A stretch of DNA of 64,000 bases, from assembly GCA_034520945.1 (NCBI GenBank), contig JAXHNB010000005.1, positions 640,001 through 704,000 on the forward strand. Direction: 5' to 3'. Position 1 is the first letter of the stretch; each line of letters begins with the position of its first letter. Below are positions 1 through 64,000 of the stretch, one piece after another. Source of the DNA: Trueperaceae bacterium. Its GTDB lineage: Bacteria; Deinococcota; Deinococci; Deinococcales; Trueperaceae. The position numbers and the translations under genes were made by a program. The notes beneath the pieces are model-generated. The model was not told the origin of the DNA. It ran no database searches and worked only from the letters and a program-made list of their open reading frames with translations.

Positions 1-505
1 CTACCCCGACGGCTTCGAGACCGAGTTGTGGTACATGCCGGTGAGCCGGCCGTACTACCCCGCGCCGCAGCCGATCGCCGAGACGATGGCCTCCTACCTG
101 GCCGACGTCGGCATCGACGCGCAGCCGATGACGGAGGACTGGACGACCTACCTGGCGGACTACAAAGAGGGAGAGTTCCCGATGTACATGCTGGGTTGGA
201 ACGCCGACTACGCCGACCCGGACAACTTCCTGATGACCTTCTTCGGGCCGGCCGGCACGCAGGACCAGCTGGCGTGGAACGCGCCCGACGTCGTCGAGAT
301 GCTGCAGTCGGCGCGGCAGACCGCCGATCACGAGGAGCGCGCGGACCTTTACGCCAGCGTGGTGAACCGCGTGGCGGAAGACGCCGCCTCGATCCCGATG
401 GCGCACAACCGCTCGCTCAGTGCGCACCGTGACACCATCGACGGTTGGGTGCCGAGCCCGCTCGGCTACTCCTCCGTCTCGCTCCACTCCGTCACCAAGG
501 AGTGA
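1..505 (+). CDS. Peptide/dipeptide ABC transporter substrate-binding protein (family 5), 5'-truncated by window edge
   Basis: C-terminal SBP_bac_5 motifs (MLGWNADYADPDNFL, ERADLY); followed by DppB/DppC-type permeases. Confidence 0.9.
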   Translation, partial: YPDGFETELWYMPVSRPYYPAPQPIAETMASYLADVGIDAQPMTEDWTTYLADYKEGEFPMYMLGWNADYADPDNFLMTFFGPAGTQDQLAWNAPDVVEMLQSARQTADHEERADLYASVVNRVAEDAASIPMAHNRSLSAHRDTIDGWVPSPLGYSSVSLHSVTKE

Positions 506-511
506 AGGCTT

Positions 512-537
512 GGGAGGCGCGCTTCGGCGCGCCTCCC
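512..537 (+). terminator. Intercistronic stem-loop after SBP gene (partial terminator or mRNA stabiliser)
   Basis: Perfect 11-bp stem GGGAGGCGCGC-TTCG-GCGCGCCTCCC; weak U-tract. Confidence 0.7.
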
Positions 538-641
538 TATCTGACGCACGCGTCGGACGTTCCGGGTTCGTTCGGCCTCTATTTGCGCGACCTGACACGC
601 CGCCCCGTCCGTCCGGGGGTGGCCCCACCGGGAGGACGTAC

Positions 642-1694
642 GTGACGGCCTATTTTTTCCGCCGCCTGTTCGGGCTGATCCCCGTGCTGTTCGGCGTATC
701 GCTGCTCCTGTTCGCGATCACCCGCTTCATTCCCGGCGACCCGGCCGTGGCCCTCCTCGGGCAACGCGCCAGCCCGGAGGCCCTGCAGCAACTCCGGCAG
801 GACCTCGGGCTGAACCAGCCGATGTTGTTCAACCTCGAGCGGGCACGCGAGGAGGGCATCGGCGGGTTGTTCGATTCGCAGTACTTCTTGTACATGGGCC
901 GGCTTCTGCAAGGGGATCTGGGACGCTCGGTGTTCAGCCGCATCCCCGTCGCGCAGAGCCTCTCCGTACGGTTTCCCGCCACGATCGAGTTGACGCTGTT
1001 CGCGATGGGGTTCGCGATCCTGGTGGGCGTGCCGGCCGGGGTGTGGGCAGCGTTGCACCGCGGCAAGGTGCAGGACACCATCGTGATGACCATCGCGCTG
1101 TCCGGCGTGTCGTTCCCGGTGTTCTGGTTGGCGATCATCCTGATCTACCTGTTCGCCGTGGTGCTGGGCTGGTTGCCGCCCTCGGGGCGATTATCGGTCG
1201 GAACCGATTTGGATCCCGTGACCGGCTTGTACGTGCTGGACTCGATCTTGCGCGGCAACTGGCCTGCGCTGCGTGACGCGGCGCGCCACCTGCTGTTGCC
1301 CGCCGTGGCGCTGGGGACGATTCCGCTGGCGATCACGGTGCGCATGACCCGATCCTCCATGCTGGAGGTGCTCAGCCAGGACTACGTCCGTACCGCCCGC
1401 AGCAAGGGCGTCGCCGAACGCTCCGTCGTGAACAAGCACGCGCTCCGCAACGCGCTGCTGCCGGTCGTGACGGTGATCGGGCTGTCGTTCGGCACGCTGC
1501 TCTCGGGCGCCATCCTGACCGAGACGGTGTTCAGCTGGCCCGGCATCGGCCGCTGGGTGTACGACGCCATCTCGGCGCGGGATTACCCGATCATTCAGGG
1601 CGGGATCCTGTTCATCGCCTTCGTCTTCGTCATCGTGAACCTGTTGGTCGATCTGTCGTACGCCCTGATCGATCCGCGGATCCAGTACAGCTAG
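642..1694 (+). CDS. Peptide ABC transporter permease (DppB/OppB family)
   Basis: GGAGG SD before GTG 642; PGDPA, GDLGRS, EAA loop (DYVRTARSKG), RDYPIIQG, DPRI. Confidence 0.93.
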   Translation: MTAYFFRRLFGLIPVLFGVSLLLFAITRFIPGDPAVALLGQRASPEALQQLRQDLGLNQPMLFNLERAREEGIGGLFDSQYFLYMGRLLQGDLGRSVFSRIPVAQSLSVRFPATIELTLFAMGFAILVGVPAGVWAALHRGKVQDTIVMTIALSGVSFPVFWLAIILIYLFAVVLGWLPPSGRLSVGTDLDPVTGLYVLDSILRGNWPALRDAARHLLLPAVALGTIPLAITVRMTRSSMLEVLSQDYVRTARSKGVAERSVVNKHALRNALLPVVTVIGLSFGTLLSGAILTETVFSWPGIGRWVYDAISARDYPIIQGGILFIAFVFVIVNLLVDLSYALIDPRIQYS

Positions 1695-1702
1695 GGGAAC
1701 GC

Positions 1703-2596
1703 ATGTCGAGCGACAGCGGATACAACGAGGCACAGGCCGCGATGGGGCCCGCCAAGTCGTCCCTGGCGGACGGGCTGCGGCAGTTCTTTCGCCACACCAC
1801 CGGCGTTGCTGGCCTGGCCATCATCACCTTCTTCATCGTGGCGTCCCTGGTCGCGCCCATCCTGGCGCCCTACGACGCCTCGCGCGACCGGGACCTTCGC
1901 GCGCGCCTGTCACCGCCGTCCGCCGAGCACATCTTCGGCACCGACGAGCTGGGGCGCGACCTGTTCGTGCGCGTGTGGCACGGCGGGCGCATCAGCCTGC
2001 GCGTCGGCCTGGCCGCTGTGGCGCTGGCCGTGACCGCGGGGACGCTGCTGGGGTTGCTGGCCGGCTACGTCGGCGGGTGGGTGGACACCCTGGTGGTGTG
2101 GTCGATCGACATCCTGCTGGCGTTCCCCGGCATCCTGTTGGCGATCGCCATCGTGGCCACGCTCGGTCCCAGCCTCACCAATGCGCTCATCGCGATCAGC
2201 ATCACGCAGATCCCCATCTACACGCGCATCGTGCGCTCGGTGGTGTTGTCGCTCCGGGAGTCGGAGTACGTCTCGGCGGCCACGGCGCTCGGATCGGGCG
2301 GGTTCCGCGTGGTGTTCCGCCACATCCTGCCCAACTCGCTGAGCCCCCTGATCGTGCAACTCACGCTGTCCATCGGGGTGGCCATCCTGGACGTGGCGGC
2401 GCTCGGGTTCCTCGGGCTGGGTGCGCAACCGCCCGCGCCGGAGTGGGGCCTGATGATCCGCGACGGCTTCTCGCAGTTCCTGCGTGCGCCCTGGATGTCG
2501 ATCTTCCCCGGCATCGCGATCTTCTTTTCGGTGGTGGGCTTCAACCTGTTGGGCGACGCGGTACGCGACGTGCTGGACCCACGCCTGTCCGAGTAG
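1703..2596 (+). CDS. Peptide ABC transporter permease (DppC/OppC family)
   Basis: HIFGTDELGRDLF, RHILPN, LGFLGLGAQPPAPEWG, GDAVRDVLDPR. Confidence 0.93.
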   Translation: MSSDSGYNEAQAAMGPAKSSLADGLRQFFRHTTGVAGLAIITFFIVASLVAPILAPYDASRDRDLRARLSPPSAEHIFGTDELGRDLFVRVWHGGRISLRVGLAAVALAVTAGTLLGLLAGYVGGWVDTLVVWSIDILLAFPGILLAIAIVATLGPSLTNALIAISITQIPIYTRIVRSVVLSLRESEYVSAATALGSGGFRVVFRHILPNSLSPLIVQLTLSIGVAILDVAALGFLGLGAQPPAPEWGLMIRDGFSQFLRAPWMSIFPGIAIFFSVVGFNLLGDAVRDVLDPRLSE

Positions 2597-2608
2597 GGAC
2601 GGCCGGCC

Positions 2609-3256
2609 TCAGCGATCGCTCCTTGGAGGGCCCGCGCCGTCACGGCGCGGGCCCTCGTCGGGGCCGGGGCCGTCCAGCCGCTCCGCCGCCTCCTCGCCCG
2701 CCCAGCGCACCAGCAGGCGACGCAGGGTGGGCCGCATCCGGTTCACGGCCCACAGGGCCGGGGCGACGAACAGCGCGACCAGAAGCAGCGCCAGGTCGTT
2801 GACCAGCAGCACGTCGCCGAACCAGGACGCCGCCAGCAGCCACGGCAGGCGCGCCACCATGGCGGTAGCCCACAACGCCCGCGTCGACAACGTCGACATG
2901 CCCGACGCCATCACCACCAGGTCGAGGTTGAGGAACAAAAACACCACGAACCACATCAGCAGCGAGCGGATGCCCAGCAGGACCTCCCACTCGTGCCAGG
3001 TGTCCGCCGGCACCAGCCGTTTCACCACCGGCATGCCGATGTTTCGCGCCAGGCCCAAAGCGACGGCTGCCCCCACGCCCATGCCGACCAGACCGTACAC
3101 GACCGCGGGGACGACCCCGAACGCCGAACCGCCCAACGCCGCGACCAGCGGCGTGGGGATGATGGGCAGCAGCGCGGCCAGCACGAACCCGGCCATGTAC
3201 CACAGCGGCGCCAGCCACCCCTGCGCGGTGATGAGCACGCTCAGGCTCTCGACCAT
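2609..3256 (-). CDS. DedA/TVP38 (VTT-domain) membrane protein
   Basis: Hydrophobic; PIIPTPLVAALGGSAFG motif; leaderless TACGCT-7nt-ATG. Confidence 0.7.
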   Translation of the reverse strand: MVESLSVLITAQGWLAPLWYMAGFVLAALLPIIPTPLVAALGGSAFGVVPAVVYGLVGMGVGAAVALGLARNIGMPVVKRLVPADTWHEWEVLLGIRSLLMWFVVFLFLNLDLVVMASGMSTLSTRALWATAMVARLPWLLAASWFGDVLLVNDLALLLVALFVAPALWAVNRMRPTLRRLLVRWAGEEAAERLDGPGPDEGPRRDGAGPPRSDR

Positions 3257-3348
3257 GCGGCCAAGCGTACCCCCCAGGGGTGACGCACGCGCGTGACCGC
3301 CCGGCGCTCGTCGAACCCGTGTGCGCACCCGCGGGTATGCTGGCCGCC

Positions 3349-4314
3349 ATGGACGCCCCCCTGTTCCTGGTGCCCGAGTTGGTGCGGCGCTTGTGGGGCG
3401 GCGACACGCTGCCGGCGCTGCTGGGCGTGACGCCGCCGCCCGGGGACGAGCCGGTCGCCGAAGCGTGGTTGGCGTACGCCGGCAGCGTGGTGGCAGGCGG
3501 GCCGCACGCCGGCGACACGTTGCAGGCGCTGGCCGAGGCGCATGGCGCGCAGCTGTTGGGCGCCGCCGCGGTGGCGCGCAGCGGGGCGCGGGTGCCGTTG
3601 CTGGCCAAGCTGCTGGACGCCGGGCTGGAACTGTCGGTGCAGGTTCACCCGGGCGACGCGTACGCGCTACGGCACCACCGTGAGAGCGGCCATGTCGGCA
3701 AGACCGAGTCATGGCTGGTGCTGCACGCCGAGCCGGACGCGGAGATCGTGTGGGGCCTGGCGCGTCCCGCCGGCGTGGAGGAGGTGCGCGCCGCGATTCG
3801 CGACGGCACGCTCGACGAGCTGCTGCGCCGGGTGCCGGTCCGCCCCGGCGACGCGGTGCACAATCCCGCCGGCACCGTGCACGCCGTCGGGGCGGGGTCG
3901 ATGATCTACGAGCTGCAGCAGGCCTCGGACCTCACCTACCGGTTGTGGGATCACGGCCGGGTGGGCGCCGACGGCCGCCCGCGCGAGCTGCACCTGGCGC
4001 ACGGCCTGGCGGTGGCGGACCTGTCCGCCGGCGGCTCGCCTCACCCCTCGCCCGCGTACCGGCCGGACGGCTGGATCACGCGTGCGACCTGCCCGTACTA
4101 CCGGCTGGACGAAACGCATGTGCGCAGCCGCTTGGCGGCCGAAACCGACGGCGAGGCGATGCACGTCCTCACGGTGCTGGACGGCACACCGGTGCTGGCG
4201 TGGAGCGGCGGGCGGGCGACGCTGTCCGCCGGACGGACCGCGGTGCTGCCGGCGGCGTTGGGCGCGTACGCCCTCGAAGGCAGCGGACACGTCGTGCGGG
4301 GGGTACCGCGGTAG
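3349..4314 (+). CDS. manA: Mannose-6-phosphate isomerase, class I (cupin)
   Basis: PLLAKLLDA, LSVQVHP, GKTESW, PAGTVHA, ELQQASDLTYRLWD. Confidence 0.88.
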   Translation: MDAPLFLVPELVRRLWGGDTLPALLGVTPPPGDEPVAEAWLAYAGSVVAGGPHAGDTLQALAEAHGAQLLGAAAVARSGARVPLLAKLLDAGLELSVQVHPGDAYALRHHRESGHVGKTESWLVLHAEPDAEIVWGLARPAGVEEVRAAIRDGTLDELLRRVPVRPGDAVHNPAGTVHAVGAGSMIYELQQASDLTYRLWDHGRVGADGRPRELHLAHGLAVADLSAGGSPHPSPAYRPDGWITRATCPYYRLDETHVRSRLAAETDGEAMHVLTVLDGTPVLAWSGGRATLSAGRTAVLPAALGAYALEGSGHVVRGVPR

Positions 4315-4324
4315 CCTGGGCGGC

Positions 4325-6142
4325 GTGACGCGTCAGGAACGACCCCCCAACGCCGAGCCGGGCGCCGAGGCGGGCACGGGCGGCGCGCGCCCCGAGGTGG
4401 CGTTGGCGGCGCTGTGGCGGCTGATGCGGCCGTACCGCCGGCGCTTGGCGGGGTTGGCGCTGCTGATCGCCGTGTCCTCCGGCGTGACGCAATTGGCGCC
4501 GCAGTTCGTGCGGTACGTGTTCGACGTGGTGATCCCGCGCGGCGAAGCGCGGCTGTTCCTGCTGACCGGCGCGGCGATGGCGGTGTTCTACGTCGTTTCG
4601 GAGGGGCTGAAGTACGCCGGCATGCTGCTCAGCTTCGCGTTCACGCAACGCATCGTGAACGAGACCCGCCGCGCGGCGTACGGGCGCCTGTTGGCGCTGC
4701 CGTTGTCGCGCTTCACGCGGGAGCGGTCCGGCAGCCTGGTGTCGCGGGTGGTGAACGACGTCAACGCGCTCGAGGCCATGATCCAGGCCGGCGCCAGCCG
4801 CATCATCGGGCACGCCTTCTCGATCCTGGTGGTGCTGGTGATCTTGTTCGTGATGGACTGGCGCCTGGCGCTGGTGTCGGTGGTCATCGTGGCGCTGATG
4901 GGCTACTTCACGGTGCGGTTCCAGGAGCCGCTGCGCCGCCTGGCGCGGCGGATCCGCGGCCGGGTGGGCGAGATGAGCGCTGTCGCCAGCGAGGCGGTGC
5001 AGAACGTGGCGGTCGTGAAGTCGTTCGGTGCCGAGGCGCCCGAGTTCGAACGGTTCCGGGTCGAGTCCGACGCCTACCGGGACCTGAACCTGGCACGCCG
5101 CCGCGAGGTGGGCCTGATGCAGGGCGCGATCGGCCTCAGCAGCGAACTGGGCGTGGCGGCGATGGTGCTGGCCGGCGGCTGGCTGATCGTGCAGAGCGCC
5201 GACGGGTCGGGCGGCCTGACGCTGGGGACGCTGACGGCGTTCGTGCTGTACCTGAACAACCTGATCAACCCCGTGCGCTTCCTGCTGAACTTCAACAACC
5301 AGTTGCAGGCCGGCGTGGCGGCGCTGGAACGGATCGACGCGCTGCTGGCGGAGACGCCGGAACCGTACACGCGCGGGGAGGCGTTCACGCCCGGCGACGT
5401 GACGTTTCGCGGCGTGACGTTCCGCTACCCAGGCACCGAGCAGGCGGCGCTACAGGGGCTGGACCTGCACGTGCAGCGCGGCAGCACCGCGGCGTTGGTG
5501 GGGCCGTCCGGGGCGGGGAAGAGCACCGTGACGCGGCTGCTGTCGCGCCTGTACGAGCCGCAGGACGGCCAGATCCTGGTGGGGGACCGCCCGCTCCAGG
5601 ACACGTCGCTGGCGTCGGTGCGGCGGGCGGTGGCGGTGGTGCCGCAGGAACCGACTTTGTTTTCCGGCACGGTGGCCGAGAACGTCCGGTACGGGCGGCC
5701 GGAGGCGACGCGGGCGGAGATCGAGGACGCCACGCGGCTGGCCAACGCCGAGGCGTTCGTGCGCGGCCTGCCCCGCGGGTTCGACACCGAGATCGGCGAG
5801 CGGGGCGTCAAGCTTTCGGGTGGGCAGAAGCAGCGCATCGCGATCGCCCGGGCGTTGCTGAAGGGCGCCGAGATCCTGGTGCTGGACGAGGCGACCAGCA
5901 GCCTGGACAGCGAGTCGGAGGCGTTGATTCAGGACGCCTTGGACGGCGTGCTGGGCCGACGCGAGGCGCTCACCACCCTGGTGATCGCGCATCGCCTGTC
6001 GACGGTGCAGCACGCCGACCGCATCCACGTGCTGGAGGGCGGTCGGATGGTCGAGGCGGGGACCCACCACGAGCTGTTGGCACGGGGCGGGCTGTACGCG
6101 CACCTGCACGCGCTGCAGGCCGGCCAGAAGGAGGTGGCGTGA
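4325..6142 (+). CDS. ABC exporter, fused TMD + ATPase (MsbA/Sav1866-like)
   Basis: TM helices then GPSGAGKS, LSGGQKQR, ILVLDEATSSLD, IAHRLST. Confidence 0.92.
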   Translation: MTRQERPPNAEPGAEAGTGGARPEVALAALWRLMRPYRRRLAGLALLIAVSSGVTQLAPQFVRYVFDVVIPRGEARLFLLTGAAMAVFYVVSEGLKYAGMLLSFAFTQRIVNETRRAAYGRLLALPLSRFTRERSGSLVSRVVNDVNALEAMIQAGASRIIGHAFSILVVLVILFVMDWRLALVSVVIVALMGYFTVRFQEPLRRLARRIRGRVGEMSAVASEAVQNVAVVKSFGAEAPEFERFRVESDAYRDLNLARRREVGLMQGAIGLSSELGVAAMVLAGGWLIVQSADGSGGLTLGTLTAFVLYLNNLINPVRFLLNFNNQLQAGVAALERIDALLAETPEPYTRGEAFTPGDVTFRGVTFRYPGTEQAALQGLDLHVQRGSTAALVGPSGAGKSTVTRLLSRLYEPQDGQILVGDRPLQDTSLASVRRAVAVVPQEPTLFSGTVAENVRYGRPEATRAEIEDATRLANAEAFVRGLPRGFDTEIGERGVKLSGGQKQRIAIARALLKGAEILVLDEATSSLDSESEALIQDALDGVLGRREALTTLVIAHRLSTVQHADRIHVLEGGRMVEAGTHHELLARGGLYAHLHALQAGQKEVA

Positions 6143-6957
6143 GCAGGCGCCGCCGGACCGGCACGTCGTCGCGGCGGCGCGCGTCTCGCGCCAAGGGCCG
6201 CCCCGCTTGGCGCACGCCGCTGCGGACGGCGGCCCTGGTGGCGTTGGCGTTCGGGGCGGGGTGGTTGACCCACGTGGCGTGGCCGGCGCCGTTGCGCCCC
6301 TCGGCGGACGCGGCGGTGGAGGGGGTGGCGCCGGTCTCGGTCCGGATCGACCGCTTCGACCAGGCGGGCGGCGGGATCGAGGTGGCGCCGGCGGATGGGG
6401 GCGCGGACACGCTGTTGGTCGTGTACACCGGCGCGCGGGTGCGGCCGCACGCCTACACCTGGATCGGGGCGGCCCTGGCGCCGGTGGGGGTGCGTACGCT
6501 GATCCCGACCTTTCCGTTGGACCTGGCGGTGTTGGACCGGGACCGAGCGGCGACGCTGGTGCGGCGCATGGGGCAGGACGAAGCGCGCGTGATGCTGGCG
6601 GGGCACTCGCTGGGGGGTGCCATGGCGGCGGCGCACCTGGAGGCCGCGCCGGACACGGCCGACGCGCTGGTGTTGATGGGCGCCTATCCCGGCCGGGGCG
6701 TGGACCTGTCGACGCGGGACCTGCCGGTGCTGGCGCTGGCGGCCGAGCGGGACGGGCTGGCGACGCTGCAGGAGGTGCAAGGCGGCATGGCGCGGCTGCC
6801 GGATCGCGCCGGCATCGAGGTCATCGACGGTGCGGTGCACGCCTTCTTCGGCCGGTACGGCATGCAGCGGGGGGACGGTACCCCCACCGTGCCGCGGGCG
6901 GTGGCGGAGGCCGAGATCGCCGGCGCGCTGGAGGCCTTCGTCGGCGGGATGCGCTGA
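6139..6957 (+). CDS. Membrane-anchored alpha/beta hydrolase
   Basis: GTGA overlap with ABC gene; N-terminal TM; GHSLGG nucleophile elbow, DG, HAFFG. Confidence 0.8.
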   Translation: MSRRRRTGTSSRRRASRAKGRPAWRTPLRTAALVALAFGAGWLTHVAWPAPLRPSADAAVEGVAPVSVRIDRFDQAGGGIEVAPADGGADTLLVVYTGARVRPHAYTWIGAALAPVGVRTLIPTFPLDLAVLDRDRAATLVRRMGQDEARVMLAGHSLGGAMAAAHLEAAPDTADALVLMGAYPGRGVDLSTRDLPVLALAAERDGLATLQEVQGGMARLPDRAGIEVIDGAVHAFFGRYGMQRGDGTPTVPRAVAEAEIAGALEAFVGGMR

Positions 6958-6987
6958 GCGCCGCCCGCGGCACGCGGTGGCGCGGCG

Positions 6988-7641
6988 TCAGCCGTCCGGC
7001 AGGTACTTGGCCCAGATCGGGTCCACCTGCTGGATCAGGCCGTAGGCGCTGCTGAACACGAAGCGGGGCGCGGCCGGGCGCCTCGCCAGCGTCATGCCGG
7101 CCTCTTCGGGGGTGCGGTCGCGCTTGCGGGCGTTGCAGCCGCGGCAACAGGCCACCACGTTCTCCCAGGCGGTGGCCCCTCCGCGGCTGCGGGGCACCAC
7201 GTGGTCCAGGGTGAGGTCGCTGGCGTGGCGGCCGCAGTACTGGCAGCGGTGGTCGTCGCGGCGGAACAGGTTGCGGCGGTTGAACGCCACCTTCTGGTGG
7301 TGGGGCCGTCGCACGTAGCGGCGCAGCCGCACCACGCTCGGCACCGGCACGGCGCGGCTGGGGGTGCGCAGGACCGACGAGGCGTCCTCCACCCGCGTGG
7401 CCACCTCCATCATCAGCAGCTGCACCGCGCGCTTGACGGAACAGACGTGCAACGGTTCGAAGCTGGCGTTCAGGATCAGGACCCGGGCCGAGGTGGGGTC
7501 GGTGAGGGGCTCGAGGCCCAACAGGTCCGCCAGTTCGGCCTCCTCGTTGACGCCGTCCTGGCTTGGTTCTGCCTGGCTCGGATCGGCCGGGGTCGGGCCG
7601 GGTCCAGGGTCGTCCTTGCGCGTGTCCGGGGCCGCGCCCAC
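6988..7641 (-). CDS. Stand-alone HNH endonuclease (McrA-like); start uncertain
   Basis: VLILNASFEPL, RRDDHRCQYCG, TLDHVVPRSRGG, WENVVACCRGCN. Confidence 0.88.
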   Translation of the reverse strand: MGAAPDTRKDDPGPGPTPADPSQAEPSQDGVNEEAELADLLGLEPLTDPTSARVLILNASFEPLHVCSVKRAVQLLMMEVATRVEDASSVLRTPSRAVPVPSVVRLRRYVRRPHHQKVAFNRRNLFRRDDHRCQYCGRHASDLTLDHVVPRSRGGATAWENVVACCRGCNARKRDRTPEEAGMTLARRPAAPRFVFSSAYGLIQQVDPIWAKYLPDG

Positions 7642-7699
7642 CTCCTTTCGCCAGCGTTCGGCCCTTAGCGTACCGAACCGGTCGGACGGGCGGAAGGCC

Positions 7700-8767
7700 T
7701 CAGGCGTCCACGGTGCGCGCGGAGGCCGCGGCGTGCCGCGCGCGGGCCAGCGCGATCAGCTGCACGATCAGGTCCGGGTAGGACAGGCCGGCGGCCTGGA
7801 ACAGCTTGGGGTACATCGAGTGGCGCGTGAAGCCGGGCATGGTGTTGATTTCGTTGACGAGCACCTCGCCGTCGGGGCGGAGGAAGAAGTCGACCCGCGC
7901 CAACCCTGCGGCGCCGACCAACCTGAACGCCTGCACTGCCCATGCCTGCACGGCGTTGGCGGTGGCGGGGTCCAGCGGGGCGGGCACCCGCAGCTCCGTC
8001 GCGCCGTCCTGGTACTTGTGCGCGTAGTCGTAGAAGGCGCCCTTGGGCACGCGGATCTCGCCGGGCGGGCTGGCCTGGGGCGCCTCGTTGCCGAGCACGG
8101 CCACCTCCAACTCCCGGCCGTCCGTAACGCCGGCCTCGACGATGGCGCGGTCGTCCCAGCGGAACGCCTCGTGCAACGCGTCCGCCTGTCCGGCGGTGTC
8201 GTCGGCTCGGCCGATGCCGACCGAGGAGCCCAGGGCGGCGGGCTTGACGAAGCGTGGCCAGGGGAGGTGCGCCAGGGCGGGGCTGGCGGCGTCCGGGTCG
8301 TCGCGCCAGTCTGCGCGGTGGACCTCCGCCCAGGCGACCTGCGGCACGCCGGCGCTGGCGAAGATGCGCTTCATGGTGGGTTTGTCCATGCCGGCGGCGC
8401 TGCCCAGCACGCCGGAGCCGACGAAGGGGACGTCCAGGACGCTCAGGAGTCCCTGGATGGTGCCGTCCTCGCCGTTGGGGCCGTGGAGGAGGGGGAAGAC
8501 GACGTCCACCTCGCCGTCCGCCAGTGACGCCAGGCCGCGGACCGGGTCGGGGGCGGCGTCGGGATCGGGCGCGTCGCTGCGTCCGGCCTGCAGGGCGTGG
8601 CGGCTGGCCGCTTCGCTCAGCAGGCGCCCGTCGCGGGCGATGACGCGGGGGAGGAGGTCGAGGCGGTCCTCCGCCGCGGCCAGCACGCTGGCGGCGGAGG
8701 CGAGGGACACCTCGTGCTCGCCGGAGCGGCCGCCGCACAACAGCAGGACCCGGCCGCCTGCGCTCAT
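7700..8767 (-). CDS. ddl: D-alanine--D-alanine ligase
   Basis: GGRSGEHEVS, LHGPNGEDGTIQG, GSSVG, FYDYAHKY, NEINTMPGFT. Confidence 0.96.
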   Translation of the reverse strand: MSAGGRVLLLCGGRSGEHEVSLASAASVLAAAEDRLDLLPRVIARDGRLLSEAASRHALQAGRSDAPDPDAAPDPVRGLASLADGEVDVVFPLLHGPNGEDGTIQGLLSVLDVPFVGSGVLGSAAGMDKPTMKRIFASAGVPQVAWAEVHRADWRDDPDAASPALAHLPWPRFVKPAALGSSVGIGRADDTAGQADALHEAFRWDDRAIVEAGVTDGRELEVAVLGNEAPQASPPGEIRVPKGAFYDYAHKYQDGATELRVPAPLDPATANAVQAWAVQAFRLVGAAGLARVDFFLRPDGEVLVNEINTMPGFTRHSMYPKLFQAAGLSYPDLIVQLIALARARHAAASARTVDA

Positions 8768-8823
8768 CGCCGCGCGCGTCCCACGGCCCACCAGCGCGTG
8801 CGTACGGTGTGTAGGCTACACAT
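8764..8823 (-). CDS. Putative leaderless uORF, MCSLHTVRTRWWAVGRARR (19 aa), coupled to ddl
   Basis: ATG 8 nt after TAGCAT -10; its TGA overlaps the ddl ATG (ATGA). Confidence 0.4.
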   Translation of the reverse strand: MCSLHTVRTRWWAVGRARR

Positions 8824-8831
8824 GATGCGTC

Positions 8832-8860
8832 ATGCTACGCCGGGGCCCGACCGGCGTCAA
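8832..8860 (-). promoter_or_regulatory. Sigma70-type promoter for ddl
   Basis: TTGACG-17nt-TAGCAT on minus strand. Confidence 0.7.
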
Positions 8861-9000
8861 GCGCACGCATGCTAGCGTGGCGCTGTCTGCACGATAGAGA
8901 ACGCTCGAGGCCGCCTCGTCGTCGTACGCTCAAGCCGTCCGTCTTGCGGCAGCTACGCGGCTGCTCGCTCGCCCCCCGCCCCCGAATTCGAGGAGGACCC

Positions 9001-10509
9001 ATGCTCATCCGTACGGTGTTCTGTACCCGCCTCGGCGTGCGCGTCTGCGCCGCCGTCGCCGCCCTGGCCGTCGTCATCGGCACAGCCTCGGCGCAGACCC
9101 TTCGCGTCGGCATCGAGACCCCCGTCCAGTTGGACCCGGCCTTCGCGTCGGCCGATTCCGAGATCCTGGTCGTCTCCAACGTGTACGACTACCTGGTCGA
9201 GATCGACGCGTCCAACGACATTCAGCCCGGCCTGGCCGAATCGTGGACCGTGTCCGAGGACGGCACCACCTGGACCTTCACCCTACGAGAGGGCGTCACC
9301 TTCCACGACGGCAGCGACTTCACCGCCGAGGACGTGGTGTGGACGTTCGAACGGCTGGCCGACCCAGATGCCGACCTGCCCACCAGCGACCTGTACGCCG
9401 GCGTCACCTCCGTGGAGGCGACGGGCACGCACGAGGTCACCTTCACGCTGGAGGAGCCCAACCCCTTCTTCTTGTACGATCTGTCCGACAACCACGCCGT
9501 GATCACGCCGGCGGGGTCGAGCGACCTGGCCGAGACGTTCACCGGAACGGGTCCATTCGAAGTCACGTCGTACGCCGCTGAGGACCGCATGGTGCTGGCC
9601 GCCAACGAGGACTCCTTCGCCGGTGCGCCCGGCGTGGACGAGATCGAACTGATCTTCTTCTCCCAGCAGTCCGCCGCCGTCAACGCGCTGCGGGGCGGGC
9701 AGGTGGACGTGGTGATGCGCATGTCCACGCCGCTGTACCAGAGCCTGGAGGGCGCGCCCGGCGTGGAACGCGTCCGCGTGCCGACCAACGGCTTCGATCT
9801 GGTGCGGCTGCGCACCGATCGTGAGCCCGGCAGCGATCCCCGCGTGGTGCAGGCCCTGAAGCTGGCGGTCGACCGCGAAACGATCGTCGAGGTCGTCACC
9901 GACGGCCTGGGCGAGTTGGGCGCCGACAATCCCGTCGGCCCGCTGTACGAGGCGTACCACCTGCCCGAGCTGACGCCGCCCGCCCGCGACGTCGATCGTG
10001 CCCGTGAGCTGCTGGCCGAGGCCGGCTACGAGGACGGTTTGGAGCTGGTGCTGCACGTGCCCGACAGCGGCGACCGGCCCGACCTGGCGGTGGTGCTGAA
10101 GGAACAGCTCGACGAGGCCGGCTTCGACATCGAGGTCCGCCTGCAGCCCGAGAGCGTCTACTACGGCGACGGCGGCTGGCTGGAGGTCGACTTCGGCATC
10201 ACCGGCTGGGGCTCGCGGCCGGTGCCGCAGTTCTACTTCGACACCATGATCGCCTGCGACGCCCAATGGAACGAGGCGCACTACTGCAACGACGAGGTCG
10301 ACGCCTTGATCGAGACGGCCGGCACCACGCTGGACGAGGAGGAACGCACCGAAGCCTACGGCGAGCTGCAACGCATCCTGGCCGCCGAAGGGCCGTACGT
10401 GATCCCCTACTTCTTCCCGCAGTTCGGCGCCGTCCGCGAGGGCGTCCAGGGCTTCGACATGAAGGCGTTCCCGGGCCGCACCGACCTGGCCACCATCACC
10501 CTCGAGTGA
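9001..10509 (+). CDS. Peptide/nickel-type ABC substrate-binding protein
   Basis: GAGGAGG SD; signal peptide; PGLAESWTVSEDGTTWTFTLREGVTFHDGSDFTAEDV signature. Confidence 0.93.
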   Translation: MLIRTVFCTRLGVRVCAAVAALAVVIGTASAQTLRVGIETPVQLDPAFASADSEILVVSNVYDYLVEIDASNDIQPGLAESWTVSEDGTTWTFTLREGVTFHDGSDFTAEDVVWTFERLADPDADLPTSDLYAGVTSVEATGTHEVTFTLEEPNPFFLYDLSDNHAVITPAGSSDLAETFTGTGPFEVTSYAAEDRMVLAANEDSFAGAPGVDEIELIFFSQQSAAVNALRGGQVDVVMRMSTPLYQSLEGAPGVERVRVPTNGFDLVRLRTDREPGSDPRVVQALKLAVDRETIVEVVTDGLGELGADNPVGPLYEAYHLPELTPPARDVDRARELLAEAGYEDGLELVLHVPDSGDRPDLAVVLKEQLDEAGFDIEVRLQPESVYYGDGGWLEVDFGITGWGSRPVPQFYFDTMIACDAQWNEAHYCNDEVDALIETAGTTLDEEERTEAYGELQRILAAEGPYVIPYFFPQFGAVREGVQGFDMKAFPGRTDLATITLE

Positions 10510-11393
10510 CCCCCGGCGCGGGTACGCACGGCGTATCCGCATCCGCACGGCGCGCGCCCCTCGCGGGCGTCCGCGCCGTGCTGCGGGAGTTGTACGCCCG
10601 GCCCGCCAGCGCGACCGGCACCACGCTGGTCGCGCTGTTCGCCCTGATGGCGCTGGTCGGGCCCTACGTGGCGCCCTACGGCCCCACCGAGCAGATCCTC
10701 GCGGAGCGCTCACAGGCGCCGGGCCTCGAGCACTGGTTCGGCACCGACCGGCTGGGCCGCGACGTGTTCAGCCGAATCGTACGCGGCGCGCGCGACATCT
10801 TCGCCTTGGCCGGTGGCGGCACCGCCCTCGCCGTCCTGGCCGGCACGCTGAGTGGCCTGCTCACCAGCACGCTCGGCGGGTGGTGGGAGGAGATCACCTT
10901 CCGCGTCTACGACGCGCTGCTGGCCATCCCGGCGCTGCTGCTGGCGTTGCTGTTGCTGGGCACGCTGGGGCCGTCCCGCAACAGCGTGCTGCTGGTGATC
11001 GCGGTCGCCTACACCCCGATCGTGGCGCGCGTGGTGCGCAGCGTCGTGCTCAGCGTCAAGACGCGCGACTGGGTGGCCGCCGCCCGCATGCAGGGCGAGC
11101 CGTTGCCGTGGATCCTCAGCCGCGAGATCCTGCCCAGCGTCCTGCCCGCCCTGGCGGTCGAATCCGCGCTGCGCTTCAGCTACGCCATCTTTCTCGTCGC
11201 CTCGCTGGGGTTCCTCGGTGTCGGGGTCCAACCGCCCAACCCGGACTGGGGCCTCATGGTCAGCGAGGCCCGCGATTATGTCTACCTGACGCCGTGGTCG
11301 CTGGCGTTCCCTGCCGCCGCCATCAGTCTGCTGGTGGTCTCCGTCAACCTCGCCGCCGACGGGCTGGGCCGGGCGCTGAGGGCCGACACGTGA
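10506..11393 (+). CDS. ABC permease (DppC/OppC family)
   Basis: HWFGTDRLGRDVFSR, LGFLGVGVQPPNPDWG; GTGA coupling. Confidence 0.9.
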   Translation: MTPGAGTHGVSASARRAPLAGVRAVLRELYARPASATGTTLVALFALMALVGPYVAPYGPTEQILAERSQAPGLEHWFGTDRLGRDVFSRIVRGARDIFALAGGGTALAVLAGTLSGLLTSTLGGWWEEITFRVYDALLAIPALLLALLLLGTLGPSRNSVLLVIAVAYTPIVARVVRSVVLSVKTRDWVAAARMQGEPLPWILSREILPSVLPALAVESALRFSYAIFLVASLGFLGVGVQPPNPDWGLMVSEARDYVYLTPWSLAFPAAAISLLVVSVNLAADGLGRALRADT

Positions 11394-13447
11394 GTGCCGG
11401 CCTCGACGTCCGCGGCCTCACCGTGCGGTACGGAGACGCGCAGCACGGGGTCGAGGTGGTCCGCGACGTCGATTTGCGTGTCGCGCCGGGGCAGACGGTC
11501 GGCCTGGTCGGCGAGTCCGGCAGCGGCAAGAGCACCCTGGCCCTCGCGGTGCTGCGGGCGCTCCCGGGCAACGGCGCCCTCGCCGCCGGCACGATCACAC
11601 TGGGCGGGGACGACGTCCTGGCGATGGACGCGGACACGCTGCGGCGCTTCTGGGGCCGCCGCGTGGCGCTGGTGCCGCAGAACCCGCTGCCCTCCATGAA
11701 CCCGGCCCTCACCATCGGACGGCAGTTGGCCGAGGCGCTGGAGCCGGACGCGCCCCGCCACGCCGACCGCGACGCGATCAACGCCATGCTGGACCGGGTT
11801 GGCCTGCCCGACCCGCCGCGCGTGCGCGCCGCCTACCCCTTCGAGCTGTCCGGCGGGCAGCAGCAGCGCGTGATGATCGCCATGGCGCTGCTGACCCAGC
11901 CCGAGCTGCTGGTGATGGACGAGCCGACCACCAACCTGGACGTCACCACCGAGGCGGCCATCCTGAACCTGGTCCGAGACCTGGTACGCGACGTCGGCGC
12001 CGCCGTGCTGTACGTCAGCCACAGCCTCGGCGTCGTCGCGCAACTGTGCGACCGCGTCGACGTCCTCTACGCCGGTGAGCTGGTCGAGTCCGCCCCCGTG
12101 CGCGACCTGTACCGCGCGCCGCGGCACCCCTACACGTTGGGTCTGCTGGACGGCCTGCCGCGGCTGGGCCGCCGCAAGACCGACGCGCCGCTCCGGCCCA
12201 TTCCCGGCCGCATCCCCGCGCCTGAGGCGCTGCCGCCCGGCTGCGTGTTCGCGCCCCGCTGTCCCGCTGCCGAGGACGCCTGCCGCCAGGCGCGCCCCCC
12301 GCTGGAGGAGGCCGGCGAGGGACGCCGGGTCGCCTGCCGCCGGTGGCGGGAGATCGCGGACGGCGAGGCCTCCGCCCGCCAACGGCCGGGCGTCGATCCC
12401 GGCAGCCGCAAACCGTCCGGCGGCGTGGCGCTCCGCACCGAGGGCGCCGAGAAACGCTTCCCCTTGCGCCGCGGTCTGGCGGAGCGCCTGCGCGGCCGGC
12501 CCCGCAGGTCCGTGCACGCGCTGCAGGGCGTGGACGTCACCGTCCGCCGCGGTCGGACCCTCGGCCTGGTCGGCGAGTCCGGCAGCGGCAAGAGCACCCT
12601 GGCGCGGGCCGTGATCGGCCTCGGCCCCCTCAGCGAGGGGCGGATGGAGCTGCTGAACGTGCCGCTGGCGCGCCGCCTGGAACGCCGCGACGTCTCGGTG
12701 ATCCGCCAGTTGCAGATGGTGTTCCAGTCCAGCGACGAGGCGCTCAATCCGCACCGCACCGTCGGCTCGACCCTGCGGCGGCCGTTCATGCGGCTGGCCG
12801 GCCTGGCGCGCAGCGAGGCCGACCACCGCGTCGCGGCGCTGCTGGGTTCGGTGCAGCTGCCCGCCGAGTTCGCCGCCCGCACGCCGGACCAGCTGTCCGG
12901 CGGCGAGAAGCAACGCGTCGCGGTGGCGCGCGCGTTCGCGTCGGACCCGGAACTGATTTTGTTCGACGAGTCGATCTCGGGCCTGGACGTCAGCGTGCAG
13001 GCCGCGGTTCTGAACCTGCTGGCCGAACTGCAGGTCGACCGCCGCACCAGCTACCTGTTCATCAGCCACGACCTGGCGGTGGTGGCGCACCTGGCCGACG
13101 ACGTGACCGTCATGTACCTGGGGCAGGTGATGGAGTCCGGCACCACCGACGAGGTGCTGGCGCCGCCGTATCACCCCTACACCGAGGTGCTGCTGGCGTC
13201 GGTGCCGCGCGCCGACCCCGACGTGCCCAGCGACACGGTTCCCGTCCGCGGCGAGGTGCCCAGTCCGCTGGAGGCGCCCCGCGGCTGTCCGTTCGCGACG
13301 CGCTGCCCGCGCGTGCTGGGCGACGTGTGCTGGGAGGAACCGCCCCCCGAGCGGCACCCCAGCGAGGGGCACCGCATCCGCTGCCACATCCCCGTGGACG
13401 AGCTGCGCGCCGCGCAGGACGCGCAACTGAGCGAGGCCGACCGGTGA
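11390..13447 (+). CDS. Fused dual-ATPase ABC subunit (DppD+DppF)
   Basis: Two GESGSGKS Walker A motifs, two LSGG signatures, two Cys-rich HPY tails. Confidence 0.92.
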   Translation: MSAGLDVRGLTVRYGDAQHGVEVVRDVDLRVAPGQTVGLVGESGSGKSTLALAVLRALPGNGALAAGTITLGGDDVLAMDADTLRRFWGRRVALVPQNPLPSMNPALTIGRQLAEALEPDAPRHADRDAINAMLDRVGLPDPPRVRAAYPFELSGGQQQRVMIAMALLTQPELLVMDEPTTNLDVTTEAAILNLVRDLVRDVGAAVLYVSHSLGVVAQLCDRVDVLYAGELVESAPVRDLYRAPRHPYTLGLLDGLPRLGRRKTDAPLRPIPGRIPAPEALPPGCVFAPRCPAAEDACRQARPPLEEAGEGRRVACRRWREIADGEASARQRPGVDPGSRKPSGGVALRTEGAEKRFPLRRGLAERLRGRPRRSVHALQGVDVTVRRGRTLGLVGESGSGKSTLARAVIGLGPLSEGRMELLNVPLARRLERRDVSVIRQLQMVFQSSDEALNPHRTVGSTLRRPFMRLAGLARSEADHRVAALLGSVQLPAEFAARTPDQLSGGEKQRVAVARAFASDPELILFDESISGLDVSVQAAVLNLLAELQVDRRTSYLFISHDLAVVAHLADDVTVMYLGQVMESGTTDEVLAPPYHPYTEVLLASVPRADPDVPSDTVPVRGEVPSPLEAPRGCPFATRCPRVLGDVCWEEPPPERHPSEGHRIRCHIPVDELRAAQDAQLSEADR

Positions 13448-14388
13448 GCGGCTACCTGCTCAGGCGCCTGGCGTTCCTGGCGCTCACGGTGTTCCTCACC
13501 TCGCTGCTGGTGTTCGCGGTCACGCAGTGGCTCCCGGGCGACCCGGCGCGCATCATCCTGGGTCGCGAGGCGGGACCGGCCGCCTTGGCCGAGCTGCGCA
13601 CCGAGCTGGGGCTGGACCGGCCCGCGCCGGTGCAGTACGCCCGCTGGTTGGGGGCGTTCCTGACGGGCGATTGGGGCGACAGCTACGCCAGCGGGCAGGC
13701 GATCCGCCCCCTGGTGCTGGATCGACTGGGAAACAGCATGCGCCTGGCCGGCCTCACGCTGCTGCTGGCGGTCCCGCTGGCCCTGGTGTTGGGGGTGATC
13801 GCGGCGATCTACGCCGAACGGTGGCCGGACACCGTGATCAGTGTCGGCAGCCTGGCGGTGGTGGGGCTCCCCGAGTTCGTGACCGGCCTGGTGCTGATCC
13901 AGGTGTTCTCGTTCCGGCTGGGGTGGTTGCCGGCCAACGCCTCGGTGTCGCCCGGCGCCGGCCTCATCGAGGTGCTGCCGCAGCTGGTGCTGCCGGCGGT
14001 GACCGCCACGCTGGTGATGCTGGCGTACGTGGCCCGGCTGACGCGCGCCAGCGTCCTCGAGGAGCTGGCCCGCCCCTACGTGCGCACCGCCCGGTTGAAG
14101 GGCGTGCACCCCCGGCAGGTGATGCTGCGCCACGTGCTACGCAACGCCCTGCTCCCGGCCATCACCGTGATCGCGATCAGCTTCGGTTGGCTGATCAGCG
14201 GCCTGATCGTGGTCGAGAACGTGTTCAACTACCCGGGCTTGGGCCGGCTGCTCACCTTCGCCATCGACCGTCGCGACCTGCCGCTGATGCAGGCGATCAC
14301 GCTGGTGGCGGTGGTGGCGTTCGCGCTGGCCAACCTGGCCGCCGACCTGGCGTACGCCGCCCTGAACCCGCGCATCCGCCTGGCCTGA
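13444..14388 (+). CDS. ABC permease (DppB/OppB family)
   Basis: LPGDPA, YVRTARLKG, RHVLRNAL, RDLPLMQ, LNPRI. Confidence 0.92.
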   Translation: MSGYLLRRLAFLALTVFLTSLLVFAVTQWLPGDPARIILGREAGPAALAELRTELGLDRPAPVQYARWLGAFLTGDWGDSYASGQAIRPLVLDRLGNSMRLAGLTLLLAVPLALVLGVIAAIYAERWPDTVISVGSLAVVGLPEFVTGLVLIQVFSFRLGWLPANASVSPGAGLIEVLPQLVLPAVTATLVMLAYVARLTRASVLEELARPYVRTARLKGVHPRQVMLRHVLRNALLPAITVIAISFGWLISGLIVVENVFNYPGLGRLLTFAIDRRDLPLMQAITLVAVVAFALANLAADLAYAALNPRIRLA

Positions 14389-14410
14389 CCCGCCCGGCCG
14401 GCCGGCCGCG

Positions 14411-16657
14411 TCAGTGCGACAGGCCGAAGCGGTCCGCCAGCCGGGCCAGCGGCGCCGGCAACCACCAGTTCAGCCGGCCCGCCAGCGTCATCACCGCGGG
14501 CACCAACGCCAACCGCACCAAGGTCGCGTCCAGCAGGATCGCCACCGCCAGGCCGACGCCGAGCGTCTTGATCAGCACCACCTCGCTGAAGAAGAACACG
14601 CTGAACACCACCAGCATCACGGTCGCCGCGCTGGTGATCACCCCGCCGGTGGTCTCGAGGGCGCTGGCGACGGCCTCGTGGTCCGACAGACCGCGTTCGT
14701 GCGCCTCGAAGATCCGGGCCACCAGAAACACCTCGTAGTCCATCGACAGGCCGAACACGATCGCGAACACGAACAGCGGCACGTTGGAGTCCACGATGCC
14801 CAGGCCCCCGTCGAGGCCCAGCAGCGGCGCGCCGACCCCCATCTGGAACACCAGCGTGATCACCCCGTACGACGCCGCCACCGTCAGCGCGTTCAGCACG
14901 ATCGACTTGATCGGGATCAGCACCGAGCGGAACGCCAGGCCCAGCAGCACCAGCGTCGCCGCGAACACCAACCCCAGCGTCAACGGGAAGCTGCTGTACA
15001 GCACGCGGCTCCAGGCGGCCTCGAACGCGGCGCTGCCGCCGATCTGCACCTCCAGGCCGTGCGACGCCGCCAGGCGCCGCGCCTCGGCCGCCAACCCGGC
15101 GCTCTCGGCCGGCGGCAGGTCACCGATCGGCACGACCTGCAGCTGTACGTAGCGCCCGTCCTGGCCGACGGTGGCGTCCACCAGCTCGGCGACGTCGCTG
15201 CTGCGGGCCAGGTCCTCGTCGATGTAGTACTGGAACAAAAACAACCGCGGCACGCCGGGCGCCGAGAACGGCGAGATCACCGAGCGCACCGGCTCCAGCG
15301 CCTCCAGGTCGCGGGTCAGGCGCGACACGCGACGCGGGGCGGACGGCCCGAAGAACCCCTCCTCGCCCATGTCCACCAGGACCGTGGTGGCGGACAGGAA
15401 CCCCCCCAGCTCCGCGTCCTCCAACGCCGTGACGGCCGTGCGCGCCTCGGTGCCGCGCGCCATGCCGCGCGGGCCGGGGTCGGCCAGCTGCATCCAAAAC
15501 GCTGGCAGCGCCAGCAGCACCAGCGCCGCCGTGCCCAGGACCGTGAACGTCCACGGCCGCGCCATGATCACCTCCGCCCGCCGCCGCCAGAACACGCGGG
15601 TCCTCGTGCCGGGCGTCCGGCGCGTCACCTTGAGCCAATCCACCCGGTGCCCCATCAACGCCAGCAGCGCGGGCAAGGCCGTCCAAGACACCAGGACGCT
15701 GGCACTCATCACGATCATGGTGCCCACGCCGACGCTGCGGACGTAGGGCAGCGGCGCGAGCAGCAACGCCGACAACGCCACCACCACCGTCAGGCCGCTG
15801 AAGGCCACCGCCTTGCCGGCGGTGGCGCCCGTCTCCTCGGCCGCGTCACGTGGGGTGCGGCCCGCCCGAAGCTCCTCGCGATAGCGGTTCACCGTCAACA
15901 GCGCGTAGTCGATCCCCGTCGCCAGGCCCAGCATGGTGACGATGCTCTGCGTGAACACCGCGAACGGGAACACCTGCCCCACCAGGAACACCCCGGCCAG
16001 CGCCACCGTGATGGTGGTCGCCGCCACCAACAACGGCAGGACCGACGCGACCAGCGCCCCGAAGGCTACGATCAGCACCAGCAGGCTGATCGGAAGCCCG
16101 AACGCCTCGCCGCGGCGCGTGTCCCGTGCGCTCACCTCCCGCAACTCCAACGTGGTGGCGGGCCCGCCGGCCATCGCCACCTCGAGCTCGGGCCTCGCCG
16201 CGGCCGCCTTGCGGATGGTCGCGACCGCCTGCCGCGCGGCGGTCCGATCCGGGCCGCCGAACGCCAGTTGCCCCAGAAAGGTGCCCTCCGCCGCGCGGGT
16301 CGGCACCAGGTCGCGGATGTCGCGCAGCGACGACACGGCGGGGAGGTGTCGCACGTCGGCGAGGAACGCGTCGAGGCGTGCCCGGTAGGCGTCGCTCTCG
16401 TCCGCGGCGCGGACGACGAGCACCACCGATACCGAATCGCCCCCCGAGAACTGGTCCGCCACGCGGGTCGCCACGCTGACCGCTTCCGTGTCGGCGCTCA
16501 GCGACGGCTCGGCGGTCAGCACCTCCCCGACGCGGGCGGCCAGCGGCAGGCTGAGCCCCAAAATCAACGCCCACAGGGCCAGCACGTAGCGCGGACGCCG
16601 CGCGGGAATGCGGGCCGCGCGCCTGAAGAAGCCGGTCGGGGGTCGTCCTGGGTTCAT
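14411..16657 (-). CDS. MMPL family (RND) lipid transporter
   Basis: GLATGIDYALL and FGLSMDYEVF D-Y pairs; two TM/periplasmic repeats. Confidence 0.92.
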   Translation of the reverse strand: MNPGRPPTGFFRRAARIPARRPRYVLALWALILGLSLPLAARVGEVLTAEPSLSADTEAVSVATRVADQFSGGDSVSVVLVVRAADESDAYRARLDAFLADVRHLPAVSSLRDIRDLVPTRAAEGTFLGQLAFGGPDRTAARQAVATIRKAAAARPELEVAMAGGPATTLELREVSARDTRRGEAFGLPISLLVLIVAFGALVASVLPLLVAATTITVALAGVFLVGQVFPFAVFTQSIVTMLGLATGIDYALLTVNRYREELRAGRTPRDAAEETGATAGKAVAFSGLTVVVALSALLLAPLPYVRSVGVGTMIVMSASVLVSWTALPALLALMGHRVDWLKVTRRTPGTRTRVFWRRRAEVIMARPWTFTVLGTAALVLLALPAFWMQLADPGPRGMARGTEARTAVTALEDAELGGFLSATTVLVDMGEEGFFGPSAPRRVSRLTRDLEALEPVRSVISPFSAPGVPRLFLFQYYIDEDLARSSDVAELVDATVGQDGRYVQLQVVPIGDLPPAESAGLAAEARRLAASHGLEVQIGGSAAFEAAWSRVLYSSFPLTLGLVFAATLVLLGLAFRSVLIPIKSIVLNALTVAASYGVITLVFQMGVGAPLLGLDGGLGIVDSNVPLFVFAIVFGLSMDYEVFLVARIFEAHERGLSDHEAVASALETTGGVITSAATVMLVVFSVFFFSEVVLIKTLGVGLAVAILLDATLVRLALVPAVMTLAGRLNWWLPAPLARLADRFGLSH

Positions 16658-17403
16658 CACACGCCGGCGAAGCTGGCGATGCGTGCACGCGCGCCTTCCT
16701 CCCGCGCATCCACCTCGCCCGCGACACTGCCGTCGCGGAGGAACACGATCCGGTCCGCCACCAAGGCGGCGTTCGGGTCGTGCGTGACCATCACCACCGT
16801 CCAGCCCTGATCATCGACGCCGTGGCGCAACAGGTCCAGCACCTCGCCCCCGGTGGCGGTGTCCAGGTTCCCGGTCGGCTCGTCCGCCAGCAGCAGCAGC
16901 GGGTCGTTGATCAACGCCCGCGCCAGCGAGACGCGCTGCCGCTGACCGCCCGAGAGCTGCGCCGGCCGGTGCGAGAGGCGGTCCTCGATGCCCAAGCGCC
17001 GCGCCAGCTCCGGCAGGCGACGCGCCGCCTCGGCGCCGCGACCCGCCACCTCGGCGGGAAGCAGCACGTTCTCGCGCGCCGTCAGGTTCGGGATCAGCTC
17101 GAAGGTCTGGAACACGAACCCGATCCGCTGCCGGCGCAGCAGGGTGAGCTGGTCGTCGTCCATGCCGCCCACGTCGGCGCCGCCGATACGCACGGTGCCG
17201 GTGTCGGGCGGCTCCAGCAGGCCCACCAGGTACAGCAGCGTCGACTTGCCGCTGCCCGAGGGGCCCATCACCGCAATGAACTCGCCGGGCGCGACCCGAA
17301 GCGACACGTCGCGAAGGGCATGGATGCGCGCCTCGCCCATGCGGTACGACTTGGCCAGCTCGCGGGCGTCCAGGACGAGGTCGTCGGGGGTGGGGCGCGT
17401 CAT
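16657..17403 (-). CDS. ABC ATPase, LolD/MacB-like
   Basis: GPSGSGKS, IGFVFQ, LSGGQRQR, LADEPTGNLD, VTHD. Confidence 0.93.
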   Translation of the reverse strand: MTRPTPDDLVLDARELAKSYRMGEARIHALRDVSLRVAPGEFIAVMGPSGSGKSTLLYLVGLLEPPDTGTVRIGGADVGGMDDDQLTLLRRQRIGFVFQTFELIPNLTARENVLLPAEVAGRGAEAARRLPELARRLGIEDRLSHRPAQLSGGQRQRVSLARALINDPLLLLADEPTGNLDTATGGEVLDLLRHGVDDQGWTVVMVTHDPNAALVADRIVFLRDGSVAGEVDAREEGARARIASFAGV

Positions 17404-19958
17404 TCGGTACCTCTCAGCGCGACGATGGGGGCCAGCCTCCCGGCGCGGCGGGCGGGCAAAAGCGAGGCGAGAAGCCCGACCGCGGGCGAGGCGGCCAGGG
17501 CGATCCCCACCAGCCGCCACGGCACCACGGGATCGATGGCGTAGCCGGTCAGCGCCGAGGCGCCGGCCGTCACGACATCGGCCAACAGCAGACCGAACGC
17601 CACGCCGAGAATGCTACCCGTGATCACCACCACGATGCCCTCCGCCATGACGACGCGTCGGATCCCCGCGCGGGTCATGCCGAAAGTGCGCAACATCGCC
17701 AACTCGCGACCGCGCACCACGAGGTTCATGCCCAACGTGTTGGCCACCCCCAGCGCGGCGATGATCACGGCCAGCACCAGCAGCATGTGGGTCGCGACGA
17801 ACGTGCGGTTGGACAGGGCGAGAATGCGATCCTGGTACGCCTGGTTCGGGGTGACGTCCAGGTACAGCTCGGGAAAGGCCGCGCCGAGGCGCTCCGCGAC
17901 CACGCCCGCCTCGCGCCCCTCCTCGACGGTCATCACGTACAGGTCGGGCGTGCCGCCCCCGAACCGTTCCATCTGCGCGATCGAGGCGACGAACGCCTCG
18001 CCGCCGCCGGTGAAGTCGACCACCACCCCGCCGACCTCGAACGTCTGGAAGCCCTCCTCGGTGCGGAGCTCGACCTCGCTGCCCACGCCGAGGTCGAAGC
18101 GCCTGCGCATGGTGCTGGCGGCCAGCACCCCGTCCGGCGAGGTGAGCGCCTGGTAGCCGGCCCGATCATCGCCTTGGCCCTGGACGTACTGGAAGCGACC
18201 GAACCCCTCGTCGGGGTGGAACCGGTCCGTGTCGACCAGCACCAGCGCCACAGTGCGGCCCCGCGGTTGGTCCTCGGGGCGGAAGCGGACGGCGCGAAGG
18301 CCCACCCCGGACACCACGTCGATCCCCTCGACCGCGCGGGCCCGCTCGGCGAACGTCTCTGGGAACGACACCGGCGACGTCACGAACAGGTCGCCCACCA
18401 CGGTGGTCTCCACCCAATCCTCGAGCTCCTGATTGATGCCGGCGATCAGCGCGCCGACGCCCACCACCAGGCCGGTCCCGATGATCACGGTGCCGATCGC
18501 GACGCCGTTGCGGCTGGCGCTGCGCTCCGCGAACGACGCGCCCAGCCGTCCCGCCACGCCCAGCACGCGCGCCAGGAGCGGCCCCATCACCCGCAGCGCG
18601 GGCCTGAGGAGGCTCTGCGCCGCCAGCGCCGTCCCCACCGCGAACGACACCATCGCCAGCCCGGCACCGGCCAGCGCGGCGTACCCCTCCCACGGAAGGC
18701 GCGTCACGATCACGGCCAGCGCCACCAACGCCCAACCGAGACCGGTACGGGCCGGCGCGGTGGCGGTGTCCGAGCGGCGCCACGCCGCCAGTGGCGAGTA
18801 CGCCGAGGCGCTGCGGGCCGGCAGCACCCCCGCCAGCAGCGACACGGCGAAGCCGAGCAGCACCGAGGCGATGACCGACCAGGCCGGCACCACCAACGTG
18901 TGCACCTGGTAGCCGAGGCCGACCGCGTTCACGCGGGTGAGGACCCACGCCAACGCCACGCCCATGGCGATCCCGACCCCCGCCCCCAGCGCGCTGAGGA
19001 GGGCGGCCTCGACCAGCGCCAGGCGCTGCACGTCGCGCCGGCGCATGGCGATGGTGCGCAACAGGGCGTACTCGCGGGTGCGTTCCACCACGCCGGCCAT
19101 GAAGGTGGCGTACGCCATGAACCCGCCCAACGCCAACAGGGTCACCGCCAGCACCAGCATCCCGGACTGCAGGGTCTGCACGATACCGCCGGCGACCTCG
19201 CCGGTTCCGGCCGGCGACGCCACCGCGTACGACGCGTCCAGGCGGGAGGTCAGGGCCTCTTTCACCTCCCGCGTGAGGGCACCGTCCGCCAGCAGCACCT
19301 CCAGGTGCGAGATGCGACCCTCCAGGCGCATCACCTCCTGCAGCGTCTCCAGGTGGGTGATGGCGACGCGCGCGCCGTTGGTGGCGGCGTAGCCTTCCGA
19401 TGCGTCCATCAGCCCGACGATCTCGAGGTCGACCTCCCCGAAGCGGGTCGCGAACGTCATCACGTCGCCGATCGCGAGATCGCGGCCGCCTGCGAACGCG
19501 TCGGTGATCGCCAGGGTGTCTTCGCCCGCCTCGGGCCACCGGCCCGCGGACAGCGTAGCGGGAAGGGCAGCCGGACGCTCGGTGTGGCGCCCGGACACCT
19601 GAAACCCGCTGTCGACGCCCGGCACGACCGAGCGTTCGAAGTCCTCGACGTCGCGCACCGGCTCGATCCGGACGTTGAGGACCGGTTCGAACCGCGCCAC
19701 GCCCGGCGTGCCGGCCACGCGCTCCCGCAGCGGCTCCGCCTCCATCACCGCGCGGCCCTGCGCACCGGGGGTGATCAACAGCTCCGCCGGGCCGGCCGCG
19801 GCCTCCAAGCCGGCCTGCACGTTGGCGCGGACGTTGGCGCCGACCGATAGAGTCGCCAGCACGGCGGCGATGCCCAGCGCCACGCCCAGGATGGTGGCCA
19901 GGGTGCGCCAGGGATGGCGAATCAGATTGCGCGCGGCCAAACGAAGCAGGATCGGCAT
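17400..19958 (-). CDS. Type VII (FtsX/MacB/LolC-like) ABC permease with duplicated periplasmic/TM modules
   Basis: RHPWRTLATILGVALG, ERTREYALLR, RGRELAMLRTFG, ASLLPARRA; ~850 aa. Confidence 0.9.
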   Translation of the reverse strand: MPILLRLAARNLIRHPWRTLATILGVALGIAAVLATLSVGANVRANVQAGLEAAAGPAELLITPGAQGRAVMEAEPLRERVAGTPGVARFEPVLNVRIEPVRDVEDFERSVVPGVDSGFQVSGRHTERPAALPATLSAGRWPEAGEDTLAITDAFAGGRDLAIGDVMTFATRFGEVDLEIVGLMDASEGYAATNGARVAITHLETLQEVMRLEGRISHLEVLLADGALTREVKEALTSRLDASYAVASPAGTGEVAGGIVQTLQSGMLVLAVTLLALGGFMAYATFMAGVVERTREYALLRTIAMRRRDVQRLALVEAALLSALGAGVGIAMGVALAWVLTRVNAVGLGYQVHTLVVPAWSVIASVLLGFAVSLLAGVLPARSASAYSPLAAWRRSDTATAPARTGLGWALVALAVIVTRLPWEGYAALAGAGLAMVSFAVGTALAAQSLLRPALRVMGPLLARVLGVAGRLGASFAERSASRNGVAIGTVIIGTGLVVGVGALIAGINQELEDWVETTVVGDLFVTSPVSFPETFAERARAVEGIDVVSGVGLRAVRFRPEDQPRGRTVALVLVDTDRFHPDEGFGRFQYVQGQGDDRAGYQALTSPDGVLAASTMRRRFDLGVGSEVELRTEEGFQTFEVGGVVVDFTGGGEAFVASIAQMERFGGGTPDLYVMTVEEGREAGVVAERLGAAFPELYLDVTPNQAYQDRILALSNRTFVATHMLLVLAVIIAALGVANTLGMNLVVRGRELAMLRTFGMTRAGIRRVVMAEGIVVVITGSILGVAFGLLLADVVTAGASALTGYAIDPVVPWRLVGIALAASPAVGLLASLLPARRAGRLAPIVALRGTE

Positions 19959-20050
19959 GGGATACGACTCTCCAGGCGGCGGGGCGCCGCCGACCGCACT
20001 ACTTGTACCATCGCGTCCCACGCCCCCCGTGCAGGCTAGGATGGCAGTCG

Positions 20051-21172
20051 ATGACCTTTGCGCTGGTCCTGCTCGTGCTCACCGCCTACGTGGGCGGCTT
20101 GGCCTGGTTCGCGCTGCGCTGCCCGCGCCTCCAACCGCGCGAGGCCGCCCCCGCGGACGCGGGGTGCGTGTCGGTGCTGATCCCGGCACGCAACGAGGCG
20201 CCCGCCATTGCCGGGGCCGTACGCTCGGCGCTGGACCAGGGCGCCGTGGTGGGCGAGATACTGGTGGTGGACGACGGTTCCACCGACGGCACGCCCGAGG
20301 TGGTGCGCGATCTTCATCGCCGGGAGGAACGCGTGCGGTTGCTGCAGTCGCCGCCGTTGCCGCCCGGCTGGCACGGCAAGGCGCACGCGTTGGCGCACGG
20401 CAGCGCCCAGGCCCACGGCGCCTGGTTGCTGTTCGTCGACGCCGACACGCGCGCGTCGTCGGGCGCGTTGGCGGCCAGCCTGGAAGAGGTTCGCCGTCAA
20501 AAGGCCACCTTTCTGTCGCTGTGGCCCCGCCAACGCACGGCGTCGTTCTGGGAGCGCGCCGTCCAACCGGTCGTGATCGGGATCACGGCGGTGGGCAACG
20601 CCCTCAGGCGCCTGTGGGGACCGCCGTTTCCCGTCGCGTTGTCGGCCTGGGGCGTGTTCATTCTGGTGCGTGCCGAGGCGTACCGGCGGGTGGGGGGGCA
20701 TGCCACCGTGCGCGACCGGATCCTGGAGGACAGCGAACTGTGCGACGCATTTCGCGCCGCCGGCGAGCACGCGGTGACCTTCGATGGGCACCGCCTGGTG
20801 TCGGTCCACATGTACGAGGGACTCGGCGATCTTTGGGAGGGATGGCGCAAGAACCTGTTTCCGAGCCTGGGGTCGTCCCTCATCGCCACCCTCGGGGTGG
20901 TCGCCTTCGTGCTGCTGGTCACCTGGGGCCCCGTGTTGGGCCTCGGGGCCGCCCTGCTCGGGGCGGGTCCGGCGTGGCCGTGGACGATTCCGCTGGCGCT
21001 CCAGGTGCTGGCTGCAGGGCCGTTGACCGCCCGGTTGGTGGACGCCCCGCCACTCCTGGCCGTGTCCCCGCTCGGGGGCGCTGTCTACGCCGCGATGCTG
21101 CTCGCGTCCGCGTACGCGCACGTCACGCGGCGGGGCGTGTCGTGGAAGGGCCGCAGCTACGGCGGGACGTAG
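20051..21172 (+). CDS. Membrane GT2 glycosyltransferase (lipid/carotenoid glycosyltransferase type)
   Basis: SVLIPARNE, VDDGSTDGT, GWHGK, FVDAD, LEDSEL, WRKN; N- and C-terminal TM segments. Confidence 0.88.
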   Translation: MTFALVLLVLTAYVGGLAWFALRCPRLQPREAAPADAGCVSVLIPARNEAPAIAGAVRSALDQGAVVGEILVVDDGSTDGTPEVVRDLHRREERVRLLQSPPLPPGWHGKAHALAHGSAQAHGAWLLFVDADTRASSGALAASLEEVRRQKATFLSLWPRQRTASFWERAVQPVVIGITAVGNALRRLWGPPFPVALSAWGVFILVRAEAYRRVGGHATVRDRILEDSELCDAFRAAGEHAVTFDGHRLVSVHMYEGLGDLWEGWRKNLFPSLGSSLIATLGVVAFVLLVTWGPVLGLGAALLGAGPAWPWTIPLALQVLAAGPLTARLVDAPPLLAVSPLGGAVYAAMLLASAYAHVTRRGVSWKGRSYGGT

Positions 21173-21236
21173 GGGCCCGCCTCGGGTGGGGCGCTTCAGG
21201 CAGCGTGCGGCCGGGGCTCCGCGGGCCGCGACGGAC

Positions 21237-22286
21237 TCATGTCGGCGGCGGGGCCTCGTCCGGTTCGTCAGGCCCGTCGACCTCGGCCGGTTCGTCCGGG
21301 CCCGCCGGCGGGCCGCCGTGCCGCGCCCACAGGTAGCCCCCCAGGGGCGGCCCGATCAGGAACAGGGCGTAGTGGCTGATCAAGCGCCACACCACCACCG
21401 CACCGACGACGCCGCCGCGCGCGCCCTGCGCCACCAGCGCCAGCGACGCCCCGAACTCGAAGAAGCCGCTGCCGCCGGGGGTGGGCACGACCGAACCCAA
21501 CCCGGCGACCAGCACCAATGCGGCGATGACCGTCCACGGGTCGACGGGCAGCCCGAAGCCGCGCGCGGACGCCCACAACACCGCGAAGAACGCCCCCCAC
21601 GACGCGGCCACCAGCAGGTGAAACCGCGCGTGCCAGCTCCACGGGGCGCCGTGCAGCAGCCCGTGCGCCTCCAGCAGGTTCGTCAGGAAGCGTTCCACCC
21701 CTTCGCGGTGGCGCGCGAGGCGGCCGCGCAACGCCCAGCGGGACAGCGGCAGCGCCCACGCCAGGCGGAAGGCCAGCAGGTAGGCGACGGCCAGGCCGCC
21801 CACGCTGACGATGAGCCCGGCGGTGCGCAGGACGACCGGGTTCGGCAGCGTGACGCTGCGGTCCAGCACCAGCAACGCCACGGGGAGCGACCAGCCGTAG
21901 AACACCGTGTCGGCGGCGATGGCGGCGACGCCGCTCGACCAGGCCGTTCCCGACGGCACGCCCTGGCGGGTCAGCGACAGCGCAAGCGCCGGCATGCCGC
22001 CGCTCCCGCCCGGCGTCACGGTGCTGGCGAACAACCCCAGCACGTGGCAGCGCACCGCGTGCCGCAGCCGCAGCGGCGCCCCGGTGCGCCGCACCAGCAT
22101 CGCCAGGCGCATCCCCGCGAACAGGAACGATGCCAACAGGAACCCCAACGCCGCCGCCAACCACGGCAGCTCGATGCGGGAGAGGTGCTGCAGCTCCTCC
22201 ACGCCGAGCCAGGCGACCACCCCCGCCAACGCGGCGCCGCCGATCAGGAACGACGCCACCAGGGCGCGGATCACCGTCCCTGTCAC
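21237..22286 (-). CDS. Flippase-like membrane protein (LPG-synthase TM / UPF0104 family)
   Basis: TPGGSGG, PTPGGSGFFE, VVWRLISHY motifs; GTGA coupling to upstream glycosyltransferase. Confidence 0.85.
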   Translation of the reverse strand: MTGTVIRALVASFLIGGAALAGVVAWLGVEELQHLSRIELPWLAAALGFLLASFLFAGMRLAMLVRRTGAPLRLRHAVRCHVLGLFASTVTPGGSGGMPALALSLTRQGVPSGTAWSSGVAAIAADTVFYGWSLPVALLVLDRSVTLPNPVVLRTAGLIVSVGGLAVAYLLAFRLAWALPLSRWALRGRLARHREGVERFLTNLLEAHGLLHGAPWSWHARFHLLVAASWGAFFAVLWASARGFGLPVDPWTVIAALVLVAGLGSVVPTPGGSGFFEFGASLALVAQGARGGVVGAVVVWRLISHYALFLIGPPLGGYLWARHGGPPAGPDEPAEVDGPDEPDEAPPPT

Positions 22287-23455
22287 GGAGATGCCTCGGC
22301 CGGGGTCAGGAACCGTCGCAGCAGCCACGACGCCACATCGGGGCCGCCGTTGCGGAGATCCAGGGCGGCGATGGCATGTCGCCAGCCGTCCAGAGCGTCG
22401 GGGTGGGCGGCGAAGCCGGCGATCAGCTCGGCCAGGGCCCGGGGCCGCCGCGCCAGGGTGCCGACGCCGGCGCGGACCACGTAGTCCGCGATCGCCTTCT
22501 CGTTGGCGGCGGCGTAGCCGGTGTGTACGACCGGCCGGCCGCTCAACAACGCCTCGAAGGTCGACGCCGGCCCCGCCTTGCCGATCAGCAGGTCGGCGGC
22601 GCAGGTGAGGCGCCGCATGTCGCTGCGGAACCCCAACGGCACCACGCGGGTCGGCCCCTCCTCCGAGGCGTCACGCGCCAGGCGGGCGCGCAGCGCCTCG
22701 TTGCGGCCGCACGCCGCCAGCACGGTGACGGGGACGCCCTGGGCGCGAAGGCGGGCCACGGTGGCGTGCAGCGGCCCGCCGATCCCCTCGCCTCCGGCCG
22801 ACCACAACACCGTGAATCGCCCGGGATCCAAGGACAACGCCCGCCGCGGCGCGGCGGCGTCCGGACAGGGCCCGTCGAACTCGGGACGCGCCACGAAGTC
22901 GAAGCGGGCGATCTTGTCCTCCGGGACGCCGTGGCGGGCCAGGTCGGCGGCGGCGCGGCGGCTGAACACCACCATGGCGTCGACGTGCGGTTCGGCCCAC
23001 AAGGCGTGGGCGTCCATCGCGTCGGGGTTCACGCCCACCACCGGGACGTTCAGGCCGTGGCGCCGCCGCGCCAACGCCAGCGCCTGCACCGTGAAGAAGT
23101 GGGTGGCCACGACCAGGTCGAAGCGGTGCGTCCGCAGGTACGCCGCGGCGTGGCGGGCGTGCGCCGCCAGCATGGCGCCCTGCACGGCGCGGCTGATGCG
23201 GGCCGGCACCACCTCGTCCAGGGCGCGCTGTCCCAGGTAGGCGGCGGCCGGTGCGCGCAGCATCCAGCGCCAGGACGCCTTGTGCCGCCGGTCCAGGCCC
23301 GTGTCGCCCACCGCGGCGGTGAAGTCCAGCACGGCGCTGTCCACGCGGCCCGGCGCTTCGCGCTCGACCCACGCCGACAGCGCCTCCGCCGAGGTTCGGT
23401 GCCCGTTCCCGACGGTGATCATGGCGAACAGGACGCGGGGTCGGCCCGCGCTCAC
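22283..23455 (-). CDS. GT28 glycosyltransferase (MGDG synthase/UgtP-like); candidate ceramide glycosyltransferase
   Basis: VGNGH, VATHF, HALW, SAGGEG, CGRNEAL, LGF, KAGPASTFEA. Confidence 0.85.
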   Translation of the reverse strand: MSAGRPRVLFAMITVGNGHRTSAEALSAWVEREAPGRVDSAVLDFTAAVGDTGLDRRHKASWRWMLRAPAAAYLGQRALDEVVPARISRAVQGAMLAAHARHAAAYLRTHRFDLVVATHFFTVQALALARRRHGLNVPVVGVNPDAMDAHALWAEPHVDAMVVFSRRAAADLARHGVPEDKIARFDFVARPEFDGPCPDAAAPRRALSLDPGRFTVLWSAGGEGIGGPLHATVARLRAQGVPVTVLAACGRNEALRARLARDASEEGPTRVVPLGFRSDMRRLTCAADLLIGKAGPASTFEALLSGRPVVHTGYAAANEKAIADYVVRAGVGTLARRPRALAELIAGFAAHPDALDGWRHAIAALDLRNGGPDVASWLLRRFLTPAEASP

Positions 23456-24438
23456 ATCCATCCCTGTTGGGCGTACCACGCGGCCGTGGCCCGCGCCCCG
23501 TCCGCCAACGCGGTGGGCGCGGTCCACCCGAACGCGTCCATGGTCGAGGCGACCTCGGTGGTGTAGCTCCGTTCCGCCAGGTCGCGTGCGCGGCGAAGGT
23601 CCAGCTCGGGGGCGGTGCCGCGCAGCCACGCCCAGGTCTCGCTGGCGTAGGCGGCGAAGCGGAACGCGACCGGCGGGAGGTGCACCGTGCGCACGGCGTC
23701 GCGGCCGACCGCGGCGGCGAGGAGCGCCGGCAGGTCGCGCCAGGCGTATGCCCGTGGTTCGGCGACCGGCCAGGGGCCGAAGCCGGTCGCATCGGACGCC
23801 AACACGCGGGCCACCAGCTCGGCGACGTCGTCGACGTAGACCGGCTGCACCCGCCCGCCGCCCGGGGGGAGCGCCAGCACGCCGCGGCGCGCCAGCGCGA
23901 ACAGGGGCAGCAGGTCGCGGTCGCCCGGGCCGTACACGGCGCTGGGCCGCAGCGACGCCGCCCAGCCCGCCGGTGCGAGCGCCTGCACCTGCCGCTCCCC
24001 CTCTAGCTTGCTGCGGGCGTAGGCGCTGCGCGGCGCGTCGCCCGGGCTGGCCCGCACGGTCGTGCCCGCGTCGCCGGCGACCGGGTCCGGGCCGCGGGCG
24101 GCCAGGCTGCCCAGGTACACGAACCGCCCGGCGCCTGCGTCCAGGGCGGCACGCGCCAGGCGGGCGCTGCCGTCCGCGTTGGCGGCGTGCAGCGCCGCCT
24201 CGCTGCGGGCGCGGGTCAGGCCGGCGGCGTGCACCACCGCGTCCACGCCGTGGCAGGCCGCCCGCAGCGCCGCCTCGTCCGACAGGTCGGCCAGGACGTG
24301 CTCGGCCGGAACCCCCGCCAGGCGCCCGGCATCGCTGCCGCGGCGCAGGGTGACGCGCAGCGCCACGCCGCCTTGTGCCAGGCGGGCCGCCACCCGCGCG
24401 CCGACGAAGCCGGTCGCGCCCGTCAGCAGCACCTTCAC
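23452..24438 (-). CDS. Extended SDR / NAD(P)-dependent reductase; candidate ceramide reductase (CerR-like)
   Basis: TGATGFVG, HAAGLTRA, SLAA, YARSK, RPSAVYGPGD; in operon with spt and bCerS. Confidence 0.75.
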   Translation of the reverse strand: MKVLLTGATGFVGARVAARLAQGGVALRVTLRRGSDAGRLAGVPAEHVLADLSDEAALRAACHGVDAVVHAAGLTRARSEAALHAANADGSARLARAALDAGAGRFVYLGSLAARGPDPVAGDAGTTVRASPGDAPRSAYARSKLEGERQVQALAPAGWAASLRPSAVYGPGDRDLLPLFALARRGVLALPPGGGRVQPVYVDDVAELVARVLASDATGFGPWPVAEPRAYAWRDLPALLAAAVGRDAVRTVHLPPVAFRFAAYASETWAWLRGTAPELDLRRARDLAERSYTTEVASTMDAFGWTAPTALADGARATAAWYAQQGWM

Positions 24439-24466
24439 GGCCCGATCGTCCCGGCGTGCCGGCGCG

Positions 24467-25576
24467 TCACAGCGCCTTCTGGTACAGGCGGTAGGTCTTG
24501 TACACCTCGGCGCCCAGCAGCCGCAGGCCCTTGTTGATCGGCTCGTTGTCCTCCAGGATCCAGGACAGCTCCGCCTGGCGGTAGCCCGCCACCTCGCCGC
24601 GGCGCCAGATCTCGTCGATCAGCACCAGCTCCAGGCCACGATTGCGGTGGGGCGGAAGCACGCCCAGCAACGCCAGGCGGAGCTGGTAGATGATCCGTTT
24701 GCGGCGCAGCAACGGCACGATCCCGAACGGCACGATCCGCCCGTGAAAGCGGGCCAGCACCTGGTTCAGGTTCGGCAGCGCCAGGGCCATGCCGACCACC
24801 TCGCCGTCCAGTTCCAGGAACAGCACGATCCGCGGGTCCAGCACCATTTTGAGGGTGTCGGCCAGGTGCGCGAACTCGGCGTCGGTGTAGGGCACCTGGC
24901 CCCAGTTGTCCTCCCAGGCCTGGGCGTACAGGCGGTGCACCGTGGCCAGTTCATGGTCCCAGTCCTCCAAGCGCACCTGCCGCACCACTGCGCCGGTGCG
25001 CCGCCGCGCGCGTTCCGCCAACCGCACGAACCGCTCGGGGATGCCGTACTCGCTGCGCGCCTCCCAGGCGCAGAGGTCCTTCACCTTGGCGAAGCCGCGG
25101 GCTTCGACCCAGGCGGGATACGAGGGGGGGTTCCACGGCATCATCACGTACGGCGGCAGGTGATGCGCGTCCACCTGCAGCCCGGCGCTGTCGTTCAGTG
25201 ACGGGTTGGCCGGCCCCCGCAACGCCGTGCGGCCCAGCGCCCGCGCCCGGTCCTCGGCGGCGTCCAGCAAGGCGGCGGCCACCTCCTCGTCCTCGGCCTC
25301 GAAGAAGCCGAAGAAGGCGAGGTCGTCGCCGTGAATCCGGTTGTGCAGGTCGTCGTCGATGACGGCGACGCGCCCCACCGGTCGTCCCGACCGTTCGGCC
25401 AGGAACAGGTCCATGCGGGCGTGCTCGAAGAAGGGGTTGCGCGTTTCGTCCAACGTCTCGCGTTCGGCCATGCGCAGTGGCGCCACGAAACCGGGCGTGC
25501 CGCGGTGCAGGCGCACGGGCAGGTCCAAGAAGCGCGCCCGGTCGCGGCGGCCCTCGGCGCGCCGTACGGTGGTCAC
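24467..25576 (-). CDS. GNAT-fold acyltransferase, bacterial ceramide synthase (bCerS/YghO-like)
   Basis: NPFFEH, GRVA, FGFFE, RGP.N, MMPWNPPSY, NWG, LPNLN, ELSWILEDN, KTYRLY family motifs. Confidence 0.8.
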   Translation of the reverse strand: MTTVRRAEGRRDRARFLDLPVRLHRGTPGFVAPLRMAERETLDETRNPFFEHARMDLFLAERSGRPVGRVAVIDDDLHNRIHGDDLAFFGFFEAEDEEVAAALLDAAEDRARALGRTALRGPANPSLNDSAGLQVDAHHLPPYVMMPWNPPSYPAWVEARGFAKVKDLCAWEARSEYGIPERFVRLAERARRRTGAVVRQVRLEDWDHELATVHRLYAQAWEDNWGQVPYTDAEFAHLADTLKMVLDPRIVLFLELDGEVVGMALALPNLNQVLARFHGRIVPFGIVPLLRRKRIIYQLRLALLGVLPPHRNRGLELVLIDEIWRRGEVAGYRQAELSWILEDNEPINKGLRLLGAEVYKTYRLYQKAL

Positions 25577-25660
25577 GGGCGTGGTCCCGCCACGCGCGGC
25601 GACGGTCCCCCGCGGCGCTCGGCGGGCGAGGGGGCGCGCCGGGTGGGGCCGGGCCGCGGG

Positions 25661-26917
25661 TCAGACCACGCCAAGGGCGCGCCCGACCCTCTCGAAGGCT
25701 TCGAGCAGTTGGTCCAACTGTGCATCGGTGTGGTTCGCGTTCACGCTGGTGCGAATGATCGACTTGCCCTGCGGCACGCCGGGAGGCAGGGCGGGGGTGG
25801 TGAACACGCCCGCGTCCCACAGGCCGCGCCAGAACCGCATGGTGGTGTCGTCGTCCCCGATCAGGGCCGGCACGATCGGGGTGCGGCTCCCCAGCGTGTC
25901 GAACCCAAGGCCATCCAGGCCGGTGCGGAGCTTGGCGACGTTGTCCCACAGCCGGTCGCGGTGCCACGGTTCGGTCTCGATGATGTCCAGCGCCTTCAGG
26001 GCGGCCGCCATCTGCATGGCGGGCAGCGCGGCGGTGAACATGAACGGCCGGGCATGGTGCTTGACGTAGTTCACGACCTTGGCCGGGCCCGCCATGAACC
26101 CGCCGACCGATCCGAACGCCTTCGAGAAGGTGCCCACGATCAGGTCCACCTCGGCCTCGAGGCCGAAGTGTTCGGCGGTGCCGCGCCCGTGGGCGCCCAG
26201 AACGCCGGTGGCGTGCGCATCGTCCACGATGAGGCGGGCGCCGTACCTTCGCGCGACCTCGACCAGTTCGGGCAGCGGCGCCACGTGACCGCTCATCGAG
26301 AACACGCCGTCGGTGACGATGATGCGGCCGCCGGGGCGGTCGACGTCCCGCTCCAGCAGGCGAGCGAGGTCGTCGACGTCGCCGTGGTCGTACTTGCGCA
26401 ACGACCCGAAGCTCAGCCGGGCGCCGTCGTACAGGCAGGCGTGGTTCTCGCGATCGAAGTACAGCACGTCGTGTCGGCCCGCCAGCGCGGCGATGACCGC
26501 CAGCGCCCCCAGGTAGCCGGCGCTGAAGGTCAGCACCGACTCGCGCTGCAGGAACACCGCCAGGCGTTGTTCCAGCGTGTGATGCAACGACAGCGTCCCC
26601 GTCAGAAAGCGCGAGCCGGTGCAGCTGGTGCCGAACCCGTTCAGCGCGTCGCGGGCCGCGGTCTTGAGGCGCTCGTCCTGCGTCAGCCCGAGGTAGTCGT
26701 TCGAGCCGGAAATCACCATCTCGCGGCCGTCGACGACCACCGTGCCGCCCTGCTGGGACTCGATCACCTTGAAGTAGGGGTGCAGCCCCGCCCGTTCGGC
26801 CCATTCGGCGCGCGTGAACGCGAACGCCTTGGCGAACGCGTCCTCGGCGGCACGCCCATCGGCGCCGGTGCGCTCGGGATGTGCGGTCGTCGGGGAAAAC
26901 TCGCGAGCGTCAGACAA
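25661..26917 (-). CDS. spt: PLP-dependent alpha-oxoamine synthase, serine palmitoyltransferase-like
   Basis: TTG start after GGAGG; GLHPYF, GSNDYLGL, GTSCTGSRFLTGT, NHAC, DDAH, GTFSK (PLP Lys), FTAALP, PPGVP..IIRTS. Confidence 0.8.
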   Translation of the reverse strand: MSDAREFSPTTAHPERTGADGRAAEDAFAKAFAFTRAEWAERAGLHPYFKVIESQQGGTVVVDGREMVISGSNDYLGLTQDERLKTAARDALNGFGTSCTGSRFLTGTLSLHHTLEQRLAVFLQRESVLTFSAGYLGALAVIAALAGRHDVLYFDRENHACLYDGARLSFGSLRKYDHGDVDDLARLLERDVDRPGGRIIVTDGVFSMSGHVAPLPELVEVARRYGARLIVDDAHATGVLGAHGRGTAEHFGLEAEVDLIVGTFSKAFGSVGGFMAGPAKVVNYVKHHARPFMFTAALPAMQMAAALKALDIIETEPWHRDRLWDNVAKLRTGLDGLGFDTLGSRTPIVPALIGDDDTTMRFWRGLWDAGVFTTPALPPGVPQGKSIIRTSVNANHTDAQLDQLLEAFERVGRALGVV

Positions 26918-26955
26918 GAAGGCCTCCAGCGCCGGTCGCCCCCGGCGAACGGGGC

Positions 26956-26964
26956 ATGATAGCA
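26956..26964 (-). promoter_or_regulatory. Extended -10 promoter of spt operon
   Basis: TGcTATCAT on minus strand ~40 nt upstream of TTG start. Confidence 0.5.
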
Positions 26965-27099
26965 CGCACCCATCGACGTTCCGTGTGGGCGGATCGTCCA
27001 GGGACGCCGGCTCGGCGTGACGGGGACGCGCCCCGCCGGCGCTGCCCGGCCGTTTCCGGCACGTGCCGTGCGGCGCGGCACCCGGCCGCTGGCAGCCGG

Positions 27100-27105
27100 T
27101 ATAAT
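27100..27105 (+). promoter_or_regulatory. -10 element for GNAT gene
   Basis: Consensus TATAAT 45 nt upstream of ATG 27151. Confidence 0.55.
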
Positions 27106-27150
27106 CAAAGCAGTGAACGGATTCGATGCGATTTCGTCGAAGGGGGGACG

Positions 27151-27702
27151 ATGGAAGCTTCCGCCCAGGTGACGGCGCCTGGCGTGTCGTTGCGGCCCAC
27201 GGGGCCGGACGACACCGAGCGCGTCCACGCCCTGTACCTGTCGGTTCCCAGCTACTTCGACGTCCTGAACGCGCCCGTGCCCTCCGCCGAAGAGGTCCGG
27301 ACCGAGCTCGAGGCGGCCGCGGGCGATCCAAGGCGCCGCACCGAGCTGATCTTGTTGCACGACGACCCTTCGCCGGCCACGCCGGACCCGGACCCGCACA
27401 CCGGGGCATGGGTGGCGGGCTACCTGGATGTCACCCTCGACTACATCGAGGAGGGGGACGCCACCGTCAACCTGTTGCTGGTGCGCACCGACCTGCAGCG
27501 CCGCGGCATCGGCGCGGCCTGCATGCGGGCGTTGGAGGAGCGCCTTCAGGGGCGGGCGACCCGTGTCTTGGCCAGCGTGTACGGGAGCAACCCCGGGGCG
27601 CGGCGGTTCTGGCATCAGCTCGGCTACCGGTTCGCCATCGATGCGGCGCCGGTATTGGCGTGGTACGCCAAGCGGATCGTGCCCTCGGCGACGCCCGGCT
27701 GA
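27151..27702 (+). CDS. GNAT family N-acetyltransferase
   Basis: LLLV..DLQRRGIG acetyl-CoA motif; N.GARRFW..LGY. Confidence 0.85.
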   Translation: MEASAQVTAPGVSLRPTGPDDTERVHALYLSVPSYFDVLNAPVPSAEEVRTELEAAAGDPRRRTELILLHDDPSPATPDPDPHTGAWVAGYLDVTLDYIEEGDATVNLLLVRTDLQRRGIGAACMRALEERLQGRATRVLASVYGSNPGARRFWHQLGYRFAIDAAPVLAWYAKRIVPSATPG

Positions 27703-27832
27703 GGCGGGTGCGGCGGCGCGACACGTGCCCCGGGCCGGTCGGGACGGCCGGGGGCGAGGTGATAGACTGCGCCAGACGAACCGTGCATGTGTCGGGCGCG
27801 TGCGCGCCCGTTTCCAGTGGAGGCAACCTCTG

Positions 27833-28389
27833 ATGATCAGTGTGACGGATTTGCGGGGCGGTACCAAGGTCGAGATGGACGGGGGGCTCTGGGAGTGCCT
27901 CGAGTCCCAGCACCAGAAGATCGGTCGGGGTGGGGCCAAGGTGGTCGCGAAGTTCCGCAACCTCGAGACCGGCGCCACCAAGGATCGCACCTTCAACGCA
28001 GGCGACAAGCTGCAGGACGTGTTCATCGACTACCGGCCCATGCAGTACCTGTTCCACGACGGCGACCTGTACACCTTCATGGACACGGAGACCTTCGAGC
28101 AGCCCTCCCTGAGTCGTGCGCAGCTCGGGGACGCCGCCAAGTGGCTGAAGCAGAACACCGAGGTCACGGTGGACTACCATCGCGGCAAGCCGCTCAAGGT
28201 CACCCTCCCGAACGTCGTCGAGGTCACCGTCACCGAGACGGACCCCGGCATGAAGGGCGACACCGTCTCGGGCGGCAGCAAGCCCGCCAAGGTCGAGACG
28301 GGCGCGACGGTGTCGGTGCCGCTCTTCCTGGAGCAGGGCACCGTGATCAAGGTGGATACGCGCACCGGCGAGTACCTAGGAAGGGCCTG

Positions 28390-28390
<1 letters not shown>
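27833..28390 (+). CDS. efp: Elongation factor P
   Basis: [31 protein letters not shown]. Confidence 0.97.
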
Positions 28391-28881
<491 letters not shown>

Positions 28882-28884
28882 GCC

Positions 28885-30219
28885 GTGTTCAAGAAGATTC
28901 TCATCGCCAATCGGGGCGAGATCGCGCTCCGGATCCTCCGCGCGGCGCGCGAGTTGGGCGTCCGGACGGTGGCGGCCTACTCCGAGGTGGACGTGAACAG
29001 CCTGCCGGTGCTGTTGGCGGACGAGGCGGTGTGCATCGGGCCCACCCGCGCGAGCGGGTCGTACCTCAACGTGCGCAACCTCCTGTCGGCCGCCCTGGTG
29101 ACCGGGTGCGAAGCGGTCCATCCCGGCTACGGCTTCCTGGCCGAGAACGCCGAGTTCGCCGAGAAGTGCGAGGAGCACAACCTGGTGTTCATCGGGCCGC
29201 GCCCGGAGACGATCCGCCGCATCGGCGACAAGGCCAGCGCACGGGCGTTGGCGCAGGAGGCGGGCGTGCCCCTCACGCCCGGCTCGGGCGCGCTGACCGA
29301 CGTGGAGGATGCGCGCCGCTACGCGGACGACATCGGCTACCCCGTCATCCTCAAGGCGTCCGCCGGCGGCGGGGGGCGCGGCATGCGGGTGGCGCAGAGC
29401 GGCAAGGACCTCGAGCGGCAGTTCGTCCATGCGCGCGAGGAGGCGCGCGAAGCGTTCGGGAACCCGGAGATGTACCTCGAGAAGTACCTCGAAGAGCCCA
29501 AGCACGTCGAGATCCAGGTGTTCGGGGACGGCGAAGGGAACGTGATCCATTACTTCGATCGCGACTGCTCGATCCAGCGCCGCTACCAGAAGGTCCTGGA
29601 GGAGGCGCCCAGCATCCTCGACCCGGGCTTGCGGCACGACATCGCCGAGGCGGCGGTATCGCTGGCGCGGCACATCCACTACCGCGGGGCCGGCACCTGC
29701 GAGTTTCTGGTCGACAAGCACGGCGCCTTCTTCTTCAGCGAGATGAACACGCGCATTCAGGTGGAACACCCCGCCACCGAGTTGGTGACGCGGTCCGACC
29801 TGGTGCGGGAGCAGTTCCTGGTCGCCGCCGGCGAGGGGATGTCGTGGACGCAGGACGACGTGCGCGTCGAGGGGCACGCGATCGAGGTCCGCATCAACGC
29901 GGAGGACCCTGACCGCGATTTCCGCCCGTCGGCGGGGACGGTGACGGACGTGCACTGGCCGGGCGGGCCGGGCATCCGGGTCGATTCGCACATCTACGCC
30001 GGGTACCGTGTGCCGCCGAGCTACGACAGCCTGATCGCCAAGATCCTCTCGTGGGCGCCCGATCGGGAGCGCGCCATCGCCCGCATGGAGCGCGCCTTGC
30101 GGGAGACGGTGATCGAGGGCGTGACCACGACCATTCCGTTCCACTTGCGGGTGTTGGACAATGCCTTCTACCGTAGGGGCGCGGTGTACACCAACTTCAT
30201 CGCGCGCAGGCTCACCTGA
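28885..30219 (+). CDS. accC: Biotin carboxylase
   Basis: IANRGEIALR, HPGYGFLAEN, GGGGRGMR, EMNTRIQVEH. Confidence 0.97.
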   Translation: MFKKILIANRGEIALRILRAARELGVRTVAAYSEVDVNSLPVLLADEAVCIGPTRASGSYLNVRNLLSAALVTGCEAVHPGYGFLAENAEFAEKCEEHNLVFIGPRPETIRRIGDKASARALAQEAGVPLTPGSGALTDVEDARRYADDIGYPVILKASAGGGGRGMRVAQSGKDLERQFVHAREEAREAFGNPEMYLEKYLEEPKHVEIQVFGDGEGNVIHYFDRDCSIQRRYQKVLEEAPSILDPGLRHDIAEAAVSLARHIHYRGAGTCEFLVDKHGAFFFSEMNTRIQVEHPATELVTRSDLVREQFLVAAGEGMSWTQDDVRVEGHAIEVRINAEDPDRDFRPSAGTVTDVHWPGGPGIRVDSHIYAGYRVPPSYDSLIAKILSWAPDRERAIARMERALRETVIEGVTTTIPFHLRVLDNAFYRRGAVYTNFIARRLT

Positions 30220-30236
30220 TGCGGGGAGAGGATGCC

Positions 30237-30605
30237 ATGCCGACCAAGCCGGTCACGACCGACGTCGGACAGGACGTGCTGTTCGGGATCGCCCAGCTCG
30301 CGTTGGAACGGGTGGACGGCCTTCGGCCGTTGGCGCCGCCGGCCCGCGTGGGCGAGTTCCTGACCGGTCGGCGCGCCAAGGGGATGCGGGTGGAACGCAG
30401 CGGCGACGTGGTCGAGATCGATCTCAACGTCACCGTCCGGTACGGTCTGGAGATCCCCAAGCTCGCGGCCCGCGCGCAGAAGGTGGTGCGCGAAGCGGTC
30501 GCCTCGATGACGGGCCTCGACGTGCGCGCCGTCCGCGTGAACGTGGTGGGGATCGACCTGTCGCAACGTCCATCGGACGACGAGGTGGAGGACGCCGGTG
30601 GCTAG
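30237..30605 (+). CDS. Asp23/Gls24 family protein
   Basis: VRYG..IP...QK.VREAV..MTGL.V..V.VNV; conserved accC-asp23-nusB context. Confidence 0.88.
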   Translation: MPTKPVTTDVGQDVLFGIAQLALERVDGLRPLAPPARVGEFLTGRRAKGMRVERSGDVVEIDLNVTVRYGLEIPKLAARAQKVVREAVASMTGLDVRAVRVNVVGIDLSQRPSDDEVEDAGG

Positions 30606-31062
30606 GCGCCGTGCACGCGAACTGGCGTTTCGGGCCCTGTTCCAGGCCGACCGGGGCGGGGTGGACCTGGACACCGTGTGGGCCCAGGTGCGCGCCGAGG
30701 CGGGCGACGGCCGCGATCCGGACGACGAGGATGCCTACGGCGACGTGCTGGACGCCGAGGCATTGGCGTTCGCGCAGCGTTTGGTGCAGGCCTACCGGGA
30801 CCACAAGGCCGAGATCGACGGGGAGCTGACCGACCTCATCGAGGGGTGGACGTTCCCGCAGATGTCGCAGACCGACCTGAACGTGCTGCGCCTGGCGCTG
30901 AGCGAGCTCCGCTACGAGGTGGACGTGCCGGCGCGGGTGACGCTCGAAATGGCGGTGCGCCTGGCCAAGCGCTTCGGCGGCGAGGACTCCGGGCGCTTCG
31001 TGAACGGGGTGCTGGGCGCGGTCTACCGCAAGATGCATCCTAGAGCGGCGGAGGTACCATGA
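30598..31062 (+). CDS. nusB: Transcription antitermination factor NusB
   Basis: RRRARELAFRALFQ, DLNVLRLA, SGRFVNGVLG. Confidence 0.95.
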   Translation: MARRRARELAFRALFQADRGGVDLDTVWAQVRAEAGDGRDPDDEDAYGDVLDAEALAFAQRLVQAYRDHKAEIDGELTDLIEGWTFPQMSQTDLNVLRLALSELRYEVDVPARVTLEMAVRLAKRFGGEDSGRFVNGVLGAVYRKMHPRAAEVP

Positions 31063-31904
31063 GCGCGCAGGTGATGCGGGGCCGCGAGGTGGCGACCGCG
31101 CTGCTGGAGGAGCTGCGGGCGGACGTGGACGCCCTGCCGGCCGCGCCGCGACTGGTGTTCGTGCGGGCCAGCAGCGATCCCGCCAGCGCGTCGTACGTAC
31201 GCTCCAAGGCCAAGCTGGCGGGCAAGGCGGGCGTGCGGCACGAGACCCGCGTCCTGGAGGCGACCGCGTCGCAGCAGGACGTGCTGGACGCCGTCGCCGA
31301 GGCCAACGACGATCCCGACGTCGACGGGGTGTTGGTGCAGTTGCCGCTGCACGACCACCTGGACGCGGGGCCGATCCTGGACGCGGTCGATCCGGACAAG
31401 GACGTGGACGGCCTTCATCCCGTGAACGTGGGACGTCTGTGGAGCGGCCGGCCCGGGTTGGTGCCGGCCACGCCGGCAGGATTGATGCGCATCCTGGATC
31501 ACTACCGCGTGGAGATCGAGGGGCGGCACGTGGTGATCATAGGCCGAAGCGAGCTGGTCGGCAAGCCCGCGGCGGCGCTGTTCCTGCGCCGGCACGCCAC
31601 GGTGACCGTGGCGCACTCCCGCACCCGTGACCTGCCCGCGCAGGTACGACGGGGCGACATCGTGTTGGCGGCGGCGGGCCGGCCGGGCTTGATCCAGCCG
31701 GACATGGTTCGCGCCGGCGCCGTGGTGCTGGACGTGGGGCAGTCCCGCGTGGACGGGTCGCTGCGGGGGGACGTCGCGCCCGAGGTGGCCGAGGTGGCGT
31801 CCGCGCTGACCCCCACGCCCGGCGGGACGGGACCGATGACCGTCGCCATGGTGGTGGCGAATACGGTGGCGGCGGCGCGGGCGCGCCGAGGAAACGGTGT
31901 CTGA
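31059..31904 (+). CDS. folD: Methylenetetrahydrofolate dehydrogenase/cyclohydrolase
   Basis: YVRSK, VQLPL, KDVDGLHP, GRSELVGKP, PGGTGPMTVAM. Confidence 0.96.
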   Translation: MSAQVMRGREVATALLEELRADVDALPAAPRLVFVRASSDPASASYVRSKAKLAGKAGVRHETRVLEATASQQDVLDAVAEANDDPDVDGVLVQLPLHDHLDAGPILDAVDPDKDVDGLHPVNVGRLWSGRPGLVPATPAGLMRILDHYRVEIEGRHVVIIGRSELVGKPAAALFLRRHATVTVAHSRTRDLPAQVRRGDIVLAAAGRPGLIQPDMVRAGAVVLDVGQSRVDGSLRGDVAPEVAEVASALTPTPGGTGPMTVAMVVANTVAAARARRGNGV

Positions 31905-32997
31905 CATTCTGGCCAACGGGCCCTTGTGGGTCGCGGTGGCCGCGACGGCGGTCGCCCAGGTGGTGAAGGTCCTGCTGGTGTTGGCGACGGAGCGGCGCTG
32001 GGCGTTCGACCGGTTGCTCGAGACGGGCGGCATGCCGTCGTCGCACTCGGCGGCGGTGACGGCCCTGGCGCTCAGCATCGGTGCGCAGGAGGGGTGGGGC
32101 TCGCCGCTGTTCGCGGTGGCGGCCGTCACCGGCGGGGTCGTCATGTACGACGCCACCGGCATCCGGCGCGCCGCCGGCATGCAGGCGCAGATGATCAACG
32201 ACCTCGTCGAGGAGCTCGGGCACCTGTTCGACGACGGCTTCCAACCCCAGGCGTTGAAGACGTTGTTGGGGCACACCTACCCGCAGGTGCTGGTGGGCGG
32301 CCTCGTCGGGGTGGTCACCGCGGTGCTGCTGACCGGTTGACGGGCGCGCGGCGGGCCGCTGGGTTCCCTCGCGCGTGAGGGGCGGGGGTGGACGTCCGGC
32401 CCGGGCCACCACGGCGATGCGGACCTCCCGCGCCCCGGCGCGCAGCAGCGCGGCGCGGCAGGCTATCGCGGTCGCGCCGGTCGTCCACACGTCGTCCACG
32501 AGGAGCACCGGCACGGGCGGCAGCCGCAGGCAGGTGAACGCCCCCGCGACGTTGGCCGTCCGCGCGCCGCCGCGCGCCCGGGCCTGCCGCGCGGTCGAGC
32601 GTACACGGCGCAGCGGGTGGGCGTGGGGCACCCCGAGCGCCGCCGCCACGCCGGCGGCGATCCGTGCCGCCTGGTCGTACCCCCGCCGGCGCCGCCGGCG
32701 GGGGTGCAGCGGGACCGGAACCACGCGCGCGACCGGCCAATCGCGCACGCGGGCGCCGAGGCGGCGCCCCAGCGCATGCGCCAACGCCAGGCGCCCCCCG
32801 AACTTCACGGCGCGAACCGCGCGAAGCACCGCGCCGTCGTACGGGCCGAGCCAGGCGAGGGGAACGCCGCCCAGCCGGTCGCGCCCCGCCCCCGCGACCA
32901 GGCGCCGCAGGCAGGGCCGGCACGCCCCTTCGGGCCCGGCGGCGCGGCGCCCACACAGGGGGCACGGCGTCAAGGAGGCCAGCAGTCGCGCGAACAT
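31537..32997 (-). CDS. comF: ComF family phosphoribosyltransferase-like protein (homology ends ~32390; frame has no stop until 31537)
   Basis: CPLC..C..C zinc finger, PVPLH..R..RRGYDQA, LLVDDVWTTGAT. Confidence 0.75.
   Translation of the reverse strand: MFARLLASLTPCPLCGRRAAGPEGACRPCLRRLVAGAGRDRLGGVPLAWLGPYDGAVLRAVRAVKFGGRLALAHALGRRLGARVRDWPVARVVPVPLHPRRRRRRGYDQAARIAAGVAAALGVPHAHPLRRVRSTARQARARGGARTANVAGAFTCLRLPPVPVLLVDDVWTTGATAIACRAALLRAGAREVRIAVVARAGRPPPPLTREGTQRPAARPSTGQQHRGDHPDEAAHQHLRVGVPQQRLQRLGLEAVVEQVPELLDEVVDHLRLHAGGAPDAGGVVHDDPAGDGRHREQRRAPPLLRTDAERQGRHRRRVRRRHAARLEQPVERPAPLRRQHQQDLHHLGDRRRGHRDPQGPVGQNVRHRFLGAPAPPPPYSPPPWRRSSVPSRRAWGSARTPPRPPRARRPPAATRPRGTAPRPAPRRRREPCPAGSSPAGPPPPTRCRPVVPARAGHGCGSAPRSPWRAGAGTAPPRACRPARFGL
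31897..32340 (+). CDS. Divergent PAP2 family protein (DUF212)
   Basis: TGGMPSSHSA, VMYDATGIRR, LGHTYPQV. Confidence 0.92.
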   Translation: MSDILANGPLWVAVAATAVAQVVKVLLVLATERRWAFDRLLETGGMPSSHSAAVTALALSIGAQEGWGSPLFAVAAVTGGVVMYDATGIRRAAGMQAQMINDLVEELGHLFDDGFQPQALKTLLGHTYPQVLVGGLVGVVTAVLLTG

Positions 32998-33064
32998 GCC
33001 GCACGCTACGCGTCCGCCGCCGTCCACGTCCGGCGTGGTGGGCGCCGTGCCGCGTGGAGACGCG

Positions 33065-34075
33065 TCAGGCGTGGCGTTCGGCCAGGCCGGTGAGCAGGTT
33101 CAGCAGGTCGAAGGCGGCGGTCGGGTCGGCGGCGGCCGAGAAGGCGTCGCGGAGCCCCGAGAGTCCCTGCGCGGCGTCGCGCTCCGCCACGCCCTGGGCG
33201 TACGCGATCGCGTCGGCGCGGGCCAGGAGGTCCAGCGCTTCGCGCATCTCCTCGGGGCGCTTCTGGGCTCGGGGCCGCCCGAGCAGGTCGCGCAGCCGCG
33301 CCCGGTCGCTGGCGTCCAGCACCTCGAAGGCGCGCGCCAGCACCAGGGTGCGCTTCCCCTCGTACAGGTCGCCGGCGAACTCCTTGCCGTACGCGCCAGA
33401 CTCGTCGGGCAGGAGGTTCAGCACGTCATCGCGGATTTGGAAGGCGCGGCCCAGCGCCAGCCCGGCTGGGTCCAGGCGGGGATCGGGGTCCACCCCGGCC
33501 ACCAGCGCCCCCAGCCGCAGCGGCGCGACGACGGTGTACCGGGCGGTCTTGCGCTCGATCATGCGCAGGTACGCCGCCTCGGTGACGTCGAAGCGGCCCT
33601 CGGCGACGAACGACAGGTCGAGGTGCTGCCCCTCGGCGGTCCGCTCGATCACGTCCAGGAATTCGGCCAGCACGGCGTTGCGCCAGGGCGCGTCGGTGTG
33701 AATCAGGGTGCGCCACATCGCGACGTGCAGGGCGTCGCCGACGTTGACGGCCACCGGCATGCCGGCGATGCGGTGCAGCGCCGGTTCACCGCGGCGCGTC
33801 TCGGAGTCGTCCTCGACGTCGTCGTGGATCAGCACCCAGTTCTGGAATAGCTCCAGCGCGGCCGCCACGGGGAGCGCGTCTTCTGGATCGGCGCCGTGCG
33901 CGGCGGCGGCCAGCAGCACGACGCGTCCACGCAGTCCCTTGCCGCCCCGTGCGGGGTAGTCGCGCTGCAAGGCGCGGAAGCGGGCCAACTCCGGCACGTC
34001 GTGCCCTTCGGGGACGGCGGCCAGGATCCGCTCACGCAGTCGAGCCATCCATGCCGCGTCATCGCCCGCGGTCAT
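33065..34075 (-). CDS. Short-chain polyprenyl diphosphate synthase (GGPP/FPP synthase)
   Basis: GGKGLR, WVLIHDDVED..RRG, EGQHLD, KTARY, FQIRDD, DLYEGK; bulky Trp at -5 of first DDxxD. Confidence 0.9.
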   Translation of the reverse strand: MTAGDDAAWMARLRERILAAVPEGHDVPELARFRALQRDYPARGGKGLRGRVVLLAAAAHGADPEDALPVAAALELFQNWVLIHDDVEDDSETRRGEPALHRIAGMPVAVNVGDALHVAMWRTLIHTDAPWRNAVLAEFLDVIERTAEGQHLDLSFVAEGRFDVTEAAYLRMIERKTARYTVVAPLRLGALVAGVDPDPRLDPAGLALGRAFQIRDDVLNLLPDESGAYGKEFAGDLYEGKRTLVLARAFEVLDASDRARLRDLLGRPRAQKRPEEMREALDLLARADAIAYAQGVAERDAAQGLSGLRDAFSAAADPTAAFDLLNLLTGLAERHA

Positions 34076-34263
34076 CGGAACAGCACGCGCGTCAGGAACC
34101 AGGTGGCGAGGATCAGGCTCGCCAATACGATCAGGAAGTAGGGGAGGGACGCCCGGTAGGTGGCCAGGATCAAGCGCCACACGTCGCGATGCGACAGTTC
34201 GGGCCGCCCGTTCCGGGGCGGCCCGTCGGTGGAACGATGGCGGTCGGGGTCCGCGTTCGGCAC
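34072..34263 (-). CDS. Small single-TM hypothetical protein (63 aa)
   Basis: Fills the oppF-synthase gap; ATGA overlap with synthase; C-terminal hydrophobic helix. Confidence 0.6.
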   Translation of the reverse strand: MPNADPDRHRSTDGPPRNGRPELSHRDVWRLILATYRASLPYFLIVLASLILATWFLTRVLFR

Positions 34264-34265
34264 GC

Positions 34266-35278
<1,013 letters not shown>

Positions 35279-35282
<4 letters not shown>

Positions 35283-36295
35283 GTGGTCACCCCTGGTTCA
35301 CGAAGATCGATCTCGTCCCAGCGAATGCACCGCACCATGTGCCCGTCGCCTGCGTCCTCGAGCTCGGGGGTGGTTTGCTTGCACTTCTCCTGGGCGTACT
35401 TGCAGCGGGGGTGGAAACTGCATCCCGGCGGGAGGCTGAGCGGGTTGGGGACGTTGCCGGGGATGGACTCCAGGCGATCTTGGAGGTCGGCGGCCTTGTC
35501 CACGCGCGGAATCGAGTTGAGCAGGCCGGCCGTGTACGGCATGCGCGGGTGGGCGTAGATCGATTCGACGTTCGCCTCCTCGACGGCGCGGCCGGCGTAC
35601 ATCACCACCACCCGGTCGGCCATTTCGGCGATGACGCCCAGGTCGTGGGTGATGAACAGGATCGACATGCCGATCTCCTTCTGGAGATTGCGCATCAGGT
35701 CGAGGATCTGCGCCTGAATCGTCACGTCGAGGGCCGTGGTCGGCTCGTCCGCGATCAGCAGTTTGGGGCCACACGACAACGCCATCGCGATCATCACGCG
35801 TTGCCGCATCCCGCCGGACAACTGGTGGGGGTAGTTCCGAACCCGCTTGGCCGGCTCGGGGATCCCGACGAGTTCCAGCATGTCGGTCGCGCTCTTCATC
35901 GCTTGGCGCTTGGTCTTGCCCTGGTGCAGCACGATCGCCTCGGCGATCTGGTCGCCGACGGTGTACACCGGGTTCAGGCTGGTCATCGGTTCCTGGAAGA
36001 TCATGCTGATCTCGTTGCCGCGGATCTTGCGCATCTGCCGTTCGCTCTTCTTCAGCAGATCCTCGCCTTCGAACATGATCTCCCCTTCGGCGAAGCGTCC
36101 AGGGGGTTGCGGAATCAGGCGCATGGTGGAAAGGCTGGTGACGGACTTGCCGGACCCGGACTCGCCGACGACGCCGAGCGTCTCACCGCGGTCCAGGTGG
36201 AAGCTGACGCCGTCCACGGCCTTCACGGTGCCTTCGTCGGTGTCGAAGTAGGTCTTCAGTCCTCGGACGTCGAGCAGCCTGTCAGAGCTGGGCAT
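35279..36295 (-). CDS. oppD: Oligopeptide ABC ATPase (OppD/DppD)
   Basis: [34 protein letters not shown]. Confidence 0.93.
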
Positions 36296-36320
36296 GGGTG
36301 CGAACTCCTCACGAGAGCGG

Positions 36321-36326
36321 ATTCTA
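36321..36326 (-). promoter_or_regulatory. Probable internal -10 for oppD-oppF
   Basis: TAGAAT on minus strand, then AGGAG SD and ATG 36295. Confidence 0.5.
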
Positions 36327-36539
36327 CCCCGCGAATGCGGGCGTCCCTCCGGGCGAAGCGAACGGATAGAGGGTCCATTCGCAACCAAATCGGCGGGGCG
36401 AGATTCCACGTCGTGAAAGAGTCGCGCGATGCGCGGAGAAGATCATAGAAACGTCCGGGCTGAATCCGAACGCCGAGAGTGTACCCCAGATCCGCCGCCG
36501 ATGCGACCCGCCGACCCGGGGCGCGCTCCGGCACGCGCC

Positions 36540-37751
36540 TCAGCGCCGCTTGCGCGGATCGAGAGCGTCGCGAAGACCGTCCCCGACGAGGTTCCAACAC
36601 AGCACCGCCAGGAAGATCGGAACGCCGGGGATCAGCAACCACGGCACGAACTGGATCGAGATGCCCCGGTCGGTGGCGTCGCGCAGCAGCAACCCCCAAC
36701 TGGCGGTATCCACCGCGCTGGGTCCGAGGCCCAAAAACGACAGGCCGGTCTCGGTCAATATGAAGCCGGGAATGGCCAGGGTCAGGTCGACGATGACGTA
36801 GCTGGCGGTGGCGGGCAGCAGGTGACGCCACAAGATGCGTCCCTCGCCGGCGCCCAGGGCTTTCGCGGCCTGCGCGTACTCCATCTCGCGGATGGAGAGG
36901 ACCAGGCTGCGGACCGTGCGGCCCAGCCCGCCCCAGCCGACGAAGCCCAGCACCATCACCACCATCAGGAACGTCTGCGCCGAGTTCATCTCCAGCCCGA
37001 AGGCGCGGGCCAACGGGTTGCGGGGATCCTGCAGCAGGCTGGCCAGCACGATCAGCAGGAACAGGCCGGGGATGGCCGAGAGCACCTCGATCAGGCGCAT
37101 CACGAACTCGTCGACCCAACCGCCGTAATAGCCGGCCAGCCCGCCGAGCAGCAGCCCCAGGAACAGCGACACCCACACCGCCAGCACGCCGATGGTCAGG
37201 CTGATCTGCCCCCCATACAGCACGCGGGAGAACACGTCCTTGCCCAGGCTGTTGGTGCCCCACAGGAAGATGCGTGCCGGGTCGTCGACGCCGAACAGGT
37301 GCAGGTCGCTCTCGAACAGCCCCAGCACGCTGTAGGTGGCCTCCGGACGCCGCACCAAGAGCTTGATCGGGAAGCGCTCGGAGGTGTCCTCCTCGTACAC
37401 CCGCTGAAACGTCACCGGGTCGCGGGAGGATTCCACGTCGTACACGTACGGGCGGGTGAGGCTGCCGGTCTCGGGGTCGGTCCAGTGGATCTGCGTGGGC
37501 GGCCGGAAGGCGCCGGAGGGGCGGGTGCGGTACTCGTTGATGCCGTACGGCGCCAGGAAACCCGCGAAGGCGCTGACCAGGTACATCACCACCAGGATGC
37601 CGCCGCCGATCAGGGCGGCGTTGTGGCGCTTGAACTGCTCCCACGCGATGCGGCGTTGGCTCTTCGATGCGCGGCCCTGCACGGGATCGGCCGCGGCGAC
37701 GTAGTCAGCGGGCGCGGCCTCGTCGGGACCCTGGGGACGGAACTCGCTCAT
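36540..37751 (-). CDS. oppC: Oligopeptide ABC permease (OppC)
   Basis: WGTNSLGKDVFSR, RHLLP, GLSFLGLG, GDGLRDALDPR. Confidence 0.92.
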   Translation of the reverse strand: MSEFRPQGPDEAAPADYVAAADPVQGRASKSQRRIAWEQFKRHNAALIGGGILVVMYLVSAFAGFLAPYGINEYRTRPSGAFRPPTQIHWTDPETGSLTRPYVYDVESSRDPVTFQRVYEEDTSERFPIKLLVRRPEATYSVLGLFESDLHLFGVDDPARIFLWGTNSLGKDVFSRVLYGGQISLTIGVLAVWVSLFLGLLLGGLAGYYGGWVDEFVMRLIEVLSAIPGLFLLIVLASLLQDPRNPLARAFGLEMNSAQTFLMVVMVLGFVGWGGLGRTVRSLVLSIREMEYAQAAKALGAGEGRILWRHLLPATASYVIVDLTLAIPGFILTETGLSFLGLGPSAVDTASWGLLLRDATDRGISIQFVPWLLIPGVPIFLAVLCWNLVGDGLRDALDPRKRR

Positions 37752-37761
37752 GGCAGGCGCC

Positions 37762-38763
37762 TCAGTTGTAGCGGATCCGCGGATCCACCACGGCCAGCAA
37801 CAGGTCGGAGATCAGATTGCCGATCATGAGCAGCACGGTGGTGACCACCACCAGCCCCAACACCACGTAGATGTCCTGCCGGTTGATGGCGTCCAGCAAG
37901 GTGGGGGTGATGCCCGGCCAGGACACCACGATTTCGACCAGGCCGGCCCCGCCGATCAGGATCGGCAGGATCGCGCCGATGCCGGCGATGAACGGGATCA
38001 CGGCGGGGCGCAGGGCGTGCTTGTAGGTGACCGTGCGTTGACCCAGGCCCTTGGCCCAGGCGGTACGGATGAAGTCGCTGGACAGGTACTCGATCATCTG
38101 GGCGCGCAGGACCCGCGTGAAGCCGGCGATGCCGGCGGTGGCGATCACGAAGGCCGGCATGAGGGCGTGCCTGAACACGTCCCACCATTGCCGGTACCAG
38201 GGCCAGTCGCTGAAGCCGCTGCTGGTCATCTGGGCGACGGGCAGCAGCAGCTGGTTGAACCCGATCGTCTCGCGGGTCCAGCCGCGCAGGACGAACAACA
38301 TCAAAATCAGTACCTGCGCGAAGAAGAAGTTCGGGATCGCCAGTCCGAAGTAGCTCACCGCCGACACGATCTGGTCGCCGGCCGAGTACTGCCGCACTGC
38401 GGAGTACACACCGAGCGGGATGGCCGCGCCGTACAGCATGATCAGCGACATGATCACCAGCACCATCGAGTTCAGGATCGGCTGCGTGATCAGGTTGCGC
38501 ACCGGTTGGTTGCTGCTGAACGACATGCCGAGGTCGCCCTGCACCAGGCTGCCCATCCAGCGGACGTACTGCACCGGCCAGGGCAGGTCGAGCCCGAACT
38601 GCGTGCGCATGCGCTCGATCGTTTCCGGTCGCACGTTGGGTTCCAGCGCACGCTGCGTCAGGAAGTCGCCGGGGACCAACTGCGACACCACGAACGCCAG
38701 CAGCGTCGCGCCGATGAAGGTCGGGATCAGGTTGAAGAGACGGCGAACGATGAACGCGAACAA
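37762..38763 (-). CDS. oppB: Oligopeptide ABC permease (OppB)
   Basis: TTG start after GGGAGG; GDLGMSF, DFIRTAWAKG, DPRIRY. Confidence 0.92.
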   Translation of the reverse strand: MFAFIVRRLFNLIPTFIGATLLAFVVSQLVPGDFLTQRALEPNVRPETIERMRTQFGLDLPWPVQYVRWMGSLVQGDLGMSFSSNQPVRNLITQPILNSMVLVIMSLIMLYGAAIPLGVYSAVRQYSAGDQIVSAVSYFGLAIPNFFFAQVLILMLFVLRGWTRETIGFNQLLLPVAQMTSSGFSDWPWYRQWWDVFRHALMPAFVIATAGIAGFTRVLRAQMIEYLSSDFIRTAWAKGLGQRTVTYKHALRPAVIPFIAGIGAILPILIGGAGLVEIVVSWPGITPTLLDAINRQDIYVVLGLVVVTTVLLMIGNLISDLLLAVVDPRIRYN

Positions 38764-38809
38764 TGCACGCGCCTCCCGCGTGGATACGCGTCCCGCTGAG
38801 GGACGCCAC

Positions 38810-38845
38810 AAGATAAAAGACCGGGGCGGACCGCGTCCGCCCCGG
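38810..38845 (-). terminator. Intrinsic terminator between oppA and oppB
   Basis: Stem CCGGGGCGGAC/GTCCGCCCCGG followed by TCTTTTATCTT on minus strand. Confidence 0.8.
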
Positions 38846-38853
38846 AACTGGGC

Positions 38854-40599
38854 TTACTGGACCTTGAAGGTCAGGGGAAGCTCGCGGGAGCCCACCGCGT
38901 CGTCGATGAGGTCGTGCGGATGTTCGCCGCCCACCTCGGACAGCCAGCTGTAGTGCGACAGCGGGCTGACGGTGTACACCTGCGCCTGCAGCTCGGCCAG
39001 GGTCTCCTGGATCTGGAAGCCGATCTGCCGCGCTTCCTCCGTGTCGAGGGTGCGGCGGCCCTCGAAGTACAGCTCTTCGGCCAGCGTCTCGCGGCTGCTC
39101 AGGCAGTCGCCCGATTGGTTCCAGGCGTGCAGGTTGGTACCGCAGGGGATCACGTTCACGCCGAACGGCCACACCCGGTTGCCGCCCTGCAGCCCGATCA
39201 GGATCGCCTCGAACGGCCGGTCGTCGCCGGTGGACAGCAGCTGGTCGACCAGCAGGTTGAAGTCCACCGCCTGCACGTCGACCTCGACCCCGATCTCGCG
39301 GGCGGTGTCCGCGAAGATCTGCGCGATCTGCTCGCGCTCGGCGTTGCCGGCGTTGGTGGCCAACGTGAACGAAAGTTCGTTTCCGTCGGCGTCCACCAGC
39401 ACGCCGTCGTCGTTGGTGCGGGTGAAGCCGATCTGGTCCAGGAGCTCCGTCGCGCGCTCGGGGTCGTAGCGGTACTTGGGCACGTCCGGATTCACCCAGA
39501 AGTCGTACACCTGGTACACGTTGGACCACATCGGCGAGGCCGAACCGCCGTACACCAGGTCGGTCAGCGCTTCACGGTCCACCAGGTGGCTCATCGCACG
39601 GCGAAAGTTCACGTTCTGGAACAGCGACTCCTTGAACGGGTCGCTGGCGATGTTCCAGTTGAACACGATGAACTGGCTTGACGCCGTCGGCGCCACGTTC
39701 GGCAGCAGTTCGGCGTCGATGTCGCCGTTGTTGATCGCTTGGTTGACCACGCCGACCTGGTCCAGGTTCTGCGGGCTGTAGGCGTCGATCTCGCCGGCGA
39801 GGTACAGGTTGAGCGCGGCGTCGGTCGACTCTACGATCTGCACCACGTAGCGGTCCAGGTAGGGAAGCGCGTTGCCCTGCGCGTCGGTGTTCCACTCGCC
39901 GAAATGCTCGTTGCGCTCGAACCGGATGCGCTGGCCCGGCGTGAACTCCGTCGGCACGAACGGGGTCGCCCACACCGTCTCGGAGATGTCGGTCTCGGTG
40001 CCCCACGCTTCGCGCAGCGCCTCGGCGCCGCCCTCGCGATAGATCTCGCCCAGGATGTGGTCGGGGGCCGGTGCGATCGCCAGCACCGGCAACGCCGTGC
40101 GGTCGGGCGAGGGGAAGTCGAAGCGCAGCGTGTATTCATCGACCAGCGTGCCCTCGATCAGCTCGTCCTGAATGAACCAGCTGTCGTAGCCGTTGGATCC
40201 CACGTCCTCGTCGGTCTCGGCCAGGTAGGTGAAGTAGAAGTCCTGCGCGGTGATGTCCTCGCCGTCGGACCACTTCATGCCTTCGCGCACGTGGATGGTG
40301 ACGGTGGTGCCATCGTCGCTGACTTCGAAGCTCTCGGCCATGTACGGGATGAACTCGTCCGAGTCGGGGCCCTGCGTGATCAACGTCGTAAGATTGGCTG
40401 CGTCCACGACGTCGTTCTCTTCCGCGCTCACGAACGGGTTGAAGGTGCGGGGGTCCGAGATGGCGTAATCACGGAACGTGCCGCCATGGGCGGCTTCGCC
40501 GGGCTCGGCCGACGTCCAGGCGTTCGGCCACACGAACGGGTCCGCCAGCGCGAACGAGGCGATCGCCAGGGCGGCGAGGGGGAGCAGGAATCTACGCAT
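38854..40599 (-). CDS. oppA: Oligopeptide ABC substrate-binding protein (OppA-like)
   Basis: Signal peptide; DPRTFNP, REGMKWSDGEDITAQD, FRRAMSHLVDR. Confidence 0.9.
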   Translation of the reverse strand: MRRFLLPLAALAIASFALADPFVWPNAWTSAEPGEAAHGGTFRDYAISDPRTFNPFVSAEENDVVDAANLTTLITQGPDSDEFIPYMAESFEVSDDGTTVTIHVREGMKWSDGEDITAQDFYFTYLAETDEDVGSNGYDSWFIQDELIEGTLVDEYTLRFDFPSPDRTALPVLAIAPAPDHILGEIYREGGAEALREAWGTETDISETVWATPFVPTEFTPGQRIRFERNEHFGEWNTDAQGNALPYLDRYVVQIVESTDAALNLYLAGEIDAYSPQNLDQVGVVNQAINNGDIDAELLPNVAPTASSQFIVFNWNIASDPFKESLFQNVNFRRAMSHLVDREALTDLVYGGSASPMWSNVYQVYDFWVNPDVPKYRYDPERATELLDQIGFTRTNDDGVLVDADGNELSFTLATNAGNAEREQIAQIFADTAREIGVEVDVQAVDFNLLVDQLLSTGDDRPFEAILIGLQGGNRVWPFGVNVIPCGTNLHAWNQSGDCLSSRETLAEELYFEGRRTLDTEEARQIGFQIQETLAELQAQVYTVSPLSHYSWLSEVGGEHPHDLIDDAVGSRELPLTFKVQ

Positions 40600-40822
40600 G
40601 GTACCTCCATTTGGAACGTGCCCGTCCGGGTTGGCCCGGGAGCCGGACGCTTAGGGTGTGGGCGGGACGGGTCGTGGGTGACAAGCCTACCGTGGCCTGG
40701 GCCGGGTCACAAGGGCGCCGGGCCGAGGTCGCACGGCGGTCGGCTGTCGATGCGGTCCCAACGTCGCCGGCCGGTCGCGTGCGGGCGACCGGCCGGCTCG
40801 AGGTGCTGCGCGTGGCGGGGCG

Positions 40823-41056
40823 TCAGCGCGAAATGAGCTGCAGCATCAGCGCCAGCAGGCCCCAGGCGACGGCGATGCCGATGGTGAGGCGCTGCAGGCC
40901 GCCGGCGGTGCCGCCGGAGGTCCCGAAGTCGCCGCCCCCGCCGGTGTCGCCGGTAAGCCCGCCGCCGAGCCCCGACTGCTTGGGTTCCTGCAGCAGCACC
41001 ACGGTGGTGAGCAACACGGATGCCAGGACGAACAGGATGAGCGCGATCCAGAACAA
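40823..41056 (-). CDS. secG: Preprotein translocase subunit SecG
   Basis: VLLQEPKQSGLGG, LQRLT; two TM helices; GGAGG SD. Confidence 0.9.
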   Translation of the reverse strand: MFWIALILFVLASVLLTTVVLLQEPKQSGLGGGLTGDTGGGGDFGTSGGTAGGLQRLTIGIAVAWGLLALMLQLISR

Positions 41057-41096
41057 GGTTTCCTACCTCCACGGCCTGCGGCCGAAACGTGCGGGG

Positions 41097-41180
41097 TGGT
41101 GCCGGGAGCGGGATTCGAACCCGCACGGGTTGCCCCGGTAGATTTTGAGTCTACTGCGTCTACCGTTCCGCCATCCCGGC
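41097..41180 (-). tRNA. tRNA-Leu(CAA)
   Basis: GCCGGGA/TCCCGGC acceptor stem, encoded CCA, anticodon arm GTAGA-CTCAAAA-TCTAC, variable arm, GGTTCGAATCC. Confidence 0.97.
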
Positions 41181-41195
41181 ACAGATCGACGGCGC

Positions 41196-41224
41196 ATCCT
41201 AGCAACGGACCCACCGGCGGTCAA
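41196..41224 (-). promoter_or_regulatory. Sigma70 promoter of tRNA-Leu/secG
   Basis: TTGACC-17nt-TAGGAT. Confidence 0.8.
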
Positions 41225-41268
41225 CATACCGCGTTGCGGGTGGATCGCGCGTCGGGGAGGTGTCTGAC

Positions 41269-43092
41269 TCAGCGTCCCCGGGCGGCATGAAGCAGCGCCT
41301 CGCCCAAGGCGTACACCTCGCCGCGCGTCAACGGGCCCTCCTGCGGCACGCCGTCCGGCCATGCCCCCGCGGCCGCCAGGTCCGCCGGCGACGCGCCCCC
41401 TGGGCAGGTCGCCGCCGGCAGACGGCAGGCCGCCGCGCGCTGCACGTGCGCGACGTCACGCGCCTGCGCCGGCCCCGTGACCCCGCCGTAGGCGGCGACC
41501 AGGTCCCGCGCCAGGCCGCGTCGGTCCAGGAACCGCGTCGCGACGTTCGCCACCAGGTACAGGTGGCTGAGGGCCGGCACGGACTCGTCCAGGCGGGGCG
41601 CGTTGTCAAAGCCGCCCACCGCCAGCCCGCGCGACAGCATCGTGCGGTAGGCGCCGTAGTGCGCGTGTTCGTGCGGTCCCACCGGCGGGCGCGAGGCGGG
41701 CGCCGGCAGGTACGCGCCGCGCGCCCGCAGGCGCGCCCGCACCTCGCCGACGAAGGCGGCGTCGCCTGCCAGCTCGGCGGCGGGGCGCCCCGTGGCGCCG
41801 GCCAGCGCGGCGGCCACGCCGACCCCTTCCGCCACCGCCATCCCTTGCGGCACCACGCGCGCGCTGGCGTGCGCGATGGGGTCGTAGCCCGCGCTCCGCC
41901 CCACCACCCAGAGGGCGTCCGGCCCCTCGGAAGGGACGGCGACGCAGGCGGGCACGCCGTACATCACGGGCGTGCCGAACACGTAGCCGTCGTCCTGCCG
42001 CGTGAGCGCCTGCACGTCCAGGGGGTAGCCGCCGACCGCGAGGTCCAGCGGCCCCATCACGTTGTCCAGCACGTGGTCCGCGTCCAGCACGCAGGCAGCC
42101 TCGAGGTGCCGCGTCTCGCGCACGTACAGCCGGTCGGCGACGCCGGCCAGGCGGGCGTCCTCGAAGCCGGGCAGGCGCTCCGCCAACCACCCCACGGCGC
42201 GTTCGGCCTCGGCCTCCGCGCGCGCCCGGGCGTCGCGCCGCGCCTCGGGGTCGAAGGGGTCGACGCCGTGGATCAGCAGCGCGTTGGCCCACACGCCGCC
42301 GGCGTCGTCCCGTCCCAGGTTGAGGCCGCGCAGGCGCACGTCCGGGTCCTGCGCCGGGTAGGCCGCGGGCACGCCCCCGAAGTGGCCCCAGGCGACCCGG
42401 TCGTCCACGCTGGCCCACGACCGGCCGCGCTGCTCGGCGGCACGCCGCAGGGCGGACCAGTCGATCCCCTCCATGCGAAACATCAACGTGTCGGCCATGC
42501 GGAGGTCCACGTGGAACGACCGCCATCCGACGCTGGCGGCCGCCCCGGCGGCGTGGGCGTAGCGCATGTCGGCATGACCGTCGACGATCTGCGCGGCCCG
42601 CAGCTTGCCCCCGCGCCACGTCACGCCCCGCGCGACGCCGTCCGAGGCGGTGATGCGCAGCGCCCGCAGGCCGGTTCGCACCTCCACCCCGGCGGCCGCC
42701 AGCATGGCCTCGAACGCCCGTTCCGCCCGAACCGGGTCGAACGCCCCCTCCCCGCCCACGCGCGCCCACCAGCGCGCGAAGATGCCCTCCTGGTAGTTGC
42801 GGGGCGAGGTGCGCACGTCCAACACGTTCATGGCGCCCAGCACGAACAGGCCGCCGAGGCGATCATTCTCCGTTGCCAACACGGTACGCGCTCCCGTCTC
42901 GGCCGCCGCGATCGCCGCGGCGATCGCCTCGGGCTCCGCGCCCAGGACCAGCACGTCGGCCCGCGTGGCCGTCGGCGCGGCCGATTGCGCCGTCGCGTCC
43001 GCGAGCGCGCCCCAGGCGACCGCGCAGACGACGGCCAAGAGGAGCGCCCGCGCGCCCCGACCGACGACGCGGGTTGGGGCGGCGCCCCTCAC
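41269..43092 (-). CDS. Exported FAD-dependent oxidoreductase (FAD_oxidored-like)
   Basis: Signal-peptide-like N-terminus; DVLVLGAEPEAIAAAIAAA, LYVRETRH, GGYPLD, VVGRSA, SARVVP. Confidence 0.82.
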   Translation of the reverse strand: MRGAAPTRVVGRGARALLLAVVCAVAWGALADATAQSAAPTATRADVLVLGAEPEAIAAAIAAAETGARTVLATENDRLGGLFVLGAMNVLDVRTSPRNYQEGIFARWWARVGGEGAFDPVRAERAFEAMLAAAGVEVRTGLRALRITASDGVARGVTWRGGKLRAAQIVDGHADMRYAHAAGAAASVGWRSFHVDLRMADTLMFRMEGIDWSALRRAAEQRGRSWASVDDRVAWGHFGGVPAAYPAQDPDVRLRGLNLGRDDAGGVWANALLIHGVDPFDPEARRDARARAEAEAERAVGWLAERLPGFEDARLAGVADRLYVRETRHLEAACVLDADHVLDNVMGPLDLAVGGYPLDVQALTRQDDGYVFGTPVMYGVPACVAVPSEGPDALWVVGRSAGYDPIAHASARVVPQGMAVAEGVGVAAALAGATGRPAAELAGDAAFVGEVRARLRARGAYLPAPASRPPVGPHEHAHYGAYRTMLSRGLAVGGFDNAPRLDESVPALSHLYLVANVATRFLDRRGLARDLVAAYGGVTGPAQARDVAHVQRAAACRLPAATCPGGASPADLAAAGAWPDGVPQEGPLTRGEVYALGEALLHAARGR

Positions 43093-43610
43093 GCGTCCCC
43101 CAGCATGGCCAGGCAACCGCGCGCCACCTCGGTCGCCACGAAGTACCGCTCGATGCTGGGCTGCAGCCACAGCGCGTGCGCGGCGAAGTCGGTCACCACC
43201 ACCGCCTGCGGGGGCGCCTTCGGGTGACGCAGCGTCGACACGATCTCGGGCGGCAGGAAGTGCGTGTGCACCAACAGATCGGGGGCGTACGCGCGCAGGA
43301 CGCGGGGGAGGTGGTACGACACCAGCCGCGTCAGCTGCGCCCGCAGTCGGCGGATGCGGGTGCGCTGTTCGCTGGGGGCGCGGTCCAGGCGCTTGCCGAG
43401 CCAATCGATCAGGTCGGGCACGGCGCGGACCCGCTCGAAGTAGGTGCGGCGGTAGAGGTGCCGGAACGGGGCGGAGGTGTAGTCCAGCAGGTCCACGTGC
43501 AGGCATGGGTCGCCCCGTTCGCCGAAGGCGGCCTCGAGGGCGTTGCCAGCAGCGACGTGCCCGCCTCCGATCGAGGCGGACAGGATCAGCACCCGGGGAC
43601 GTGACGCCAC
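43089..43610 (-). pseudogene. Truncated/internally deleted UgtP/MGDG-synthase-like GT28 (N-terminal domain only)
   Basis: LSASIGGGH, HTHFLP, VVTDF..HALW, YFVA present; nucleotide-sugar-binding C-domain absent; 173 aa. Confidence 0.65.
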
Positions 43611-43673
43611 GACGCGAAGTGTAGCAGGGTCGTCCCTCATCCCCGCTCACGGGCCGGTGATATCGTCCGAAGC

Positions 43674-44855
43674 GTGATTCACGCGCCTCGCAACTTCATG
43701 GTCGCGACCGTCGTCCTGCTTGCCGTGCTCATCGCTTGCGCGCCCGTAGGCACGCGCGAACTGCACGAGGTGGTCGTTGCGGACCCAGGCGGGGTGACGC
43801 GCATCGGCTACGCCTACGGCAGCGCTGAGGAGCTTCCGCTGCGCGACGCCGAGCACGAGCTCGGCGCCAGCGTCGCAGACGCGGCGGAGGATCGGCCCTG
43901 GGCCGTGGCGAGTGCCCGCCTGGTGGACGGCGAGCCGTTCCTGCGTACCTCGTACGACCGAGAGCTCGCCCCGCCGTTGCAGGTGGCGCGCATCCCCCTC
44001 ACGACCGACCTTCGCGTGCGGACGCACCAGGAGCTGTCGCGCGCGTACTACTTCGACGGCGAGCGGTGGTTCTCGCTGGGCCGCGATCTTCCAGCGGGGC
44101 GCACGCTCACGGTGGCGCCGCGTGCCGCGCCGGGCGCGCTTCGCGGCGCCGGCGACCTGACGCCGGCGGAGGCCGACGCCATGGCGGCGGCCGTCGGCGC
44201 GGAGGGCCGGCCGGCGGCGGTCGGGTTCCTGGCCGACCCCTTCCAGCGCCCGACGGCCGATGGCGCGGGCGAAGGCGGCGACGGTGACGATGCCGGCGCG
44301 GACGACGCGGACGATCCCGTTTTGGCGCCGCGCCCGGCCGACGGACTGGACGAATACCGCTTCACGACCGTGTGGGTGCAGAAGGGGGTGGAGGTCGACG
44401 CCTCGGCGTACACCCCGCCGCCCCGGACGACGGTGCACGAGGTCGTGGCGCGTGGCGACCAGGGCAACGACCCCGGCCGCGACCGCTTCGTGCTGATTCG
44501 TAGCGAGGAACGGCTCCGGTCGTTCTGGAGCGAAGTGCATGCACGCGTGCTCACGCCGCCGGCGCTGCCGGAGGCACGGTTCGGTCGCGAGGCGCTGCTG
44601 GGGGTCCGGCTGGCGCAGCGCCCCAGTGGCGGCCACGGCATCGACATCGAGCGGGTCGAGCGGGACGGGGAAGAGTTGTACGTGGACCTGCGCTTGACCG
44701 AGCCGGCGGAGGACGAGCTGGCGACCACGGTGGTCACCACCCCGTGGGTGCTGGTGCGCGTGCTCGGCGGGGACGCCCGGGTCGCCTGGTTCCGGGACGC
44801 GGCGGACGGCGCTTTGTTCGCCGTGGCGCGCGCCGAGCAGGGCGAGCGACGCTGA
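43674..44855 (+). CDS. Lipoprotein with C-terminal PrcB-like domain
   Basis: Lipobox LIAC; C-terminal QRPSGGHGIDI...VVTTPWVLV. Confidence 0.7.
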   Translation: MIHAPRNFMVATVVLLAVLIACAPVGTRELHEVVVADPGGVTRIGYAYGSAEELPLRDAEHELGASVADAAEDRPWAVASARLVDGEPFLRTSYDRELAPPLQVARIPLTTDLRVRTHQELSRAYYFDGERWFSLGRDLPAGRTLTVAPRAAPGALRGAGDLTPAEADAMAAAVGAEGRPAAVGFLADPFQRPTADGAGEGGDGDDAGADDADDPVLAPRPADGLDEYRFTTVWVQKGVEVDASAYTPPPRTTVHEVVARGDQGNDPGRDRFVLIRSEERLRSFWSEVHARVLTPPALPEARFGREALLGVRLAQRPSGGHGIDIERVERDGEELYVDLRLTEPAEDELATTVVTTPWVLVRVLGGDARVAWFRDAADGALFAVARAEQGERR

Positions 44856-44898
44856 CGGCGAGTGGCGCGCCCGACGCACCCGCCGGCGCGGTTTGCCC

Positions 44899-46047
44899 TC
44901 AGGTCAGGCTGCTGGGGTCGAACAATCGGCGGTACTCGTCCCCCGCGAAGCGGTCGGTGAACCCCGCCAGGTAGTCGGTCACGGCGCGCACCAGCCCGCG
45001 CGCCTCGGCGGCGGCCTGCCACGACGCCGGTAGCATCTCCGGCGTCCGCAGGTAGGCCGCGAAGATCTCGCTCAGGATCCGGTCGGCCTTGCGGTTCATG
45101 CGGATCTGCCGGTGGTGCCGGTACAGGTTGGCGTAGAGGTAGCGCTTGAGCTCCGCCTGGTCGCGCGCCATGTCGCCCGAGGCGCGCGCCAGCGTGACGC
45201 CGGCGGCGCGCACGTCGGCGGCGGTCCCCACCTTCGCGTCCGCCAGCGCGGCGTCGGTCGCGTGCACCACGTCATGAATGCTGCGCCCCAGGAGCTCCCG
45301 GTTCAACAGGTAGCGCTCCCGCTCGGCGGCGCGGTTCGGATCGATGTCGAGCTCGTCCATCAGCCGTGCGATCCACGAGACCTGGGCGATGCCTGGCAGC
45401 GACAGCAGGCCGGCCCGGAGCCCGTCGTCCAGGTCGTGCGCGTTGTAGGTCATCTCGTCGGCCAGGTTGACGACCTGGGCCTCCAGGCTGGGTTTCTTGT
45501 CCGGCTCCCAGTCCGTGTCCGGGAGGTCGTACTCGCTCTCGTGCTTCATGATCCCCTCGAGCGTCTCCCAGGCGAGGTTCAGGCCCTCGAAGGCGTCGTA
45601 GCGCCGCTCCAGTCGGGTCACGATCCGCAGGCTCTGCTTGTTGTGGTCGAACCCGCCGGCCTCCTGCGCCAGGCGGTCCAGCGTTCGCTCGCCGGCATGG
45701 CCGAAGGGAGGGTGCCCCAGGTCGTGCGCCAGGGCGATCGTCTCGGCCAGGTCCTCGTTCAGGCCCAGCGCCCGGCACACCGCCTTCGCGACCTGCGCCA
45801 CCTCGAGGGTGTGCGTCAGGCGCGTCCGGTAATGGTCGCCCTGGTAGTTCACGAACACCTGCGTCTTGTACTCCAACCGCCGGAAGGCCGTGGTGTGGAT
45901 CACGCGATCCCGGTCCTTCTGGAACGCGGTGCGGTACGCGCTTTCGGATTCATCGTGCACGCGGCCCCGCGAGTCGGCTGCGAGGCAGGCGTAGGGCGCG
46001 AGGACGTCGCGTTCGCGGGATTCGAGTCGTGCGCGCGGGAACAACAT
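44899..46047 (-). CDS. dgt: Deoxyguanosinetriphosphate triphosphohydrolase (HD family)
   Basis: FQKDRDR, FRRLEYKTQV, RTRLTHTLEV, AHDLGHPPFGHAGE. Confidence 0.95.
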   Translation of the reverse strand: MLFPRARLESRERDVLAPYACLAADSRGRVHDESESAYRTAFQKDRDRVIHTTAFRRLEYKTQVFVNYQGDHYRTRLTHTLEVAQVAKAVCRALGLNEDLAETIALAHDLGHPPFGHAGERTLDRLAQEAGGFDHNKQSLRIVTRLERRYDAFEGLNLAWETLEGIMKHESEYDLPDTDWEPDKKPSLEAQVVNLADEMTYNAHDLDDGLRAGLLSLPGIAQVSWIARLMDELDIDPNRAAERERYLLNRELLGRSIHDVVHATDAALADAKVGTAADVRAAGVTLARASGDMARDQAELKRYLYANLYRHHRQIRMNRKADRILSEIFAAYLRTPEMLPASWQAAAEARGLVRAVTDYLAGFTDRFAGDEYRRLFDPSSLT

Positions 46048-46124
46048 GGTGCGGCGAGCCTACCGCGGGGGTGCTAGCATGCGCCGCGCCGCCCCGACCG
46101 GGGCGCGGCGCGAGGAGGAGCGCG

Positions 46125-46943
46125 GTGAGCGAACTGACGTCGATGCTGGACCTGGCGACCGACCTGGCCGTTCGGGCCGGCCGCCTGACGCTGGGGCATT
46201 TCCGGGTCGGCACGCGGCCCGAGATGAAGCCCGACGACACGCCCGTTACCGCGGCGGACCGTGAGGCCGAGACGCTGATCCGGCACGAGATCGAGCGGCG
46301 GCATCCAGGGCACGCCGTGGCCGGCGAGGAGTTCGGCCGCACCGAGGGCACCGAGGCGTGGCGCTGGTGGATCGACCCGATCGACGGCACCAAGGCGTTC
46401 GTGCGGGGCGTGCCGCTGTACGGCGTGCTGATCGGGATCGAGCGCGACGGTGAAATGGTCGCCGGCGTCGCCGAGTTCCCGGCGCTGGGGGAGACCCTCG
46501 CCGCCGCGCGCGGCGAGGGGTGCCGGCTGAACGGCCGGCGCTGTCACGTCTCTGGCGTGGACGACCTGCGGCGGGCCGTCGTCAGCACCACCGACGCCGG
46601 GACGTTCGCGTCGCTGGGCAAGGAGGCGGCCTGGCGCCGGGTGATGGACGCCACCTGGGTGCGGGCCGGATGGGGCGACGCGTACGGGCACGCCCTGGTC
46701 GCCAGCGGCCGCATCGAGGCGATGCTGGATCCCGCCATGCACCCGTGGGACGCGGGTCCGTTGCCGGTGCTGCTGGCCGAGGCGGGCGGGTCGTACGGGG
46801 ACTGGCAGGGGCGTGACACCATCCACGGCGAGGACGGCGTCAGCGTCAACGCGGCGCTGCGGCGCGACGTGTTGAACCTGCTGGCCGGCGGTGGCGTGCA
46901 GGTCACGGACGTAGGGGGCGGCGCGGGTACACTTTTCAAGTGA
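46125..46943 (+). CDS. hisN: Inositol-monophosphatase family, probable histidinol-phosphatase
   Basis: [28 protein letters not shown]. Confidence 0.78.
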
Positions 46944-48166
46944 CCGCCTTTCCGCGCCGCCAGACCGTCACCGTGTGGGTCGGATCCGTGCCGATCGGCT
47001 CGCGGCACGAGGTCGTGGTGCAGTCGATGACCAACACCGACACGTCCGACGTGCAGGGAACGGCCCGGCAGGTGGCGGCCCTGCACCGGGCTGGCAGCGA
47101 GCTGGTGCGGATCACCGTCAACGACGAGCGCGCCGCGCGGGCCGTGCCCGAGATCGCGGAGGTCCTGCGGCAGCACGGCCTGGACGTGCCGTTGGTGGGG
47201 GACTTCCACTACAACGGCCATCAGCTGCTGACGCGCGTGCCGGAGGCCGCCGCCGCGCTGGACAAGTACCGCATCAACCCGGGCAACGTCGGGGTCGGCG
47301 CGCGCCACGACGACAACTTCCGGCGCATCGTGGAGGTCGCGATCGCGCACGGCAAGCCGGTGCGGATCGGCGTGAACTGGGGCAGCCTGGATCAGGACCT
47401 GCTGACGCGCCTGATGGACGAGAACGCTCGCAGCGACGCGCCAGCAGACGCGCACGAGGTGACGCTGCGGGCCATGGTCCGCTCCGCGCTCGGCTCGGCC
47501 GAACGGGCGGAGGAGATCGGCCTGCCCCATGACGCCATCGTGCTGTCCGCCAAGGTGAGTCGCGCCCGTGACCTGTGGGAGGTGTCCCGGCGCTTGGCGG
47601 CCGCCTGCGACTACCCGCTGCACCTCGGCCTGACGGAGGCCGGCATGGGCGCGAAGGGCGCCGTATCGTCCACCGCGGGCCTGGCCCCCCTGCTGGCCGA
47701 GGGGATCGGGGACACCATCCGCGTGTCGTTGACGCCCGACCCCGGCGCCCCGCGCGAACGCGAGGTCGAGATCGCGCAGGAGATCCTGGGCACGCTGGGG
47801 ATCCGTCGCTTCGCCCCCTCCGTCAGCGCCTGCCCCGGCTGCGGCCGCACCACCAGCACGCTGTTCCAGGAGATGGCGCGCGACATCGACGCCTACCTCA
47901 AGGCGCAGATGCCCATGTGGCGCGAGCGCTACCCCGGGGTGGAGAACATGAACGTCGCCGTGATGGGCTGCGTCGTGAACGGCCCGGGCGAGTCCAAGCA
48001 CGCCGACATCGGCATCAGCCTGCCGGGCACCGGCGAGCATCCCCGCGCGCCGGTGTACCGCGACGGCCAGCTGGTAGGCACCCTGCAGGGCGACGGTCCG
48101 ACCATCGCCGCCGAGTTCAACCGCATGGTCGAGCGCTACGTGAATGATCGCTACGCCCCCGACTGA
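46940..48166 (+). CDS. ispG: HMBPP synthase (GcpE)
   Basis: [41 protein letters not shown]. Confidence 0.97.
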
Positions 48167-48173
48167 GCGTGCG

Positions 48174-49262
48174 TCACCCTTCCGACCCCGCCGTGCGGGG
48201 GGTGCCCTGCAGGCCGTGCACGTGCAGGGTCTGCGTCGGGAACGCGAACTCGATGCCGCGCTCCGTGAAGGCCCGGACCAACGCCAGGTTGATGGTCTGC
48301 TGCGTGTCCATGAACGCGGTGTAGTCCGGGTCCAACATCCAGTACACCACCTCGAAGTCCAGCGAGGAGGGGCCGAACCCCTTGAGATGGGCGCGATCGA
48401 AGCGCACCGACGCCTGCTGCTCCACGATGTCGCGAACCACGCCGGGAATCTCGGCCAGAACGTCGTGCGGCGTGTCGTAGACCACGCCCAGCGAGAACAC
48501 CACGCGGCGTTCCTGCATGCGCTTGTAGTTCCGTATCCGGCTGGTCAGCAGGTCGTTGTTGGCGAACACCAGCTGCTCGCCCGACAGGCTTCGCACGCGG
48601 GTGGTGCGCAGGCCCACGTTCTCGACCGTGCCGGCCAGGTCGTCCACCACGATGAAGTCGTCGATCTCGAACGGCTTGTCCAGCACGATCGATAGGCTGG
48701 CGAACAGGTCGGACAGGATGTTCTGCAGCGCCAAGCCGATGGCGACGGCGCCGATGCCGACCCCGGCCAGCAGGGCGGTGATGTCGATCCCCAGGTTGTC
48801 CAGCGCCAACAGGATCAGGACCGAGAACAGCGTCAGCCGCCCCAGGAAGGTCAGCGCCGCCAGCGTGGTGCGCCGCGCCCCGTCCACCCCGTCCTCCGTG
48901 CGGTAGTGACGCACGGCGACCTGGATCGAGCGGTTGCCCCACATGCCGCCCTGCAGGATCAGCAGCAGCGTGATGGCGGTGTCCAGCCAACCGCCGAGTC
49001 CGGAGGGGAGCTCCAGCAGCTGCGACCCCAGCCACAGGCCGAGCCCTGCCAACACCGGCGTCCACACGTTGGACACCAGGTCGGACAGCAGATCGTCGAC
49101 GATGTTGCGGGTCCGCCCCACCATGTGGCGCAGGCGCCGCCGCCCGAGCTCCCGTGCAGAGCGAAGCGCGACCGTCGCCACCAGGGCCACGAGCGCGAAC
49201 AGGATCCAGCGCAGGGCGGAGTTCCCGAACAGGGTGGTGTCGGTGAGCCAGCCGAGGTCCAT
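48174..49262 (-). CDS. mscS: Small-conductance mechanosensitive channel
   Basis: GVGIGAVAIGLALQ, DKPFEIDD, GTVENVGLRTT, FAFP. Confidence 0.9.
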   Translation of the reverse strand: MDLGWLTDTTLFGNSALRWILFALVALVATVALRSARELGRRRLRHMVGRTRNIVDDLLSDLVSNVWTPVLAGLGLWLGSQLLELPSGLGGWLDTAITLLLILQGGMWGNRSIQVAVRHYRTEDGVDGARRTTLAALTFLGRLTLFSVLILLALDNLGIDITALLAGVGIGAVAIGLALQNILSDLFASLSIVLDKPFEIDDFIVVDDLAGTVENVGLRTTRVRSLSGEQLVFANNDLLTSRIRNYKRMQERRVVFSLGVVYDTPHDVLAEIPGVVRDIVEQQASVRFDRAHLKGFGPSSLDFEVVYWMLDPDYTAFMDTQQTINLALVRAFTERGIEFAFPTQTLHVHGLQGTPRTAGSEG

Positions 49263-49327
49263 GGCGGGCACGATACCGGACGCCGTGCGCGGCGGTCGCG
49301 CCGTGCGCGGGGCGATATCCTTCAGTC

Positions 49328-49894
49328 ATGAAGATCTACACGCGGACCGGAGACGTCGGAGAAACCTCGCTGTTCGGGGGGGAGCGGACCCCCAAGCACG
49401 CCGCCCGTGTACGTGCCTACGGGACGGTGGACGAGGCCAACGCCCACCTCGGCATGGCACGCGCCCACGTGGACGACGTCGAGCTGGACGTACGCTTGGC
49501 CCGCCTTCAGAACGCGCTCTTCGACCTCGGTGCGGACCTAGCGACGCCGGAGGACAGTCCGCTACGCGCCCGCCTGGCGCTCCTGGACGCGGACGACGTG
49601 GCGGAGTTGGAGGCGTGGATCGATGAGGCGGAGGCCGACCTGGAACCCCTCCGACAGTTCATCCTGCCCGGCGGGCATCAGGGAAGCGCCGCGCTGCAGG
49701 TCGCGCGCGCCGTGGTGCGCCGCGCCGAGCGGGACGTCGCCCTGCTGGCGGAGGAGGCGACCCTCAACCCCCACGTGCTGGCCTACCTGAACCGTCTCTC
49801 GGACCTGCTGTTCGTGCTGGCGCGCGCCGTGAACGCGCGCCACGGCGTCAGCGAGTCCCGCTGGCGGGTAGCGAGCCGGTTGCGTCGCGCCTGA
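49328..49894 (+). CDS. PduO-type ATP:cob(I)alamin adenosyltransferase
   Basis: KIYTRTGD.GET, AYGTVDEAN, FILPGG, RRAER, YLNRLSD. Confidence 0.93.
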   Translation: MKIYTRTGDVGETSLFGGERTPKHAARVRAYGTVDEANAHLGMARAHVDDVELDVRLARLQNALFDLGADLATPEDSPLRARLALLDADDVAELEAWIDEAEADLEPLRQFILPGGHQGSAALQVARAVVRRAERDVALLAEEATLNPHVLAYLNRLSDLLFVLARAVNARHGVSESRWRVASRLRRA

Positions 49895-51008
49895 GCGCGC
49901 CCACCGGACGTTCCGCGGACCGGAGCGACGCCAGGTCAGGCAGGCCGCGCGCCTCCAGCGCGGCCCCCAGGCCGCGCACGATGCGCCGCACCAGCCCGGG
50001 TCCCTCGTACACCATGCCGGTGTACACCTGCAGCAGGTCGGCGCCCGCCTCGAGGCGACGCACGGCCTCCTCGGGGCCGTCGATGCCGCCCACCGACACC
50101 ACCGGAAGCCGCGTCGCCGCCCGAACCACCCGCAGGGCGCTGCGCGCGCGGGGCGCGAGCGGCCGCCCCGACAGGCCGCCCGCCTCGCCGGGGTCGCGCC
50201 GCAGGCCGGCCCGCGCCACGGTGGTGTTCACGACGATCACGCCCGCGGCGCCGGCCGCCTCCACCCGCCTCGTCGCCTCCCGCAACGCCGCGTCGCTCAG
50301 GTCAGGGGCCAGCTTGACCAGGAGCGGCACGCCTTCCGCGGCGTGCGTCAGTGTCCGCACCAGGGCCTCGAGCCGCTCGCCGTCCTGCAACGCCCGCAGC
50401 TGCGGCGTGTTGGGGGAGGACACGTTGACGACCAGGTAGTCCGCGAACGACGCCAACGTCCGCAACGACGCCAGGTAGTCCTCCGTCGCCTCATCCAGCG
50501 CGGCCGCACGGCTCTTGCCCAGGTTGACGCCGATGGGCACCGCCGGCCACGCCCCCACCTGCCGCCAGGCACGGAGCCTGGCCGCCACCCCGGCAGCCCC
50601 TTCGCTGGCGAAGCCGATCCGGTTCACGATCGCGCGGTCGGCCGGCAGGCGGAACACGCGCGGGCGGGGGTTGCCCGGCTGGGGCTGGGCGGTGATCGTC
50701 CCCACCTCGACGTGCCCGAAGCCGAGCGCCGTCCAGGCCGGCAGGGCGGTGCCGTCCTTGTCCATTCCAGCGGCCAAACCGACGGGATGGGGGAAGGTTC
50801 GCCCCAGTGCGCGCACCTGCAGGCGCGGATCGAACACCGGCGCCGTGGCGGCCAGCGCCGCGCGGAGCGGCCCCACCCGCGACACGGCGTTCAGCGTCCC
50901 CAGCGCCAGTCCGTGGGCACGCTCGGGATCCAGTCGGAACAGCAGGGGGCGCAGCAGGCGGTACGGCGTCCACGCCGCATCGTCCGCCCCGCGCCCGGGC
51001 GTGCTCAA
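49848..51008 (-). CDS. pyrD: Dihydroorotate dehydrogenase (quinone), class 2
   Basis: GLAAGMDK, GNPRPRVFR, VNVSSPNT, VKLAPD, GGLSG, QVYTG; start approximate (TTGA overlap). Confidence 0.93.
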   Translation of the reverse strand: MSTPGRGADDAAWTPYRLLRPLLFRLDPERAHGLALGTLNAVSRVGPLRAALAATAPVFDPRLQVRALGRTFPHPVGLAAGMDKDGTALPAWTALGFGHVEVGTITAQPQPGNPRPRVFRLPADRAIVNRIGFASEGAAGVAARLRAWRQVGAWPAVPIGVNLGKSRAAALDEATEDYLASLRTLASFADYLVVNVSSPNTPQLRALQDGERLEALVRTLTHAAEGVPLLVKLAPDLSDAALREATRRVEAAGAAGVIVVNTTVARAGLRRDPGEAGGLSGRPLAPRARSALRVVRAATRLPVVSVGGIDGPEEAVRRLEAGADLLQVYTGMVYEGPGLVRRIVRGLGAALEARGLPDLASLRSAERPVGALRRDATGSLPASGTR

Positions 51009-51724
51009 CGGGCGGACGGCGGCATGCTGGGACGGACCTCGATCTTGGACGGCAGCGTGCGGGCCGGCGTCTCGAGCAGGTGGCGCACCATGCCCCCCAG
51101 ATCCTCGGGCTGGATCTTCCAGGCGTCCTGGTCGCTCGGCGCGCTCCCCGAGAAGTGCGTCGCGACCGAGCCCGGCATGATCACGGTGCTGCGGATGCCG
51201 TACGTGCGGAGGTCCAGCATCACCGCTTGGGTGAAGCCCGTCACCGCGAACTTGCTGGCGTTGTAGGCGGCCCCGCCGGGGAAGAAGTTGGTGCCCGCCA
51301 ACGAGCCGATGGTGACGAAGTAGCCCTTCGACGCCTTCAACGCCTCCACGGCCGCCTTGATGCTGTAGTACACGCCGGTGACGTTGGTGTCGATGATGCG
51401 CTGCCAGTCGTCCGGCGCCAGCTCCTCGATGCTGGCGAAGTGCCCCACGCCCGCATTCGCGATCAGCGCGTCCAGGCGACCGAAGCGCTCGACCGTCGCG
51501 GCGACCGTGCCGCGCTGCTGCGCCAGGTCCCGGACGTCGCACACCAGGCCCAGCGCCCGTCCGCCGCCGCGGGCGACCAACGACGCCTCCGCGTCGCGCA
51601 CGTCCGACTCGGTGCGGGCGGTGATCGCCACGTCCATGCCGGCGTCGACCAGCGCCGCCGCCACGCCGTAGCCGATCCCCTTGCTGCCTCCAGTGACCAG
51701 TGCGGACTTTCCGTTTAGACTCAT
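51005..51724 (-). CDS. Classical SDR oxidoreductase
   Basis: TGGSKGIG, NAG, YNASK. Confidence 0.9.
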   Translation of the reverse strand: MSLNGKSALVTGGSKGIGYGVAAALVDAGMDVAITARTESDVRDAEASLVARGGGRALGLVCDVRDLAQQRGTVAATVERFGRLDALIANAGVGHFASIEELAPDDWQRIIDTNVTGVYYSIKAAVEALKASKGYFVTIGSLAGTNFFPGGAAYNASKFAVTGFTQAVMLDLRTYGIRSTVIMPGSVATHFSGSAPSDQDAWKIQPEDLGGMVRHLLETPARTLPSKIEVRPSMPPSAR

Positions 51725-51806
51725 GCGTGAACGCTAGCACGCGCGCTGCGTCTGCGGCGCGTTCCTGACGCCAAACCGGCCGGTTCGGCGCGTGGTAGCG
51801 TGCCGC

Positions 51807-52430
51807 GTGCGCCGCAGCCTTACGTTGATTCGCCATGGCCTCACCGACTGGAACGTCAGCGGACGATTCCAAGGACAGAGCGACCTGCCGCTCTCCGAGG
51901 CGGGCCGCCGGCAGGCACGCCGCCTGGCGCGCCGCACCATGCGGATGCGCAAGGCCGACGTGGTGGTGTCGAGCCCGCTGAGCCGCGCGTACGAGACGGC
52001 CACCATCGCGTTCCCGAACGCCGAGATCACGACCGATGCGCGCCTGATGGAGCTGAACTTCGGGATCTTCGAAGGCGGCACGCTGGAGGAGAACCGGCGC
52101 CGGCCGGAATGGGAGCGCTGGATCGCCGATCCGTTCGACAACGCCACCCCGTGCGGCGAGTCCTACCGCGACCTCCGCGAGCGTTCGGTGGCGTGGTTCG
52201 CCTCGCTGCCCGAAGGGCCCGGCGAGGTGGTGGCCATCACGCACAGCGGTACGATCCAAATGCTGTTGGCGTACGTCCTCGGCCTGGACCGCCCACGCTG
52301 GCGCAAGCGGATCTACCTGCGGCACAGCAGTGTGAGCCGGATCATCATGCAAGGCGAAGAGATGATCGTCGAACGCGTCAACGACACGAGGCACCTCGAC
52401 GAGGACGGGACCGATCCGTTTTGGGAGTGA
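51807..52430 (+). CDS. Histidine phosphatase (phosphoglycerate mutase family)
   Basis: RHG.T.WN, SSPLSRA.ETA, ELNFG, GES, THSG. Confidence 0.9.
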   Translation: MRRSLTLIRHGLTDWNVSGRFQGQSDLPLSEAGRRQARRLARRTMRMRKADVVVSSPLSRAYETATIAFPNAEITTDARLMELNFGIFEGGTLEENRRRPEWERWIADPFDNATPCGESYRDLRERSVAWFASLPEGPGEVVAITHSGTIQMLLAYVLGLDRPRWRKRIYLRHSSVSRIIMQGEEMIVERVNDTRHLDEDGTDPFWE

Positions 52431-53248
52431 GTCCCGCCGCCCCGTCCCGCCCAGCCGGCGCGCGCAGCGCGCCGGCGGCCGAACCGGCCGTGTTCCGCGT
52501 CGCGTTGCCCCACTACCAGGGCGACCTGGCCGGGCTGGCCCAGGCGCTTCGCAGCGGCGCGCTCACCCCGGCCCAGGTCGACCTGCGCGCCCTGGTGCGT
52601 GCCGCACTGGAATGGTTCGAGCGGGAGGCCGAACGCGACCTGAGTGATGCCAGCGTCGCGCTGCCCCAGGTGGCGCGGGTGGTCGAGCTCAAGGTGCGCC
52701 TGCTCCTGCCCCGGCCGCCCCGCGGCGCCGACGCGGAGGAGGACGACGTCGACGATGCGCTGCACGCCGTGGCCCTGCTGGAGGACCTGGAGGGCGCCAT
52801 CGGCTTCCTCCGCCGCCGCCGCGCCGAGCGGGCGGTGGTCGTCCCCGCGCAGGCGCCGCGCCCCTCCTTGCCGCGCCCGGAACGTCCGTTGGCGGCCACG
52901 GCGGAACGTTTGGCCGCGTTGGCGTCCCGCGTGCAGCGGCAGGGCTACTTCGAGTTGGTGCGGGAGCGGTTCACGCTGGAGGGCGCCATGCGCCGGCTCC
53001 GTCGCGCCTTGGCCCGGTGCGGCCGCGGCCCCCTGCGGCGGTTGCACCCCGCCCGGAGCTGGGGCGAGCGCACGGTGATCTTCGCCGGCATGCTGGAGTT
53101 GGTGCGGGACGGCCGGGTGCGGGCGCAGCAGGGGCGGACCTACGGCGAGATCGAGTTGGAGGTCGTGACGCCCCCCGACCCCCGCCTCGGCGCCGAGGGG
53201 GACGGGGGCGCCGACGAAAGCGCGGAGGAGCGCGGGGCGGTCGCCTGA
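52427..53248 (+). CDS. scpA: Segregation/condensation protein A-like
   Basis: ELKVRLLLP, FAGMLELVR, QQ..YGEI. Confidence 0.75.
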   Translation: MSPAAPSRPAGARSAPAAEPAVFRVALPHYQGDLAGLAQALRSGALTPAQVDLRALVRAALEWFEREAERDLSDASVALPQVARVVELKVRLLLPRPPRGADAEEDDVDDALHAVALLEDLEGAIGFLRRRRAERAVVVPAQAPRPSLPRPERPLAATAERLAALASRVQRQGYFELVRERFTLEGAMRRLRRALARCGRGPLRRLHPARSWGERTVIFAGMLELVRDGRVRAQQGRTYGEIELEVVTPPDPRLGAEGDGGADESAEERGAVA

Positions 53249-53272
53249 GGCCGTCGCGGCGGGCGCCGAGGC

Positions 53273-55081
53273 TCAGCCGGTCGCGACCTGCTTGGCCTCG
53301 CGCTTACGCTGGTGCGCGTCCAGCGTGCGCTTGCGCAGGCGCAGGTGCTTGGGCGTGACCTCCAGCAGTTCGTCCTGGGCCAAGTACTCCAGGCATGCCT
53401 CCAACGTCAGCAGCCGCGGGGGGCTCAACGTGATGTTGTCGTCGCTGCCCGACGCCCGGACGTTGGTGAGCTTCTTGTTCTTGCACACGTTCAGTTCGAT
53501 GTCGCTGGGGCGGTTGCTCTCGCCGATCACCATGCCCGGGTAGACCTCCGCGCCGGGCGCCACGAAGAAGGTGCCCCGGTCCTGCAGCTTGAACAGGGCG
53601 TACGCGAAGGCCTCGCCGGCCTCCATCGACACCAGCGAGCCGTTCCGGCGGGTGCGGATCGCGCTGCCCAGCGGCTCGTACCCGTCGAACACGTGGCTCA
53701 GCAGGCCGTCGCCGGCGGTGAGCGACAGAAACGTGCTGCGAATCCCGAACAGGCCGCGGCTGGGGGCCAGGAACTCGGCGCGGGCCCGCGTCTCGCCCTG
53801 CTCCAGGTCCACCAGCTTGCCGCGACGCTGGGTGATCAGCTCGATCACGCTGCCGAGCGTGTCGGCGGGGACTTCGGCGACGACCCGTTCGATCGGTTCG
53901 AGGTCACGGTCCCCCTCGCGCCTCAGCACCACCTCGGGGCGGGACACGCTGAACTCGTACCCCTCGCGCCGCATCTGCTCGATCAGGATCGAGAGGTGCA
54001 GCTCGCCCCGACCGGCGACGCGGTAGCTCTCGCCACCCAACGGCTCGACGCGGAGGGCGACGTTGGTGAGCTCCTCACGGACCAGCCGTTCCCCGATGTG
54101 CCGACTGGTGAGGAAGCGTCCGTCCCGGCCGGCGAACGGGCTGGTGTTGGGGAACACCGTGATGCTGACGGTGGGCGCGTCGATGGCGCGGACCGGCAGG
54201 CGCTCGGGTGCGTCCGGATCGGTGAGCGTGTCGCCGATCATCACGTCGGCGATGCCGGCCAGCGCCACGATGTCGCCGGCCAAGGCGTCCTCGGTCTCGT
54301 GCCGGCCGAGCCCGAGGTGCGTGTACACCTTGCCGATGCGGGCCCGCAGCTCCCGCCCGTCCGCAGCGAGGTGGAGGACCTCGTCACCGGGGCGCAGGCG
54401 GCCGCGCCGCAGGCGGCCGATGGCCAAGCGTCCCAGGTAGTCGTCGTAGTCGAGGTTGGCCACCTGAAGCAGCGTGGGGCCGGACGCGTCGTCCTCCGCG
54501 GTGGGGAGGTGCGACACGATCGTCTCGAACAGCGGGCCGAGATCATCGCCCGGCGTCTCGCCATCGCGCCAGGCGCGCCCGTCGCGGGCGATCGCGTGGA
54601 TGACGGGGAAGTCCAACTGCGCGTCGCTGGCGCCGAGCTCGACCATCAGATCGAAGGTCAGGTCCACCACCCGGTCGGGGCGGGCGTCGGGTCGGTCGAT
54701 CTTGTTCACGACCACGACGGGCTTCAGGCCCTGCGCCAGCGCCTTGCCCAGCACGAAGCGCGTCTGCGGCATGGGACCCTCCGCCGCGTCCACGAGTAGC
54801 AGCACGCCGTCGACCATGCCCAGGGCGCGCTCCACCTCACCGCCGAAATCGGCGTGGCCGGGCGTGTCCACGACGTTGATCTTTCGGTCGCGCCACATCA
54901 CGGCGGTGTTCTTGGAGAGGATGGTGATGCCGCGCTCCCGCTCGAGGGCGTTGGAGTCCATCACCCGCTCCGCCACCTCTTGGTTGGCACGAAAGATGTT
55001 CGACTGCCGCAGCATGCCGTCCACCAGAGTGGTCTTGCCGTGATCCACGTGGGCCACGATCGCGATGTTGTGATACTTCAT
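53273..55081 (-). CDS. typA: Translational GTPase TypA/BipA
   Basis: [43 protein letters not shown]. Confidence 0.97.
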
Positions 55082-55273
55082 CCGGCCTGCCTTCCGGCGC
55101 GCCCGCGGCGCGTCCAAACACTAAGGCTAGCACCATGTTGCCCGTTTTCGGGTCGTCCGGCGACGCGGGCCCCCGTGCGACGCGTGGGCGACCGACTCGG
55201 GCGGGCGCCGCGGGTACCCTCCGGCCTGCGGGTCGGCGCCGCCCAGCGCCGACCCTGGGAGGACCGTGGAATC

Positions 55274-55534
55274 ATGAGCGACCGCACGTTGACGATCTAC
55301 ACCACGGGACGCTGCAGCGACTGCCAGGCCACCAAGATGGCCCTCGAACGGCTGGGCGTCCCCTACGAGGAAGTGAACATCGAAGAGGACCCAGGCGCCG
55401 CTGATTACGTGCTCGAGGTCAACGGCGGCCGCAGGAGCGTGCCGACGCTGGCCTTCGGCGACGACGCCGCCAGCCTGTCGAACTTCGACCGTAGGCGCCT
55501 CGACGCCTTCCTGGACCGTCACGACCTCCGCTGA
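55274..55534 (+). CDS. Glutaredoxin-like (NrdH/mycoredoxin-like) protein
   Basis: CSDC active site; NGG.RSVPT. Confidence 0.85.
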   Translation: MSDRTLTIYTTGRCSDCQATKMALERLGVPYEEVNIEEDPGAADYVLEVNGGRRSVPTLAFGDDAASLSNFDRRRLDAFLDRHDLR

Positions 55535-55583
55535 GGGGTGGGCCGCCGAGGCGCCGCCGGGGCGTCATGGTAGGCTTTTCGCC

Positions 55584-56369
55584 ATGACCGACGCGCACAC
55601 CCCGGCGTCAACGCGCACGCCCGGCCCGACGCACGACGCGGCAGGGGTCGAGGCGATGTTCGACGCCATCGCCCCCCGCTACGACCTGCTCAACGCCGTG
55701 CTCAGCGCGGGCATGGATCGGCGTTGGCGGGCGCAGGCGGTGGACGCGGCGCTCGCCAAGCGACCCGCGCGTCTGCTGGACGTGGCCACCGGGACCGGTG
55801 ACCTTGCGCTGGCGCTGGGCCGGGCCCTGCCGGGCGCCGAGGTGCGGGGCGTGGACGTGTCCGAGGTGATGCTGGCGCGCGGGCGCGACAAGGTGCGTCG
55901 GTCGGGCCGCGACATCACGTTGTCGCGCGCGGACGGGACGGACCTGCCGTTCGAGGACGCCGCGTTCGACGTGGTGACCATCGGGTACGGCCTTCGCAAC
56001 TTCCAGGATCTGAGTGCGGGCCTGCGGGAGTTCCGGCGCGTGCTCCGCCCCGGCGGGCGGCTGGTGGTGCTGGAGTTCCCCCCGCCGCCCCGCGGGTGGT
56101 TCGGGGCGGTGTTCCGCGCCTACTTCACGCGCGTCCTGCCGGCGATCGGCCGGCTCGTGTCCGGCCACGACGACGCATATTCGTATCTGCCTCAGAGCGT
56201 GATGGCGTTTCCGGCGCCGTCCGACCTGGCGGCCGGGATCTCGGCGGCGGATTTCGACGCCGTCACCTGGACGCCGCAGACGCTGGGCGTGTCCGCACTT
56301 CACGTCGCCGACGTGGACATGCAGGACGACGCCGCTCGCACCGGGAGCCTCCGGGAGGACGCCGCATGA
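55584..56369 (+). CDS. menG: Demethylmenaquinone methyltransferase (UbiE/MenG)
   Basis: MFDAIAPRYDLLN, LDVATGTGD, GLRN, YSYLPQS. Confidence 0.9.
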   Translation: MTDAHTPASTRTPGPTHDAAGVEAMFDAIAPRYDLLNAVLSAGMDRRWRAQAVDAALAKRPARLLDVATGTGDLALALGRALPGAEVRGVDVSEVMLARGRDKVRRSGRDITLSRADGTDLPFEDAAFDVVTIGYGLRNFQDLSAGLREFRRVLRPGGRLVVLEFPPPPRGWFGAVFRAYFTRVLPAIGRLVSGHDDAYSYLPQSVMAFPAPSDLAAGISAADFDAVTWTPQTLGVSALHVADVDMQDDAARTGSLREDAA

Positions 56370-56956
56370 CGCACAACCTCAGCGAGTTCGAGATCAACAC
56401 CGACGCGGCGCTGGTCGATCCCGATTGGGAGGCGTTCGTGGAGCATCACGACGCGCGCTACGGCCTGGCGATCCACCACCTGAAGAGCATGGTGAAGGGC
56501 CGCAGGTACGACAACGACGCGGTCAAGCTGCGCGTCGGGTCGAAAGGGTTCTACCTCCAGTCCAGGCGCTTTCCCGCCGCCTTCTTCGGCGGGACCGACC
56601 TTCCCGAGCAGGACTTCGTGAGCGAAGAGGAGGCCCGTGCCGTCGTGTGGGAGGCGACGGCCGCCTACCGCGCCGGCGAGGCGCAGTCCCTCACCTGCAT
56701 CTACGATGACGGTGATCCGCCCGAGGTGTTCTTCGGCTACCGGACCGGCGACACCGAGCGCTACGAGCTCGGCGAGCTCCAGGACGTGTTGCCGCTGCAC
56801 CTGCGGGTGATGGTGGACGCCCAGGTGCCCAGCGAGCTGGTCGGGGCCTCCCAGGGCATGCTGGTGTACCAGCGCACCGGCGACGGCCGCCACCTCGTGC
56901 TGCGTCGCGCCGGCCGGCAGCACCCCTACCAACCGTTGGGGACGCTGTCGTCCTGA
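56366..56956 (+). CDS. Hypothetical protein (196 aa)
   Basis: GGAGG SD, ATGA coupling to menG, typical high-GC codon usage. Confidence 0.75.
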   Translation: MTHNLSEFEINTDAALVDPDWEAFVEHHDARYGLAIHHLKSMVKGRRYDNDAVKLRVGSKGFYLQSRRFPAAFFGGTDLPEQDFVSEEEARAVVWEATAAYRAGEAQSLTCIYDDGDPPEVFFGYRTGDTERYELGELQDVLPLHLRVMVDAQVPSELVGASQGMLVYQRTGDGRHLVLRRAGRQHPYQPLGTLSS

Positions 56957-56969
56957 AGCGTCCCCGCGC

Positions 56970-57710
56970 GTGACGCCGCCCGTGCCGGACCCCGACGACG
57001 CGTACGACGCGGTGATCATCGGGGCCGGCGCGTGCGGCGCCGAGGCGGCCTGGCGTTTGGCGGGCCAGGGGCGCACCGTGGCGCTGGTGACGACCAGCCT
57101 GGACACGGTCTACGCCGCCCCCGCCGAACGGGCGCGGCCCGGCGGGCCCGCCGGCAGCCTGGCGGAGGCCGTGGCCGCCGACGTGCGGCCGGACGCGGAC
57201 GGCACGGTGTCGGCCTGGTCGCTGCACACCGCGGCCAAGTATCGGCTGGAGGGGCAGACCGGCGTCCACCTGCTGCAATCCAACGTGGAGGGCCTGATCA
57301 CCGAGGGCGGGCGGGCCACCGGCGTGCGGACCTGGGAGGGCGTCCCGCGCCGCGGCCGCGCCGTGGCCCTGTGCGCCGGCAGCTTCTTGCGGGCGCGCCT
57401 CCGCGTCGGCGAGGCGGAGGAACGGGCGGGCCGGCCGGGCGAGATGGCGTACGACGACCTGGCCGACGACCTGGCGGCACGCGGCGTGCGGATGGTGGCG
57501 GCGCGTCAGGTCGGGGGCGGCGCCGGGCCCGCGTGGGAGGTGCGGTTCGACCGCTTGGGCGAAGACGAACGCGCGGGCATGCACCTCGTCCGCATCCCGG
57601 GCGCGTTCGCGGCGGGCGTCTGCGCGCACGGTCCGCTGGACGTCGAAGCGGCCACGCACGACGGCATCGCCCTGGCCGACGCGGTGCACGCCTGGCTGGA
57701 GGCGACGTGA
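56970..57710 (+). CDS. Short GidA/MnmG-related FAD-binding protein
   Basis: IIGAG..G.EAA, AKYRLE, TWEG, GSFL, AGR.GE. Confidence 0.75.
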   Translation: MTPPVPDPDDAYDAVIIGAGACGAEAAWRLAGQGRTVALVTTSLDTVYAAPAERARPGGPAGSLAEAVAADVRPDADGTVSAWSLHTAAKYRLEGQTGVHLLQSNVEGLITEGGRATGVRTWEGVPRRGRAVALCAGSFLRARLRVGEAEERAGRPGEMAYDDLADDLAARGVRMVAARQVGGGAGPAWEVRFDRLGEDERAGMHLVRIPGAFAAGVCAHGPLDVEAATHDGIALADAVHAWLEAT

Positions 57711-57729
57711 CGCGCCGTGTGGCTCACGT

Positions 57730-57942
57730 TCAGCGCAGGTAGGTGTCGTCGCGCGGTTCGGTGTAGCTGCGCATGGGGGCCAGCTCGTCCTCGGCCGCCC
57801 ACACGATGGCGCCCTCGCCCGCGTGGCGGCCGCTGGCCGACAGCAGCCGGTAGGGGTACGGTCCTTGCCGCCGCCCGGCGATCACGTACCGTTTGCCGTC
57901 CCTGAGGACCTCTTCGCCGATCATGTAGCGGGGACCGTCCAT
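57730..57942 (-). CDS. Small hypothetical protein (70 aa)
   Basis: Leaderless TATCGT-6nt-ATG; fills gap. Confidence 0.6.
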   Translation of the reverse strand: MDGPRYMIGEEVLRDGKRYVIAGRRQGPYPYRLLSASGRHAGEGAIVWAAEDELAPMRSYTEPRDDTYLR

Positions 57943-58032
57943 GCCGCGACGATACCACCGCCATGCCCTGCCCGCGGCGGGCGTTCGTCCCGGTGCCCCG
58001 CACCCCGCGCGGGCGAGCGTCGCGGACCCCCT

Positions 58033-58578
58033 CTACCCGGCGTGGGACAGCACGCTCAGGGTGAACGCGACCAGTACCGAGGGCAGGCCGAACACGCTCA
58101 GTAGGTACAGGATCGCCGCCGCGCGCGGGCGCGCCGTGGCGTGCACCTCGGTGCCGCGCCACACCAGCCACAGGTGCCAGGCGGGCAGCATCGCCAGGGC
58201 GCCCGCCATCGTCGCCCAGGGGGCGAACCAGCCGATCGGCAGCAGCGACACGGCGAGGAAGCCGCTGGGAACCCACGCCCAGGCGACGATCTCGAACGCC
58301 CGCAGGTCCATTCCGGCGGGACGCATCAGGACCAGGCTCCCCAGGATCGACACCAGCACGGCGTAGGGCAGCACCATGAGCGGCGTGCCCAGCAGGAACA
58401 ACGGCCAGGCGTCCGACGCCGTGCCGCGTGCCAGCACGACGCCCAGCGCCAGTGCGCCCATCAGCAGCGACACCCCGCCTGCGGCCGCGGCCGCACCAAG
58501 GGCGGGCTCGTCCGGCAGGTCCTCGAAGAAGCGGCCGGGCACCGAGGCGGCCCGCCAGGCGCGGCGCAGCTGCGTCAC
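58033..58578 (-). CDS. Yip1-like integral membrane protein
   Basis: P.RFF N-terminal motif, ~5 TM helices; GTGA coupling to mqnD. Confidence 0.65.
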   Translation of the reverse strand: MTQLRRAWRAASVPGRFFEDLPDEPALGAAAAAGGVSLLMGALALGVVLARGTASDAWPLFLLGTPLMVLPYAVLVSILGSLVLMRPAGMDLRAFEIVAWAWVPSGFLAVSLLPIGWFAPWATMAGALAMLPAWHLWLVWRGTEVHATARPRAAAILYLLSVFGLPSVLVAFTLSVLSHAG

Positions 58579-59405
58579 GACGGCGCCCAGAACGGGTCCG
58601 GCGGCACCGGCGGCAGCAGGCCGCGGTCGGTGGCGTGCTGGAACAGGGTGCGGACTGCGTGGCGGCCCTCGGCGCCCACGTCTTCGGTGAAGCCGTTCAC
58701 GTAGGTGCGGATGTGGCGCGCGCGCACCTCGGGCGCCATCTCCTGCGCGTGCCTGGCCACGTACGCCGCGCTCGCGTCGGGGTCATGAAGCGCGGCCCGG
58801 ACGCTGGCGGCGACCGCGCGCGCGACGCCGTCCACCACCTCGGGCCCCAGCGCCCGCCGCACGATGATCACGCCAAGGGGGATCGGCGCACCGGTGGTGT
58901 CCTCCCACCAGCGCCCCAAATCGATGAGCGCGTGCAGGCCGTGCGCCGGGTAGGTGAAGCGGGACTCGTGAATGATCAGGCCGGCGTCCACCTCGCCGGC
59001 CGCGACGGCGGGCATGATCCGGTCGTAGCGCATCGGGACCCGGTCGGTGGCGGCGGGGGCGTACAGGTCCAGCAGGAGATTGGCGGTGGTCCGGCCGCCG
59101 GGCGTGGCGACCGTGCGGCCGTCCAGGGCGAGGTCCGGGTCGCGCGCGACCACCAGCGGGCCGATGCCGCGCGACACGGCGCCCCCCGCGGGCAGGGCCC
59201 ACCAGTCCGCGGCCAGGCGTCCGAAGGCGTGATAGGAGACCTTGGCGACGTCCAAGCGGCCCTCCGCCGCGAGTCCGTTGAGGGTCTCGACGTCCTCCAG
59301 CTGAACCTCGAACGTGAGGGGCGTGTCCACCAACCCGTGCGTCAGCGCGTGGAACACGAAGGTGTCGTTCGGGCAGGGGGAGAATCCCAGACGCAAGGGG
59401 CGCAT
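58575..59405 (-). CDS. mqnD: 1,4-dihydroxy-6-naphthoate synthase (futalosine pathway)
   Basis: SPCPNDTF, DVETLN, IHESRFTY, DLG.WW, YVNGFT. Confidence 0.93.
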   Translation of the reverse strand: MRPLRLGFSPCPNDTFVFHALTHGLVDTPLTFEVQLEDVETLNGLAAEGRLDVAKVSYHAFGRLAADWWALPAGGAVSRGIGPLVVARDPDLALDGRTVATPGGRTTANLLLDLYAPAATDRVPMRYDRIMPAVAAGEVDAGLIIHESRFTYPAHGLHALIDLGRWWEDTTGAPIPLGVIIVRRALGPEVVDGVARAVAASVRAALHDPDASAAYVARHAQEMAPEVRARHIRTYVNGFTEDVGAEGRHAVRTLFQHATDRGLLPPVPPDPFWAPS

Positions 59406-59492
59406 GGCCGGGATCGTACCAGCGGGTGCCGAGGCCCCGGCGTCCATGGCCCAGGGCTCACTCGCAGCGCGCATACGCGTGTGCGAGGCGCA

Positions 59493-59521
59493 TTGATGCA
59501 CCTCGCTCCGTCTGCTACACT
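59493..59521 (+). promoter_or_regulatory. Sigma70 promoter of infC-rpmI-rplT
   Basis: TTGATG-17nt-TACACT with TG extension. Confidence 0.75.
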
Positions 59522-59579
59522 CAGGCCCCGTGCCCGGGCCGCCTAAGGACCCGGACCGCACGCGTGGGAGGTGGAGTCC

Positions 59580-60101
59580 ATAGCAAAGGACATGAAGGTG
59601 AACGACCAGATCCGGGTGCGTCAGGTGCGCCTGATCGAACAGGATGGCAACCAGGTGGGCATCGTCGACACCCGCGAGGCCATGCGCCGCGCGCGCGAGA
59701 ACGATCTCGATCTGGTTCTGGTGGGAGAACGGGCCCAACCGCCCGTCGCGCGTCTCATGGACTACGGCAAGTACCGCTTCGAGATGCAGCAGGAGGACAA
59801 GGAGGCCCGCAAGCGCTCCCGCCAGCAAGAGATGAAGGCCATCAAGTTCCGGGTCAAGATCGGCGAGCACGACTACGTGACCAAGGTGAACCACGTGCGG
59901 CGCTTCCTCAAGGCCGGCCACAAGGTCAAGATCACCATCATGTTCCGCGGTCGTGAACGCACGCACCCCGATCTCGGCCAGGATCTGCTGAACCGTGTGG
60001 CGCAGGACGTCTCGGAGATCGCGACGGTGGATCAACCTCCGACCCTCGCCGGGATGGACATGAACATGACCTTGCGCCCCGTCATGGCTGCCGAAGCCTG
60101 A
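59580..60101 (+). CDS. infC: Translation initiation factor IF-3 (probable AUA start)
   Basis: VNDQIR..QVRLI, MDYGKYRFE, FRGRE; GGAGGTG 6 nt before ATA. Confidence 0.95.
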   Translation: MAKDMKVNDQIRVRQVRLIEQDGNQVGIVDTREAMRRARENDLDLVLVGERAQPPVARLMDYGKYRFEMQQEDKEARKRSRQQEMKAIKFRVKIGEHDYVTKVNHVRRFLKAGHKVKITIMFRGRERTHPDLGQDLLNRVAQDVSEIATVDQPPTLAGMDMNMTLRPVMAAEA

Positions 60102-60210
60102 CCCGAACCGGTCGTCGCCAGGTCCTTCGGCGACCCGACCCCACCCCTCATCCCTTCACGACAGGTCCGCTCGGGCGGGCCCGACGCGAACGAGAACACC
60201 AGGAGACACC

Positions 60211-60408
60211 ATGCCGAAACTGAAGACCCACAAGGGCACCAAAGCCCGTGTCAACGTCACTGGGCGAGGTAAGGTCACGGCCATGCGTACCGGCAAGCGG
60301 CACCTGAACTACCACAAGTCCGGCAAGCGCATTCGTCAGGGCAGAACCGACCTCGTCCTCGCGCACACCGAGGCGGAGCGCATCAAGAAGCTCCTCCCGT
60401 ACGAGTGA
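60211..60408 (+). CDS. rpmI: 50S ribosomal protein L35
   Basis: MPKLKTHKG...GKRHL. Confidence 0.96.
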   Translation: MPKLKTHKGTKARVNVTGRGKVTAMRTGKRHLNYHKSGKRIRQGRTDLVLAHTEAERIKKLLPYE

Positions 60409-60420
60409 GGAAGGCCCGAC

Positions 60421-60777
60421 ATGCCTAGAAGCAAGACCGGCACCGTACGTCGCACCCGCCACAAGAAGATCCTGAAGCGGGCCAAGGGGTTCTGGGGGCT
60501 GCGGTCCAAGACCTTCAGCGGCGCCCGGCAGACCCTGCTCAACGCGGCCGACTACGCCTACCGCGACCGCCGCGACAAGAAGCACGTGTTCCGGCGCCTG
60601 TGGATCTCGCGCATCAACGCCGCCACGCGGCAGCACGGCCTCCCGTACGGCACCTTCGTGCACGGCCTGCGCCAGGCCGGGGTCGAGCTCGACCGCAAGG
60701 TGCTGGCCGACCTCGCCGTCCGCGAACCCGACGCGTTCGCGTCGCTGATCGACGTCGCCAAGCAGAAGGCCGCCTGA
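60421..60777 (+). CDS. rplT: 50S ribosomal protein L20
   Basis: [32 protein letters not shown]. Confidence 0.97.
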
Positions 60778-60866
60778 GCGACACGCCGAACCGACGTACG
60801 ACCTGCGTGGCGCGCCCCATCCGGCGCGCCACGCACGTTCGGGGCGCGTCACGCCCGCGTGCTCGC

Positions 60867-61862
60867 TCAGTACCCCGCCTCCAGGTCGACGCGGTTCCGC
60901 TCCCTCCCCGCTGCCAGGGCGGCGAGGGTGCGGAGCACGTCCCGCACGCTGGCGTCGCGCCAACCGTGCACCGCGTTGGCGCGGTGCGGGCTCAGCACCA
61001 CGTCCTCGTGAAGGTGGAACGGTCGCGACGAGGGCAGGGTGGCGCGACGTGCCGCTGCGTGCGGCGGGTACTGCCACCACACGTCCAGCCCGACGCCGCC
61101 CAGGCGTCCGTCCTCCAACGCCTGCCACAGCGCCGCCTCGTCGATCAGGCTGCCGCGCCCCACGTTCACCAGCAGGGCACCGGGACGGATCGCCTCGAAC
61201 GCCGCGGCGTCCAGGAGCCCGTCCGTGTCCGGCGTCGACGGCAACGTGATCACGATCGCGTCCGCCTCCGACAATGCCCGGTGCAGCTCGGCCGGCCCCA
61301 CCTCCACCGGGTCGCTCGCCTCGGGGTCGGGCCGGCGGCGCAGCGCCGTCAGGCGCATGCCCAGGCCGCGCAACATCGGCGCCAACGCCGATCCGATGGC
61401 GCCGTACCCCAGCAGCAACGCCTGCGCGCCCACCAGATGAACGCTGGCAGGACCGTCGCGATGACCGGCCCAATCGCCCTGCCGAAGGGCGCGGTCATAG
61501 CGGACCAGGCGGCCGGCACAGGCCAGCAGCAAGGCGGCGGCGTGCTGCGCCACGAACGGCGCGTTGAAGTGCGAGTTGTACAAACGCAGGTGGGGCCGCG
61601 CCGCCATCTGCGCCCGCAGGCCGGCCTCCACCCCCGCGTACGGCACGATCACGGTCCGCAGGTGCGGCGCGTCCAGCAACGCGTCCGAGGGGTGCCCGTC
61701 GATCAGCACCTGCACGCCCTCGCAGGCGGCCACCGCGCGCTCGGCGTCGGTTTCGACGCGAATGCGCACGCCGCTGGGCGCCGGGTGACCTGCGACCTCC
61801 TCGGCGCCCAGCTCGCTGCGCCACAACACCTCCAGGCGTTCCGATTCCTCGGGAGTTCCCAT
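60867..61862 (-). CDS. D-isomer-specific 2-hydroxyacid dehydrogenase
   Basis: GYGAIG, VNVGRG, LDVW, SPH. Confidence 0.9.
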   Translation of the reverse strand: MGTPEESERLEVLWRSELGAEEVAGHPAPSGVRIRVETDAERAVAACEGVQVLIDGHPSDALLDAPHLRTVIVPYAGVEAGLRAQMAARPHLRLYNSHFNAPFVAQHAAALLLACAGRLVRYDRALRQGDWAGHRDGPASVHLVGAQALLLGYGAIGSALAPMLRGLGMRLTALRRRPDPEASDPVEVGPAELHRALSEADAIVITLPSTPDTDGLLDAAAFEAIRPGALLVNVGRGSLIDEAALWQALEDGRLGGVGLDVWWQYPPHAAARRATLPSSRPFHLHEDVVLSPHRANAVHGWRDASVRDVLRTLAALAAGRERNRVDLEAGY

Positions 61863-61903
61863 GGCGGGCCACTGTAGCCCGCAGCGCGGATATGATGCCC
61901 CTC

Positions 61904-63181
61904 ATGCGCATCGTACGCGGCCTGGAGGCCGCTCTGGACCTTGCCCGACGCCGCGAAGCCGGCGCGCTGGACCCCCACGCCGAAACCGCCGCGCGCCAGG
62001 TCGTGGACCATGTGCGGCGGGATGGGGACGCCGCGCTGCGCGACCTCACCGAGCGCTTCGACGGCGTCCGCCTGGACGCCATCCAGGTGCCGCAGGCGCG
62101 CATCGATGCGGCCGCGGACGAGCTCGAACCCGAGTTGCGCGACGCCATCGACACCGCCGCTGCGCGCATCCGTGCCTACTACCATCGTCAACCGACCGGC
62201 GGATTCCTGCACGCCGACGAGGACGGCGTGACCGGCCAGATCGTGCGGCCGATCGCCTCGGTCGGGTGTTACGTGCCGGGCGGCACCGCCCCGCTGTTCA
62301 GCAGCCTGCTGATGAGCGCCGTGCCGGCGCGTGTCGCGGGCGTGTCACGCCTGGTGGTCGCGACCCCGCCTCGGCCCGATGGGAGCGTCGCCGCCGAGAT
62401 CCGCTACGCCGCCAAGGTGGTGGGCGCCGACGCCGTGGTGCGCGTCGGCGGCGCGCAAGCCATCGCGGCGCTGGCCTACGGCACGGACGCCGTGCCCCGG
62501 GTCGACAAGATCGTCGGGCCCGGCAACGCCTACGTGGTGGCCGCCAAGCGGCTGGTGTACGGATCGGTCGGGATCGAGTCGTTGCCCGGCCCGACCGAGA
62601 CCCTCGTCCTGGCCGACGAAGACGCCGACCCCAGACATGCCGCGGCGGACCTGCTGGCCCAGGCGGAGCACCTCGGGGCGCAACCGATGCTGGTCACCTG
62701 GTCCGACGCCGTACTGGACGCCATCCTCACCGCAATCGACGACGGCCTGAGCGACCTGCCCACCGCCGACGCCGCCCGCGAATCCCTGGCCGAGCGGGGC
62801 TTCGCCATCCGCGTCGCCGACCCCCAACAAGCGCTCGAGGTCGCCAACGCCCTCGCGCCCGAACACCTCTGCCTCCTGGTGGACGATCCCTGGGCCTACC
62901 TCGGCGGCATCCGCAATGCCGGCGGGGTGTTCCTCGGCGCGCACAGCATGGAGGCGCTGGGCGACTACGTGGCGGGCCCCAGCCACGTGATGCCGACCTC
63001 CACCACCGCGCGGTTCGCCAGCTTCCTCAACCTGCGTGACTTCCAGAAGGTGATCCCCGTCCTGGCGGCCTCGCCCGACCTGGTCGCACGCGTCGGCCCG
63101 GCCGGCGTGCGCATGGCGCGCGCCGAGGGCCTCGAGGCGCACGCCCGGGCGATCGCTGCACGCCTGAACCACGGTGACTGA
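61904..63181 (+). CDS. hisD: Histidinol dehydrogenase
   Basis: [45 protein letters not shown]. Confidence 0.96.
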
Positions 63182-63779
63182 GGGCGGCGCGCCGACCCGT
63201 GCGCGCCGCCGCGGACGCGCGGGCCGCGTCCGCCTGTTCGCAGTGCTGCCGCTGTTCGTGCTGGCGGTCTTGGCGGGGGACGCCGTCCGCATCCTCGCCG
63301 GCCCCGGGGGCGCCCCCTCCTGTCCGGCCGGCACGGCGCTGGTCATGGGCGCGGCGCAGTACGCCGGTCGCCCCTCCCCGGCCTTCGAGCGGCGGCTGTC
63401 CCGGGCGCTGGAGGCGTACCGGTCGGGTTGCGTCGACCGGATCGTCGTCTCCGGCGGCATGCGGACCGGCGACCACACCAGCGAAGGGGCCGCCGGCGTC
63501 GCCTGGCTGCGCCGCCGGGGCGTGCCGCAGGCGGCGCTGCGGGCGGAGGAGACCGCCACCACCAGCGCCGAGAACGTCGCCCGGGCGCGCGGGATGCTGG
63601 ACAGCACCAAGGTGCTGGTGGTCACCGACGACCTGCACGCCTGGCGCAGCGTCTACCTGGCGCGCCGCGAGGGGCTGCAGGCGCAGGCCGTGGGCGCGCC
63701 CGTCCCCTCGGGGCGCCTCCGCTACGCCCTGCGCGAGCTCGCGGCCCTCACCTCGTACCGACTGGGCCTGGCGCCCTGA
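63174..63779 (+). CDS. YdcF/DUF218 family protein
   Basis: VMGAAQY.G.PSP, VSGG, SEG, VTDDLH, RE. Confidence 0.87.
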   Translation: MTEGGAPTRARRRGRAGRVRLFAVLPLFVLAVLAGDAVRILAGPGGAPSCPAGTALVMGAAQYAGRPSPAFERRLSRALEAYRSGCVDRIVVSGGMRTGDHTSEGAAGVAWLRRRGVPQAALRAEETATTSAENVARARGMLDSTKVLVVTDDLHAWRSVYLARREGLQAQAVGAPVPSGRLRYALRELAALTSYRLGLAP

Positions 63780-63833
63780 GGGCGGGGCGCGCGCCGCCCC
63801 TCGCCTCCGCGAGCCCCGGGCGCGCGGGCCTCC

Positions 63834-64000
63834 TCAGGTGCGCCCCCCCGCCCACCAGGCGCGAACGATGTCGCGGTACATGCCCATGCGCGCGCCCAAC
63901 CCCCGCCACCACCCCAGCTTCTCCTCCTTCATGACCTGACTCACGCCCGCAAGCCGCACGTCCCGTACGCGCCAGCCTCCGCTGCGGGCGGCCTCCGCCA
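63834..64000 (-). CDS. C-terminus of probable GT2 glycosyltransferase (partial, window edge)
   Basis: Translates ...VRLAGVSQVMKEEKLGWWRGLGARMGMYRDIVRAWW..*. Confidence 0.55.
   Translation of the reverse strand, partial: AEAARSGGWRVRDVRLAGVSQVMKEEKLGWWRGLGARMGMYRDIVRAWWAGGRT

Follow-up and report, generated by a model that had tools for sequence, protein, structure and literature searches.

In the window, a 64,000-nt stretch of a Trueperaceae bacterium contig (JAXHNB010000005.1), the reading frames at 23452-26917 form three successive genes on the minus strand, in the order synthase-GNAT-SDR. This arrangement had been proposed in a previous sequence-only reading of the same DNA, and it was confirmed by the ORF list and translations. 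The trio was then taken as a three-gene unit; the trio is present, but the unit runs on downstream into the genes of a glycosyltransferase and a flippase-like protein (Table 1). The motifs quoted for the synthase (GLHPYF, GTSCTGSRFLTGT and GTFSK) and for the SDR (HAAGLTRA, SLAA, YARSK and RPSAVYGPGD) were all found in the translations. The synthase starts at an in-frame TTG (position 26917), which is preceded by a GGAGG Shine-Dalgarno site with a 5-nt spacer, and its ORF stops at 25661. The ATG of the glycosyltransferase gene and the stop codon of the SDR gene lie in a 10-nt overlap. No match to the sigma-70 consensus was found in the divergent region 26918..27148, and hence the promoter placed there is a presumed one. 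The RimI-like GNAT neighbour is kept in related genomes. Just past the cluster, an FtsX permease is present in 9 of the 14 Trueperaceae loci with synthase-GNAT, and a link between the cluster and the possible export module of the window is tentatively predicted by position. Among named homologues, those closest to the GNAT and to the AccC encoded nearby belong to 'Trueperaceae bacterium' (75% and 87% identity, respectively), and others to Truepera radiovictrix (59%) and 'Deinococcales/Deinococcota bacterium'. This supports the guess, made from the letters, of a probable Deinococcota genome.

Table 1. Features of the cluster and its surroundings in the window.
Feature	Position	Strand	Remarks
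Spt-like alpha-oxoamine synthase	25661..26917	-	418 aa, TTG start, PLP lysine K266
bCerS-type tandem-GNAT N-acyltransferase	24467..25576	-	369 aa
CerR-like extended SDR	23452..24438	-	328 aa; GATGFVG, YARSK
MGDG-synthase-like (GT28-type) lipid glycosyltransferase	22283..23461	-	MGDG_synth + Glyco_tran_28_C
Flippase-like membrane protein	21237..22328	-	LPG_synthase_TM; exact start uncertain
Divergent intergenic region, synthase / RimI-like GNAT gene	26918..27148	.	Presumed promoter region
Possible export module	14411..20021	-	Domain matches; association with cluster tentative
MacB/FtsX-type duplicated permease	17400-20021	-	Part of possible export module
ABC ATPase	16657-17520	-	Part of possible export module
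MMPL protein	14411-16660	-	Part of possible export module

The synthase matched Aminotran_1_2 (PF00155, 196.7 bits), and its best NCBIfam model was the serine palmitoyltransferase (SPT) of the CFB type, NF047600 (424.5 bits, cut-off 640). The SPT models NF047599 (391.5 bits, cut-off 500) and NF047603 (301.5 bits, cut-off 670) were also matched, none of the three reaching its curated cut-off; BioF/Kbl models came close behind (397 and 387 bits) and a CqsA-type model gave 211.6 bits. Among the controls, Caulobacter matched NF047603, likewise below that cut-off, and D. radiodurans and T. thermophilus matched the SPT model below cut-off only. The closest solved relative was the SPT of Sphingobacterium multivorum (3.6e-104). 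With the SPTs of E. coli and Sphingomonas as queries, the window synthase was the best match in the genome (38% and 37% identity; 5e-70 and 1e-77, respectively), the Kbl of the genome being only the second. This Kbl, encoded elsewhere, is a true one (657 bits, cut-off 493), which makes the window synthase an extra paralogue. In a quick tree of 85 rows, with HemA left out, the window synthase grouped with the SPT anchors and away from Kbl and BioF, as the earlier motif-based assignment required. The clade concerned (76 rows, SH-aLRT 98) contained every synthase linked to a GNAT, together with the SPTs of E. coli and Sphingomonas, and is a biased sample, since its members were picked for nearness to a GNAT. 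Outside it were E. coli Kbl and BioF, the Kbl of the genome itself and, from other families of the phylum, three enzymes of the BioF/Kbl type. The nearest neighbours of the window synthase from outside the Deinococcota were Myxococcota and Streptomyces sequences (support 87).

The active-site residues described for the S. multivorum SPT (PMC10196870) were used for alignment. The catalytic K266, H159, D232 and H235 of the window synthase align with K244, H138, D210 and H213 of that enzyme, and 15 of the 15 checked active-site and pocket residues are kept. An enzyme that takes glycine, alanine or another amino acid in place of serine, yielding a 1-deoxy or atypical N-acyl amino-alcohol lipid, would fit with the scores below the SPT equivalog cut-offs and with two replacements, Asn117 by Ala138 and Ser140 by Cys161. 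Cys at the latter position is the residue type of cysteate acyltransferases (PMC13692747), and SPTs are described as taking alanine and glycine too, with low efficiency (PMC10196870). However, both positions also vary inside the SPT-like clade (N 45, C 15, A 10, S 4 and G 2 at Asn117; S 53 and C 23 at Ser140), and the residues of the serine carboxylate/hydroxyl network (N52, G80, S81, H138, S243 and M271, S. multivorum numbering) are kept. Equivalents of the cysteate-specific Ala82, Ala249 and Lys280 are absent, S102, S265 and A296 being found instead; G101-S102-R103, S265 and A296 are present in 76/76 clade members and differ in Kbl. In addition, the coupled glycosyltransferase would most naturally use a C1 hydroxyl as its acceptor. 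A substrate other than serine is thus considered quite improbable. The window synthase is predicted, from residue conservation around the serine site, to condense L-serine with a long-chain acyl thioester.

The profile search of the GNAT gave a weak match to Acetyltransf_1 only, and no model was matched in the NCBIfam search. Its relatives carry the names 'dATP pyrophosphohydrolase' (Roseomonas) and 'YghO' (E. coli, Pseudomonas), in agreement with the family named for it beforehand. In PMC9386255, yghO (ECD_02850) is given as the equivalent of Caulobacter CC_1154 and the 'epi' gene as that of CC_1164, required for dihydroceramide. The comparison was made with the orthologues of CC_1154 from E. 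coli and Sphingomonas, to both of which the window GNAT is about 30% identical. Each of the two queries, YghO of E. coli (29.7% over 377 aa, 2e-46) and the N-acetyltransferase of Sphingomonas (full length, 3e-44), matched the window GNAT and no other protein of the genome. The AlphaFold model (pLDDT 94.6) has a tandem-GNAT fold resembling small-molecule amine N-acyltransferases, which is compatible with a putative acyl-CoA-dependent N-acylation of a sphingoid base. In the GNAT tree, which had no independent outgroup for rooting, 70 of 106 family members have a synthase within 3 kb. The flanks of 80 GNAT loci from many phyla held a synthase in 57 cases, and synthase plus SDR in 44.

The SDR carries the Rossmann GxxGxxG (GATGFVG) and YxxxK (YARSK) motifs and matched Epimerase (PF01370, 110.5 bits). 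Its sub-threshold NCBIfam matches, HpnA (109 bits) and OleD (93 bits), are about as strong as its similarity to the CerR anchors. It was the best match in the genome for the CerR-type queries of E. coli (7e-23) and Sphingomonas (6e-25), the next-best matches (7e-8 and 5e-6) being 15-19 orders of magnitude behind. In the SDR tree, with a single outgroup from the same genome, a branch with support 96 set the window SDR, the CerR anchors and the cluster-linked SDRs together on one side. From its gene context, the SDR is a putative reductase of oxidised ceramide or 3-ketosphinganine, acting on the 3-keto group. Only 15 of the 127 Trueperaceae genomes were found to have this type of SDR; most relatives carry in its place another SDR together with an Rce1-like protein, and therefore the reduction step varies within the family.

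The distribution of the genes in the phylum was analysed in 364 genomes, including those of the window's family (127), families f3 (19) and f6 (1), and three other families, f2, f4 and f5 (216 altogether). The GNAT was found in 104/127, 19/19 and 1/1 genomes of the first three families, and the synthase, counted at E<=1e-95, in 98/127, 18/19 and 1/1. Neither was found in any of the 216 genomes of f2, f4 and f5, which take in groups whose best synthase is of the BioF/Kbl type. Within the Trueperaceae, 97 genomes have both genes, seven the GNAT only, one the synthase only and 22 neither; T. radiovictrix has homologues of both. The ten genomes of the window's genus divide into six with both and four with neither. 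The cluster is a near-constant trait of the family and lies beside housekeeping genes. Alkylamine-bearing phosphoglycolipids are known from Deinococcus and Thermus, and the reaction of an oxoamine synthase could in principle start an amine-bearing long alkyl chain. That these genes make the alkylamine moiety is, however, barely conceivable because of the above distribution of synthase and GNAT, to which the sub-threshold SPT matches of D. radiodurans and T. thermophilus may be added.

Against solved structures, the glycosyltransferase matched Arabidopsis MGD1 (2.9e-24, near full length) and the processive diacylglycerol glucosyltransferase (1.2e-13), and it scores far under the NCBIfam cut-offs (66.8 vs 500). 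The flippase-like protein matched PF03706 (105 bits) and the TIGR00374 'flippase-like domain' (69.3 bits, over the cut-off of 43.2), and its gene comes after that of the glycosyltransferase in related genomes. A UDP-galactopyranose mutase gene is found inside the cluster of some relatives. The solved relatives of the glycosyltransferase act on diacylglycerol, not ceramide. Hence the trio might make ceramide while the glycosyltransferase and flippase-like protein serve ordinary glycosyl-diacylglycerol synthesis, the operon being merely shared and the end product a free or otherwise modified ceramide. This would agree with the incomplete coincidence of the genes in the 127 Trueperaceae genomes (GNAT and glycosyltransferase in 93, GNAT alone in 11, glycosyltransferase alone in four, neither in 19), with the lack of homologues of either protein at the 80 loci from other phyla, and with the LTA-synthase-family gene that takes the place of the transferase in Rubrobacter. 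On the other hand, the transferase gene overlaps the SDR gene, is single-copy in the window's genome and keeps its place 3' of synthase-GNAT in most Trueperaceae loci. It also tracks the cluster (97/127 in the Trueperaceae, 4/19 in f3, 1/1 in f6 and 0/216 in f2, f4 and f5) and is missing from the same four congeners that lack synthase and GNAT. A merely shared operon is therefore regarded as unlikely.

Alpha-oxoamine synthases also make autoinducers, and a condensation-domain protein gene follows the Streptomyces cluster, as might be expected if the product of the trio were a small molecule that diffuses (a secondary metabolite, or a signal of the acyl amino-ketone or amino-alcohol kind) and not a membrane lipid. 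The CqsA-type model, however, scored far below the SPT models on the window synthase, and neither the near-constancy of the cluster in the family nor the lipid glycosyltransferase and flippase-like membrane protein that come next agree with such a product, which is held to be highly improbable.

Homology to named genes, the trees, the linkage in other phyla and the co-distribution in the phylum all support the initial proposal that the trio is a ceramide pathway, and it is predicted to be a real and probably functional one. Protein identities and relationships, operon layout, conserved linkage and phyletic co-distribution are observed; every substrate and product of the five-gene operon is what we infer. 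The Spt-like PLP enzyme would condense L-serine with a long-chain acyl-CoA to 3-ketosphinganine, whose amine would be N-acylated by the tandem-GNAT bCerS-type enzyme with a second acyl-CoA. An NAD(P)H-dependent reduction of the C3 ketone by the CerR-like SDR would then give dihydroceramide, the order of these two steps being borrowed by analogy from Caulobacter. The glycosyltransferase, translationally coupled to the SDR, would use a UDP-sugar to put a hexose on the C1 hydroxyl of the ceramide, and the flippase-like protein would carry the glycolipid across the inner membrane. We have strong confidence in the ceramide backbone (the first three steps) and place glycosylation and flipping at even chances; a five-gene operon for a sphingolipid, as the whole explanation, is held with good confidence.

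The trio lies in one operon with a lipid sugar-transferase and a flippase, and therefore the Trueperaceae probably make sugar-bearing sphingolipids, the likely product of the pathway being a glycosylceramide. More tentatively, the whole family may make hexosyl-ceramides through an MGDG-synthase-type transferase with a flippase-like protein of its own, and perhaps with the adjacent MacB/MMPL exporter; in the relatives with the mutase, the sugar may be galactofuranose. The reductase would have been swapped within the family between the CerR-like SDR and the majority form, the unrelated SDR plus Rce1-like membrane protein. The family would then be a natural experiment in reductase replacement, and the cluster would provide candidates for a new ceramide glycosyltransferase and a new flippase. 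Bacterial ceramide synthesis has been worked out only lately, with chemical proof in few phyla; (glyco)sphingolipids in the Trueperaceae would add a stress-tolerant lineage that branches deeply and whose type species is in culture and has been sequenced. The records of annotated relatives give the trio the bland automated names that had been foreseen, and triplets of the kind 'PLP-dependent aminotransferase / hypothetical or GNAT / NAD-dependent epimerase' can thus conceal a lipid pathway.

The ceramide pathway is a known one, already predicted in about 40 phyla according to PMC11334938; no report of sphingolipids from Deinococcota was found in the literature searched. The chemotaxonomy of T. 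radiovictrix describes uncharacterised glycolipids and phospholipids, including 'complex glycolipids' (PMC3072082). If the above proposal is true, these would in part be glycosphingolipids, the first in the Deinococcota. The Caulobacter crescentus set consists of Spt (CC_1162), bCerS/CerS (CC_1154), CerR (CC_1164), AcpR (CC_1163) and AasR (CC_1165), as given in PMC11324152 and PMC9386255. The same three enzyme families are found in the window. When orthologues from E. coli and Sphingomonas are compared with the genome, they match the window proteins best or exclusively, at only 30-38% identity. When the genome was searched by tblastn, the E. coli and Sphingomonas AcpR queries gave no match and AasR gave only a weak one (5e-12) on another contig. 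This indicates that the cluster is not of the Rhodobacteria type, dependent on AcpR/AasR, and that the thioester donor is probably acyl-CoA. The pathway is thus probably of the acyl-CoA type, with its genes in one operon, unlike the Caulobacter layout; in sphingolipid-producing Bacteroidota the three genes are described as unclustered (PMC11334938). The S. multivorum SPT (PDB 3a2b, 8guh) belongs to the acyl-CoA-dependent SPTs known from Bacteroidetes and delta-proteobacteria, and the window synthase keeps its checked active-site residues but differs in its score below the CFB-type cut-off and at the Asn117 and Ser140 positions.

The domain make-up of the window glycosyltransferase is that of MGDG synthase and the UgtP-type diacylglycerol glycosyltransferases (GT28-like), from which it would differ in its acceptor, ceramide being proposed from operon context. 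Such an activity would put it in a separate class from the bacterial ceramide glycosyltransferases of Caulobacter and Bacteroides, to which transferases of the MGDG-synthase type are not known to be related. The same synthase-GNAT-SDR order is found on plasmid 1 of Rubrobacter radiotolerans and on a plasmid of Streptomyces sp. NBC_01001, but the next gene there encodes an LTA-synthase-family and a condensation-domain protein, respectively, instead of the glycosyltransferase and flippase-like protein of the window. The Rubrobacter synthase, GNAT and SDR share 71%, 52.5% and 47.5% identity with those of the window, and the Rubrobacter proteins are nested within the Trueperaceae in the synthase and GNAT trees; the cluster would be an example of an entire cluster moving by plasmid into Rubrobacter.

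Three consecutive minus-strand open reading frames are present between positions 23452 and 26917, as the sequence-only reading had described, and all the motifs quoted there were found in their translations. They encode an alpha-oxoamine synthase, a GNAT protein and an extended SDR, separated by 84 and 28 nt. The prediction that automated annotation would give them bland names was borne out: the synthase is assigned to Aminotran_1_2, the GNAT protein has only a weak Acetyltransf_1 match in Pfam and no NCBIfam model, and the SDR is an 'Epimerase' in Pfam, with sub-threshold NCBIfam matches to HpnA and OleD. No match to a sigma-70 or terminator consensus was found in 20900-27300.

Features of the putative ceramide operon and its surroundings (window positions)
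Feature	Position	Strand	Remarks
Alpha-oxoamine synthase	25661-26917	-	418 aa; in-frame TTG start, GGAGG 5 bases upstream
GNAT protein	24467-25576	-	369 aa
Extended SDR	23452-24438	-	328 aa
MGDG-synthase-like glycosyltransferase	22283-23461	-	392 aa; MGDG_synth and Glyco_tran_28_C domains
Flippase-like membrane protein	21237-22328	-	PF03706; TIGR00374, 69.3 bits vs cut-off 43.2
GT2 glycosyltransferase	20003-21172	+	convergent with the operon; sub-threshold HpnB and CruG (carotenoid 2'-O-glycosyltransferase) likeness
MacB/FtsX-type duplicated permease (873 aa), ABC ATPase and MMPL-family transporter in a row	14411-20021	-	
Housekeeping block upstream of the operon	27800-32340		efp, accB, accC, NusB-like (named from sequence alone), folD, DUF212 (divergent PAP2)

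According to the available text of PMC9386255, the genes required for dihydroceramide include those of the N-acyltransferases (yghO ECD_02850, CC_1154 and Swit_3908) and of the dehydrogenases (ECD_02852, CC_1164 and Swit_3897). Orthologues from E. coli and Sphingomonas parapaucimobilis were used as anchors, standing in for the Caulobacter proteins, and were searched against the whole genome containing the window (G000). In the E. coli record yghO is divergent from genes for a fatty acyl-AMP ligase, an epimerase-family SDR, an acyl carrier protein and an aminotransferase; the Sphingomonas record holds an NAD(P)H-binding protein, an acyl carrier protein and an aminotransferase, with the N-acetyltransferase about 6 kb off. 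The best match of the anchor SPTs was the window synthase (38%, 5e-70; 37%, 1e-77), followed by the other paralogue of the genome (2e-40 and 2e-52). YghO and the Sphingomonas N-acetyltransferase had the window GNAT as their sole match, full-length (29.7%; 2e-46 and 3e-44), and the CerR-type anchors found the window SDR first (7e-23 and 6e-25), the next matches being at 7e-8 and 5e-6. No AcpR homologue was detected by this search of the whole genome, and AasR gave one weak match (5e-12) on a different contig.

The top NCBIfam model for the synthase was the CFB-type serine palmitoyltransferase (424.5 bits vs a cut-off of 640), with the BioF/Kbl models close behind; none of the NCBIfam SPT cut-offs was reached. 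The second synthase of G000, on contig C6, is a true Kbl (657 bits vs a cut-off of 493). The SPT of Sphingobacterium multivorum was the best solved relative of the window protein (3.6e-104), followed by a Thermus BioF/Kbl enzyme (about 1e-85), the Sphingomonas SPT (about 1e-80), a cysteate acyltransferase (1e-74) and then Kbl. Residues of the S. multivorum SPT named in the accessible part of PMC10196870 were compared by alignment, and N52, G80, S81, F83, L84, H138, S185, D210, A212, H213, T241, S243, K244, M271 and F272 are identical in the window synthase. Differences were seen at two neighbouring positions, with Ala138 for N117 and Cys161 for S140, and both are variable within the synthase clade. 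Cysteate acyltransferases, which would point to sulfonolipids, are said in the accessible part of PMC13692747 to be set apart by Ala82, Ala249 and Lys280; the window synthase has S102, S265 and A296 there, and the cysteate reading was rejected on these residues.

The phylogeny proposed to separate Spt from BioF and Kbl placed the window synthase on the SPT side. In a quick maximum-likelihood tree of 85 sequences, with the ingroup gathered by GNAT linkage and HemA and CqsA left out, a 76-member clade (SH-aLRT 98) united all GNAT-linked synthases with the E. coli and Sphingomonas SPTs. Outside it fell E. coli Kbl and BioF, the Kbl of G000 itself, three BioF/Kbl-type enzymes of other families of the phylum and three odd sequences of other phyla. 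G101-S102-R103, S265 and A296 occur in 76/76 members of the SPT clade, and the corresponding Kbl residues are S-V-R, G and N.

The GNAT protein belongs to a large family (7141 clusters of 50%-identity representatives at E<=0.001 and 1114 at E<=1e-30); a protein atlas search returned only generic GNAT clusters, and a PDB sequence search gave no match. Its AlphaFold model is a tandem GNAT (pLDDT 94.6), and the closest solved folds, a clavulanate-pathway tandem GNAT, MAB_4324, a glucosamine N-acetyltransferase and mycothiol synthase, are all small-molecule amine N-acyltransferases. When 106 members were placed in a tree with the anchor pair as root, the Deinococcota sequences formed one clade (support 98), and a synthase gene lay within 3 kb of the GNAT gene in 70 members.

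The assembly (3.47 Mb in 10 contigs, 97% complete with 5% contamination) is judged a Trueperaceae genome from the nearest named relatives of its GNAT and AccC, so that 'probable Deinococcota' was right. For the GNAT these were 'Trueperaceae bacterium' (75%), Truepera radiovictrix (59%) and 'Deinococcota bacterium' (54%); AccC, encoded beside the operon, shares 87% identity with a protein of 'Trueperaceae bacterium', and the remaining named matches are from Trueperaceae or Deinococcales. Contamination of the MAG as the source of the cluster is unlikely, since the cluster lies amid housekeeping genes (efp, accB, accC, folD) on contig C5, of which the window covers 640001-704000, and its synteny is conserved with relatives. 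The housekeeping block speaks for the cluster being a native part of the chromosome.

The phylum was scanned in 364 genomes. GNAT genes (E<=1e-20) were found in 104/127 genomes of the window's family (f1), 19/19 of family f3, the single genome of f6 and 0/216 of f2, f4 and f5 combined; for the synthase (E<=1e-95) the counts were 98/127, 18/19, 1/1 and 0/216. These tallies, which include one unpublished genome (G325) in each, are given without a statistic because related genomes are not independent. Both genes occurred in 97 f1 genomes, GNAT only in seven, synthase only in one (at a contig end) and neither in 22. Five of the GNAT-only genomes (G295, G321-G324) had only weak matches (E 2e-51 to 4e-71); of the other two, G327 is 70% complete and G358 is 91% complete with a strong hit. 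Six of ten genomes of the window's genus had both genes and the remaining four (89-98% complete) neither. In one genome of the family (G337:C8:2887-3972) the GNAT match is broken by ten stop codons (6 TGA, 1 TAG, 3 TAA), apparently a decayed copy. The alternative that these genes serve alkylamine lipids was rejected on the distribution of GNAT and synthase in the phylum. In f3, a second family of the order, the two genes are unlinked (loci L022-L024, L032 and L126-L129), about 0.9 Mb apart on one complete contig, a dispersed layout like that of Bacteroidota as described in the accessible part of PMC11334938. This shows that clustered and dispersed layouts coexist within one phylum.

A pattern scan of species-representative genomes gave 80 loci in many phyla, among them Gemmatimonadota, Binatota, Eiseniibacteriota, Zixiibacteriota, Myxococcota (with Archangium gephyra), Ignavibacteriota, Planctomycetota, Bacteroidota, Acidobacteriota and others. 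A synthase flanked 57 of them, in 44 cases together with an SDR; one had only an SDR and 22 neither, several of the latter lying on short contigs (3-5 kb). The synthase-GNAT-SDR order of the window recurs in annotated plasmid records from Rubrobacter radiotolerans and Streptomyces sp., under equally bland product names ('PLP-dependent aminotransferase', 'hypothetical protein' or 'GNAT', and 'NAD(P)-dependent oxidoreductase' or 'epimerase'). In the Rubrobacter locus (L117, plasmid 1, 6707-12299) an LTA-synthase-family gene follows the three. The Rubrobacter proteins share 71%, 52.5% and 47.5% identity with their window counterparts; because the synthase and GNAT trees place them within the window's family, the sequences suggest that the entire cluster has moved between two lineages that tolerate radiation and desiccation. 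The E. coli locus NZ_MG591698.1 (L119), labelled a 353-kb plasmid, has chromosomal-looking genes round the yghO cluster (glcDEFGB, extra lptF/lptG) and may be part of a chromosome that was mislabelled as a plasmid.

A tree of 63 SDR sequences had a branch with support 96 that separated the window SDR, the two anchors and cluster-linked SDRs of other phyla from a second SDR type and a lone paralogue of the same genome usable as outgroup. Membership of the window SDR in the CerR family is rated probable. It grouped with the SDRs of Rubrobacter, two other f1 genomes and Gemmatimonadota (support 99). Among the best six candidates per genome, SDRs of the window type (E<=1e-25) were found in 15/127 f1 and 16/19 f3 genomes. 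In the majority of relatives, one of the same genus (locus L030) among them, this position is taken by an Rce1-like membrane protein and another kind of SDR. This pair (Rce1-like, CAAX protease family, plus type-2 SDR) lies between GNAT and glycosyltransferase in L015 (10619-14685) and is similarly arranged in L017, L019, L020, L027-L030, L033 and L034. A UDP-galactopyranose mutase, also present in three such loci, hints at a galactofuranose head group. None of these three proteins has a homologue in G000 by whole-genome search.

The three core genes stood as claimed, but the operon was not limited to them. A glycosyltransferase gene begins (ATG at 23461) before the SDR gene ends (stop codon 23452-23454), an overlap of 10 nt, and is followed by a gene for a flippase-like protein. 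Among solved structures, the glycosyltransferase is related to Arabidopsis MGDG synthase 1 (2.9e-24, over nearly the full length) and to a processive diacylglycerol beta-glucosyltransferase. Among 20 loci of the family and order compared, synthase and GNAT were adjacent in 14 f1 loci (13 relatives and the window). The usual f1 layout is a divergent RimI-like gene, synthase, GNAT, Rce1-like protein, second-type SDR, sometimes UDP-galactopyranose mutase, glycosyltransferase, flippase-like gene and MacB/FtsX permease. The glycosyltransferase (E<=1e-25) was found in 97/127 f1, 4/19 f3, 1/1 f6 and 0/216 f2, f4 and f5 genomes; in f1 it accompanied the GNAT in 93 genomes, with GNAT alone in 11, glycosyltransferase alone in four and neither in 19. 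It is also missing from the four congeners lacking synthase and GNAT. Since homologues of the glycosyltransferase and the flippase-like protein were absent from all 80 loci of other phyla, this head-group module is taken on sequence to be lineage-specific. The permease, ATPase and MMPL row downstream on the same strand is tied to the pathway by position alone; an FtsX/MacB permease adjoins the ceramide cluster in many relatives, so the row may be a lipid export system. The GT2 gene may serve pigment or hopanoid-like glycosylation rather than sphingolipids.

In the proposed pathway, for which we infer the substrates of all five steps, the synthase would condense serine and acyl-CoA into 3-ketosphinganine, the tandem GNAT would N-acylate it, the SDR would reduce the ketone to give dihydroceramide, the glycosyltransferase would hexosylate this product and the flippase-like protein would flip the resulting glycolipid. 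The placing of N-acylation before ketone reduction follows Caulobacter, where the order is still debated (PMC11324152). Should the organism resemble T. radiovictrix, its acyl chains would likely be iso/anteiso C15-C17 (PMC3072082). The same paper describes the polar lipids of that species as a mixture, so far uncharacterised, of glycolipids and phospholipids, which leaves room for glycosphingolipids. The idea that a glycosphingolipid replaces LPS is unsupported, because G000 has an LpxC homologue above cut-off. This gene (C6:573105-573860, outside the window) scores 187.9 bits, above the Pfam cut-off, and a weak LpxB-like hit lies some 3 kb from it; LpxC had no match in Deinococcus radiodurans or Thermus thermophilus, which served as control genomes. 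Trueperaceae may have lipid A genes missing in better-known relatives.

Taxon lists of phylum surveys aside, nothing relevant was found in the literature on sphingolipids in Deinococcota, Truepera or Trueperaceae, and the main text of PMC11334938, supplementary taxon lists aside, has no occurrence of 'Deinococc'. As its accessible part states, the pathway had been inferred in 9 phyla and is extended there to 40 (38-40 predicted). The ceramide pathway itself is already known, and its lineage-specific extension by a glycosyltransferase and a flippase-like protein would be new if confirmed.
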